Assembly: GCA_002104905.1 (NCBI GenBank)
Contig: MCFE01000145.1
Location: forward strand, 62,001-126,000
DNA from: Basidiobolus meristosporus CBS 931.73
Lineage: Eukaryota; Fungi; Basidiobolomycota
Reading direction: 5' to 3'
Length of the DNA stretch: 64,000 bases
The stretch's first letter is position 1, and the number at the start of each line of letters is the position of its first letter. Positions 1 to 64,000 of the stretch are shown here, in pieces. The notes under the pieces are model-generated. The model did no database searches. It saw nothing but the letters and a program-made list of their open reading frames with translations, and was not told the DNA's origin. Both the position numbers and the translations under genes were made by a program.

Positions 1-189
1 CTGGTAGTACAGATGACGTATATATATGCAGGGTGTTTATTTATAGGGGTTCTGTCTCAAATGTGGGACAACCTTGATATTACTTATATCAAAAATTTGA
101 TGATCACTGATTTGCAATGGCTTGATTTGGATTGCAAAAAAATGGGTTGTTAGGATCATTACAAATTTGAGCAACTCAAAGCAATTGCA

Positions 190-2157
190 TCATCTTCTCC
201 TGGGTTTTTTTCTAACAGGGATTACTACTGAAGCATTTGGTAGTGACTCACTTTGCACACCTATACTGCTTCCTGGCTGACTATCATCTTGGCTACTTGT
301 GTATTTGTAGTCAGTATTTTGCCTCCTAGTTGATGAGTGCGGTGCTGCAGCTTGGCCGCGCTGAATTGCTCCAACTGAACCAACTGAACCAGCCTGTAGT
401 GCCACACGCTGACGCGTTTTTTTACTTGCCAAGGGCTCCGGTGGTTGAGGCACTTCATGTTGGTCATCATTAGTCAGTTCACCAGAAGTAACTTGCTGAT
501 GGTCAGGCAAAACGGCATGCGCAGGTGCGCCTTGATGTGTTGAGATGGCCCTTGGCTGAGTTTGATGTGATGCTGCATGTTGACACAACTTGGTCCGCTC
601 CAATGGACTTGTGTCTAAATGAGCAGTTTGGCGAGTTCTCCTAGTTTTGCTCTGAAGCACATGTATTGACTCAATAGACTTGTTCCGTTGGATAGTGCCA
701 CATTGAGCCATGAGTGCCAAATGATGCCATAGTGTGCCAGGGAGGCCAAGTGAGCCTACACTTGGCCACAGAGTGTGAAACATAGATCTGCATCTTCATG
801 CAAAGCAGCCCCTATGTCTCACTCATTGTGATGGAGAAAATCCATTTTTAGACCTTTTTTTTTAGGACAATGTTTTACAGGATGTGCAAGAGCACTAAAG
901 GTTTGAAGATATGCATCTGGTACTGAATACCCATGGCACTATGAATCTAGCTTGTGTGGCTTGTACCATGTCACAAAAATGCATGGCACCATCTTGGTCC
1001 ACTGGCACTATCTGGCACTATATTTAAATATTAGCCCTAAAGTAAGATCAATACAAAGCACTTATAGTGCCAGATAGTACCAGTGGACCAAGATAGTGCC
1101 ATGCATTTTTGTGACATGTTACAAGCCACAAGAGCAAGATTCAAAGTGCAATGGGTATTGAGTACCAGATGTATATCTTTAATCCTTTAGTGCTCTTGCA
1201 CATCCTGCACAATATTAATCCACAAAAAAACATCAAAAAATGGATTTTCTTCTGCATCATTGGTGAAACACAGGGGATTCTTTGCATGAAAATGCAGATC
1301 TATGTTTCACACTCTGTGGCCAAGTATAGGCTCACTTGGTCACTCTGGCACACTATGGCATCATTTGGCACTCATGGCTCAATGTGGCACTATCCAACGG
1401 AGCAAGTCTAATGTGGGGCGTTCTGGAAAAGGGTGTTGGTGTGGTCTGGACTGACATGCGCTGGCGCGCTGTGATTGCAAGAGATGGTAGGGAATCCAGC
1501 AAGGCGTGCTGGCGCAATCTGGACAATGTTGCTCATGGTCTGTATCCTTCCTCCTGAAGTTCACCATCTGATTCCTCAAGGTATTCACTTACCCTCTGTC
1601 TGATACTTTGGAGCTGTTGCCTGGATGAATCCTGTGTATATTTCTCTCAGAAGCCACTTAGCTCTACTAATATATCATGTAGTACATTAGTCATTTAAGG
1701 CAAAACTCATTCAAAATTTGCTTGGTTCCCAAAGTTGAGGCACAAACAGACGCATCCAGCCCATACTGTGCAAATTGTGCGTGAAATTGTTCCTGCGTGG
1801 CTTCTTTGTCAAATCCCCTCACTCTCAGCTCATTCTTGATTTCAATACTTGTCTTGTTATATATCTTCTTACATACATTGGCTGGCATCTTGATGTAGAA
1901 CTCATGCCACAGCTTTCTACTCAAATTCTTCCATCTTTGTCAACTCTCTGAGGTATCTAGTTCTGCTAGATTAATCAGTAGTGCCCAAATATCTGTCTGA
2001 AGGCTCATCATGGACACTTGGTCCATACTAAAATCATTTGGCAAGAACTCAAATGGATCCAACATTGACTTTTCCGGTCCGGACCGTGCTTGTGAGCTGG
2101 GGGATGGGTTTGTCTGGGTTGTACTAAAGATGAGTTCAGGCTTGGTATGGGGACCAT
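190..2157 (-). pseudogene. Second gene (ORF2) of Pangu-like copy 1, disrupted by stops, a frameshift and a MITE
   Basis: ORF pieces 1940-2254, 1691-1924 and 190-783 match ORF2 of copy 2 and end in RKKPRRR*. Confidence 0.8.
676..1409. mobile_element. 734-bp foldback MITE with AAT TSD
   Basis: Arms 676-1022 and 1063-1409 are near-perfect inverted repeats around a 40-bp loop. AAT flanks both sides (673-675, 1410-1412). The empty site TTGACTCAATGTGGGG is present in copy 4 (reverse, ~52210-52226). Confidence 0.95.
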
Positions 2158-2516
2158 AGCAATGGATTTGGATACTTATACAGCAGTATATTGGCGTCAA
2201 CCTGGTCTTATATGAAATATATATGAAAACTAATGTGATTGTTGAATTTTCCATATATTATGCATGATGCATCTTGGATTGCATTGACATGGATCAGATC
2301 ACATCAATCGCAGATTTCCTTTTTGATTATAGACCTATGATTAAAGCATGAATAAAAGTACCAAGGCATTGTTTGTGGATGATTTTTGCAACATAATGAT
2401 GGGATACATGGGAATTGATGGAGATTTAACCATAATGTACTAAAACTCAGATAAATAACACAGATTGCGCCAAATCAATTCAAGCCACCTCCATACAATC
2501 ATCCACCAATTTTGAT

Positions 2517-3401
2517 ATGACTTACTCATCTGAATGGTCTTTTCTCATCAATCCCATCACTACCACTGGATTTCCTTTTGACACACTAGGGGAGATCTAT
2601 TCCAAGTACTGTGGACCATCAACCCCAATCTACTCAAGGAGATCCCTTGTTAAGCTTCTCTGCTACTACAAGAACTATTGCCCTACAAGGTTTCATCCCA
2701 CCATCCATGGCAACAAAAGTCCTAGAAGCTTTCATTCCCAGCTGACAGCAATGGAGAACCACCTTGCAGAGGGTATGAATGACTTAGAGCAAGCTTGGAA
2801 TACTAGGTTCAGAAGCTCCAATAGACTTCCATATCCCAGAGTGTTCAGCAACAGGTTCCATATAAGGAGTATTTTGGATACCTTCTCAGTGAGGATTAAC
2901 AGACCTTCTAGAGGGCAGAGGCACTTTTATTCTGGCAAGTACAAGGCACACTGTGTGAATTTTCAAGCACTGTCTGAAATGGAGGGTAACATCTTCTGGT
3001 TTAGTGGGCCATTTGCTGGAAGTAGAAATAACAAATAACTCTGGGTAGAGAATCATCCTGAATTCAGTAGAGGGGAGAGATGTATGGCAGACTTAGCCTA
3101 TATAGGAAAGGATTGTCAGAGATTGGGATGTATTACAGCTTATAGGAAGCCAAGGAATGGTGTGCTTAGCAGGAAGCAGAAGCTCTACAATGAGATATTT
3201 AATCATTTCAGAGTGAGGGTAGAGCACACATTTGGATATCTGAAGAGATTCAGCATATTGGCAGGTAAATACAGAGGAAAGTCATATATAGGAGAAAACA
3301 GCAGAATAGGTAAAATAGTTAAGATACTTATTAATGCACAGTATGCTCATACAAGAAGACATCCACTGAGAGAAATGGGTCTGGAGCATTATGAAGAGTA
3401 A
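2517..3401 (+). pseudogene. DDE_Tnp_4-type transposase of copy 1, premature stop at 3036-3038
   Basis: ORFs 2517-3038 and 3084-3401 are in one frame and match the intact transposase at 6284-7168. Confidence 0.9.
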
Positions 3402-3859
3402 ATAAAGCAAGGAAAGCACTATTCTGAGCAATATAAGTAAGATTGAGTAAAATTACCAGTAACTGTATCATACCACTGGCATCATGGTAGAAATTATAGT
3501 GCCAGATTGATCCAGCACCATAAACAGGCTGACACTATGTGGCACTATCCAACGGAACAAATCTAATATTGGAGTTGCAGAGGAATCTCAAAGATATAAG
3601 AGAACTCCTCTTCAGGGAGGAAGTGATGTTTTGAATCCACATTTGAAAGTCAGCAGTCTTACCAAGTTGAAAAACTTATCCTAAATGCTTTCCTCAACTA
3701 AAATATGACTCATTCTAGGTGCAGCTTATTCTATCTCATCTCAGAACTTATTTTTAGTTGGCACACCTGATTAACTTTCATGAGATCATTTTGAAATTAA
3801 TTATTCTGCCAAGCATTCACGCATAGCCTATCATTTGAGATATATCCTGCCACTAACCA

Positions 3860-3933
3860 GTGGCCCATATAAGTTAGTAGTATTATTCAGCCAATGAATT
3901 TGCAAATCCTTACCAGACAGAAATAGGTATATT
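3860..3933 (+). repeat. 5' part of a Gypsy-A LTR split by Pangu copy 2
   Basis: TATTATTCAGCCAATGAA...CCAGACAGAAATAGGTATATT matches the LTR-A interior (cf. ~11700-11750). Confidence 0.7.
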
Positions 3934-4676
3934 AGACTTGTTCCATCGTACTGTGCCAGGGCGCGTGGCAGGATCCGCGGTCGCAAAGAACGATTGGGCG
4001 CAATATTATAGTTACCAGAAGGCAGGATTGTTCTTGGACAATTTTGCACTATGCGGGACGATCTTGCACACTATGGCACAAACTGACACAATGAGGTTGG
4101 CGCGGATGATCGTGCCAACTTGTAATGTTTGCATCACGTGCGCGATCTGATACCGCTATAATGGCAGGTAAAATCCGGTATTTGGATATGTTTCTTTAAT
4201 GTAAATGGAAATAAATGTGTATCACACTATAAACTACACTGATACTTACCATTTTGGTTACCCTCACTCCAATTGGACGGTATCTCAGTGGTTAATTGGT
4301 CCAAAAGTATCCTGAAGCCAGCAGCCCCCAATTGGCTCAATGACTACTGAAAAAGCTACCTGATTTGCCATTAAATATCCCATTTTGCCAATTGAGCAAG
4401 TAAATCCCTGATCCTAGTGATTGGACATGGTGTCATAGCTAGCACGCAAGCAATCGTGTAGGTGCAAAACAGATCCAATAGCTGCACTGGTAGTACATAT
4501 GACGTATATATATGCAGGGTGTTTATTTATAGGGGTTCTGTCTCAAATGTGAGACATCCTTGATATTACTTATATCAAAAATTTGATGATCACTGATTTG
4601 CAATGGCTTGATTTGGATCGCAAAAAAAAAGGGTTGTTGGGATCATTACAAATGTGAGCAATTCAAAGCAATTGCA

Positions 4677-5924
4677 TCATCTTCTCCTGGGTTTTTTTCT
4701 CACAGGGATTACTACTGAAGCATTTGGTAGTGACTCACTTTGCACACCTATTCTACTTTCTGGCTGACTATCATCTTGGCTACTTGTGTATTCGTAGTCA
4801 GTATTTTGCCTCCTAGTTGATGAGTGCAATGCTGCAGCTTGGCCGCGCTGAATCGCTCCGACTGAACCAACTGAACCGGCCTGTAGTGCCACGTGCTGAC
4901 GCGTTCTTTTACTTGCCAAGGGCTCCGGTGGTTGAGGCACTTCATGTTGGTCATCATCAGTCAGTTCACCAGAAGTAACTCGCTGATGGTCAGGCGAGAC
5001 GGCACGCGCAGGTGTGCCTTGACGTGTTGAGATGGCCCTTGGCTGAGTTTGATGTGATGCCGCATGTTGACGCGACTCGGTCCGCTCCAATGGACTCGTG
5101 TCTAAATGAGCAGTTTGGCGAGTTCTCGTAGTTTTGCTCTGAAGCGCGCGCGTTGACTCAATGCGTGTTGACTTGACGCGGGGCATTCTGGTAAAGGGTG
5201 TTGGCGTACTCTGGACTGACGTGTGCCGGCGCACTGTGGTTGCAAGAGATGGTAGGGAATCCAGCGAGGCGTGCTGGCGCGATCTGGACAATGTTGCTTG
5301 CGGTCTGTATTCTTCCTCCTGAAGCTCACCATCTGATTCCTCAAGGTATTCACTTACCCTCTGTCTGATACTTTGGAGCTGTTGCCTGGATGAGTCCTGT
5401 GTATATTGCTCTTAGAAGCCACTTAGCTCTACTAATATATCACGTAGTACATTAGTCAATTGAGGCAAAAACTCATTCAAAATCTCTTTGGTTCCCAAAG
5501 TTGAGGCACAAAAGGACGCGTCCGGCCCGTACTGTGCAAATTGCGCGCGAAATTGTTCCTGTGTGGCTTCTTTGTCAAATCCCCTCACTCTCAGCTCATT
5601 CTTGATTTCAATACTTGTCTTGTTATATATCTTTTTACATACATTGGCTGGCATCTTGATGTAGAACTCATGCCACAGCTTTCTACTCAAATTCTTCCAT
5701 CTTTGTTGACTCTCTGAGGTATCTAGTTCTGCTAGATTAATCAGTAGTGCCCAAATATCTGTATGAAGGCTCAACATAGACACTTGGGCCATACTAAAAT
5801 CATTTGGCAAGAACTCAAACGGATCCGACATCGACTTTTCCGGTCCGGACCGTGCTTGTGAGCTGGGGGATGGGTTTTGTCTGGGTTGTACTAAAGATGA
5901 GTTGAGGCTTGGTATGGGGACCAT
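4677..5924 (-). pseudogene. ORF2 of Pangu-like element: ~415-aa putative nuclear DNA-binding partner protein with one in-frame stop at 5412-5414
   Basis: ORFs 5412-5924 and 4677-5291 are in the same frame (1248 nt, 416 codons). The sequence between them reads *EQYTQDSSRQQLQSIRQRVSEYLEESDGELQEEEY without another stop. C-terminal RKKPRRR. Confidence 0.8.
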
Positions 5925-6283
5925 AGCAATGGATTTGGATACTTATACAGCAGTATATTGGCATCCACCTGGTCTTATATGAAATATATATGAAAACTAA
6001 AGTGATTGTTGAATTTTCCATATATTATGCATGATGCATCTCAGATCGCGTTGACATGGATCAGACCACATCAATTGCAGATTTCCTATTTGATTATAGA
6101 CCTATGATTAAAGCATCAATAAAAGTACCAAGGCATTGTTTGCAGATGATTTTTGCAACATAATGATGGGATACATGGCAATTGATGGAGATTTAACCAA
6201 AATGTGTTAAAAATCAGAAAAATAACGCAGATCTTGCCAAATTGATTCAAACCGCCTTTATACGATCATCCATCAATTTTAAT

Positions 6284-7168
6284 ATGACTTACTCATCTGA
6301 ATGGTCTTTTCTCATCAATCCCATCACTACCACTGTATTTCCTTTTGACACACTGGAGGAGATCTATACCAAGTACTGTGGACCATCAACCCCAATCTAC
6401 TCAAGGAGATCCCTTGTTAAGCTTCTCCGCTATTACAAGAACTATTGCCCCACAATGTTTCATCCCACCATCCATGGCAACAAAAGTCCTAGAAGCTTTC
6501 ATTCCCAGCTGACAGCAGTGGAGAACCACCTTGCAGAGGGTATGAATGACTTAGAGCAAGCTTGGAATACTAGGTTCAGAAGCTCCAATAGACTTCCATA
6601 TCCCAGAGTGTTCAGCAACAGGTTCCATATAAGGAGTATTTTGGATACCTTCTCAGTGAGGATTAACAGACCTTCTAGAGGGCAGAGGCACTTTTATTCT
6701 GGCAAGTACAAGGCACACTGTGTGAAGTTTCAAGCACTGTCTGATATTGAGGGTAACATCATCTGGTTTAGTGGGCCATTTGCTGGAAGTAGGCATGACA
6801 AAGCACTCTGGGTAGAGATTCAACCTGAATTCAGTAGAGGGGAGAAATGTATGGCAGACTTAGCCTATATAGGAGAGGATTGTCAGAGATTAGGATGTAT
6901 TATGGCTTATAGGAAGCCAAGGAATGGTGTGCTTAGCAGGAAGCAGAAGCTCTACAATGAGATATTTAATCATTTCAGAGTAAGGGTAGAGCACACATTT
7001 GGATATCTGAAGAGATTCAGCATATTGGCAGGTAAATACAGAGGAAAGTCATATATAGGAGAAAACAGCAGAATAGGTAAAATAGTTAAGATACTTATTA
7101 ATGCACAGTATGTTCATACAAGAAGACATCCACTGAGAGAAATGTGTCTGGAGCATTATGAAGAGTAA
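6284..7168 (+). CDS. PHIS/Harbinger-like DDE transposase (DDE_Tnp_4), 294 aa from the first ATG, intact
   Basis: Motifs SILDT, FYSGKYKAHCVKFQ, GSRHD, MADLAY and YNEIFNHFRVRVEHTFGYLKRF, with D-D-E retained. Confidence 0.92.
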   Translation: MTYSSEWSFLINPITTTVFPFDTLEEIYTKYCGPSTPIYSRRSLVKLLRYYKNYCPTMFHPTIHGNKSPRSFHSQLTAVENHLAEGMNDLEQAWNTRFRSSNRLPYPRVFSNRFHIRSILDTFSVRINRPSRGQRHFYSGKYKAHCVKFQALSDIEGNIIWFSGPFAGSRHDKALWVEIQPEFSRGEKCMADLAYIGEDCQRLGCIMAYRKPRNGVLSRKQKLYNEIFNHFRVRVEHTFGYLKRFSILAGKYRGKSYIGENSRIGKIVKILINAQYVHTRRHPLREMCLEHYEE

Positions 7169-7351
7169 ATAAAGCAAGGAAAGCACTATTCTGAGCAACA
7201 TAAGTAAGATTGAGTAAAATTACCAGTAACTGTATCATACCACTGGCATCATGGTAGAAATTATAGTGCCAGATAGTGCCGTAGGGTGCCAGATCAATCC
7301 GGCACTATCAACAGGCTGGCACTATGTGGCACTATCCAACAGAACAAGTCT

Positions 7352-7560
7352 AATAAATAAGATGGAGTTAGGTGATGATGATGCAGCTCAATGGGTTATC
7401 AGCCTCAACCTACATTAGGAATTTCAAATAGTCAGTAGCAAATCTGGCTAAGTGTATATAAGGAGCTGCTGGAGCCTCAATAAAATCAGTTCATACTTTA
7501 GTAAATGCAATATTAGTTAATCACCATATTCCTTTACAACTCTGATATCAAAGCCTACAA
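7352..7560 (+). repeat. 3' part of the Gypsy-A LTR split by Pangu copy 2
   Basis: GGTGATGATG...TATATAAGGAGCTGCTGGAGCCTCAATAAAATCAGTTC matches LTR-A (13830-14020). Confidence 0.8.
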
Positions 7561-7564
7561 TGGC

Positions 7565-10557
7565 TTAGTGTATGTGTCTCAATGAAGTGCATATTAGGTC
7601 TCATCAATGTCAAGAGTTCCAAAATTGCATCAGACTTGTTCTGTTGGATAGTGCCACATTGAGCCATGAGTGCCAAATGATGCCATAGTGTCCCAGAGAG
7701 GCCAAGTAAACCTATACTTGGCCACAGAGTGTGAAACATAGCTTGGCATCTTCATGCAAAGCAGCCCCTGTGTTCCACCTATCATGCAGGAGAAAATCCA
7801 TTTTTTGATGGTTTTTTGTGGATCAATGTTGTGCAGGATGTATAAGAGCACAGAAGAGCTGAAGACATGCATCAGGTACTCAACACCCATGGCACTGGGA
7901 ATCTAGCTCCTGTGGCTTGTAACATGTCAGAAAAATGCAGGGCACTATCTTGGTCCACTGGTAGTATCTGGCACAATATCTTATTATCAGCTCTAAAGTA
8001 AGATCAATACAATGCACTTATAGTGCCAGATAGTACCAGTGGACCAACATAGTGCCATGCATTTTTCTGACATGTTACAAGCCACAGGAGCTAGATTCAG
8101 AATGCCATGGTTATTGAGTACCAGATGCATATCTGCAATTCTTTTGTACTCTTACACATCCTGCACAACATTGACCTGAAAAAATGGTCCAAAAATAGAT
8201 TATCTCCAGCACAATGGGCAAAACACAGGGGCGGCTTAGCACAAAGATGCAGAGCTATGTTTCACACTCTGAGGCCAGGTATAGGCTCACTTGGCCTCCC
8301 TGGCACACTATGGCATCATTTGGAGCTCTTGGCTCAATGTGGCACTGTCTAATCCAACAAGTCTATTCTATTGTGTATCCAAATGTATGCTCTACTCCCA
8401 CCCTGAAATGAATACAGATCTGATTGTATAACATCTATTTTATGCTAAGCAATCCATTGCTTGGCATTCTATGGACTCTGATACATCCTAATTTCTAACA
8501 ATCTTCCCCTGTGGTGGCTAAGTCTGCCATTCATTTCTCCCTCTGAATGATTCACAACACAGAGTGCTTTGTCATGCCTACCTCCTTCAAATGGTTAACT
8601 AAGCCAGATGGCATCATGATCAATGCCTGAGAGTGCTTGAAACTTCACACTGTTTGCTTTGTATTTGCCAGATTAAAAGTTTCTTCACCCTTCAGAAGGA
8701 CTGTTAGCCCTCACTAAGAAGGTATCCAAAGCACTTATGATATGGTACCTGTAGCTGAGCACTCTGGACTATGGAAGTCTGTGGGAGCCTCCAAGTCTAG
8801 TTTTTGAAGCTTGTTTCAAGTAATTCATGCCCTCTGTGTAATGGGTCTGCATTGCTGTCAGCTAGGAATGGAAGCTGCTAGGATTTTTTTGCAATAGATT
8901 GGAGGATGAAACTATGAAGGGCAATAGTAGTTTCAATTGCTGAGAAGCCTATAGAGATATCTGCAAATAGAATGGAATGCAAGGTCCACAGCACCTCAAT
9001 TAAATCTCCTCTGATGTGTCAAATGGAATTCCAGTGGTAGTGATGGAGTTGATGAGAGAGCACCTTTAGATAAGTAAATCAACTTCAGAATTGAAAATGA
9101 TTGCAGCAGAATGAGCTATGCTGATTTGGCACTATCTGCTGAGTTCACATGAACTTCCAAGCATCAGAATTCAGTCTGTATATATTACTGTACATCTCTT
9201 CACTATGTTTCAAAAAATAATTTTAAGCAATGGCCTAAGAGGGAATCTGCAACTGATGTGTTCTAATGTATGTCAATGCAATTCAAGATGCATATTGCAA
9301 AATGTTTGAAAGTCCAATTATCACACTGGTTTTATGTACATTTTACTTAATGCCAGATATATTGAAATATGCCACTATATAGGCTACTAAATCTATCACT
9401 TTAATCCCTATTGCAAGTCTCAACTCATTGTTATCAGCAGCCATACATAATCTGTCCTCCAGCTTAAAGGCATGGTATGGTCCAAAAAGTCAATGTTGAT
9501 CTATTGGTGTTGTTGCCTAATAATTCTGGTGTTTCACAAGTGTTACATTGAGCCTTCATTCAGATTTTTGGGTACTACTCATTAAACTGGTACACCTGGA
9601 TAACTCAGAGAGTCAACAAAGATGGAAGAATATGTGTAGAATGAGGTGGCATGAGCTCCACATTTGCATGCCAACAGATATATGTCAGATGATATAAATA
9701 AGTCAAGTATTAAAATCAGCAATGAGCTGCAAGTGAGGGAATTTAGAGAGTAAGCAGTATCCAAAGAATTTGATGTTCAATTTGCTCAGGGCAGGCTAGA
9801 TGTATCCATTAGTCACTCAATTTGGGAACCAAGGAGATTTGAATAAGGTTTGTCTCCAAAACTAATAAAATGCATGATAAATCAGTAGAGCCAACTTGCT
9901 TCCAAGAGCAATATATACAGGGCACCTGAGGGCAACAGTCCCTGAGTATGAGACCAAAGGTAAGTAATACCTTGAGGAATCAGAAGATCAGCTTTGACAA
10001 GAAGAATTGAAACTGCAGGCAACCAATATCCAGATTGCACCAGTACATCTTGCTGGATCCCTTACCAGACCCTGCAATGCCAGTGTGCAGGGACATGCCA
10101 GTTCAATTTACATTAACATCCTTGACCAGAATGCCAAGCAACAGGCCAACTCATATTGGGTCATTGGACATGGTCCAGTAAGCTATCAGAACTTGCCTAA
10201 CTTCTCAGTTTTTTCACTATTTTAATGGAGCAAGCCAAGCTGAATATGCTTAAAGCATCACATTGGACTCAACTAAGGGCCATACCAAATGTTGTGTTGT
10301 GCCAGCCTTGCCTTATACCTAAAGTACAGCAACTTACTTCTGGAGAACTGACCAACAAAGACCCATTGTCAGCACCTCCTTCATAGGAGCTTTTGGCAAG
10401 TCAAAGTGTGTGTCAGCATGTGGCACTTCAGGCTAATTTTATAGCATCCTCTGGAGCAATTCAGCATGGTCAAGCTATAGCACTGCGCACATCAACCAGA
10501 AAGAAAAATACTTACCATACATACACAAGTAGCCAAGATGATAGTCAATTATAATAT
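7565..10557 (-). mobile_element. Old, diverged Pangu-subfamily relic (transposase on -, ORF2 on +)
   Basis: 8370-9000 aligns to the reverse of the transposase. 9600-10557 aligns to ORF2 (SESQQRWKNM..., ...AGCCAAGATGATAGTCAA). Confidence 0.7.
7632..8364. mobile_element. 733-bp foldback MITE, second copy
   Basis: Same long inverted arms and loop as 676-1409. Flanks ATC/ATT (one mismatch). Confidence 0.9.
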
Positions 10558-11592
10558 TGCGTAGAATAGCACGTATCTATGGTAATTCAAGAAGTGATTT
10601 GGATATAAGAAACTTATCAAGAAATAGTGATAATAGTTGAATTATTGATTATTTAAAAGGAAGCTCAGTATTAATACCTCTGTAGGAGTAATACAAATGT
10701 AGCAGTAAGTAAGGAGAACTTTGCAACACTCTGGAGTGTACTGTAAAAGCTTTAGGGTTGGTACATAATGTTTGGTAAAATGCTAATTTGATCCTGACTA
10801 TGGAGGAATAACAATAGTCCATAGATCTGAAGACAGTGGCAAAGTTACAGTTGTAAACTACTCCAACATTGACCAAGGCTAGTCCAGCACTGTTAAATAA
10901 ACTCTTAGCTGCTGAAGGATACCAAATAGTTAAATATTTCAACACTCCCTGTACACTAAATGATTGCTTATTCCTAATTCCTCCCAGAGTTTCCAAGCTG
11001 TGACTTAGCTAGTAGTTTTGTCTGTATATCTGACACTATTTTCTCAGTTAGGCAGTAAGCTAACTCTGCTAAGTTATTTTCACCGCTTCCCTCACACAGC
11101 ACTGTTGTATATCTATGTGATTAGTACTGACAAGATTGGTAGAAATCCCAGCTAATGAAATACAACTTTGACTATCCTTGTAAATACAATCTAAATGTTG
11201 ATATATCTGAATCAAAACCTAAGTCTATGAATAATATTTGTAGCTGCATAGCTTCCTTAGTTGCTTGACAAGCAGTCATATTTTCAGCAACAGCTGTAGA
11301 TAGGGTCAAAAGTGGTTGTTTCTTCCAATTCCAAGTAATAGCTGCACCAGGATAAAGGATTACATATTCAGTGGTAGAGTATCTGTCAATTCAATCCCTA
11401 CCCTGATCTGAATAACTATATCCATTAAATATATGCCTTTTAGTTGCTCCAGAGTGTTTCTAAATCATATTAATGGTACCTTGCAGATATCTCAGAATCT
11501 GCCCAACTGCTGTGATTTCTTAAGATCAAAAACTCTGAATGAAACCACCAACTATCCCAGCTGCCACTGCAGTATCTGGACATGTAGAAAGC

Positions 11593-14023
11593 TGTTATAA
11601 TCTGCCGCTTGAATGTTTAAGTTAGATCAGTTTTTAGTCAAATCAATTACTATATGCTTAGGTTATCAGTATATCAGTATTATCTATGAAATCAGTAGCA
11701 TTATTCAGCAATGAATCAGCAGATCCTTATCAGACAGAAATAGATATATTAAGCAAGATCTTATTGGGTGACGATGATTCAATCAAATGAGTCATCAGCC
11801 ACAACATACATTAAGAGATACAATTAGTCAGCAATTGATCTGGCAAAATGTATATAAGCAGCTGCTGGAACCTCAATAAAAATCAGTTCAAGTTTTAGTG
11901 AACACAATACTAGCTAAACTCCCTATTCCTCTACAACTCATATACCAAGACTTGCAACATTGGTAGCAGCAATAACCAGAAACCTCCCTCCTGAAGAATG
12001 AAGAAACCACCCTCAACATGTTGGACATTGCTCAAGAATGAACTTGCTAAGCTGCCAAGCCTAAGAATACCAGACTTCAGAAAAGAGTTCACTCTGTGCA
12101 CAGATGCTTCAGATTATGCAATTGGTGGAGTGCAGAGCCAAGAACATGAGGGAAAGGACTACCCTGTTGCCTTTGAATCCAAGAAAGTTAACTCAGCAGA
12201 ACAAAACTATCCAGTGCATGAGAAGGAGATGCTTGCTATAATACACTGTTTGAAGACATGGAGATGCTATATTGAAGGAGTCAAATGCACTGTGAAGACT
12301 GATCATGCCTCCCTCAAGTATATATTTACTCCAAAGGTACTCTCTAGAAGAATGACAAGATGGTGTGAATATATTCAGCAATTTGACCTGGAGATTGTCT
12401 ACTGTGCTGGAAAAAACAACACGGTTGCTGATGCCTTATCAAGATTAGATCAAGTTGCACAACTCCACTTGGTGCATGAGTCAGATTGGCCTAGCCTATT
12501 ACCAAAGTACATGGAGAACCAAGCCATTCCTAATGAGGTGGATGAAGATATCAAGAAGATTATCCGTGATGGAGCCAGCAAATTTGTTGTACAGGATGAA
12601 ACACTCTACCAAATTGTTGATGGAAGCCCTATTGCCTATTGTCCTTATGTTGCTAGCCTGGATTTAATACATAAGCTACACAATGGATATGGACATCTTG
12701 GGATTGAAGGAACCTATAGCCTTGTGAAAGCCAGAGCATGGTGGCCCAGAATGAAACAAGATATTGAGAAGCTAGTGAAAACACACCCAAACTGCCAAAT
12801 CAATCAAGGCCAGCCACAAAGAATTGCCAAGCTCTTCTCTTTGGAGCCTGTAAGACCATTTGAGAGATGGGTAATTGACTTTATTGGCAGACTGCCAACT
12901 ACCAGGAAATGCAACCGTTGGATCCTAGTAGCAATTGACCATGCCACTAAATGGCCAGTTGCTAAAGCTGTACTAATAGCTAGTGAGCAAGAAGTTGCAA
13001 GTTTCATTTACCATGAGATCCTGATGAAGTTTGGATGCCTTGTGGAGGTCTTATCTGATAGAGGAGCAAACTTTATGGCAAAGACATTAGAGGCTTACCT
13101 GGAAATGCAGCAGATCAGACACCTGAAAGCCTTGGCATATCACCCCAGAACTAATGGAGTCACTGAGAGGTTTAATGGATTATTTGGAAAAATGCTGACC
13201 AAGTATGCAAATGGAGTTATCAGTAGATGGGATGAGTATATAGACCAAGCACTCTTTGCATGCAGAGTCAGAGTACACAACACCACCCAGCAATCACCAT
13301 TTTACTTAGTTTATGGATGTGAACCAAGGATTCCAGGAGATCTCACACAACCCAGGCTTACAGATGCCTTTGAAGATGAACTTAGTCAGCCAAGTAGACA
13401 CCAGCAATTGGAACAAAGATGTCAAGAGGCACAGACCAAAGTATCTCAAAGCGCAGAAAAGATGAAGCAGAGATTTGATAAGACTATAGCACCAGAAGCA
13501 TTGACAGTTGGGAACTTTGTATTGCTAAGTAATAACACTTGGAAGAAGTTTGAGCCACAATGGACAGGACCATTCAAGATCATCAGAGAATGTCCACTTG
13601 CAACTTACCAACTGGTGGACAAACAAGTTAATATCCAGGAACACTTAGTGCATAGGTGTTATGATCTGCCACTTGAATGTTTAAGTTAGATCAGTTTTTG
13701 GTCAAATCAATTAGTATATGTTTAGGTTATCAGTACATCAGTATTATCTATGAAATCAGTAGCATTAGTCAGCAATGAATCAGCAGATTCTTATCAGACA
13801 GAAATAGATATATTAAGTAAGATTTTATTGGGTGATGATGGTGCAATCAAATGAGTCATTAACCACAGCCTACAATAGGAAATACAATTAGTCAGCAATG
13901 GATCTGGCAAAATGTATATAAGGAGCTGCTGGAACCTCAATAAAAATCAGTTCAAGTTTTAGTGAATACAATACTTGCTAAACTCCCTATTCCTCTACAA
14001 CTCTGATACTAAGACTTGTAACA
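11593..14023 (+). mobile_element. Internally deleted Ty3/Gypsy element (family A) with two LTRs and AAGC TSD
   Basis: LTRs 11593-11959 and 13657-14023 (TG...CA). PBS TGGTAGCAG at 11961. AAGC on both flanks. gag/PR/RT and the PPT are missing. Confidence 0.92.
11998..13689 (+). CDS. pol: Stop-free 563-aa Gypsy RNase H-integrase ORF (deletion fusion)
   Basis: LCTDASDYAIG (RNase H), HNGYGHLG, VIDFIG, SDRGANF, NGVTERFN (integrase DDE), SPFYLVYG, WTGPF. The ORF runs into the 3' LTR. Confidence 0.85.
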   Translation: MKKPPSTCWTLLKNELAKLPSLRIPDFRKEFTLCTDASDYAIGGVQSQEHEGKDYPVAFESKKVNSAEQNYPVHEKEMLAIIHCLKTWRCYIEGVKCTVKTDHASLKYIFTPKVLSRRMTRWCEYIQQFDLEIVYCAGKNNTVADALSRLDQVAQLHLVHESDWPSLLPKYMENQAIPNEVDEDIKKIIRDGASKFVVQDETLYQIVDGSPIAYCPYVASLDLIHKLHNGYGHLGIEGTYSLVKARAWWPRMKQDIEKLVKTHPNCQINQGQPQRIAKLFSLEPVRPFERWVIDFIGRLPTTRKCNRWILVAIDHATKWPVAKAVLIASEQEVASFIYHEILMKFGCLVEVLSDRGANFMAKTLEAYLEMQQIRHLKALAYHPRTNGVTERFNGLFGKMLTKYANGVISRWDEYIDQALFACRVRVHNTTQQSPFYLVYGCEPRIPGDLTQPRLTDAFEDELSQPSRHQQLEQRCQEAQTKVSQSAEKMKQRFDKTIAPEALTVGNFVLLSNNTWKKFEPQWTGPFKIIRECPLATYQLVDKQVNIQEHLVHRCYDLPLECLS

Positions 14024-16499
14024 AAGCATCAAGCATGTCAGGTTACTACCACTGACTAATAGGCAACCATTTAGGCTATATTTGAGTCTTTTTTACCTCA
14101 CACTGGCAGGATTTTCTCAGTTTCAGGCTATTTTCATGTTGCAGCTTCAGGCTTGCACTTTCTGATTTGAAGCATCTGAAAATGTACCTGATCTACAAAT
14201 ACTGATTCAGCATAATTTTTGGCATACATACGTCAAATTTGACTGGAATTCCAAGAAAACACCTCAGTTTTCCAAGTTTTTTCATTTCAATCTTGCTGAA
14301 GGGATCTGGGTTTGTCTTTTAAAGGGTATCATGGTCACTTGTATCTGTTATTAGGTTGTCTGCAATAGTAAATAGGATAGTCTCACCCTTCATCAGCTAC
14401 TCTCATCTAATTTGTGCTCTGCAGTGCCATAACTGTACCCTATCTCCTCTAGATATGTATCAATTTTGTAATACCATGCTTTAGGTGCCTGCTTAAGCCA
14501 ATACAATAGTTTCCTAACTCTGCACCACTTGTGGGGGCCTTTTGATTTGATAAAACCTTCCAATTGCTCCATATCCTTAGTTTCTATCAGTTACCCATTG
14601 AGAAAGACTGTTTTCACATCCATTTGAGTAGAACTAGACTGTTTACAGCTGCCAGGACTAGAATTGTACTCATGTAGTTAAGATTTGCTACTGCAGCAAA
14701 TGTTTTCTGAAAGTCTAGTCTTGGTATCCGGGAATATCCTTTAGCCACCAATCTAGCCTTGTATTTATGAATAATACTGTTTGAGGTTATCTTGATCCTG
14801 TAGACCCAACTATATTCTATTGGCTTGTCCCATTTGGTAAGGCTACCAATTCCCCCATTTTTGCCCTGTTCAGTGATGAGTACTCCTTCTGCATGGCTTG
14901 TTGCCATATAGCAGCATCTGGACATTGTATTGCTCCACATTCTGAGGTTTGGCACATAAGGCAAGATAAGCTTTGTTAGGATCATTGGATGTCTGCAGCC
15001 AGGATTCAGGAGCATTTCTTATTCTAGTGGCTCTCTGAACTGTGATAATCTGTGCTGATCTGGAACTGGTAGAGTTTTCTACCGTATTTGGCTGTATTAG
15101 TTATGTATCTTCTTCATTGGTGTATATTGCATGATCAGGCAGCTGGCCAATGATTTCAGTGGCTTTTGGTTTTGAATTCTTCTCAAGTGCAAAGTCCTTG
15201 CTCTTGATCAGCTTCTGAATCCTGCATCAATCACTCTGTACCCTTTAGTATCTTCACAATAATCAAGAAAAATCCCTTTCCTAATATTTGGCTCCAACTC
15301 TAAGCATTTTTGTCTGGGATGTGAAAAAAATATTGCTGCCAAATATCCACAGGTGATGGAGGTCTGGATTTGCCTGTATATGCTTCAAAGAGTGTAAAAC
15401 ATGTAGTGCTGTTATTGTGTAACTATTCTGGATGTAAACTGTGGCAGCAACATATCTAGCCCATAACCTGTAGTTCATTCCCGTATCATGAAGCATAGAT
15501 TGTCCCATCTCTACTATTAGTATTTGCATGTTCTGCTACTCTATTGTGCTGTAGAGTATGTGGGACAAGTATGCCAGTAGATGAGCAGTATTATGCAAAC
15601 TTGCTTGAGCAGCATTCCTCTCCATTGTCAGTTTGAAGTACCTTCAATTTATACCCAGTTTGTGCTTCTGCAATGTTCTTGAATTGCTTAAATATCTCTA
15701 ATGCCTCCTTCTTTGTCTTGACTAAGTACACTCATGAGTATCTTGTCTTATCATTAATGAATGCTATAAGGTGTCTCTTGGCTCCAAAGGACAGTGTTCT
15801 CAAGGGCCCACATATCTCTGAGTGCACAATAGCAAGTACATTGATGACATTGACACCTCCTGAGCACCTGAAACATTGCCTAGCTTGTTTACCATATGAA
15901 CATCCCTTACAGACTTGCAATTTGACTGGAACTGAGTACTTTAGGCCCAAACAAGTTGATTTTCCACTCATTGGCTCATTTTCTGTTGCCCAATGTGTCC
16001 TAGTCTCCTGTGTCACATCTCCCAGCTAGTTTATCAGCTTCAGCCAAGAGTACATACTCAACTACAATAATCTTGCATTGTAACTTATGTATACTACCAT
16101 CTCTGATTTGTCCATTTGCACTCAGTTATGGGCAGCTCAGCTTAGTAAAAACTTATTTCAGTCCCCAAGTTGCTTTACTGACTGAGATTTGGTCTTAAGC
16201 TATTCCAGGCAAATAGAGTATGATGGTCAGTTTTGCTGTTGTTGCCATTGAGATATCACTTATATTAGCTGTATAAACCCACTGGTGGTAGCTTCCAGTG
16301 TAGAGTTGACTCCCAAATACATCTTTCTCATGGGGATATTCTTTTAGCTGCTGAACCACTCCTTCATAATGCAAATATACCGTGATGCTCCAGATTCAAT
16401 ATACATTTTATTACTTTGGTTGCTTGTGCTCTCTAGTACACTTACAAGTTAGGCAAGGAATACTGCAAGGAGGGCTGGCTGAATCTGGATACAATTACC

Positions 16500-16985
16500 T
16501 GCTGTCTGTAATATACCTCCAGAAGCTCACCTTCTGATTGCCCAAAGTATTAACATATACTCTGCTGGATACTTTGAAACTGCTGCCTTAACAAATCCTG
16601 GGTACATTGCTCTTGCAAGCCACTTAGCTCTACTAATATATGATGCTAAATATTAGTAATTTGAGGCAAAGGTTCATGCCAAATTTCCTTGCTTCCCAAA
16701 TTTAATGCACCAATAGATGCATCTGATGTTTACTGGCAAATTGTGTGCAGTGTGGAGTAATCTTACAAAATATGGTAAAATCTGATAAGATGAGGCTGGC
16801 ATGGATAATAGTGCCAGCATATAGTATTAACATCACATGCTCAATGTGATACTACTATTATGATAGGTATAATCCGGAATTTGTATTTGCTACTTTAGTG
16901 TATGTGTCAACCAATAAATATCACTCTAAGAACTATACTGATATGCACCATTCAGGGTACCATCACTCTAATTGGGTGGTATTGC
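16500..16985 (-). mobile_element. Pangu relic (ORF2 fragment joined to left-subterminal sequence)
   Basis: 16500-16745 aligns to 5310-5545. 16850-16985 aligns to ~4170-4280. Confidence 0.6.
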
Positions 16986-17760
16986 TGTTTTGTAGCACAA
17001 TCAGATTTGGCTTGTTTTGCAATGAAAAGGCTAATCATTAGTACACAAAAACTTCCAGTGTGCTAATACTGAAATAGTTTATTGGGAGTTTGAGATACCA
17101 ACAAAAGATACAACTTTCACTAATATCCTCAATCTTTGGCTCAAAATATACTATTGGTAGTGTTTCCCACTTCTACAGCAAAGTTCTAACTTTTTGTCAG
17201 CAATTAGGCTGATTAACTACCAATATAACTTTAGTTTATCCAGAAGTTGTTTTCCTTTTAGAGATGACATTTCCCAAATTGGAAACTCTGACCTCACCTT
17301 TGCCCTAAAGGGGTGTGGTGTAGATCTCTCCCAAGGGGTCTTCAGACCTGAAGGGTGTTTGAAGGGGTGGCCTGAGAATCAAGGGGTTCTTAAAATGGTT
17401 GCTGAACTGGACTTACACTCAAGGATTGCTCAGAGGGGCTTCTTAAGGGGGTCCCTAGGGGGTGTTTTTATAGTAATCTTAGAGGGGATTTTTCTGGTAT
17501 ATAACAGTAGTTGCTTTGTAGAACTTAGATTGGATTCTTATGAGGTTTGCAGTCTCTTTACTGTAATAGCACCAATAAAAGTCAGAGTACACAATAGTAC
17601 AAGTGATGCACAGGGAGTTTCATAACCTTTAAACCTGTAATTGTAGTGTAGAAATGGTGGAAAGAGAAGTTCTCTTTTATTTTTCAGCTGGGGAAGTATT
17701 AAATATGAAAGTTCTAAAGGATCAGAGTTTTTTGGCAATTCTGCTAGCTATACCCTAGAT
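16985..17760. repeat. LTR family C fragment (opposite orientation to 34796-36025)
   Basis: Reverse complement of ~35250-36025, including the AAGGGG-rich array. Confidence 0.7.
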
Positions 17761-17895
17761 ACAGAACTGAATATAGCAGCATCACAGATCCCACTTAGGA
17801 GCAGCACCAGTGCAGAATTCATGAGACTTCATTGGCTGATTCAAAAGTTACATGCAATTGATATCACTATAATAATCCTGGTAATAGAGGTCTAG

Positions 17896-19316
17896 TGTTA
17901 CAAGTCTTGATACAAGATTCATAGAGGAACAGGGAGTTTGGCTAGTATTGTATTCACCAAAACTTGAACTGATTTTTATCAAGGTTTCAGCAGCGTATTA
18001 TGTAAATTTTGCCAGATCAATTGCTGACTATTTGTATTTCCTAATGTTGGGTGTGGCTGGTAACTCATTTGATTGTGTCATCATCACCCAATTAAATTCT
18101 GCTTAACATATCTATTCCTGTCTGATAGGAATCTGCTGGTTCATCTGCTGACTAATACTACTGATTTGATAGATAACGCTGATATACTGATAGCCTTAGC
18201 ATAAGCTCATTAGTTTGATCAAAAACTGATCTAACAATCAAGTGTTAGATTATGACATTCTCCCCTACTAAAGTTGAGCAGGTTTTCCTGAATCTCTATT
18301 CTTGGGATACCAATATCTTGATGGTTAAAGTATTATCAGCAAGTCTTGCAAGCTTGAATATGTGTCTATGAGCTAAATCTTTTGGATATTCCCCTCTTTG
18401 CCCATTGATTGGTAAGTTGCAAATGCACATTCTATGATGATCTTGAGAGGTCCCACCTAGTTTGGTTCAAACTTCTTCTAAGTGTTATGTCTCAGCATTA
18501 CAGAATTCCAAGCTGTTAATGCTTCTGGTGATATAGTATTATCAAATCTCTGCTTCATCTTTTATGTACTTTAAAGCACTCAGTGTTGTTCCTCTTGACA
18601 TCTTTGTGACAGCTGCTGGTGTCTACTTGGTGGACTAATATCATCTTCTATGGCTTTGGTAATCATTGATTGTGCAAGATATGCTAGAATCCTAGGCTCA
18701 TATCCATACACTAAGTAAAATAGCAACTGTTGGGTGGTGTTGTGTGCTCTAACTCAGCATGCGCAAATTGCTTAGTCATCCTATCTATTGACAGCTTCAT
18801 TGGCATATTTGGTCAGCATTTCACCAATTAATCCATTAAACAGCTCAGTGACTCCATTAGTCATAGGATGATATGCGAAATTTCTGACATCATGAGGGAA
18901 GCTTTGGCTTTTCTTCAGGGGGGAGGTCTCTAGTTATTGCTGCTACCAATGTTACAAGCCTTGATACAAGAACTGTAGAGGAATAGGGAACTTAGCTAGT
19001 ATTCTACTCACTAAAGCTTGACCTGATTTTTATTCAGATTCCTGCAGCTCCTTATGTACATTTTGCCAGATCAGTTGCTGAATAATTCTACTTCCTAATA
19101 GGTTATGGCTCATGACTCCTGTGATTGCCTCATCATCACCTGATTACATCCTACTTAATATATCTATTTCTGTTGGATAAGGATCTGCTGATTCAACTGC
19201 TGACCAATTCTGTTAATTTGACAGATAACACTGATAAACTAATAGGTGAGGCATAAATATAATTGATTTGACTAAAAGCTGATATAACTTACACATTCAA
19301 GCAGTAGATCATAACA
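17896..19316 (-). mobile_element. Miniature Gypsy-A derivative (1421 bp) with CTAG TSD
   Basis: LTRs 17896-18257 and 18950-19316. PPT at 18258-18271, PBS at ~18938-18948. Only the integrase 3' half is retained. CTAG on both flanks. Confidence 0.9.
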
Positions 19317-19479
19317 CTAGTATAAATGGCTACTATACTCCTTTATTTATAATTTCTCAAGCATTGCCTCAGAACAGTTGTAACTCAAGAAATTGGTTGA
19401 CTACTGAGTGTTCTGCCTGACATATTCTTCTTGGGCAGACTACTGTCAGTGTCCGGAACTTGTGTCCTTCAAAGATGAA

Positions 19480-20340
19480 AGCTCTTGATCACCTATTTAT
19501 ATGTGATGATGGCAAAAGACAAAATGAAGAAATGAGTGCAATGTTGGTTTTTGCAACATTGGAGTAATGGAATACTTTCCATTTCCACTAAATGTCAATA
19601 GTAAGTTGGTCTAAAAGTATTCTGAAGCTATGAGCCCGCAATTGGTTCATTCACCAGTACACAAGTTACTTGATTTTCCATTAAATATTCCATTTTTCAT
19701 CTGCAGCAACTAAGTCCTCAAACTTAGTGGCAACAAAGTTGTCATTGCTGAAATGCAATCAATTGTGTAGTTGCAAAACAAATCAAATGGTTATACTGCT
19801 ATTGCAGATAAGGTATAAGTATTCAGGGTGTTGATTAATAAGGCTAATGTTTCAAACATGAGACAACATTCACAGTGCTTATATCAAAAATATATTGATC
19901 ATTGGCATGCAATGGTTTGGTGTATATTATTATATTATTCAGGTGGATAAATCTGGTATTTCAATATATTTCATTAAGGTAAGTGGAAATAAATGCGTAT
20001 CATACTATAAACTACACTGATTCTTACCTTTATTGTAACCATTGCTCCAATTGGACAGTATATCAATGCCTGATTAGTCCAAAGGTATCCAGCTGCTCTT
20101 GGCCCCCAATTGGCTCATTGACCAATAAACCATTATGCACATTTGGGAAGTAAATTCCTGATCTTAGTGATTGAACAAGATGTCATAGCTGTTACCCAAG
20201 TGCTTTTATATGTGCAAATCAAATTAAATGGCTGTACTAGTGTTACAGATGATGTACATATATGCAGGGTGTTTATTATAGGTGTTCTGTTGCAAATGTG
20301 AGATAACCTTGATATTGCTTATATCAAAAATCAGTGAGCA
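19480..20340 (+). repeat. Two tandem degenerate copies of the Pangu left-subterminal region
   Basis: 19560-19920 and 19960-20340 each align to ~4190-4600. Confidence 0.6.
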
Positions 20341-20344
20341 CTGA

Positions 20345-23300
20345 TTTGCTTAGGGCTTCCATTAACAATTTGGTAGAGTGTTTCATCCTGTACTACAAAC
20401 TTGCTGGCTTCATCCCGGATTATGTTCTTGATATCTTCATCCATCTCATTAGGAATGTCTTGGTCCTCAAAGTTGAGTTGTACAACTTATTCCAATCTTG
20501 ATAAGGCATCAGCAACTGTGTTATTTTTTTCAGGGCAGTGCAGTGGTGTATAGGTCCAAGGGTGAGATACGTCCAACGCTTCTCAAGTGTTTTGTGTGTG
20601 GGGTGTTCACTGGTTGCAATAACCTCTGGCAAAAGCTTGCTAGGAATACTTGGGTTCTGTCTCTAATCTAATGTGAAGGGGAATAAAGCCACAAGCTTGT
20701 CAAGGGAAAACTATTGAGCTACAATCCCCAACTTAGTTGGCGTCTTAAGAAAAGTATGTGCTGGGTTCAGCGTCCTTTGAGATGACAATGTACTAAAGCT
20801 TCCAAAGTCAAAACAACTGTAAACTCCACCAGCAGGGACTTGATAAGAATGCAGCTGAGGTCAATAGTTACAAAGACAGAAAAGTATCTTTGCCTGTACA
20901 AGAACAAACTTGGGAAAGCATCAAATATAATAAAAGATACCTACTCTGAGTATTCCTCACAAGTAGTGCCTCCAAGGTCAGTTGGCTGTCAGCGCGGTTT
21001 CCTGGGAGTGTCCTGTGGTCTGGGGTTGGAAGTTCAGGTAGCAGCAGGTAGCAGTGATCACACTAATCAACAAGTTGGTATATTGATAAAAGGGATGATG
21101 ATTTATTGTTGAGGGATAGCCTCCCTTATATACTTTTCTTGCTGGCTAAGTGATTACTAATCATGGTGTTCCAGAAGGTTCCGGATATCAATAGAAATCT
21201 TAATGACATCAGAATGACCTAAGAATGTTCTAAGTAGGTGCCAGAAGGTTCTAAGAGGCACAGCACATCCAACCAATCAGGAATCAGTATTCTGAAACCT
21301 GTGTAACATGGGGATACCATAAATGGTATGGAAATGGTAGGGATGGTGACATGGGTTGATCATGTGTCACGGGTACTGGCGCAGGTACTTGCCTAATATA
21401 GAAGCACTTGTAGCTAGTAATCTACATAAAGTGAGGGGTAACTTATGCAATAAGGTAAGCAGGTGTGATAGTCAGCCGGCTTATGGGATAGTACTGATTG
21501 GGTAAGACCAATGGGATAAAACTAAAATAAGTGTAGTAGAGATATAGGGAAGTGGAAAATAAGGGAATGAGCACATTTGTCAGTGGGTGTCACTGTCACC
21601 CCACTACAGCAGTAGACAATTTCCAAGTCAAATTGTTGAATATATTCACTCCATCTTGTCATTCTTCTAGAGAGTACCTTCAGAGTAAATACATACCTGA
21701 GGGAGTCATATTCAGTTTTCACAGGGCACTTGACTCCTTCAATTTAGCATCACCATGTCTTCAAACAGTGTATTATAGCAAGCATCTCCTTCTCATGCAC
21801 TGGATAGTTTTGTTCTGCTGAGTTCACTTTCTTGGATTCAATGGCAAAAGGGTAGTCCTTTGCCTTGTGTTCCTGGCTCAACACACCACCAATTGCATAA
21901 TCTGAAGCATCTGTGCACAGAGTGAACTCTTTTCTGAAGTCTGGTATTCTTAGGCTTGGCAGCTTAGCAAGTTCATTCTTGAGCGTCTGGAAGGCAGTCT
22001 CACAAGCTATGTCCCACTTGTAGGCATTGTCTTTCTGGAGGATATCAGTTAATGGGGCTGCAATACTTGCAAAAGACTTGACAAATCTCTGTTAATAGGA
22101 AAGCATTCCAAGGAATGATATGAGCTCTGATATTCTATGGGACTGCTTCAGATTCTTGATAACTTCAACCTTCTTAGGGTATAAGGTTACTCCTGTGCTA
22201 GTCACTATGCGTCCCAGAAATTCCACATGTTCCTTGAAGAATTCACACTTGAGTAGCTTGCCATAAAGCTTGTTCTTCCTTAGCTTCTTCAAGACCTTTT
22301 CAATGAGCACCATGTGATCCTCTTCTGTCTTTCTGCATATCAATATATCATCTAGGTAGATCATGACAAACCTGTCTAAGTACTCTTGGAAGACAGTCTG
22401 CATCAGGGTCATGAATATTGGGGGGAATTGGTGAGGCCAAAACGCATGACTAGGTACTTGTAGTGTCAATATCTAGTCCTGAATGCTGTCTTTGGGATGT
22501 CATCTGGCTTCACCCTAATCTGGTTGTATCCTGATATGAGGTCAATCTTGCTGAAATTGGTGGCTCCATTGAGTTGGTCCAAAAGCTCATCAATCCAAGG
22601 TATGTGGCACTTAATTGTCATGGTAACTGAGCTGAGCGCTCTGTAGTCAATTCACATCCTAAGTGTTCCATCCTTCTTCTTCACAAAAAGTACTGGCACT
22701 CCCCAAGGTGACTTGCTGGGTCTGATATATCCTTGCTGTGGTAATTGAGCTATTTGTCTGTTCATCTCTTCCAGCTCCAATGGATTCATTCTGTAAGGTG
22801 TCTTACTCACTGGAGGTTTATCTGCTGTTTCAATGGCATGACCCATGCCTCTGACTGGTGGTAGGTTTACAAGCTCATCTAGAAATACATCTAAATATTC
22901 CTTCAAAAGAGTCTGGACCTTCTGGGGTACTGGAGTAGAGAAATCCTCCTGTAATACTTCCATGAGGAACATCTGGGTGCCTTTTCTTAGTGGTTTACAG
23001 AACTGTGTCTTGCTAATCTCACTTGTTTCACACATGCTGGAACTGACAAAGTTTAAATCCAGTCTGGCAGGTAATAGCTCATAGGTCTTGTTGTCCTTCT
23101 GGATCTGAGTAGCATGGGTTCTCCAGTTCATTGATGGATTACAACAGAATAGCCAGGTTTTCCCAAGTACAAGGTTAAACTTGCGGTTCCTAAACATATA
23201 GGCCTGCAGATCTTCTTCATAGTCATCAATCTTCATCCTTACTGGCTGGGTAATACAGTTGACTATGTGAGGGTTCACATCAGCTGTCAAGACTGAAGTT

Positions 23301-24442
23301 GATTTGGTGGGTTCCAAGTTGATTCCAGCATTCAAAGCAGATTGCTCTGGCATGTACTCATGCAATGCTCCTGAGTCAACCATGATCTTGGCAGGTACTT
23401 CATTGATTACTCCATTCAAGTATAATAGCTTTCCTGAGTTTGAGGTCATCTGGGATAGGTATTCTTCTGTCATATGGAAGGTGAATTCTGAGCCTTTTTC
23501 AAGTTCATCCTCCATGTTACTATGCTCCAGGGCCTCAATATGGTTAAATGTCCTTGATGGCTGGTTTTCATTTCTTCTCTGAGGGCTGCACTTTCCAATA
23601 TGTCCCCACTGGTGGCAAATAAAGTGAAGTCCTTTCTTTTTACATTCTTCTGGAGTAGGATTCTATTATGCATCTATTTCCATTGGCACTGCTTCTGATT
23701 GTATTCTTGGACCATTCCTTTCTGTCTGAGTGTCTTCAACTTTCTTCTTGGTAGTGTCTGCTGATGTGAGGGCTCAAAGGCATCCTGAATCTCTGACACA
23801 AACCCATCCCAGGTAGAGATTGTAGAGCATCCCATCATAGTGGCTGACCGGATCTTGTTGTGGTACCACTGTATAGCTACATTGACCAGGTAAGAGGCTG
23901 CATAATGTAACTTGCTTTCTGGAGCAATTCCCTTAGCCCTGAAAGCTTCTTCAATCTGGAAGAGCCAAGTTCCCAAGTTTTCATTGACTCTTCCATGGTA
24001 CCAGTTGACCTTCACACTTAAGTTGCACTTGGTAGGGTTTTGCTGGCTTTGGGACATGGTAGTCCTTACTTGTTGCTGTTGGGCCAGGATTTGCTGCATA
24101 GCATTCTTTCATTCTTGGTTTTCAGACATCTTGAGGGAGGCTTCTTCTTTCTTCAGGTGGGATACTTCTAGTTATTGCTGCTTCCAATGTTACAAGCTTT
24201 GGTATAAGAGTTGTAGAGGAATAGGGAGTTTAGCTGGTATTGTATTCACTAAAACTTAAACTGATTTTTATTGAGGTTCCAGCAGCTCCTAATATACATT
24301 CTGCCAGATCAATTGCTGACTAATTGTAGTTCCTAATGTAGGCTGTGGCTAATAACTCATTTATTTGCATCATCATCACCCTATAAGATTCTACTTAAAA
24401 TCTATTGCTGTCTGATAAGGAATTGTTGATTCATTTGCTGAC
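20345..24442 (-). mobile_element. gag-pol: Gypsy-A element, 3'-truncated, with gag-PR-RT-RNase H pseudogene
   Basis: Partial 5' LTR from 24188, then PBS and gag ATG at 24129. Retrotrans_gag-like 23674-24099, protease IMVDSGA, RT IYLDDILI, RNase H identical in type to 11998-12420. Confidence 0.9.
20539..21608 (-). repeat. Solo LTR, family B (1070 bp), GCAG TSD
   Basis: TG...CA ends. GCAG on both sides. Removing it restores Gypsy-A RNase H sequence. Matches 30539-31599. Confidence 0.92.
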
Positions 24443-24459
24443 TACCCTGAAACTGTTAC

Positions 24460-24632
24460 AGAATGTTCCTGAATATTAAGAAACCCTCCTTACTTAGTGT
24501 TACAGCTGCATTACTTCTACAAAGTTATAAATACTGGGCATCTTTATTACTGAACAACAGCTTGACTGTTATCACTATTTCTTGATAAGTTCCTTATATC
24601 CAAATCACTTCTTGAATTGCAACAATTAACAG
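24460..24632 (+). repeat. Fragment of Copia-D LTR
   Basis: Reverse complement of ~10585-10720 (TATCACTATTTCTTGATAAGTT...). Confidence 0.65.
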
Positions 24633-25019
24633 ATTCTTCATTCAGGACTGAATGATTATGGTCTCAAATTTAATATTGTGCTTAAACTCTACAACCTGAT
24701 CTGGCACTCTCCAATTGCATGAATCTACCATAACAAATGTGATGTGCTGCTGTTACTTCAGATAGAGTACTGCAACATAGAGCTTGGTTGACATTGCAAA
24801 TGGACAAGCCCATGGTCTTGTGGACCCATCATAACTTATAGGTTGGCCCCTACTGCCACTTCTCTAGTGCCAGTTGCAAGGAAGTTGGCTTCATTGCTCA
24901 CCATAATATGGTTGTTACCTCTTAGTGTGTAGTTTTGCATGGACTTCTCTTCTGCTGTCCCAAGCATCAATACTCCATCATCCTTGTGTGATAGGATTGC
25001 TAAATCATACCTAGTGTGC

Positions 25020-26438
25020 TAGATAATCCATGACTATTGCACCATTGTGTGCCAGATTGTCCTGTAAAATGCAAAGTTGTACCAGAGCAAACTTACCTAT
25101 CAATAACTATACTATTCCTCTAAATTGCTCTTAAAAACACTGGATCACACTACAAGCCCTTGTATGGTATGATGGAGCAAGTTGAACATGTATGATGCAT
25201 ATTGGATTGCATTGGCATGCATCCAATCACATTTGTTACTGATTACTTATTTAATTAGAAATTTGTGAGAAAATTGACACTAAAATCATTGAGTCATTGT
25301 TAAATGATGAGTTTTGCAACATAATGATGAGACATATGGCAGATGCTGAACACTTAGTTAAAATGTAGGACAAGTCATATAAATCATGCTGACTCTATCA
25401 AACAAATTTAACAAACTCCTACTCTATCCCTCACTAATCTTAATATAACTTACTTATCTTGAAAGTATTTTCATGTCAATCCCATTGCTGCTACCTGATT
25501 TCCTTTTGACAAATTAGAGGAGGTCTGTATTAAGCAATGTGGACTTTCTACCCCAATCTACTCTAGGCAATCCCATATTAAGCTTCTCTTATACTACACC
25601 AGCATGCCCTACAAATTTTGATCCCATAATCCATGGCAACAAAAAGTCCTAAAAGTATTCATCTACAGCAGACTATAATGGCAAACCTTCTTGCCAAGAG
25701 TATGGATGACCCTCTGAAGGGAAGCAACACTTTCATCTTGGCAAATACTAGGCACATTGAATGAAGTTTCAAGCACTATCTGGTATTGAGGGTAACATCA
25801 CCTGGTTTAGTGGGGCATTTGCTGGAAGTAGGCATGATAAAGCACCTTTGGAGGAGTATCATCTAGAATTCAGTAGCAGACTTGGCCTATATAGGAGGTG
25901 ATTGTTGGAGCTTACGTTGTATTACAGTGTATGGGAAGTCATCTTATGATGTGCAGAGGATAGCCAGAGATTAGGATGTATTACAGCTTACAGGAGCCAA
26001 GGAATGTTGTGCTTAGCAGGAAGCAGAAGCTCTACAATCAGATATTGAGTCATTTCAGAGTGAGAGTAAAGCATACATTTCAATTTCCAAAGATATTCAG
26101 CATACTGGTGGGTAAATACAGTGGATAGTCACATATATGAGAAGACAGCAAAATATATATAAAAGAGTCAAGATACTGATTAATGGACAATATACTTTAT
26201 TAATGAAGACATCTATTTAGAAAAAAGTGTCTGGGGCATTATGAATTATAAGTAAATAATGCAAGAGATGAACTATTGTGGCCAACATAAGAAAGATTAA
26301 GCAAAATTATAAGTAACAGTATTCCACCACTGGCATCATAATAGAGAATGTGGTACTAGGCAGTGCTGTAGAGAGGCAGATCAATCCAGCACCATAAGCT
26401 GGCTAGCACTTTGTGGCTTTATCTAACATACCAAGTCT
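25020..26438 (+). mobile_element. Highly degenerate Pangu relic (transposase and right end)
   Basis: 25440-26250 aligns to the transposase with deletions. Terminus CCAAGTCT at 26438. An inverted left-end remnant lies at ~25020-25185. Confidence 0.7.
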
Positions 26439-26949
26439 AGAGCACCCAATTTTTGTATACAGAAAGAAACATGAAAGCTCTGTAATGGCCATGTTGCGGA
26501 CCTCTGTGGGCATTATAACAGAAGTGTGGCAATCCACATGTAGCTTTTATATTGCTAGCATACCAATTTACCAAGTGGTGCTTCCTTTTTCTTCCTCCCC
26601 TTACACTCTTTGTCAATTCTGTTGGAAATTACACCTTTTGATTCTCTCACCCACTGCTACCATGGGTATTATGTTTTAAAAGTTTACAACTCCACATTAA
26701 TACTCAGCTAACTTGACTTGTTAGAATATTGCCCCAAAATCGTAGAGAACATTGACCAAATCCCTTGTTGGAACAGACTGAGAATTTTTTTACATAAACA
26801 CCAGTTATGCCAAACATCAAAATTGTCAATGTTATCCAAACTGCCCCATACTTTACACACATGTTCTTCAGACCTTTTTAAGGCTATTTTGCATGCTTAT
26901 TATACCAAAATTATGTAAAAATATAACTAGTAGCTTTATATTCTGTAAA

Positions 26950-29434
26950 TAATCAGGTAAAAAACCACATAATCACATTGTATACTACCAATGTTCTTGC
27001 TACACATTCTACACACAGCTATGAACAAGAAAACTCTGGCCTCCTTCCCAGTCTCTGCTAGATGGATGCTAGTCCAGTCCATTTGACACAACTTTGGTAC
27101 CTCAGCTTTGCCACTTTTCAATGAGATATTTGCAATGTTTCCTTATACTGTGTATTGCTGGAAACTTACCCAACTTGCAAACACATGCTTGGTTGATGCC
27201 ACTTTTTCCATGAATACCCTCTGTGTACCTTCAAGAAACCTTTTGATACAGAGCCACTATATTCCTTCTCCCTGCTGGATCCTAGTCCCCTCTGTAGGTG
27301 CACTCTGGCACTTGTTAATGTGAATGCTGTCTTGAAAGGTGTACAAACTGGCTTGTAACCATATGAAGCTTGTCATACAGTGGTAGACTCTCTTTATAAA
27401 TGTTAGCCTGTTTCATCCATCTTAATCTTTCATTACTTTACTGATCATTCTCACTTTGCAGCTGCTTAGCTTCTCAATGTCAAAGGCATAGGTGTCTCCA
27501 TGTGCATATCTGCCTTCAGTATATCATAGCTCTTCCTGGCTGTCCTGCTTAAGCCAGCTTATCACATCCATGACACAACTGAAGGTAAACTCTTGATGAG
27601 ATTAGGATTTGGTAGTATATTGACTTGACTTGTTTTCCTATTGGCCCATATATCTGCTCTCTTGGAGGCTCCCAAAGGGTCCAACAAGATCTGATATTAT
27701 TAGCATGCTGAACAAGATTACAAAGAGAAAGGATGCAGTAGTGGCCTAAGTCTGTGCATTCAGCTTTATGCTTGTAGTATAGCTGCACAAACTTGGTAAC
27801 AAACTCCTTGCAGCAATGCTGTAGATGCTCCTAATTAACATTGATGTGTCACATCTGGATAGGTACTTCTACAATGACCACATTTGACTCTCAATGTTAC
27901 TGATGCACACTTGGTCAAAAATTCTTCAGAGCACTTCCTGAGTATATACATTTCTTGTTCATCTACTCCTTGCACTTGTATAATTAAATATCCATATAGA
28001 TATTTATCAAAGCTTGTGAGAAGCACACTGGGTAGCTGATATTGTGTAATATATTGCCAACTTGCTGTAAATCTTCTGGTATTTCAAAGGGCTTCTTGAG
28101 CTTGATATGCACCATGTACTACTTGCCAAGAAAAGGGCCTAGTAGAGTACAAGCAGTATTAGTCACTATAGCAGTCAAAGACCTGGCAGTGCCATAGGTA
28201 ATGGAAGAATGAAAAGATTCTATCCAAATCAGAGACAGGGAAGTGTGAAGAAGAGGCTCCAGTCCTCACTGACTAAACATGCTAGCCCAGAACAGGCTGG
28301 GACTCATAATAGCCAAGAAGAAATATTAGCAAGATAACTACTGTTTAGTCACAACTTGGAAGCGCGGCTGTTTGAGGTACACTCCAGTGAGGTTGATCAG
28401 CTTTTGGAGAAAGGTGACTTGTCTACCACAGCCCCAAATCCTCCTTTGCACACAGATTGGAGATACCACTGATAAGAAAGGGAACAATATCAACAACACA
28501 GAAGACCAGCTATGCTCACAGTGAGATTTTGGAGTATTAATAGGGACACCAAAAGGTTACACTACTTCAATATGAGTAGTGCTTAAGTAAATCCACTTGA
28601 AGATTACAAGGACTTATTGCAAAGACTGGCAGCTGGTATGCTGGGCCTTGTAGTGCTGGCTAAAGAATAGGATGAAAGGGAACCAGGAAATGAGCAATGC
28701 ATAAAGCCATAGGGTTCCTGCAAATGTCATAAAAAGAAGTGGCATCAAAGAAGTATTTATCAATTAGTGTGTCTTAATGAAGTTGCTTGATGTGCAAGAG
28801 GTTGGGCTTGGTGTTAGTGCAAGGTATAAGGACTTGTATAGATCAGCACAGAAGATTATAGAGCTACAACTGACATCTTGACAGATATAAGCCAATTTGA
28901 GGCTGGCAGAGAACTAATCAAAAGGCACTAATGTGCCACAGTGATGAAATATTTTGGTGCAATATTCCAAGGAGTATTGGAAGTGATGTGGAGAACTAGT
29001 GGATATACATGTTATTCACTTGTAGATATATTGATCAAAGTATGGTAATTATACTTTTGATATAGTAGAGTAAACAAACATGTACAGTTTGTTAAGGAAG
29101 GCCCCAAGAATATGTGTGCAAAGTTTGGGGGCTTTTGGACAACATTGAGAAAGATCATAACCTGGGTACCTGATAATTTGCTGAAAATATTTTAAGTAAA
29201 TCCCAAGAAATTTGGTTAGGACAGAATGCTAATCAATGAATAAGATCTATGTGACTAAGTAAGCATGAATACTTTGGTGACAACTTAATAATACTACATA
29301 CTTGACCAAGTTTTTGTGATATCCAAGGTGCAATATGTTTTAACGGCCTTTACATGGTGTCCTAATTATATCAGTATTCTTCAATCATTATATGTAGCCT
29401 TTTGTCAGGATCATCAAAATTATTTTTCATAGGG
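26950..29434 (-). mobile_element. Deleted CACTA/EnSpm-like relic
   Basis: Transposase remnants on - (LYYKHKAE...GPCWTLWEPP). ORF2 remnant ~28200-28800 on +. TIR AATTATTTTTCATAGGG ends at 29434. Confidence 0.7.
28955..29300 (-). repeat. Diverged Copia-E-like LTR
   Basis: Aligns to 58990-59340 (TATTGGAAGTGA...AAGGAAGGCCCCAAGA...GCAAAGTTTGGGG). Confidence 0.55.
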
Positions 29435-29439
29435 TTTTT

Positions 29440-29970
29440 GTCATAACACCCTTTTTCTGTAGGTTTGATGGGAGCCTTACAGCATCAAGCTCTTATTTAC
29501 TCAATAGTACCCATTTTCAATGACTTTAGGGAGTGCTGCAGGGCCTGCATCTCATCAACCAGTCCTAGTGATAAAGCTTTGTAGTATTCAGGTGCACTTT
29601 CTTGAACACTACTCTTCAAGAAGTGCTAGCCTGTTGATACACCAATTAATGATCCAATATGCCACTGTAGGCATTAAAGTAGTCTTCTAGGTTTTCTGCA
29701 TTGTTACTTTCTCTAACAGTAAGATTGCAGCTCTGTCTACAAAGGAGGATGTGGAGGCAGAGGTAGGCAAATTGCCTTTCACTGCAAACTCATCTTCCTC
29801 ACTTGAGTGTGGCTTCACTGGCTACACATCCAACTCTTAAGAAGACTGCTATTGTCTTAGTGATAGTTCTTCTAAAGTATTAAAGGATTGAGTCTGTTCT
29901 GGGCTGAGGAACATAACTGGTGATTGCGGCAACTTTTTTCTCATAGCTGCCTTTCTCTGTCTTGCCTAGA
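29440..29970 (-). pseudogene. Diverged fragment of CACTA ORF2
   Basis: The reverse complement of 29540-29700 aligns to 42990-43140. Confidence 0.5.
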
Positions 29971-29977
29971 CTTTTTT

Positions 29978-30538
29978 CACTATGAAAAATAATTTAGTCC
30001 TGCAGATGGATCCAATCCAGATCAGCCATCAGGATTGTATTGAGAGACTGTCATAATACCAGCAGCCTGGAATTAGCAACCCTCTTAACAATCTTATCAC
30101 AGGATCATGGCAGTGTTTTGCTACTATAAATGCCAACTAAATTTACAAGACTTGACAAGATTCCATTGGTGCTGTGACAATAATTGCACGGCATTGTTGC
30201 AGTCTTATTGCACTCTACAACTATTTTAGATGGATCCAACAGGCCAGGACATCCAATTTCCTTGTCTGGCAAGAAACTTGATGGTAGTCCAGCAGCCTCA
30301 CAGGAAGACTCTGATGGCATGATAATGGCAGTATGGAGGCCTACAGCTAGTTCTGTAAAATGCCACTGCACCAATTTACCAAATGGTATTTCCTTTTTCT
30401 ACCTTGCCTTGAGCAATTCATATATTCCACTGTTGAGTCATCCCTCTTTATTTGCTTACCTACTACTACTTTGGGTATTCCATATATAGTCCAAATAAAA
30501 AAAAACTATGGCCTCCTGCCTACTAACCTCTACAGAGC
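29978..30538 (-). mobile_element. CACTA-like element terminal part (host of Gypsy-B; continues at 44924-45900)
   Basis: Starts CACTATGAAAAATAATTT. Collinear with 36341-36900. The sequence resumes at the equivalent position after 44923. Confidence 0.75.
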
Positions 30539-33500
30539 TGTAGTGGGGTCACAGTGACACTCACCGACAAATGTGCACTTTGTCATATCATCTACTTCCC
30601 TATTTCTCAACTACACTTCTTTTAGTTTTATCCAATTTGTCTTACTTGATCAGCACTATCACATAAGCTGGCTGACTATCACACCTGCTTACCTTATTGC
30701 ATAAGTTATCCCTCACTTTACGTAAGATTACTACTAGTAAGTGCTTTGATATTAGGTAAGCACCTGCACCGGTACCCATGACACAAGATCAACCTGTGTT
30801 GCCATCCCTACCATTTCTATACTTTATATGGTATCCCTATATTATGCAGGTTTCAGGGTACTGATTCCTGACTGGTTGGATGTGCTGTGCCTCTTAGAAC
30901 CTTCTGGCACTTACTTGGAATATTCTTAGCTCATTCTGATGTCGTTAAGATTTCTACTGATCTCCAGAACCTTTGGGAACACCATGATTGGTAGTCACTT
31001 GGCCAGTGAGAGAGGTATAGAGGGGAGGCAATCCCTCAACAATATGTTATCATCCCTTTTATCAATATACCAACTTGTTGATTAATGTGATCACTGCTAC
31101 CTGAACTTCCAACCCCAGACCACAGGACACCCCCAGGAAACTGTGCTGATAGGCAACTGACCTTAGAGGCACTTCTGGTGAGGGATACTCAGAGTAGGTA
31201 TCTTTTATTATATATGATTCTTTCCCAAATTTGCTCTTGTACAGGCAAATATATTTTTCTGCCTTTGTAACCAATGACCAAAGCTGCATTCTTATCAGGT
31301 ACCTTCTGATGAAGTTTACAGTTGTTTTGACTTTGAAAGCTTTAGTACATTGTCATCTTAAAGGATGCTGAACCCAGCACATACTTTTGTTAAGATGCCT
31401 ACTAAGTTGGGGATTGTAGCTCAATAGTGTTCCCTTAACAAGCTTGTGGCTTTATTCCCCATCACCTTAGATTAGAGACAGAACCCAAGTATTCCTAGCA
31501 AGCTTTTGCCAGAGGTTATTGCATCCAGTGAACATCCCACACATAAAACACTTGAGTAGTGTTGGACATATCTCTCCCTTGGACTTATACACCACCATAT
31601 GATTGGCACCCAAGATGGGTGGTTCATACAAGCTCCCTAGGACCAAACAAGATTTACCTGAAGATTTGAGCCATTATGCACTTATTGAAAAGAGACTACC
31701 AATATTATCAAGATTACAACATCAACCCACCAACCCAAAATGAACTGTATACCAATACCACTCTCACATGTAGCTTTACAGTTTGATGGAAAGAATGTGG
31801 AAAGCTTCATATTCAAATGGGAGAAGCTCTGCAAGGTGTGCAGCCTATTTGAACACAAAACAGCTGAAGACTTCCCCTACTACTGCACCAATGATATTAC
31901 CACTAAGCTTCTCAGACAAGGAGGCATTCTCACTGACTGGGCCTTAATCAACACCTACCTATAGATCAAGTATGGAAGACCCCAGATATACTATGGAACT
32001 GAAGACTTCAGACACTTTGGAAGGACTGGAATTTCTGAGCTACTACTTAAAGTGTTTATTCAATAGTATGAAGACATGGCCAAGCCACTCCTGGAGTCCC
32101 AAGCTATAAATGAGTTTATCATGACACTTTACCTTGCACATGGGCTTCCCCAGGACTTGGTAAGGAAAGTTGACTTTTATGCGGCCAAGGAGGATAGGTC
32201 TGGCATTCCATGCCTTGCAGAGATGAAATGTGTTTTCCTAGAGGCAAAGCAGACTTCTGCCTTTATGATACTTTTGAAGTCTAATTTGCCAGACAAGTCA
32301 ACCAAGGAGCCTAGGTGTGCTGTTGCTGACAATCAGACCTACACTACCAACAGAATTGACTAACTTGCTGAGCAGCTACAAAAGCTAGCCCTCAAGATTA
32401 ATGGCTCAGCTGAAGTAGCTACTGAGAGCCAAAGACCTTTCCCCAGACACAGCATTTGGTGTGACTCTGCTTCCCATGCTAGGCAAGAATGCTCAGAGCT
32501 TAGTCAACTACTTAGAGAAGGAGCTCTACAGTTTGATGCCAATGGAATGTTTACTGACAGGAAAGGAAGAAGGATCCCCACCTATTTCCAATGAGGATGG
32601 ATGAGAGCTCTATTCCAGAAATCTGACTCAACAAAAGATGGATCTTGACCTGCTGATAACATCAGACCATCCAAAGAAACACCAGAAGATATACAACTAC
32701 ACCTGAGAGACTTAAGCAACCTATCATTGGTGATGGAAACCTAACACCAGAGGGGATCTTATTATCTGAAGAAACCCTGAAAAGATATGATAAGGTTTCC
32801 TCATACAATGATAAGGAGATGGGACTCTTAAAGACATTGGCTGAAGAACCTATCAAGATTCATACAGTGCCCCAAGCACCCTGGTCATTTAAGCCTTACC
32901 AAGTGCCCAGATGACTCCAAGCTTATGCTCATGACCTACTTAAGAAGAAAATAGAGGCTGGTATCCTAGAGCCTTGCCATGGACCTTATGCTAACAGATG
33001 GCTTGTTACTAAAATGAAGAATGGAAAGCTCTGATTTTTCAAGAGATGCAACCTGCAAGTGCCATCACTGTTGGAGATGCTGCTATACCTCCATCTATTG
33101 ATGACTTTGCAGAAAGCTTTAGTGGCCACTCCATCTACTCATCATATGGTCTCTACTCAGGATATGACCAGATTCCTATACATGAGACATCAAGAGACAT
33201 ATTGCTCTCCAGGCACCATTTGGACTCTTAAGGATGACAAGACTCAGCCAAGGGGCTACAAGCTCTGTTGCTCAGTTCCAGAGATGCATGGCAAATTTGC
33301 TGTATCAGTTTATACCTGAGAAACCTGCTGTCTTTGTTGATGAGATGTGCATCACAGGATCTAAATTCCCAGACACCACTGAAGTTATGCCTGAAGTAAG
33401 ACAGTTTGTCCATGACCATATTTCAGACATTGATGCCATATTAGTAGCCATTGGGGATGCTGGATTCACTGTCAATGGTGAGAAATGTAGCTTTGGTGTA

Positions 33501-34795
33501 TCAGAAATACCTATAGATGGACAAATATGCAGCACCTTTGGTTGTTCACCTGGAGGCTCCAAGACACAAAAAATATGCAACTGCCTACCCCCACAAATAT
33601 ACATAAGCTTGTGGCTTTGTGGCAGCTGGTGAGTTCTTTAGGATCTGGATCCCTAGATTCTCTGAGATAGCAGAGCCAATCTACTGACTACAGAGAAAGA
33701 ATACCCCATTTATCTGGGGAGAAGAACAAGAAGAAGCCAGGCAATCACTAAAAGATGCCTTAGTATCTCTACCAGTTCTGTGCCCTCTTGAGTATCAGAA
33801 CACTGAATGCCCACCTATTTTGACAGTTGATGCAAGCCCTATAGAAGCAGGAGCACTACTTGGCCAAAATGATGAAGATGGCAACCTCTATGCCTGCAGA
33901 TATGAGAGCTGCTTATTCTCTCCTAGAGATCAAAGATACTCACAGATGAAGAGAGAGCTACTAGGAGTTGTGAAGATGCTGAGGAAGCTGAAGTTACAAC
34001 TCTACATGACACATTTCATCCTGGAGACAGATGCCAAGCCACTTATAGGAATGATCAACAACCCTGACCTGCCTGATGATGCTAAAAGCCAATGAATGCA
34101 TGGCTGAAAATGCTTGACTTTGAGGTCAGACATATCCCTGGCAAGACAAATGTTGTGACTGATGCACTCTCCAGGAAGGGACTATAATTATTTGAAGACT
34201 TGGACCCTCACTTTGATGATATGATTGATGTAGAGATTTAACAGATTGCCATCAAAGACCAAGAGAGAACTGCCTGGAGCCTAATTAAAGAATATTTAAG
34301 GACACTCAAGAAACCTAATTGGATGGAAATTCATGAGTTTAGATTTCTCAAACAGAAGTCACATCACTACCATCTCAAATAAGATATTCTCTTTAAACAA
34401 GTGAAGCCTGAACTTATGCCAAGAAGAGTAGTTTCTAACCCACAAGAGCAACTGGACATCATGTCAAGTATCCATCAAGGAGTGCCGGGAGGACATAGAG
34501 GACAAGAAGCCACCTACAATACCATAGCTCAGAGGTATTACTGGAAAAATATGTACTATGATATTGAAAACTTTGTTGAGTCATGTGCAGCCTTCCAGAA
34601 GAGATCCTCCAGGCATTACAAAGAGCCACTGCATCCTACTTACACATTCTGTCTATGGCAAAAGGCAGGTAGTGACCTTGTCCAGATGCCAACAGCTGGA
34701 TCAAGGAAGTACCTGATTGTTGCTAGAGATGACCTTAGTGAATGGGCAGAAGCTCAAGCCTTGCCCAACAACAAGAGCCATATTATATGGAGATT

Positions 34796-36025
34796 TGTGG
34801 TAATGGAAAGTATTTCATTACTACAATATCTCAAAACCACCATTGCACTTATTTCTTTATTTTGCTTTTTTGCTATTGTAACACACAGGTGAAAGATCAA
34901 CAATTTACAACTTTGAAGGACAAATACTCCAGACCCTGACAAGTAATCCACCTAAGAATATCATGGCATACAGAACACACAGTAGCCAACACATGTTTTA
35001 AATTGCAGCTCATTTGAAGCAGTACTTAAGGAGTTATAACCAAAGAAGTCCATTTATTTTATATACTAGGTCACTATTGCTAGAATTACTATGGTGACTT
35101 TGACTGCATGTCACTTTTGAACCAGCCAATCAAATCACGTAATATTCTCACAGGTGCTACGCCTACAGTCAATCTGCGCCACTGCTATACTTTAGCTTTG
35201 TATCATGTGTATTGCTTATGCAATTACCAAAAAACTTTGATCCTTCAGAAATTTTATATATATGACTTCCCAAGCTGGAAAATAAAGGAGAGCCTCTCTT
35301 TCCAGAATCTCCACACTATGTTACAAGTTTAAGGTTATAAGACTTCCCCCACATCACTTACACTGTTGAGTATTCCAACTTTGCTCAGTACCACATCAGT
35401 AAAGATGCTGCAAAGCTCACAAAAATCTACTCTGAGTTCTACAAGAAACTACCACTTTTCTGTTGGAAAAGTCCCCTCTAAGAAGCCCCTTTACTCTAAA
35501 GACACCCCTTTAGTCTAAAAGCCCCTTCAGAGACCCCTTTAAGAAACCTGTTTACTCTGAAGAAGCCCCTTTAGGCACCCCTTTGGTGTAAAGTCCTCCT
35601 TAGAGACCACTACAAGAAGCCCCTTTACTCTAAAGACACCCCTTTAGACACGCCTTTAGGTCTAAAGACCCCTTCCTAGACTTCTACAACACACCCCTTT
35701 GGGCTAAAGGGGAATGCAGAATTTCTATATTAGGAAATATTCCTGCAGAAAGGAAAGTGACTTTCAAATAAGGAAAAGTTACTATAAAAGTAAATAAGCC
35801 TATTAGTCAGCAGAAGGTCAGAACACTGCTGAAGAAGTGAGAAACACTGCCTATAGTATATTTTGAGCCTAAGATTGAGGATGTTAGTGAAAGTTGTATC
35901 TTCCATTGATATATCAAACTTGCAATAAACTATTTTAGTATTAGCATACGGGAAGTTGATGTTTATTGTTGATTAGCCTCTACATTGTAGAACAAGCCCC
36001 AAACTAATCATAATACAACACAACA
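34796..36025. repeat. Solo LTR, family C (1230 bp), GATT TSD
   Basis: TGTGG...CAACA ends. GATT at 34792-34795 and 36026-36029. Removing it restores integrase IWRFILEDIICRFG. Confidence 0.9.
35470..35710. repeat. Imperfect tandem array of CCCCTT(T) units inside LTR-C
   Basis: Repeated AAGAAGCCCCTTTACTCTAAAGACACCCCTTTAG-like units. Confidence 0.8.
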
Positions 36026-36799
36026 GATTTATACTTGAAGACATTATCTGCAGATTTGGCTGCATCCAACAGTTTGTTGCTGACAGAGCTGAGATGACAT
36101 TCCTAATGATTCAGGAGTTGTGCTCAAAGTACAAGATACACATTGCTTTTACTACAGCTTTCCATCCTCAAGCCAATTGAATAGCAGAGAGAGGACATGA
36201 ACCACTAGTAAGCTCTCTTGTCAAGACCTGTGGGAATAATACAACATGGTGGCCACACCAATTATATCTTGCACTCTGGGCAGATAGAATTACTACCAAG
36301 AGAACAACTGGATTATCACCATTTAAGCTACTCTATGGACCCCTATGAAAAATAATTTGGTCCCGCAGGTGGATCTGATCCAGATCAGCCATCTGGATCC
36401 TGCTTTGAGACCATCATGATACCAGCAGCTTGGAATTAGTGACCCTCCTAACTATCTTATGACATAATCATGACGGTGTTTTGCTAATTTTACAACCAAA
36501 TAAAAGGATAAAACCTGATGATATTTTATCAGCGCTGTGACAATATTTGCATGGTATTATTGTGGTCTTTTAGTGCTCTATAACTATTTTAAGTGGATCC
36601 AGTTGGCCTGGACATCCAATTGCCTTGTAAGGCAAGAAACTGGATGGTACTTTGATGGCCTCACTGCAAAACTCTGATAGCAATATATCAGCAGTATGAC
36701 GGTCTACCACTGGTTCTATATAATGCTACCATACCAATTTACCAAATGGTATTTTCTTTCTCTACCTCCTCTTGTGCAATTCATATACTCAACTGTAGA

Positions 36800-37950
36800 G
36801 TCAGCCCTCTTTATGTGCTTACCAACTACTACCTTGGGTATTCCACATACAATTTGAATTAAAAAAAACTATGGCCTTCTGCTTAATAACCTCTACAAAT
36901 GTGCACTCCTGCTGCAATTGACATACTTCTATCACCTCAACTTTATGGCTTTTTAGTTTAATACTTGCAAAGCTGCCATATACCTTGTACTGCTGGTAAC
37001 ATATACATCTTGCAAACATATGCTTGATTGTTGCCACTTCTGCCATGAATACCTCCGGAATATCCGCAAAGTACTTCTTGGTGTATAACCAATATATTCC
37101 TTCTCCCTACTAGATTCTAGTTCCCCTTAGAGGTGCACTCTGGCTTTTGTTTGTGTGAGTGCTGTATTGAATGGTGTAGAAGATGGCTTATGACCATTAG
37201 AAATTGGGCATCTATTGGTAGAGTTTTTCCAACAAAAATTTGTTGCTTGTTGCACCCAACCCAATTTTGCATTGCCTAACTGATTACCCATGCATTGGGG
37301 CTGCTTAGCTTCTTAATGCCATAGGCATAGGTGTCTTTATGTGCACATTTGTCCTCAGTATCTTCCAACTCTTTCTGGCTGTCCTCCCTATGCCAGCAGC
37401 AGAGATCTATGTGTTGAGCTTTATGTTTGTAGTATAGCAGTTTAAATCCTGGCACAAACTCCTCATATAACAGCTGTAGATGCATCAAGTAGGCGTTGGT
37501 GATCTGCTTCTGGACAAATATTCCTACATTGTCCACATATGACTCCCAATGCTTCCAATGTACTCTTGGCATGAATGGCTTTAAAATGCCACTTGAATAA
37601 ACACATATCCAGCTCATCCAGTCTTTGCATTTGTATTGTTGCATATGGGTAAGAGTATTGATTGAAGCCTGGGAGAAGTACTTAGGGTAGTGGATACTCT
37701 GTAATATCATATCCATTGTGCCTGGAGAAACCTACTATCTTGTAAATAGGGATTTGACCAGGCTCATGGTACTGTTGTTAGGAGAGATAGGCTCACAATC
37801 CATCAGTGAGCCTTCTTTGTCAGAGCTTTCACACTGCATGCCATATTCAGAAGGCTAGTTGAGCCTAAAGGAATCACAAACTCACCTGACTCAGTTTGCT
37901 CAAGGTGACAAAGACAGCCAGGTGCCAATATAGAAGTATCAACTGGCTGG
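36800..37950 (-). pseudogene. CACTA/EnSpm transposase C-terminal remnant
   Basis: LYEEFVPGFKLLYYKHKAQHIDLC. The sister copy at 45309-45629 has GPCFTFWEFPME...VLPYPNL, typical of fungal EnSpm transposases. Confidence 0.75.
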
Positions 37951-37959
37951 CACAATAAT

Positions 37960-40526
37960 AGACTTGTTCTGTTGGATAGTGCCAGATCAATCTGGCACTA
38001 TAGTTTCTACCATCATGCCAGTGTCAGGTTATAGTTACTGATAACTTTACTCAATCTTATTTATGTTGCTCAGAGTAGTGCTTTCCTTGCTTTATTTACT
38101 CTTGATAATGCCCCAGACACATTTCTCTCAGTGGATGTCTTCTTGTACAAATATACTCTGCGTTGATAAGTATCATAACAATTTTACCTATTCTTCAGTT
38201 TTCTCCTATATATGACTTTCCTGCATATTTAGCTGTCAGTAAGCTGAATTGCTTCATATATCCCAAAGTATGTTCTACCCTCACTCTGAAATGATTAAAT
38301 ATCTCATTGTAGAGCTTCTGCTTCCTGCTAAGCATGCTATCCCTTGGCTTCCTATAAGCTGTAATACATCCTAATCTCTGACAATCCTCTCCTACATAAG
38401 CTATGTCAGCCATACATATCTCCCCTCTACTGAATTCTGGATGATTCTCTACCCAGAGTGCTTTGTCATGCCTACTTCCAGCAAATGGCCCACCAAACTG
38501 GATGATGTTACCCTCAATGTCAGACAGTGCTTGAAACATCACACAGTGTGCCTTGTACTTGCCAGAATAAAAGTGCCTCTGCCCTCTAGAAGGTTTGTTA
38601 ATCCTGACTGGGAAGGTATCCAAAATACTCCTGATATGGAGCCTATTGCTGAACACTCTGGGATATGGAAATCTATTGGCGCTTCTGAACCAGGTACTCC
38701 AAGTTTGCTCTAAGTCATTCATACCCTCTGCAAGGTGGTTCTCCATGCTATCAGTAGGGAATGAGCACTTCTAAGACTTTTGTTGCCATGGATGGTGGGA
38801 TCAAACCTTGTAGGGCAATAGTTTTTGTTATAGCAGTGAAGCTTAACATGGGATCTCCTAGAGTAGATTGGGATTGATGGACCACAGTACTTGGTGAAGA
38901 TCTCCTCTAGTGTGTCAAAAGGAAATTCAGTAGTAGTAATGGGATTCATGAGAAAAGACCATTCAGATGGGTAAGTTGTATTAGAATTGGTGGAGGATTG
39001 GCTGAGGTGATTTGATGCAATTGGGCATGATCAGCTTTATTTTTCTGATTTCCATTCATTATGATTAAATCCTCATTAATTACTATGTATCCCATTATTA
39101 TGTTGCAAAAATCATCCTCAAACAATGACTGGGTATTTTTATTGATGTTTAATGCACAAGTCTATAATCAAATAGGATGTCTGCAATTGAGGTGATCTGA
39201 TCCCTGTCAATTCAATTCAAGATCTATCATGCATAATATATGGGAAATTCAACAATCACATTAGTTTTCATATATTTTTCATATAAGACCAGGTTGATGC
39301 CAATAAACCACTCTATAAGTATCCAAATCCATCACCATGGTTCCTATACCAAGTCTCAACTCATCTTTAGTTCAACCCAGACATAACCCATCCCCCAGCT
39401 CACAAGCACAGTCTGGACCATATAAGGCAATGTTGGATCCATTCAAGTTCTTGCCAAGGTAAGCTGGTGTGATAGTCAACCGGCTTATGGGATAGTACTG
39501 ATCAGGTAAGACAAATGGGATAAAACTAAAATAAGTGTAGTAGATATATAAGGAAGTAGAAAATATGGGAATGAGCACATCTGTCAGTGGGTGTCACTGT
39601 CACCCCACTACAGCATGGCCAAGCTGCAGCATTGCACTCATCAACTAGGAGGCAAAATACTGACTACAAATACACAAGTAGCCAAGAGGATAGTCAACCA
39701 GAAAGTAGTTTAAGTGTGCAAAGTGAATTGCTACCAAATGCTTCAGTAATAATCCCTGCAAGAAAAAATCCTAGGAGAGGATGATGCAATTGCATTGAAT
39801 TGCTATTATTTGTTATGATCCAAACAATGCATTTCTTTTGCAATCTGCATTGAGCTATTGCAAATCAGTGATCACTAAATTTTTGATATGAGCAATGTTA
39901 AGGTTGACTCACAGTTGAGACAGGATCCCTATAAATAAACACCCTTCATATGTATACACCTTCTGTGGCACCAGTTCAGCCATTTGATCTGATTTGCACT
40001 CATACAATTGGTTGCATGCTAGCTATGACACCTTGTCCATTGGCTAGGATCAGGGATTTACTTGCTTAATGGGCAAAATGCAATATTTGATGGCAAATCA
40101 GGTAGCTTATGTATGGTCAAAGAGCCAATTGGGGACTGACAGCTTCAGGATACTTTTGGACCAATTAACCACTGAGATACCATCCAACGGGAGTGATGGT
40201 AACCAAAATGGTAAGTATCAGTGTAGTTTATAGTGTGATATGCATTTATTTCCATTTACATTGAAGAAACATACCCAGATACCGGATTTTACCTACCATA
40301 ATAGAGGTATCCGATTGCACACATAATGCAAGCATTACAAGTGGGTGCAATCATTTGTGCCAACCTCATTGTGTCAGATTGTGCCATAGTGTGCAAGATT
40401 GTCTCAAATGGTGCAAAGTTGTCCAAGAGCAATCCTGCCTACTGGTAGCTACAATATTGCTCCAAATCACTCTTAGAGACCACTGATCATGCCACATGCC
40501 CTGGCATGGTATGATGGAACAGGTCT
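37960..40526 (-). mobile_element. Pangu-like copy 3, internally deleted, AAT TSD
   Basis: AGACTTGTT at 37960 and AACAGGTCT at 40526, with AAT on both sides. Broken transposase ~38090-38990. The 5' half of ORF2 is replaced by an LTR-B stub. Confidence 0.9.
39458..39612 (-). repeat. LTR-B terminal stub within Pangu copy 3
   Basis: Ends GTGTCACTGTCACCCCACTACA, as at 21608 and 53309. Confidence 0.85.
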
Positions 40527-40928
40527 AATGTTGGTACAGTAGTGACCAATGAATGGTCAAGTATGACTTGGGTGGTAAAACACTAGCCATGATGCTGGTA
40601 GTACTTCCTATGCTGCCTGCATGCTTCATGGCTGAGAGGCTTGTCATAATAGCCACATGGTCTTTTTTCTCTTCTCTTACAGTGTTGAGTCAAAGTAGTC
40701 TTGTCCATGGGGCAAACAGTCTGACCTTCATCAATGTAACGCTATTATATCACTTCTTGGTCAATACTCATGTGAGCTTAAGACAGTCTTGTATTTGAGA
40801 CATTGCACCTACATGAATGTAAGATTCAATGATGACCTGCCATAGTAAGCATATAAATAAAGTTGTGGCACCACATACACACATATATGTAGCACTATTC
40901 CCCTTTGATTTGACTCACTTCCATATAT

Positions 40929-43235
40929 ATGCTGCCAAAAAACAAAGCAAAGTTTTCTGGTTCCCAACCAAACCCCACCACTGGTGGCAACAGAAGAACA
41001 GTTGGACAACAGCTTGCTTTGACATTCAATGCAACAAGTAGGGCTACATCCAAAAAAGGCCCTGTGGACAGTGTGCCCATTGAAGGTAGTAGTGCAGACT
41101 CCTTGGGCTCTCAGTCAAGTAGGCATTTGAGAACCTTGGTGGAGCCACAAGCTGATCATTATACTCAGGTGGATGAGAATGTGGCCAACACAGTACCCTC
41201 AGTTGAAAACCAGCAAGTGGTCATGATAGTGTCATCACCATCCATATTAGCAAGTATGTTGTCAGCTCATACCAAAGCATCAATGAGGTATTAAGTGCAG
41301 TGGCTGATAGGATAGATGTAATAGCCCAGAGATACCTGAAAGTAGTCCAGAAGCAGGATGAGCAAATAATACATGTAGAGCAATCAATATCTCAGGTAGA
41401 GGAAGCAGTATCTTTGCTGCAAAGAAGGAACCCAAGTAGCTCAATGTCACAGCCAAGAGCTGAGCCATTTCCCAATGCAACAGCAGAGGAACACCATACA
41501 GTCTTTGAAGCACAACAACAGTTCCCAAAGATAAGGCCACAGTAACACCTATTGCAGAGTGGGAGGGAGACAATGTGCCGTTTCTACCAAAGCCTAAAAA
41601 TCAAAAGACATTAAAGATTTGTGAGGCCATTGAGTGCAATAATGAAGAGTCGGCTAATATACAAGAGGCTATCAGAAGTCTAGCATGCCATAATCTTAAG
41701 GCCAGCATGCCATGGGACCATGAGGAACTCAAGGTCAAGCAGAATGCACTTGACTTGTTCCATGAGCATAAATCTAGATTCAAACCTGCAAATGGATTTT
41801 GGGCCAGCATTGGTATTCTAAGAAGGTATCTCAAGAGTAATACCAGCTATCAAAGGCAGAAGAACAAGGGTGCCATGGCTAAAAACCAGCAGCTTCCTCA
41901 AGAGCCTATTAAAAGCAGAACCAAAAGCTTCAGACAAGCTTCAAAGAGATATCAGGTAGCTGGAAGAGTGCCAATTAAGGACAAGCAGGCAGACATAGAT
42001 GCACAATCACAACATTTATCAAGGGAAAATTGTAGTACCACTCAAGAAACACCCAGTCAATGTAGCAGTGAAGGACCTGGCAGTGATAAAAACCAGTTGC
42101 TTCTACAGGAGCCTGTCACAACAACCTTTCAGAGCTCAAAACAAGCAGAAAAAAACCTCAGGTTGCCTGAAGAGCTCCAGCAAGGGACAAGCAGGCCAAA
42201 ACAAATGTGTCAGAGCAGAATTTATCCAGGAGAAAATGTAGTTCTTTACAAGAAGCACTCAAACTAGACAACAGTGAAAGACCTGACAGTGATAAAGGAA
42301 AAGGTTAAGGGAAAAGTATCCACCCAAGCCTGAGACAGAGAGTTATTCAAAAAAACTGCAGTTCTTGCCACTAACACTGCAAGCCCAGAACAGACTGAAT
42401 CCCATCATAGCCGAGAAGAATTACCAACAAGAAAACAGCTGTTTTCAGCAGAGTTGGAAGTGCTGTTACAAGTCTTGGTATAAGAGTTGTAGAGGAATAG
42501 GGAGTTTAGCTAGTATTGTATTCACTAAAACTTGAACTGATTTTTATTGAAGTTCCAGCAGCTCCTTATATACATTTTGCCAGATCAATTGCTGACTAAT
42601 TGTATTTCCTAATGTAGGTTGTGGCTGAGGACTCATTTGATTGCATCATCATCACCCAATAAGATCCTACTTAATATATCTATTTCTGTCTGATAAGGAT
42701 CTGCTGATTCATTAGCTGACTAATGCTACTGATTTCATAGATAATACTGATATACTGATAACCTAAACATATACTAATTAATTTGACTAAAAACTGATAT
42801 AACTTAAACATTCAAGCGGCAGATCATAACAGTGCAGCCAGTTGAGCTACACTCCAGAAAGGTAGATGAGTTTGCTACAAATGGCAATTGTCTACCACAG
42901 CCTCCATTGTTGACAGAGTGGAGATCCCACTAACGGACAAGGCTACACTGTCAAGAGCCCAAAAGACTATCACAATGCTTTCAGTGGAGTTCTGGAACAT
43001 TTATAAGCACACCAGGAGGTTGCAGCACTTCTTCAGGAGCAGTGCTCAAGAAAATGCACTGGAATATTGCAAGTATTTATTGCAAGGAATGACAGATGAG
43101 GTGCTAGACCTTGTAGTGCCAGCTGAAGACCAAGACATGTGGAAACCAGTGAATGAACAATGGCATAAAGCTGTTGGGCTCCCAACAAAGTTGTGGAACC
43201 AGAGCATTAGTGCAGAAATACTTACCAAGTAGTGG
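40929..43235 (+). pseudogene. Second ORF of the CACTA-like element (TnpA-analogue candidate), frameshifted and split by a solo LTR
   Basis: Consecutive ORFs 40929-41294, 41300-41545, 41575-42267 and 42888-43232 lie within the TIRs. Homologous remnants at 28200-28800 and 29440-29970. Confidence 0.65.
42464..42831 (-). repeat. Solo LTR-A (368 bp), GTGC TSD
   Basis: TGTTACA...CATAACA ends. GTGC at 42460-42463 and 42832-42835. Confidence 0.93.
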
Positions 43236-44210
43236 ATTTAATAGAGTTACTTGTTGAGTGTGGGGTTGGGCTTAATGTTAGTCTAGGGTACAGGGACTTG
43301 TGTAGGTCAATATAATTGGCAATTGAGGTACAACAGAAGTTTCAACTGAAATAAATCAATTTGTATGCATGAGAAGTTAGACAAATGGTTGAGTCAGGAA
43401 GTAAGGAGTGTGAAAAAGAGGAAATAGCCAATCAATGCACACAAACATAGGAGGCAATAGAGTGTCCAGCATCAGAAAGTGAGCAAATTAGCAGGGAACC
43501 AAACAAAAGCCACTTATACACTGTTGTGATTAAAAATTTTGTCAAAGTTTTTTGTAAAATCTGGGGTGCAATTATTTTTCAACAGTCTCTGGATGGTGTC
43601 CTGATAGGATCAGTACCTGTTAGTCACAAGACTTTAACTTTGTGATGGCCTTTTGGCAGGATCATCTTATTAATTTCTCATAGGGGGTTATGATTGCATA
43701 CTACCAGTTGAGTTAGACACAGTCACTTAGAACTCATTGGATAGGAAATCTAATATGCAGACTGAAGACCTCCTAACCACTTGTACAGAGCAACTTCATC
43801 ACTATGACCTAAACATTAAAAGAGCTGCTGAACAACTTAAGGATACATGGCTGAAGAACAAAGTACCCTTTGACAAGTGACACTCAACAAGACTGAAGCC
43901 ACTATTGCTAGGAGACCCAGTATTACTATATGATTCCACCTTGGACAAGCTATGGTGTTGGAAATTTGACAACAAATGGACTAGCTCCTACCTCATTTCC
44001 AGAGTGATTGGAAATGGAAGTTATTACATATCTGAGCTTGACAACACCCAGATGAGAGCACCAGTTACAGGGAACCAACCTATGTTATTCAAGCATAGGG
44101 ACTTTACACATCTGGATTAATTTGTTTTGACTCAAGCTCAAAGCTGAGAGGGGGGTTGAAGTAGTGGGGTCACAGTGACACCCACTGACATATGTGCTCA
44201 TTACCATATT

Positions 44211-44570
44211 AGACTTGTTCTGTTGGATAGTGCCACATTGAGCCATGAGTGCCAAATGATGCCATATTGTGCCAGACAGGTAAAGTGAGCCTTTACTTGG
44301 CCACAGAGTGTGAAACATAGCTCTGCATCTTCATGTAAAGCAGCCCCTGTGTTTCACCCATTGCACAGGAGAAAATCCATTTTTTGACCTTTTTTTGTGG
44401 ATCAATGTAGCTCAGGATGTGTAAGAGCACAGGAGAGCTGAAGATATGCATCTGGTACTCAATACCCGTGGCACTCTGAATCTAGCTCCTGTAGCTTGTA
44501 TCATGTCACAAAAATGAATGGCACTATCTTGGTCCACTGGCACTATCTGGCACTATATTTAAATATTATT
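44211..44570. mobile_element. Single arm of the 734-bp foldback MITE inside the 3' LTR-B
   Basis: ATT + AGACTTGTT start. Matches 676-1032 and stops at the loop. Confidence 0.88.
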
Positions 44571-44923
44571 CCTCAAAGACACTCTTCTGTCTTTGTAACT
44601 ATTGACCACAGCTGCATTCATATCAGGTCCCTGCTGGTGAAGTTTGCAGTTGCTTTGACTTTGGAAGCTTTAGTACATTGTCATCAAAGGACCCTGAACC
44701 CATCACATCCTTTTGTTAAGATGCCAACTAATTTGGGGATTGTAGTTCAATAGCTTTCCCTTGACAAGCTTGTGGCTTTATTCCCCATTACATTAGATTA
44801 GAGATAGAACCCAAGTATTCCTAACAAGCTTTTGCCAGGGGTTAATGAACCCAGTGAAAACCCAACACAAAACACTTGAGAAGTGTTGGATGTATCTCTC
44901 CCTTGGACTTATACACCACCACA

Positions 44924-45900
44924 TTGTGCACACTGGCCACAATTGACATACTTCTATCACCTCAACTTTGTGGCTTTCTAGTGTGATACTGGCAAAGTTG
45001 CCATATACCTTGTACTGCAGGTAACATACACATCTTGCAAACATATGCTTGGTTGTTGCCACTTCTGCCATGAATAACTCCAATATATGCGCAAAGTACT
45101 TCTTGGTATTTAGCCAATATATTCGTTCTCCCTACAGGATTCTAGTTCCCCTTAGAGGTACACTCTGGCTTTTATTTGTGTGAATGCAATATTGAATGGT
45201 GTAGAAGTTGGCTTATGACAATTAGAAATCTGGCATATATTGGTAGAGTTTTATTGATAAAAACTAACTGATTATCCACATATTGGGGCTGCTTAGCTTC
45301 TTAATGCCCTAGGCATAGGTGTCTCTGTATGCACATCTGTCTTCAGTATTTTCCAACTCTTCTTGCCTGTTCTCCAGGTGCCAACTCAGCACATGCATGC
45401 CCAACTTGAAGGTAATATTTTTGATGAGATTGGGATATGGTAGTACCTGCAACTTGACTTGTCTTCTTGTCTCCCCACACATCCACTCCATGGGAAACTC
45501 CCAAAAGGTGAAGCAAGGCCCAATATTCTCCACACACCATGCAAGATTGAGTAGAGAATTGATGCAGTAGTGGCAGAGATCTACATGTTCAGCTTTATGT
45601 TTGTAATACAGCCGCTCAAATCTTGTCATAAATTACTTGCACAACAGCTGTAGATGTGTCAAGTTGGCATTGGTGATCTGCTTCTGGAAAGATATTCCTA
45701 CAATGTCCACCTACGACTCCCAATGCTTCTAATGTACTCTTGGTAGGAATGGCTTTAAAACACCACTTGAATAATTGCATACTCAGTTCCTCCAGTCTTG
45801 GCATTTGTATTGTTGAATCTGAGTATGAATATTGATTGGGGCCCATGAGAAGTACTTAAGGTAGCAGATACTCTGTAATATCTTGCCAATTCTTTCTAAT
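44924..45900 (-). mobile_element. CACTA-like transposase remnant (continuation of 29978-30538)
   Basis: ORF 45309-45629 has the EnSpm motif. Collinear with 36900-37730. Confidence 0.75.
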
Positions 45901-45949
45901 TTCTCTAATTTCTTAAAGGTCTCAGTTAACTTGAAATGCCCCATGTACA

Positions 45950-48900
45950 ATTTGGTCATCAATATAGGGTAATATCAAGGTCATCTCATGTTTAAGTCAG
46001 AACCCCTAAAATAAATACCCTGCATATATATACATCATCTGTAACACCAGTTTAGCCATTTGATTTGATTTGCACCTACACTATCACTTGGGTACCAGCT
46101 TGGACACCTATCCAATCACTAAGATCAGGGATTTACTTGCTAAATGTGCTAAATGAGATATTTGATGGCTAATCAGCTAGCTTATGTATTGGTTGGTGAG
46201 CCAATTAAGGGCTGACAGATTCAGGTTGCTTTTAGACCAATCAACCATTGACATACCATCCAATTGAGGTGACAGCAAAAAAAATGGTAAGTACCAGTGT
46301 AGGTTATAGTGAATACACATTTATTTCAACTTACATTAGTGAAACATATCCATATACAAATTTTACCTACAACAGAGGTAGTATCCAATTGCTCATATAA
46401 TGCAAACATTACAAGCTGGGACAATTATCCATGGCAACACCATCATGTCAGATTGTGCCATAGTGTGCAACAGTGTCCCACTTAGTGTGAAGTTGTCCAA
46501 GTGCAATCCTGCCTACTGGTAGCTACAATTTTATGCCCAATTGTCCTTTGCAACCACAGATGGTACAATGCACCCTGGCATGGTACAATAGAGGAAGTTG
46601 GATGTATTACAAGACAAGCATTGAAGCCAAAAATGAGCTGAGAGTGAGGGGATCTCATAAGGGAGCCATGCAAGAACAATTCCCTGCCCAATTTGCACAG
46701 CACTGGCTGGACATGTTTGTTTGGGACTCAACCTTGGAAGCCAATGAGATTTTGGATAGGTTCTTGCCTCAGATGAATAATAGACTTGTTCCATTGTGCC
46801 ATTAATTATAGTGCCAGAGAGTGCTGTATATTTTGTTATTAGTTTGATATTTTAGGGTCATATGCATGACAATTTTGATCCTAAACTGGCACCGTATGGC
46901 ACCATCTGGCACTCTGAGGCATGATCAGGCACCATCTGGCATGCTATGGCACTATTGGGCACTATGATCAGCCGGAATGATGGAACAAGTCTAATGTATT
47001 ATGTCATATATTAGTAGAGCTAAGTGGCTTCCAAGAGCAATATGCACAGGACTCACCAAGGCAACAGTTCCAAAGTATTAGACAAAGGGTAAGTGAATAC
47101 CTTGAGGAAGTGGAAGGTGAGCTTCAAGAGGAAGAATAAATGGCACAAGTAGCTGTGTCTAGATTGTGCCAGCTTGCCTTGCTGGACTACTTATTATCTC
47201 TTGCAATGCAAGCATTCCAGTGCACATCAGCCCAATCTACACCAACACCCTACACAAGCTTACCCTGCATTGAGTTGACACACATCAGATCAATGTGTGT
47301 GCCTTAGAGCAAAACTACCAGAACTTACCAATCTGCTCATTTGATATAAGTCAATTAGAGCAGGGCAAGTTGCAACAACATGTAACATTACTTCAAACTC
47401 ATCCAAGGGCTATGCCAATGCATCAAGTTGCACCTGTGCAATGCAAATCAGCACCAAATGATTCAGTAATAGTCCCTGTGAGAAAAAAACCTAGGAGAAG
47501 AGGATGCAATTGAATTGAATTGCCATCCTTTGTCATGATGTATACAATGCATTTTTCTTGCAATCCAAGTCAAGCCATTGCAAATCAGTGATCACTAAAG
47601 TTTTGATATAAGTAATATCAAGGTTGTCTCATATTTGAGACAGAACCCCCTATTAGTAAACACCCTGGGTGTATATACATCATCTGTAACAGCAGTGCAG
47701 CTATTGCATCTGAGTTGCACCTATGCAATCACTTGTGTGCTAGCTATGTTAACTGGTCCAATCACTAAGATCCGGGATTTGCTTGCTAATTGGACAAAAT
47801 TGAATATTTGGTTGCAAAGCAGGTAGCTTGTGTAGTGGTAAATGACCCAACTAGGGCTCTCAGCTTCAGGATACTTTTAGACCAATCAACCACTCATATC
47901 CCATCCAATTGGAGTGTTGGTAACCAAAATGGCAAGTTTCAGTTTAGATTATAGTGTGATACACAATTTTTTTCATTGACATTAACAAAACATATCCAAA
48001 TACTGAATTTTATCTACCACCAAAGTGGCATCAAGTTGTGCACATGATGCAAACATTGCATGTTGGCACATTCATCCATGCCAACCATATTGTGTAAGAT
48101 TTTCCATTTGCACCAAATTGAATCAAACCACACCTATGCAATCACACATCAATCCTGATATGCCTTACTTATCTGAATTGTCTTTTCTTATCAATCTCAT
48201 CACTATCACTGGATTCTGTTTTGACACATCAGAGGAGATCTATACCAAGTACTGTGGACCATGTACCTCAATCTACTCAAGGAAACCCTTTGTAAAACTT
48301 CTCTGCCACTACATGAACTATTGCTCTACAAGGTTTCATCCCACCATCATTGGCAACAGAAATCCTGGAAGCTTTCATTTGCTGCTGACAGAAATGTGGA
48401 ACCATCTTGCTGAGGGTATGAATGACTTAGAGCAAGCTTAGAATACTTGGCTCCAAAGCACCAACAGACTTCCACATCCCAGAGTGCTCAGAAATAGGTT
48501 CCATATCAGTAATAATTTAGATACATTGCCAGTCAGGATTAACAGACCTACCATGGGCAGAGGCACTTTTATTCCGGCAAATACAAGGCACAATCTGTGA
48601 AGATTCAAGCACTGTCTGGCATTAAGGGTAACATCATCCAATTTAACAGGCCATTGGCTGGAAGTAGGCTACACAAAGCACTCTGGGTAGAGAATCATCC
48701 AGGTATTAGCAGAGGAGAGAAATGTATGGCACACTTAGCTTATATAGGAGAACATTGTCAGAGGTTAGGATGTATCACAGCTTACAGGATGCCAAGGAAT
48801 GTTGTGCTTAGCAGGAAGCAGAAGCTCTGCAAGGAAATATTGGATCATTTCTGAGAGAAAGTAGTGCATACATATGGATATCTAAAGAGATTCAGCATAT

Positions 48901-49190
48901 TAGCATGTATATACAGAGGAAAGTCATGTATCAAAGAAAGCTACATATTTGGTAATATAATCAGAATACCTATTATTGCACAGTATGATCACATATGAAG
49001 ACATCCACTGAGAGAAATGTGTATGGAGCATTATGAAGAGGAAATAAAGCTAGAAAAGCACTATTCTGAGCAACACAAGTAAGATAGAGTAAAATTACAA
49101 GTAACTGTATCCTGCCACTGTCATGATGGTAAAGATTATAGTGCCAGATTGTGCTGTCAGGTCCTGATTGGTAAGTCACTATCAAGTCAG
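45950..49190. mobile_element. Rearranged older Pangu relics
   Basis: Left-subterminal (- orientation) 45950-46580; ORF2 to left-subterminal 46590-48115; then transposase in + orientation 48120-49190. Confidence 0.7.
46782..46992. mobile_element. 211-bp MITE with left-end-type TIRs, AAT TSD
   Basis: AGACTTGTTCCAT...ATGGAACAAGTCT ends with AAT on both sides. Removing it restores ORF2 sequence. Confidence 0.92.
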
Positions 49191-49509
49191 GTGATTAATA
49201 TCCAATGAAAAATCTCAAGCTAAGAATTCACCCGATTCTTAGCTGGTATTCTACTGGTATTCTAATGGTACTTTGCTGGTATTCAGCTTGTGTTTTTGGT
49301 GCAAAATTTCAAATGCAATTATTGATAGAAGTAATGGGCTATTGATTAGCAAATTTGATATGGATTCTAGTTGGCCTAGTCTCCTTCTGGAGATCTTGTT
49401 TGCTTGCCTTCTTGTAAGCTAACAATAGAGATATAGAGAGTTGTCAGTTTTCAGAAACCTGGAATTCAACTAATTTTATGATGTATTTTACTGTCCAATT
49501 CATAATTTT

Positions 49510-49940
49510 TTCTTAGGAAATATTATCTGCATTGGAGATACTCCAGCCATCAGTAAGATAGCAGGCATTTCTGGGCAAGATGGATGGTATTGCTGCCAAT
49601 GCATGAGATCCAGGGGATTCATTCCATAACTCATATGTACTGTTTTATCCAAATACTAATACCAAGGACCTCATCTTCCCTCAGAGAAAATATACAGATG
49701 TCAGCATGTAATTGCAGCAGAGCTGGCAAGCTATAGGAGATTGGCCAGAATGTGGAATTAACTGAGCATTTGAGATACTATAGATAGAAGGAACCTGTTG
49801 GAGCAAAAGCTTTCCACAGGGAGCAATATCCCCATTGCAGTGATCAAGTGGTACATGGGGCATCTCAAGATATATGGGCCCTTTGAGATACTGGAGAAAT
49901 CTTAAACAATTGGCAAGATATTACCAAGCATCTACTACCC
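49510..49940 (+). pseudogene. CACTA transposase fragment
   Basis: Translates as IICIGDTPAISKIAGISGQDGWYCCQC, an EnSpm D-x-PA...C-x2-C motif. Confidence 0.6.
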
Positions 49941-50226
49941 ATACCCTATGAAAAATAATTTGATCCCATGGGTGAATCCAATGCAGATCAGCCAACAAGA
50001 ACCATTGAGGAGACCACAATAATATTTGCAGCTTGGAATTAATAGACTTGTTCTGTTGGATAGTGCCACATAGTGCCAGCCTGTTTATGGTGCTGGATTG
50101 ATCTGTCACTCTACGGCACTATCTGGCACTATAATTTCTACCATCATGCCAGTGGTATGATGGAGTTACTGGCAATTTTACTCAATCTTACTTATGTTGC
50201 TCAGAATAGTGCTTTCCTTGCTTTAT

Positions 50227-51110
50227 TTACTCTTCATAATGCTCCAGACACATTTCTCTCAGTGGATGTCTTCTTGTATGAACATACTGTGCATTAATAA
50301 GTATCTTTACTATTTTACCTATTCTGCTGTTTTCTCCTATATATGACTTTCCTCTGTATTTACCTGCCAATATGCTGAATCTCTTCAGATATCCAAGTGT
50401 GTGCTCTACCCTCACTCTGAAATAATTAAATATCTCATTGTAGAGCTTCTGCTTCCTTCTAAGCACACCATTCCTTGGCTTCCTATAAGCTGCAATACTT
50501 CCTAATCTCTGACAATCCTCTCCTATATAGGCTAAGTCTGCCATACATTTCTCCCCTCTACTGAGTTCAGGATGATTCTCTACCCAGAGTGCTTTGTCAT
50601 GCCTACTTCCAGCAAATGGCCCACTAAACTGGATGATGTTACCCTCAATGTTGGACAGTGCTTGAAACTTCACACAGTGTGCCTTGTACTTGCCAGAATA
50701 AAAGTGCCTCTGCCCTCTAGAAGGTCTGTTAATCCTCACTGGGAAGGTATCCAAAATACTCCTGATATGGAACCTGTTGCTGAACATTATGGGATATGGA
50801 AGTCTATTGGAGCTTCTGAACCTAGTATTCCAAGCTTGCTCTAAGTCATTCATACCCTCTGCAAGGTGGTTCTCCATTGCTGTCAGCTGGGAATGAAAGC
50901 TTCTAGGACTTTTGTTGCCATGGATGGTGGGATGAAACCTTGTAGGGCAATAGTTCTTGTTATAGCAGAGACCTTAACAAGGGATCTCCTAGAGTAGATT
51001 GGGGTTGATGGTCCACAATACTTAGAGTAGATCTCCTCTAGTGTGTCAAAAGGAAATCCAGTGGTAGTGGTGGGATTGATGCGAAAAGACTATTCAGATG
51101 AGTAAGTCAT
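50227..51110 (-). pseudogene. Transposase of copy 4, 1-bp frameshift near 50970
   Basis: ORF 50227-50877 is intact from MENHL. Upstream there is a 1-nt deletion relative to 6419-6440. Confidence 0.85.
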
Positions 51111-51469
51111 ATTAAAATTGGTGGATGATTGTATGGAGGTGGTTTGACTCAATTTAGCGCAATCTGCATTATTTATCTGATTTTTAATACATTATGGTTA
51201 AATCTCCATCAATTGCCATGTACCCCATCATTATGTTGCAAAAATCATCCCCAAACAATGCCATGGTACTTTTGTTGATGCTTTAATCATAGGTCTATAA
51301 TCAAATAGGAAATCTGCAATTGATGTGATCTGATCCATGTTAACGCAATCCAAGATGCATCAAGCATAATATATGGAAAATTCAACAATCACATTAGTTT
51401 TCATATATATCTCATATAAGACCAGGTTGATGCCAATATACTGCTGTATAAGTATCCAAATCCGTTGCT

Positions 51470-53771
51470 ATGGTCCCCATACCAAGCTTCAACTCATATT
51501 TAGTACAACCCAGACAAAACCCATCCCCTGGCTCACAAGCACGGTCCAGACCGGAAAAGTCAATGTTGGATCTGTTCAAGTTCTTGCCAAATGATTTTAG
51601 TATGGCCCAAGTGTCTATGATGAGCCTTCATACAGATATTTGGGCACTACTGATTAATCTAGCAGAAATAGATACCTCAGAGAGTCAACAAAGATGGACA
51701 AATTTGAGTAGAAAGCTGTGGAATGAGTTCTACATCAAGATGCCAGCCAATGTATGTAAGAAGATATATAACATGACAAGTATTGAAATCAAGAATGAGC
51801 TGAGAGTGAGGGGATTTGACAAAGAAGCCGCGCAGGAACAATTTTGCGCGCAATTTGCACATTATGGGCCGGACGCATCCGTTTGTGCCTCAACTTTGGG
51901 AACCAAAGAGATTTTGAATGAGTTTTTGCCTCAAATGACTAATATACTATGTGATACATTAGTAGAGCTAAGTGGCTTCTGAGAGCAATATAAACAGGAC
52001 TCATCCAGGTAACAGCTCCAAAGTATCAGACAGAGGGTAAGTGAATACCTTGAGGAATCAGATGGTGAGCTACAGGAGGAAGAATACAGACCACAACCAA
52101 CATTGTCCAGATTGCGCCAGCACACCTTGCTGGATTCCCTACCATCTCTTGCAACCACAGTGCGCTGGCGCATGTCAGTCCAGACTACACCAACACCCTT
52201 TACCAGAACGCCCCACATTGAGTCAACGTGCTGTGGTGGTGTATAAGTCTAAAGGGCAAAATATGGCCAACACTTCTCAAGTGTGAATGTGTGTGGGGTG
52301 TTCACTGGGTGCAATAACCTCTGGCAAAAGCTTGCTAGGAATACTGGGTCTTTTGTCTAATCTAATGTGATGGGGGATAAAGCCTCAAGCTTGTCAAGGG
52401 AAAACTATTGAACTACAATCCCCAACTTAGTTGGCATCTTAACAAAAGTTTATAATGGCTTTGACATCCTTTGAGATGACAATGTACTAAAGCTTCCAAA
52501 GTCAAAACAACTGTGAACTCCACCAACAGGGACTTGATAAGAATGCAGCTTTGACCAGTAGTTACAAAGACTGAAAAGTATCTTTGCCTGTACAAGAACA
52601 AACTTGGGAAAACAAACAAACATAATAAAATATACCTATTCTGAGTATTCCTCACAAGTAGTGCCTCCAAGGTCAGTTGGCTGTCAGCACGGTTTCCTGG
52701 GAGTGTTGTCAGGTCTGAGTCAGAAAATAGTGGTAATAGGTAGCGGTGATCTCACTAATCAATAAGTCGGAATATTGGAAGAGGGATGATTTATTTTAAG
52801 AGATAGCCTCCCTTATATACTTTTTTGCTGCTCAATTTCTTGCTAGAGAATACTTTCCGGAAGTTTCCAGAAGGTAGTAGACAGCCAATCATGTCATTGT
52901 GTACTAAAAATAGCGCAAATTCTTGGCGGATTGTTCCATGAGATATAGTAGCACCTAGCCAATCAGGTAGTGGTAATATGAAACCCCTGTGTCATGTGGT
53001 TGCCTCTTATGGTAGTAGGATAGGAGGGTTATGAAACCAAAATGGTCACATGACATGGGCACTGTTGGGGTACTGGCCTTATATGGTAACTATCTTATCT
53101 TGGCATCTTGGCAAGGAATAGGAATAGCTTGTGCAATAGGTTAATAGTGACAAATAGTATGTCAGGTTGCATAGTAATAATCACATAGACAGAATGGAAA
53201 GTATTGCAATTTGGGATGATACTAATATAGGGGGGTAATCCTTTTTTAGGGAAGTGAACGTATGAGAATGAGCACATCTGCCTGTGGGTGTCACTGTGAC
53301 CCCACTACAGAGCAAAATTACAAGAACCTGCCGAACTGCTCATTTAGACACAAGTCCATTGGAGCGGACCAAGTTGTGTCACATGCAGCATCACATTGAA
53401 CTCAGCCAAGGGCCATCTCAATATGTCAAGGCACCCCTGCACGTGCCATTTTGCCTGACCATCAGCAAGTTACTTCTGGTGAACTGACTGATGATGACCA
53501 ACATGAAGTGGCTCAACCACCGGAGCCCTTGGCAAGTAAAAGAACGCGTCAGTGCGTGGCACTACAGGCCGGTTCAGTTTGTTCAGTTGGAGCAATTCAG
53601 CACGGCCAAGCTGCAGCATTGCACTCATCAACTAGGAGGCAAAATACTGACTACAAATACATAAGTAGCCAAGATGATAGTCAGCCAGGAAGTAGTATAG
53701 GTGTGCAAAGTGAGTCACTACCAAATGCTTCAGTAGTAATCCCTGTGAGAAAAAAACCCAGGAGAAGATGA
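51470..53771 (+). pseudogene. ORF2 of copy 4 (TGA at codon 171, split by LTR-B)
   Basis: ORF 51470-51982 plus 53451-53771, ending RKKPRRR*. Confidence 0.82.
52232..53309 (-). repeat. Solo LTR-B (1078 bp)
   Basis: TGTGGTGG...CCACTACA ends. Flanks GTGC/GAGC are an imperfect TSD. Confidence 0.88.
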
Positions 53772-55569
53772 TGTGATTGCTTTGAATTGCTCACATTTGT
53801 AATGATCCCAACAACCCATTTTTTTTGCAATCCAAATCAAGCCATTGCAAATCAGTGATCATCAAATTTTTGATATAAGTAATATCAAGGTTGTCTCACA
53901 TTTGAGACAGAACCCCTATAAATAAACACCCTGCATATATATACATCATCTGTAATACCAGTACAGCTATTGGATCTGTTTTGCACCTACACAATTGCTT
54001 GCGTGCTAGCTATGACACCTTGTCCAATCACTAGGATCAGGGAATTACTTGCTCAATGTGCAAAATGGGATATTTGATGGCAAATCAGGTAGCTTTTTAG
54101 TAATCAATGAGCCAATTGGGGGCTGCCAGCTTCAGGATACTTTTGGACCAATTAACCACTGTGATACCGTCCAATTGGAGTGAGGGTAACCAAAATGGTA
54201 AGTATCAGTGTAGTTTATAGTGTGATACACATTTATTTCCATTTACATTGAAGAAACATATCCAAATACTGGATTTTACCTGCCATAATAGCGGTATCCG
54301 ATTGCGCATGTGATGCAAACGTTACAAGTTGGCGCAATTATCCGTGCTAACCTCATTGTGTCAGATTATGCCATAGTGTGCAAGATTGTCCCACATAGTG
54401 CAAAATCATCTAAGAACAATCCTGCCTTCTGGTAGCTATAATATTGCGCCCAATCATTCTTTACAACCGCGGATTGCGCCACGCGCCCTAGCACGGTACA
54501 ATGAAACAAGTCTAATGACTATCTACACAATCTGATGATGGATCACAGCAATGTTTGGCTAATTTGCAGCTAAGTAAAGTTAAAGAATATGATAGTATTT
54601 ATGCAGTACTTTGCTATGGGTGGCATGGCATTGTTGCGGTCTTAGTGCACTCTACATCTAGTTGAGTGAATCTAACCAGCCAATATATTCAATTGCCTTA
54701 TATGGCAAGAAGTCTGATGGTGTATTGATGGCCTCACTGCAAGCCTCTCATGGCATTATCATGGCAATATGGCAGCCTACAGCTAGTTCTGTAAAGTGCT
54801 ACCATACCAATTTACCAAATGGTATTTCCTTTTTCTACCTCCAATTATGCAATTTATATATCCTACTGTAGAATTACCTCAGTTTATTTGCTTACCTAAT
54901 ACTACCTAGGGTCTTCTACATAGAGTTCAAATTGGAAAATACTATGGCCTCCTGCTTACTGACCTCTACAAATACACACACCTATTGCAATTGACATACT
55001 GCCATCACCTCAGCTTTACGGCTTTTTAGTGTGAAGCTTGCAAAGCTGCCATATACCTTGTGCTGCTGGTAATGTATACATCTTGCAAACATATGCTTAG
55101 TTGCCATCACTTCTGCCATGAATACCTCCTGAATATCTGCAAAGAACTTTTTAGTGTTTAGCCAATATATTGCTTCTCCATGCTGGATTCTAGTCCCCCT
55201 TACAGGTGTGCTCTGGCTCTAGTTTGTGTGATTTCCATACTGAATGGTGAACAAATTGGCTTGTGACCAAGGGAAATTTGGCATACATTTGTAGAGCTTT
55301 GCTAATAAAAATTAGTTTCTCAATGCAGCCAACCAAGCTCTGAATTACTGAACTGATTATCCACACATTGGGACTGCTTAGCTTCTTAATGCCATAGGCA
55401 TTGGTGTCTCTGTGTACACATCTGTCCTCAGTATTCTCTAACTGTTCCTGACTGTCCTCCATTTGCCAACTCATCACATTCATGGCAGACTTGAAGGTAA
55501 TATTCTTGATGAGATTGGGATATGGTAGTACCTGCCACTTGACTTTTCTTACTATCTACCCACACAATG

Positions 55570-58500
55570 TGGTATTTGTGTGGGTAACTTGTCTTGTCCC
55601 TCTCTGATTGTGTCTTGTATCAACATTACGGCTCCAGCAAATGACTCTTTATAGGTTGCTCTTGTTGCACGTAATGCTTGTACAATATCTCTCAGCACTT
55701 GCAGGTCAGTCTTGGTTTCAATATCATCTTGATTCTTGCTGATGGGAGGGGTATTGCCAGTTTTGGGTAAACTGTTCCCTTTGGCACTTTCCATATGCAT
55801 TCTTTTGTTCTCCCCTTTGGGCAAACTTCCTTACACATATCATTTGTACCTACATCAACTAACATCTCCTCTAATAAACTTTGTATATATCCTGTGTCTT
55901 TCTCAATCCTTGTCCTGATAATTGTTGAATCACACTTTGGTTTCAGTGATGATTGGTGGATCATCATGAAACAGTTTCAGATGGGCTGGCACTATGTTGC
56001 TGATTGTCTTATTGTTCAGGGTGACGGTGTACTTTGGCCCATGGTCCAAACTAATAACGGTGCCAGGGCCAATCCATTGGGGTGTAAATTGTGGGCAAAA
56101 CTTGAGGCCTGTAATGGTTTGGTTGTACCACACTTTATTGCCTGGTTTCCACTTTTGTCTTGTTAGTTTCTCACTTTTGGGTGGAGGGGGAAGGTGCTTG
56201 TCAACATTTTCAAATACTTTTATGTATAGGTGGGCAATACAGTGTATCAACCTTTCTACATAGTTGTTATGTGTTGTCAAGGGGACACCTTCCATCATCA
56301 CACCAGCTTCTTCACACCACTTGGGCCTTTGTCCATACAGAGCTTTGTATGGGGAGAAACCTGTTGTTTTATTTGGTATTTTACGCATTGCTAGGAGTGT
56401 CAGTGGGAGCAGCTTGGTCCATCATTGGGGAAGTTCCCAGTGGAGCTTCTCTAGTATGCAGCAACATGTCTGGTTCATCCTCTTGGTTAATCTGTTGGTC
56501 TGGGGGTGATTTGCAGCCATGAAGACCTGTTTCACACCCATCATTTTGCACAAATGGGCCACAGTGCTGTTCAGGAAGGAACCACCATTGTTGGACAGGA
56601 GTATCTGAGGATATCCAAGCAGGCATATGAGGTGTTCTAGAATGAATCAGGCGGTTGTCTTCTGATCTTTATTTTGGACAGCTTGGGCTTCTACCCATTC
56701 TCAGAAATAATTGGTAGCAATTGTTATGTATTGTTCTCCTTTCTTTGTTTTCATAAAGGGGCCAACAAAGTCAATCCCTACCCAGTGGAAGGGTAGGTCA
56801 AGTGGTATTGGTGTGGTTGTCCCTATGTTCTGACTTCAGTTAAATCTTTTGCAGGTGGAGCATCTTTGTAACCTATTCACAACATCAGTCATCAATTTTT
56901 TCAAATAGAATGTCTTTCTTAGCATCTATATGTTGTTAGGGGGTTAGCATGTTCTAATGACATATGTCTTTCTTGTATGATTTCTTTGCAGGGCAGTTAC
57001 AGGGGGTACCTTGACTCTGAATTGTCCTTGGAGGAGCCATAATTGGCTTTCTTGTACTTTTTACTGACACCATTTCCTTCAAAAGTCTCTCTTCTGCTTG
57101 TTTGTAACAACATGTTTGGGATACTTCCCTCTTCTTTTAAAGCAGATTACATCCTTGTAGTCATCACTGACACATACTTGGCAAACAAGATAGCAACTGA
57201 GGAAGTCTGCCTCTTGATGTTTCTTGCCAGCCCAATGAGTTATTTTGAAGTTGTATTCTTGTAGTTGGAGGGCCCAACATGCTAGTCAAGTGGTAAAGTC
57301 TTTAGTTTCATCAGCCATACCAGTGCACTGTGGTCTGTTACTATCATGAATTGGCAACCATGTATGTATGTATGGAATTGTTTAATTGAATAAACAACAG
57401 CCAGACATTCTATCTTGGTGATAGGGCTTGTACCTGGGCCATTAAATCTACAACAGCTTCCCAGAGTGTATCACCTTCTTTGGGGACTTCTTGGACATTG
57501 TTGATCAAGAGTTCTTGGACCTTTTGCCATAATTCCTCTAACTCATGGTCTTTTGGGGAGGCAGTTTTCCCTTTCTTACAGAGGATCCCTGTCCTTTAAT
57601 CATCTGTATCACTAAAGGGTAGCCCTTATAGCAAGATGACCACTTGTACTTGTTCAACCAACTCTTGCAACATTTACATCCCTGTTGATCTTTGGATGCC
57701 CTACATCTTATTTTGTTGTCTGAGCCCATGATGTGATATGTCATGAGCTGTTGCTTGGCAATTTCATCCTTTGGGAGACATCAAACCTGTTGGAGAAACA
57801 GTTTAGTGTAGGCTTCATAGCTCTCACTGCTTTTCTTCCATGAGGACAGTAGAATGGCTTGGTAGTGGTATCCTTTGGCATATAGAAAGCATGTCTTGTA
57901 GGCTTCTTCTAGTGCATCCCAGTTGTCTTTGACTGCATCCTCCAACCCATAATGCCATTGCCATGCTGACACTTCCATATATCTTGCAAACTCCCTGACT
58001 TTCTTATTGATGTCCCATCCTGCATCAACCGCAACTCTCTCAAACATATCAGACCACTCAAGGGCTTTCTCTCTCTTTCCCTTGTATGTTTTTAGTTTCA
58101 TTGTAGTAGTCATTACCTCTCTTGTGCTTATCTCTGCAGAGATGGCATCAAGTATGTGGGTTGTTACTGACTGTACTATGTGATTGGGAGAGCTTGTAGG
58201 TCAAGTCAGTACCACTTGGTTCAGAATAGCTTCCAGTAGAAGGTAGCAATGTAATAAAGACTTGTGTTTATTCCATCCAAATCCTCTTGTCCCTTCACTT
58301 GGTTCAATTGGATAGGTATACATTTATCACTTGGGGGGCTTAGATAATAGCCAATATGTTATAAAATAGGGGTGTGAACACCTTCCTGTTATGGTAAGTG
58401 TTCTAACTAGATAAGGGCAGGGATAGGAGGGAGGGTGTGTAGGGGAATCATAGGGAGGATACTGGGGTACTTTGGGTAGGACTCTGTGGAGAACACTTGG

Positions 58501-58850
58501 GCAATGAGTGGGTACTACATTTAGTACTCACATATCCTGGGTGCTAATAGGGAGCTTTGTCCTCAAACTTCTTTGACTAACTTGCCTCTCCAGGGTCAAT
58601 TTTGTTTACGGAGCATGGGGAGTCACCATAGTATCATTGCTGGTTGTCACTCACAAGGGGGTTGTGGGCAAGTACCTGATACCATTTGGTGGCAGAGTGG
58701 GGTGTGGCTTGCATTGCTTGAGGGATGTTTTCCACAGAGCCAACTAGTTGGCAAACCATAGGGTTCTGGGTAAGTAATTTTTCATAAGGAAAGTATTTCT
58801 CACAAGCTCCAATCAATATTAATGCACATAGGCAACAATACAAATGCAAG
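55570..58850 (-). mobile_element. Degenerate Ty3/Gypsy element, family F
   Basis: gag-like 57781-58113, RNase H remnant ~57240-57420, integrase 55930-56900 (TTGFSPYKALYG, QWIGP). Possible 5' LTR from ~58357. Confidence 0.65.
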
Positions 58851-60554
58851 GACTGAATGTACTGATATGTAAATACTCAAGTGGCTTTCTGAGCAACTTC
58901 AACCCACAGAATCTTGGATTACTGGGAGGTGTATGTTGACTTTGTAGGAATATGTATCCAGAGGCTGATCACCATTGCCAACTTGATTCTGTTGTAAGAG
59001 TCTTGGAGATATTGGAAGTGACTTGGGAGAACAAGTAGATTATATGGTTTTCACCTAATGATTTATTGAATGTAAAAGTAGTGTTTATACTTTTACATGA
59101 TCTTGGCATAACAAACACTTAGAGTTGGCTAAGGAAGGTCCCAAGAACATGTGAGCAAAGTTTGGGGCTGTTTGGACAACTTTGAGAATTTTCATGTTCT
59201 AAGTACTTGGTATTTTGGTGAAAATATTCTAAGTAAATCCCAACAGGGAATTTGGTCAGCATTCTCTAGGATTTGAAGGTAATGATCCAAGTGACTAAGT
59301 TAGGTGAATATTTAGGTGGAATTTCAAATTTTTTACAACAGATTCCTTCACAGCTATTATGCAAGGAGTTTGTGACAGGGTTTGAGCAACCTTACTACAA
59401 TCATAAAGCTGAGTATTTAGATATCTGCTGCTACTATATCCATTCTCTACTCCATCTTGCTTGGCATGAGAAGAATACTGGACCTTACTTCACCTTTTGG
59501 CTGTTTCCTATGCAGCAAATGTGAGGGAGAGAGGAGGAAACGTCAAGTTGCTAATACTACCATATCCCAATCTCATCAAGAAAATTACCTTCAAGTCCAT
59601 CCTGGATGTGATGAGTTGGCACATGGAGGACAGACAGGAAGTGTTGAAAAATACTGAGGACAGATGTGCATATGGAGACACCTTTGCCTTTGGCAGCAAG
59701 AAGATAAGCTGCCGCATGTGTGGGTAATCAGTAAGTAACACAAAGCTGGGTTGGATGCAAGAATCAGGTAATTTTTATTAGGATGACTTAACAATAGTAT
59801 GCTAGGTATCTCCGGCACACAAGCTAGTTTCCTACACCATCCAATATGTAAATCATACAAACAAGAACCTCAGAGTACTTATAAGGAGAGCTAGAATCCA
59901 GCAGGGAGAAGGTGTATATTGGCTAGGTTCCTAAAGGTGTTTTACAGATGTCAAGAGGTATTCATGGCAGAAGTGGCAGCAGTCAAGTGTAGGTTTGCTA
60001 GATGTATCTGTTGCCAGCAATGCAAGGTATATGGCAACTTTGCAAGTATCTCACTGAAAAGCTGTAGAGTTGAGGTGATAGAAATGTGTCATTTGCAGCA
60101 GGTGTGTGCATATGTAGAGGTTAGTAAGCAGTAAGCTGTAGTTTTTTTTTTTGACTCAAACTGTATGTGAAAAGCCCAAGTAGTAATGAATAAGCAAATA
60201 AACTGAGGTGATTCTACAATGGAATATATGAATGGAACAAGAGGAGGTAGCAAATGGAAACACCATTTGGCAAGTTGGTTCATTATTACTATAGAGGACT
60301 AGCTGTAGGTTGCTGTATTGCTGCTATAATGCAAACAGATGTATATATTCAGGCTGTCAAAATACTGTCAAGTTTTTTCCATATATGACATTTGCATGTA
60401 CTGGCTGATTGGGTCTGTTCAAATAAGTGTAGGCTGCTATACTACCATTGGAGTGCCATTCAAAGCCCATTTATGGACTGCTAAAATACTGTCAGAATCC
60501 TGATTGCTGATCTGGATTGGATACACCAGCCAGACCCATTTATTTTTCATAGGG
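58850..60554 (+). mobile_element. CACTA-like transposase remnant and terminus
   Basis: HSLLHLAWHEKNTGPYFTFWLFPM and LPYPNLIKK. TIR TTATTTTTCATAGGG ends at 60554. Confidence 0.78.
58990..59340 (-). repeat. Solo Copia LTR-E (351 bp), GATTC TSD
   Basis: TGTTGTAA...TTACAACA ends with GATTC on both sides. Confidence 0.93.
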
Positions 60555-60617
60555 CAAGTTTGGAGTCTTTTGGACAACTTTGAGAAAGTCCATAGTATGG
60601 GTGCCTGATGAGTTATT

Positions 60618-60850
60618 AGACTTGTTCTGTTGGATAGTGCCACATAGTGCCAGCCTGTTTATAGTGCTGGATTGATCTGGCACTCTACGGCACTATCTGG
60701 CACTATAATTTCTACCATGATGCAAGTGGTATGATATAGTTACTGGTAATTTTACTCAATCTTACTTATGTTGCTCAGAATAGTGCTTTCCTTGCTTTAT
60801 TTACTCTTCATAATGCTCCAGACACATTTCTCTCAGTGGATGTCTTCTTG
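60618..60850 (-). mobile_element. Isolated Pangu right end
   Basis: ATT + AGACTTGTTCTGTTGGATAGTGCC. Reverse of ~7125-7351. Confidence 0.88.
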
Positions 60851-61736
60851 CTGTGCAACCAAATATTCTTAGGTGCTCTGCACTTGATATGTATCTGTAC
60901 CATGCTTAACTGGAGTAGAATCACAAAGTGCTCTGCATTGACCCCTATTCTTAAGATATAGAGCTATAGAAATTGATTCTGCCCAATTATCACAGGATGA
61001 AATTTGATCATGGATCATAGAACTTACTATATCAGCTAGTGATATGATTGCATGTTCTGCCACTCCTTTTTGCTGCAGAGAGTAGGGTTTGGTAGTCTCT
61101 TGCTGTATCCCATAAATATTGCACAAGTGGACAAAAAGTTTTGGAGTATAATCTTTGCCATTCTGAGAGCACATTGCCCTGACTTTTTTACCAGTCTCTT
61201 TCCACCATTGTTCTAAACTACCAGAGCTTTGGCAAAGCTTCTTCCTTTCTTTCTATGAAGTAAACCCAAGTGTAGCTTGTATAATCAACAATAAAAGTGA
61301 TGTATACTCCATCCCACCTACAGATTGGTTTTGTATGAGTCTGCACATATCTAAGTGACGTGGATATATTACTTCCTTGGTTTTGGCAAACACAGAGCAC
61401 TTGTATGCTTGCCTGGCTTTTTACCATATATTCAGGCTTCACAGTGCTTCAAGTTAGCTGAGGGATCAGTTTCTACTCCACAAATGAGTTGATTTTGAAT
61501 TGTTTTGCACAAATAATCAAAATTCATGTGACCAAGTCTCTGGTGTCAAGGCATTGGTGTTTCTTCATCTAAGTATCTGGTATTGGCTTCCAGATATGAC
61601 AGAGTATAAGTCAACTTGCATAGATTCTGATCTCTGATACCCAAAGCAATATGAGCACCATTTTGATCAGTGAATCTGCATCCAGAGCTGCCAGAACCAA
61701 AACTGGGTCCCTCTGCCATGGCCTTGCTTATATCAC

Positions 61737-62065
61737 TGTAAGAGTCTTGGAGATATTGGAAGTGATTGGGAGAACAAGTCAATTAAGTGGTTTTCACTTG
61801 ATGATTTATTGATTGTAAAAGTGGTATTTATACCTTTACATGATCTTGGCATAACAAGCACGTAGAATAGGCTAAGGAAGGTCCCAAGAGCATGTGTGCA
61901 AAGTTTGGGGCTGTTTGGACAACTTATCTAATTTTCATGTTCTGGGTGGATATTCTGAATAAATCCCAACAAGGAATTTGGTCAGTATTCTCTAGGATTG
62001 GAAGGTAGTGATCTAAGTGACTAAGTTAGGTGAATATTTAGGTGGAGTTACAAGTTTTTACAACA
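61737..62065 (-). repeat. LTR-E copy inserted inside the Copia-E internal region
   Basis: Matches 63081-63422. Left junction is missing a few nt, so the TSD is not recoverable. Confidence 0.85.
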
Positions 62066-63069
62066 TACATATGGTAGGCTTGTGGTTATTTCTGCTACAT
62101 ATAACACATCCTTGAAGGTAAGTGGGTAGCTTTCTTTACTACTTCTGAGGCTTACTTGGATAGTTCCTGTGCCAACTGCATCAAGTGTACTCTTGTCTCC
62201 AATGAGAGCCTGCTTGATTGGAATATCTAGACATTGGGTAAAAAGTTCTTTTTGGTGTGTAAAGAGTTGAGATGCTCCCAAGTCAATGGGCTACATCTGA
62301 GAATCCTTTTTGGTGGTCATATCTAGTGCATATATGAATAATCTATCTTCAGTTGCTGCAGCATTTCAATAGTCAGGCTTTTTCTGCTAACTAACTCCCT
62401 TTCTGAGGCACTGGTTGGATCTGTGTCCTTTCCTTTTGCAGTAGTTGCAAAACAGGTTGCTATTGCCTTTAAAATGCCTTGGATACCTCCTTAGTTGGTT
62501 GTCGCTGCTTATTAAAGCATTTTCTTCTTCCTTCTTTTTGATGCTTGATTCTCCTAATTCTTCATCTAGGAGCCTTCCATATATGACACTTAAGGTCAAA
62601 TCTTCAAATCAGGATTCCAGGGCTGATACAAGGCCCTGAGACTTGTCTGTTAGGCTATTCAAGATGGTAACTATCACATCTTCATCAGTAGTTGGTATAC
62701 TCAAATAATCTATATCATCAACCAAGAGGGTAATTATGTTAATTAGCTTTTTATATCTTCTCCAGGCAGCATCTGTGTAGTAATGCATCCCTATCTAGTA
62801 TACACTTACTTAGGAGTGGAGCATATCTATAACATTAAGGCAAATGCAGATAAAGACACTTTGTTCCTACTTCTGGTACTTTAATGCTTCTTCCTCTGCA
62901 TTTTTAGAAGGGCATTATTCTTCCATGACATTATCCCAAAGGCCACCTTCCTGTAGCAGCATCTTCATGTTTACCTTCCACACATGGTAGTTAGAGCCAT
63001 CTAACTTTTCAGTGGAGGGGAAAATTCCAGTCATAGCAGTAACAGGCATTGCAGAGAGTGACAGCTTGA

Positions 63070-63080
63070 GGCTCATAACC
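63070..63080 (-). promoter_or_regulatory. Primer-binding site GGTTATGAGCC (half-tRNAiMet type)
   Basis: Lies immediately internal to the LTR and has the Ty5/copia-type motif. Confidence 0.8.
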
Positions 63081-63422
63081 TGTTGTAAAAGTCATGAAGA
63101 TATTGGAGGTGACTGGGAGAGCAAGTAGATTATGTGGTTTTCACTCCATAATTTATTGAATGTAAAAGTGGTATTTATACATTTATATGGTCCAGGCATA
63201 ACAAACATGTAGAATATGTTCAGAAAGGCCCCCAGAGCACATGTGCAAAGTTTGGGGCTGTTTGAACAGGTTATCTAACTTTGATGTTCCTGATGTTTTG
63301 GTGAAGATATTGGAAGTAGATCCCAACAAGGAATTTGGTCAGTATTCTCTAAGATTTGTGGGTAATGATCTAAGTGACCAAGTCAGGTGTGTATTTAGGT
63401 GGAATTACAAATCTTTACAACA

Positions 63423-64000
63423 AAAAGGAGCTGCTGATATCTGCTTAAGATAGGCTTAGAAGGACTCTGAACAGGACTTTCTGGGATTTTGTGATGCCGA
63501 TTGGGGACCAAATTTAGATGACAGAAGCTCCACCACAGCATACATCTCCGTTGACTGTGTCGCAGCAATCTCATGGAGCTCATGAAGGCCACCGACTGCG
63601 GTATTTTTCACCACAGAGGCAGAGTATATGGCAGCCTGTGAAGCCACAAAGTAAGAAATGAGACAAAGAAAGAGTTTCAAAGATTAGGATTTATGCCCAA
63701 AATACACTACAACTGAATTTCAAGATAGTTAAGTGTGTAAGCCATTGGGTAGAAGTCCAGCTTTTCGTACTAGAACTAAGGATCGAGAGAATCGGCATCA
63801 TTTTATACAGGGAAGCTATAGAGGACAACTTAGTAACTTAACCCACTGTCCTACCAATGAAACCATTGCGGACCTACTCACAAAACCATTAGCCGGAGAC
63901 AAATTAGAATATCTAGATCACTCTTGAGTCTAGAGAATCTGTATATTTAGTGGAGTGGGAGTGTTGAAAATCTTGTAATCACACCTAAATATTCACCGAA
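63423..64000 (+). mobile_element. pol: Copia RNase H remnant, PPT and start of a 3' LTR-E
   Basis: FCDADWG, TTEAEYMAA, RHHFI, IADLLTKPL. GAGTGGGAG precedes TGTTGAAA at 63962. Confidence 0.85.

Follow-up and report, generated by a model that had tools for sequence, protein, structure and literature searches.

The segment 3934–7351 of the window (the whole 64-kb stretch of Basidiobolus meristosporus DNA analysed here) is a DNA transposon of the cut-and-paste type with a length of 3,418 bp and two genes, one encoding a transposase and the other, ORF2, a second protein. On balance, we consider it rather probable that this element is a copy of an abundant transposon of a known type, belonging, within the PHIS (PIF/Harbinger-ISL2EU-Spy) superfamily, to the Pangu group, with ORF2 as accessory factor. 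Our best guess is that full-length ORF2 would help to bring the transposase into the nucleus or to recognise the ends of the element. This copy is unremarkable and defective in ORF2, and the assignment of Myb/SANT and SAP domains to ORF2, made by eye in an initial annotation, is not demonstrated.

Structure of the element and its copies

The element is bordered by the terminal inverted repeat (TIR) AGACTTGTTC, of which 10 bp are perfect and 29 nt are complementary to 79%; all features are listed in Table 1. On insertion, an A-N-T triplet, usually AAT, is duplicated. Perfect AAT/AAT duplications were found around four other members of the family in the 64-kb window and ATC/ATT flanks at one MITE, while the two triplets flanking the present copy are both A-N-T with unlike middle bases. 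The 24-nt end motif occurs nine times in the window (zero expected). Degenerate GTGCCA motifs near the left end are located at 3953, 4075 and 4112, and the left subterminal region is conserved, at 93% in copy E and at 85% in copy D. A search of the element against Rfam, left subterminal region included, gave zero family matches. The spacer between the two genes is presumed to act as a bidirectional promoter; a scan of these 359 bp with a bacterial promoter model, which is irrelevant to a eukaryotic host, yielded nothing above shuffles.

Table 1. Features of the transposon and its flanks (positions refer to the window)
Feature	Position	Strand	Remarks
Left target-site duplication ATT	3931–3933	.	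A-N-T type; middle base differs from right AAT
Left terminal inverted repeat	3934–3958	+	Perfect AGACTTGTTC, then imperfect extension with GTGCCA
Left subterminal non-coding region	3959–4676	.	3′ of ORF2; CpG o/e 0.71
ORF2, distal part	4677–5411	-	244 codons and terminal stop (4677–4679)
ORF2, internal stop	5412–5414	-	Codon 171, TAA
ORF2, proximal part	5415–5924	-	170 codons
Divergent intergenic spacer	5925–6283	.	359 bp, AT-rich (33% GC)
Transposase	6284–7168	+	294 aa, intact
Subterminal motif array	7263–7337	.	Six (A)TAGTGCC motifs, 10-bp phasing, three per strand
Right terminal inverted repeat	7327–7351	-	Ends …GAACAAGTCT
Right target-site duplication AAT	7352–7354	.	

The family is abundant. 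Besides several MITEs, the window contains seven or more additional copies, full or partial, and related MITEs of 734 bp and 211 bp have the same ends as the element. The element at 3934–7351 is referred to as copy B; its closest siblings, 93–94% identical, are copy A (1–3564) and copy E (50044–54513), and the copies at 16.6 kb and 47 kb are designated F and G. Only 12 ORFs of at least 160 aa were detected in the 64 kb, ten of which lie either in copies of this transposon family or in genes of retroelements. The ORF at 41575–42267 had no Pfam match, and the one at 38195–38746, in copy D, lay outside the scan; 11 of the 12 were placed in transposable elements. The setting is a CpG-depleted genome with Ty3-type retroelements nearby.

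Classification

Our provisional assignment to Pangu is based on Pfam matches, TIR and target-site duplication anatomy, size and ORF content. Pangu elements, listed as 'Harbinger2' in Repbase (PMC12730594), have a mean length of 3,487 bp, ANT duplications and TIRs of 11–40 bp that usually start with AG or GG (Han 2015, Mob DNA 6:12, PMC4482050), and their second ORF was described as having "no known motifs" (PMC4482050). The present element resembles them in its 3-bp 5′-ANT-3′ duplication, its AG-starting TIR within the 11–40 bp range, its length of about 3.5 kb (3,418 bp vs. this mean) and the combination of a DDE-only transposase with a motif-less second ORF. It differs in its host, an early-diverging fungus, whereas the fungi in the 2015 survey were ascomycetes and basidiomycetes only (PMC4482050), and in being very abundant and accompanied by MITE derivatives. 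With PIF/Harbinger elements (Harbinger3_DR, Ping/Pong, PIF) it shares two genes, a DDE_Tnp_4-type transposase, 3-bp duplications, subterminal short repeats and a partner of 300–400 aa. However, the target of those elements is TWA instead of ANT, their transposases have 400–500 aa instead of 294 aa, and their partner is of the Myb/SANT/MADF type, of which none was detectable here in Pfam, PDB-profile and fold searches. Likeness to bacterial IS5 elements comprises the DDE_Tnp_4/DDE_Tnp_1 core, the ANT preference (PMC4482050) and an IS5-like cyanobacterial transposase as the third-best match of the transposase (E 1.7e-16), but IS5 elements have a single gene in about 1.2 kb, whereas a eukaryotic host and a second gene are found here.

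The initial annotation had described a complete Pangu-like element with a short intact transposase, placed head-to-head across about 360 bp with a partner frame of about 415 codons broken by a single stop. The two-gene PHIS/Pangu type was recovered by our analysis (DDE_Tnp_4, AG-starting TIRs, motif-less ORF2, and ANT duplications here as well as around the four other members), as were the uninterrupted transposase, the head-to-head arrangement with 359 bp between the two start codons, and the partner frame of 415 codons with its one TAA. The term "complete" is too strong: ORF2 is broken in this copy and its siblings, and the two flanking duplications differ by one base.

Transposase and subterminal array

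The transposase matches Pfam DDE_Tnp_4 (E 2.5e-24) and also DDE_Tnp_1 (E 1.6e-10). Residues D121, D192 and E236, which are invariant in the transposase alignment, form the catalytic triad, and the protein aligns end to end with a relative of likewise 294 aa (P0003). In the true frame, dN/dS was 0.44–0.49 vs. 0.63–1.2 in the off-frames, and the 885-bp gene contains a single CpG. Ahead of the DDE core lies a conserved N-terminal region of 119 residues, in which Pfam found zero recognised DNA-binding domains; a search of the transposase for K/R clusters found none. Only three matches were obtained by a word-index search with the transposase, all on contigs too short to hold ORF2, and a metagenome scan with the transposase alignment found no relative.

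The array near the right end of the element recurs in another sample (L001) on the 3′ side of a transposase with 61% identity, and the remaining non-coding DNA of the two cannot be aligned. Because the array is kept beside such a diverged transposase while the other non-coding DNA is unalignable, the 10-bp-phased ATAGTGCC array is a candidate binding site.

Sequence features and conservation of ORF2

Apart from the internal stop, ORF2 runs from 5924 to 4677 on the minus strand in one frame with zero frameshifts. Residues 1–35 form a low-complexity leader, followed at about 36–170 by a domain with W58, W76 and W84 that is all-helical in low-confidence AlphaFold models (predicted helices 45–64, 70–89, 93–113, 122–130 and 145–168; low pLDDT) and mildly acidic (pI 5.7). 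The distal part comprises an acidic patch, EYLEESDGELQEEEY, and a disordered, low-complexity tail of about 200 residues, rich in S, T, R and Q, with a pI of 11.4. The C-terminal RKKPRRR is the only classical basic cluster across both proteins. Besides patch, S/T/R-rich tail and terminal cluster, the peptides DIWALL...TSESQQRWKNLSRK and TSIEIKNELRVRGFDKEATQEQF, which the initial annotation had quoted, are also present.

Judged from its sequence, ORF2 is a genuine family gene, because a frame of 415 codons contains only one stop, is conserved in a 70%-identical family, and has its lowest N-domain dN/dS in the true frame. In this 70%-identical family the frame is recognisable, W58, W76, W84 and the SESQQRWKN block are kept, and so are the tail islands TSGELT, YTSSQDDSQ and HVALQA; in copy A, distal ORF2 is open over 161 aa at 88% identity. 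In the dN/dS analysis suggested in the initial annotation, the N-domain had a lower ratio in the true frame than in either of the other two in 4/4 comparisons, with values of 0.2–0.7, while the tail was indistinguishable from the off-frames. As estimated from these ratios, selection on ORF2 is weak.

Searches for homologues and folds

The two pieces of ORF2 on either side of the stop, together 414 aa, were searched separately. Pfam searches at E values up to 10 with 10 copy fragments (both pieces, sub-pieces and window copies) listed no Myb, SANT, MADF, trihelix or SAP domain; the rows obtained, DUF5995 (E 0.01–0.09), Gag_MA and YfcL, were at chance level. Against PDB sequences, phmmer gave the DAZAP1 RRM with a chance-level E value of 1.9, and the PDB profile search returned an invertase alone (E 1.3, likewise chance), again with neither Myb nor SAP among the results. 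An exhaustive phmmer search with the 170-aa piece against 1.84 billion proteins (representatives) gave two matches, P0001 with fasciclin repeats and P0002 with RRM repeats, which were both rejected as spurious since their scores sum over 5–7 weak repeats. ESM Atlas feature searches with ORF2 gave no usable match, and a metagenome scan with its N-terminal piece found no relative. By these sequence searches, ORF2 is an orphan.

The fold of ORF2 also lacks a confident prediction, both by AlphaFold2 with or without a shallow alignment and by ESMFold2. AlphaFold2 reached a pLDDT of 50 with an alignment of 11 rows of window copies and of 59 for residues 35–131 alone. With such low-confidence models, Foldseek against the PDB, VIA-align and an Atlas shape search returned generic helical hairpins or bundles only (E ≥ 2, Z < 8, TM about 0.5), with no Myb or SAP entry among them. 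The AlphaFold and Foldseek check proposed in the initial annotation led neither to Myb/SANT nor to SAP; because the models are poor, these tests do not count as negative. In a complex prediction of the transposase with ORF2 residues 35–170, the score was 0.00, the fold of the partner being uncertain, and this result speaks neither for nor against an interaction.

These results bear on the proposal of the initial annotation that the N-domain of ORF2 combines a diverged Myb/SANT-MADF/trihelix domain with a SAP/HeH module, as a Harbinger-style partner in an ANT-type element. The spacing F38-x19-W58-x17-W76, which we take to be Myb-like by eye, and TSESQQRW-KNL, which resembles the third helix of such a repeat, are kept in the 70%-identical family, the domain is predicted to be all-helical, and helix 93–113, loop 114–121 and helix 122–130 would be compatible with a SAP module (pLDDT < 60). 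There is also precedent for MADF-type partners that evolve fast and escape BLAST (PMC9710019). However, neither the Myb/SANT-MADF/trihelix nor the SAP assignment found backing in Pfam, for any copy, or in PDB, phmmer and fold searches. The models have three helices of about 20 residues each, whereas those of a Myb repeat are short, and the pI of 5.7 also speaks against the proposal. The best weak database matches of the supposed SAP stretch (residues 108–134) are beta1-alpha1 segments of RRM domains, and since it resembles these equally weakly, the motif seen by eye is not discriminating. Taken together, we regard the proposal as possible but rather unlikely; the N-domain may be a very diverged three-helix domain of the Myb/SANT type or something else.

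The stop at codon 171

Codon 171 reads TAA in copy B and TGA in both A and E; three more diverged copies, C, F and G, have the sense codon CAA instead. The concern in the initial annotation that copies might never be open at this codon thus does not apply to the window. The stop-bearing copies are located in different flanks, and E has its own AAT/AAT duplication. Because both 93–94% identical siblings carry a stop at the same codon, the break is probably older than the insertions of B, A and E. Private decay of copy B as source of the stop is excluded by the TGA in A and E. An intron removing codon 171 was also rejected on inspection, as the sole in-frame GT...AG candidate has 36 nt, the frame simply continues, and a point mutation is the simpler explanation.

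The sub-lineage with broken ORF2 has transposed at least three times and, therefore, full-length protein was either supplied in trans or is not essential. Given the stop shared by B and its two siblings, the source of the sub-lineage probably already made the N-domain only or nothing and was mobilised with ORF2 protein from other copies.

Possible roles of ORF2

In PIF/Harbinger systems, a Myb-like protein acts as the partner: it binds to a motif in the subterminal region and to the transposase, which it brings into the nucleus (PMC9710019). For the accessory factor proposed here, RKKPRRR would supply the nuclear localisation signal (NLS) for a transposase without an NLS of its own, and ORF2, with or without the transposase, would recognise the ATAGTGCC array adjoining the right end. 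Several observations weigh against this preferred explanation: with zero homologues found, nothing ties ORF2 by descent to the Harbinger partners, its fold is not confidently predicted, the pI of the helical domain is unusual for DNA binding, selection is weak in both N-domain and tail, the complex prediction is uninformative, and the truncated sub-lineage kept moving. The more specific version, in which the Pangu partner is an extremely diverged Myb/SANT-like and possibly also SAP-like factor that reads the ATAGTGCC array and carries the NLS for the 294-aa transposase, is tentative, and we would not expect it to hold. We give similarly limited credence to ORF2 being a lineage-specific adaptor that lacks sequence-specific DNA binding and whose helical domain would bind the transposase while the tail contributes the NLS and an unspecific affinity for DNA or chromatin, and the 119-residue N-terminus of the transposase reads ATAGTGCC. 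This would agree with the orphan status of ORF2, with the charge difference between the acidic to neutral helical domain and the tail of pI 11.4 ending in RKKPRRR, and with the conserved region preceding the DDE core; on the other hand, the complex prediction is uninformative, and Pfam sees no DNA-binding domain in the transposase N-terminus.

Two further explanations start from the broken frame. The stop at codon 171 might be tolerated or even used, so that the 170-aa N-domain or a read-through product suffices for transposition or regulates it. In line with this, three independent insertions are interrupted at one and the same codon, its position coincides exactly with the point where the helical domain is predicted to end, and the 244 downstream codons are still open in copy B. 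However, we know of no read-through context for this stop, three diverged copies have CAA there, and the sole NLS-like cluster would be missing from a truncated product. The open tail carries no information, because with about 23 private substitutions 244 codons would stay free of new stops by chance in about one third of cases (estimate). We consider a tolerated or used stop improbable. It is very improbable, in our assessment, that ORF2 is dispensable for movement, as a fast-decaying passenger or a frame kept by chance in that half of the element which is rich in GC and CpG. Weak overall dN/dS with a tail like the off-frames, the zero homologues and the continued transposition of copies with broken ORF2 would fit such a passenger, but 415 codons with one stop are far beyond chance at 45% GC, frame and key residues persist in the 70%-identical family, the N-domain has its lowest dN/dS in the true frame in all four comparisons, and Pangu elements of other phyla carry a second ORF as well (PMC4482050).

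Implications

Pangu elements form a branch of the Harbinger superfamily that has received little study, and since 2015 their second gene has had no assigned role. If the Myb/SANT-like interpretation were true, Pangu would join the two-protein mechanism of Harbinger elements, and a function would be gained for the motif-less ORF2. With its many copies, its MITEs and a compact transposase of 294 aa, this genome could be used to test the two-protein mechanism in the ANT-targeting branch and to identify the target of the partner protein.

Element structure and assignment to the Pangu group

The element studied here (copy B, 3,418 bp) encodes an IS5/Harbinger-type DDE transposase and has terminal inverted repeats (TIRs) starting with AG, ANT target duplications, a divergent second gene (ORF2) and MITE derivatives. 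The TIRs start with AGACTTGTTC and are perfect over 10 bp, with 79% identity over 29 nt; nine occurrences of the 24-nt end motif were counted in the window against an expectation of none. Setting the boundary at the A of AGACTTG yielded identical 3-bp duplications in four other family members of the window. Since all four are flanked by AAT/AAT, the target duplication is 3 bp long and of the form A-N-T, with AAT preferred. The mismatch of the triplets flanking copy B is most simply a later substitution.

Members of Pangu, a group of the PHIS superfamily (PIF/Harbinger-ISL2EU-Spy), are characterized by a PHIS transposase, an ANT duplication, an AG-starting TIR of 11-40 bp, a size near 3.5 kb and a second ORF devoid of motifs (PMC4482050). 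Copy B matches each of these features, on which the assignment is based, and its sequence fits a further member of the known Pangu-type transposons. The initial annotation as a Pangu-like two-gene element with ANT duplications is thus borne out by TIRs, triplets, length, DDE_Tnp_4 domain and motif-less ORF2. PIF/Harbinger elements work similarly, but target TWA instead of ANT, encode a transposase of 400-500 aa instead of 294 aa, and have a partner protein with a Myb/SANT/MADF domain, while no such domain was detectable in ORF2 of copy B. Huge PIF-Harbinger expansions were described in Basidiobolus genomes (PMC5751038).

Features of copy B, related copies and neighboring repeats (window positions unless stated otherwise)
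Feature	Position	Strand	Remarks
Copy B	3934-7351
Left flank triplet	3931-3933		ATT
Right flank triplet	7352-7354		AAT
Transposase	6284-7168	+	294 residues, uninterrupted; Pfam DDE_Tnp_4, E 2.5e-24
ORF2	5924 to 4677	-	170 codons, TAA at 5412-5414, 244 codons and terminal stop; no frameshift
Six (A)TAGTGCC motifs	7263-7337	three per strand	10-bp phasing; right subterminal region
Transposase and ATAGTGCC array	L001:1073-1250 (Logan SRR949943)		294-aa transposase, 61% identical, then array at 10-bp phasing
Copy A	1-675 and 1415-3567		94% identity; MITE inserted in ORF2
Copy D	37960-40526		85-88% identity; internal deletion; AAT/AAT
Copy E, full	50044-54513		AAT/AAT
Copy E, aligned parts	54516-53305 and 52227-50043		93-94% identity; 1.08-kb unrelated repeat inserted in ORF2
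70% family	10547-8376
Family fragments	16.5, 25-26 and 46-49 kb
734-bp MITE	676-1409		AAT/AAT
Further 733-734-bp elements	7632-8364; from 44211
211-bp MITE	46782-46992		AAT/AAT
~1.08-kb repeat	52228-53304; 20543-21609; 31597-30538; 44923-44161		TG...CA ends
Ty3-type LTR retrotransposon genes	11998-13689; 22092-24099; 34401-34892		RT_RNaseH, Integrase_H2C2, rve, aspartyl protease

Family copies and surroundings

When the window was compared with itself, no fewer than seven additional family copies, complete or partial, were found. With at least five members within 64 kb, the arrangement points to either clustered insertion or a transposon graveyard. Copies A (1-3564) and B belong to one sub-lineage and lie in tandem and in like orientation, separated by 366 bp. 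The non-autonomous 733-734-bp elements have AGACTTGTTC...GATAGTGCCACATTGAGCC ends; one sits in ORF2 of copy A with an AAT duplication, and copy B is followed on its right, after 278 bp, by a second. The 211-bp MITE has the same 10-bp termini and is nested within a degraded family copy. The ~1.08-kb repeat, possibly a solo LTR, is inserted in ORF2 of copy E within ~20 bp of the MITE site in ORF2 of copy A. Ty3-type retroelement debris makes up the remainder of the window, one such element truncating a diverged Pangu copy at ~25188; host genes were not seen across the 64 kb. CpG is strongly depleted in the window (o/e 0.11). Inside the element it is split, with one CpG in the 885 bp of the transposase (o/e 0.03) versus an o/e of 0.6-0.8 in ORF2 and the left end (3934-5924).

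Transposase and ORF2

The transposase, initially annotated as short and intact, indeed has no interruption. Its alignment to P0003, a 294-aa relative from an unrelated sequencing run, spans the whole protein (98% coverage, 61% identity), and the transposase is therefore full length for its lineage; a 367-aa metagenomic protein aligned at 36%. Invariant alignment columns include D121, D192 and E236. The proposed head-to-head partner frame with a single stop was likewise recovered, its start codon 359 bp from that of the transposase, and contains all peptides originally quoted.

In pairwise Nei-Gojobori comparisons with diverged copies, all of which include neutral decay on both terminal branches, dN/dS of the transposase was 0.44-0.49 versus 0.63-1.2 in the two wrong frames of the same alignments, and that of the ORF2 N-domain (the helical part before codon 171) was 0.22-0.70, with the true frame always lowest of three (four of four comparisons); the tail gave a mixed outcome against the off-frames. 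Though weak, this evidence consistently points to constraint on the N-domain in active lineages, with hardly any on the tail.

The initial annotation read ORF2 by eye as a Myb/SANT-MADF/trihelix plus SAP partner, which found no support in Pfam, PDB or phmmer searches. The pieces on either side of codon 171 were searched separately, and folding too used pieces rather than the joined read-through chain. Pfam searches (E up to 10) with both pieces, sub-pieces and all window copies gave no significant match, the only listed rows being chance-level YfcL, DUF5995 and Gag_MA. PDB sequence and profile searches gave chance matches only, and neither ESM Atlas feature searches nor two metagenome scans, by transposase alignment and by the ORF2 N-piece, found any relatives. 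Two proteins made of fasciclin or RRM repeats came up when 1.84 billion representatives were searched exhaustively with phmmer; they were rejected because their scores sum many weak repeats.

The AlphaFold2 model based on the shallow window alignment reached a pLDDT of 50, and one limited to residues 35-131 reached 59; both were all-helical (helices ~45-64, 70-89, 93-113, 122-130 and 145-168). With these low-confidence models, Foldseek, VIA-align and Atlas shape searches returned generic helical hairpins or bundles below the tools' quoted background levels. Myb, SANT, MADF, trihelix and SAP entries were absent from the output, which given the poor models is no refutation. By eye, F38-x19-W58-x17-W76 and TSESQQRWKNL resemble a Myb-type repeat and its recognition helix, and the 70% family keeps W58, W76 and W84. 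For the 'SAP-like' stretch, the best weak database matches were RRM beta1-alpha1 segments, so such short motifs discriminate little. The Myb/SANT plus SAP interpretation is a reasonable lead, backed by none of the available tests. The helical domain has a pI of 5.7 and the tail one of 11.4; the tail ends with RKKPRRR, the only basic cluster in transposase or ORF2.

Probable origin of the stop at codon 171

Codon 171 is TAA in copy B, TGA in copies A and E, and CAA in the 70% family and two further diverged fragments. The frame is thus open at this codon in relatives, none of them otherwise intact, and the case named initially as contrary to the partner-protein reading, a codon closed in every copy, was not encountered. 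The pattern fits a former CGA codon whose CpG was lost in either direction. In the simplest history, the source of the A/B/E sub-lineage already bore TGA and copy B then gained one G-to-A change. Alternatively, the source carried an intact CGA and the copies decayed independently, but this requires the C-to-T change to have arisen separately in A and in E, on top of two changes in B, and is about 20-150 times less likely by a rough estimate from substitution rates. Among the three copies, decay is least advanced in B, which retains 25 CpGs that A and E both lost. Because the DNA flanking A, B and E differs and E has its own AAT/AAT duplication, they are read as independent insertions. The sub-lineage therefore most likely spread while it coded for no more than the first 170 residues of ORF2, and presumably relied on ORF2 protein supplied by other copies.

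Candidate binding array and proposed mechanism

At the position corresponding to the motifs of the right subterminal region, the contig L001 of another sequencing run shows the same motif in four copies at 10-bp spacing and two inverted copies, while its non-coding DNA is otherwise unalignable with copy B. Since a phased short repeat is kept across such distance, the ATAGTGCC array is a likely candidate protein-binding site; the left end has degenerate GTGCCA motifs only. A parallel is found in Harbinger3_DR, whose Myb-like protein binds a 9-bp subterminal motif (summarized in PMC9710019).

The transposase would cut at the TIRs and insert at ANT, while full-length ORF2 may act as an accessory factor, supplying the nuclear localization signal absent from the transposase and helping to recognize the ATAGTGCC array. 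Beyond the initial annotation, our analysis adds this phased array, a stop common to the siblings and a codon open in older relatives; copy B, with ORF2 cut at codon 171, would depend on ORF2 made elsewhere.
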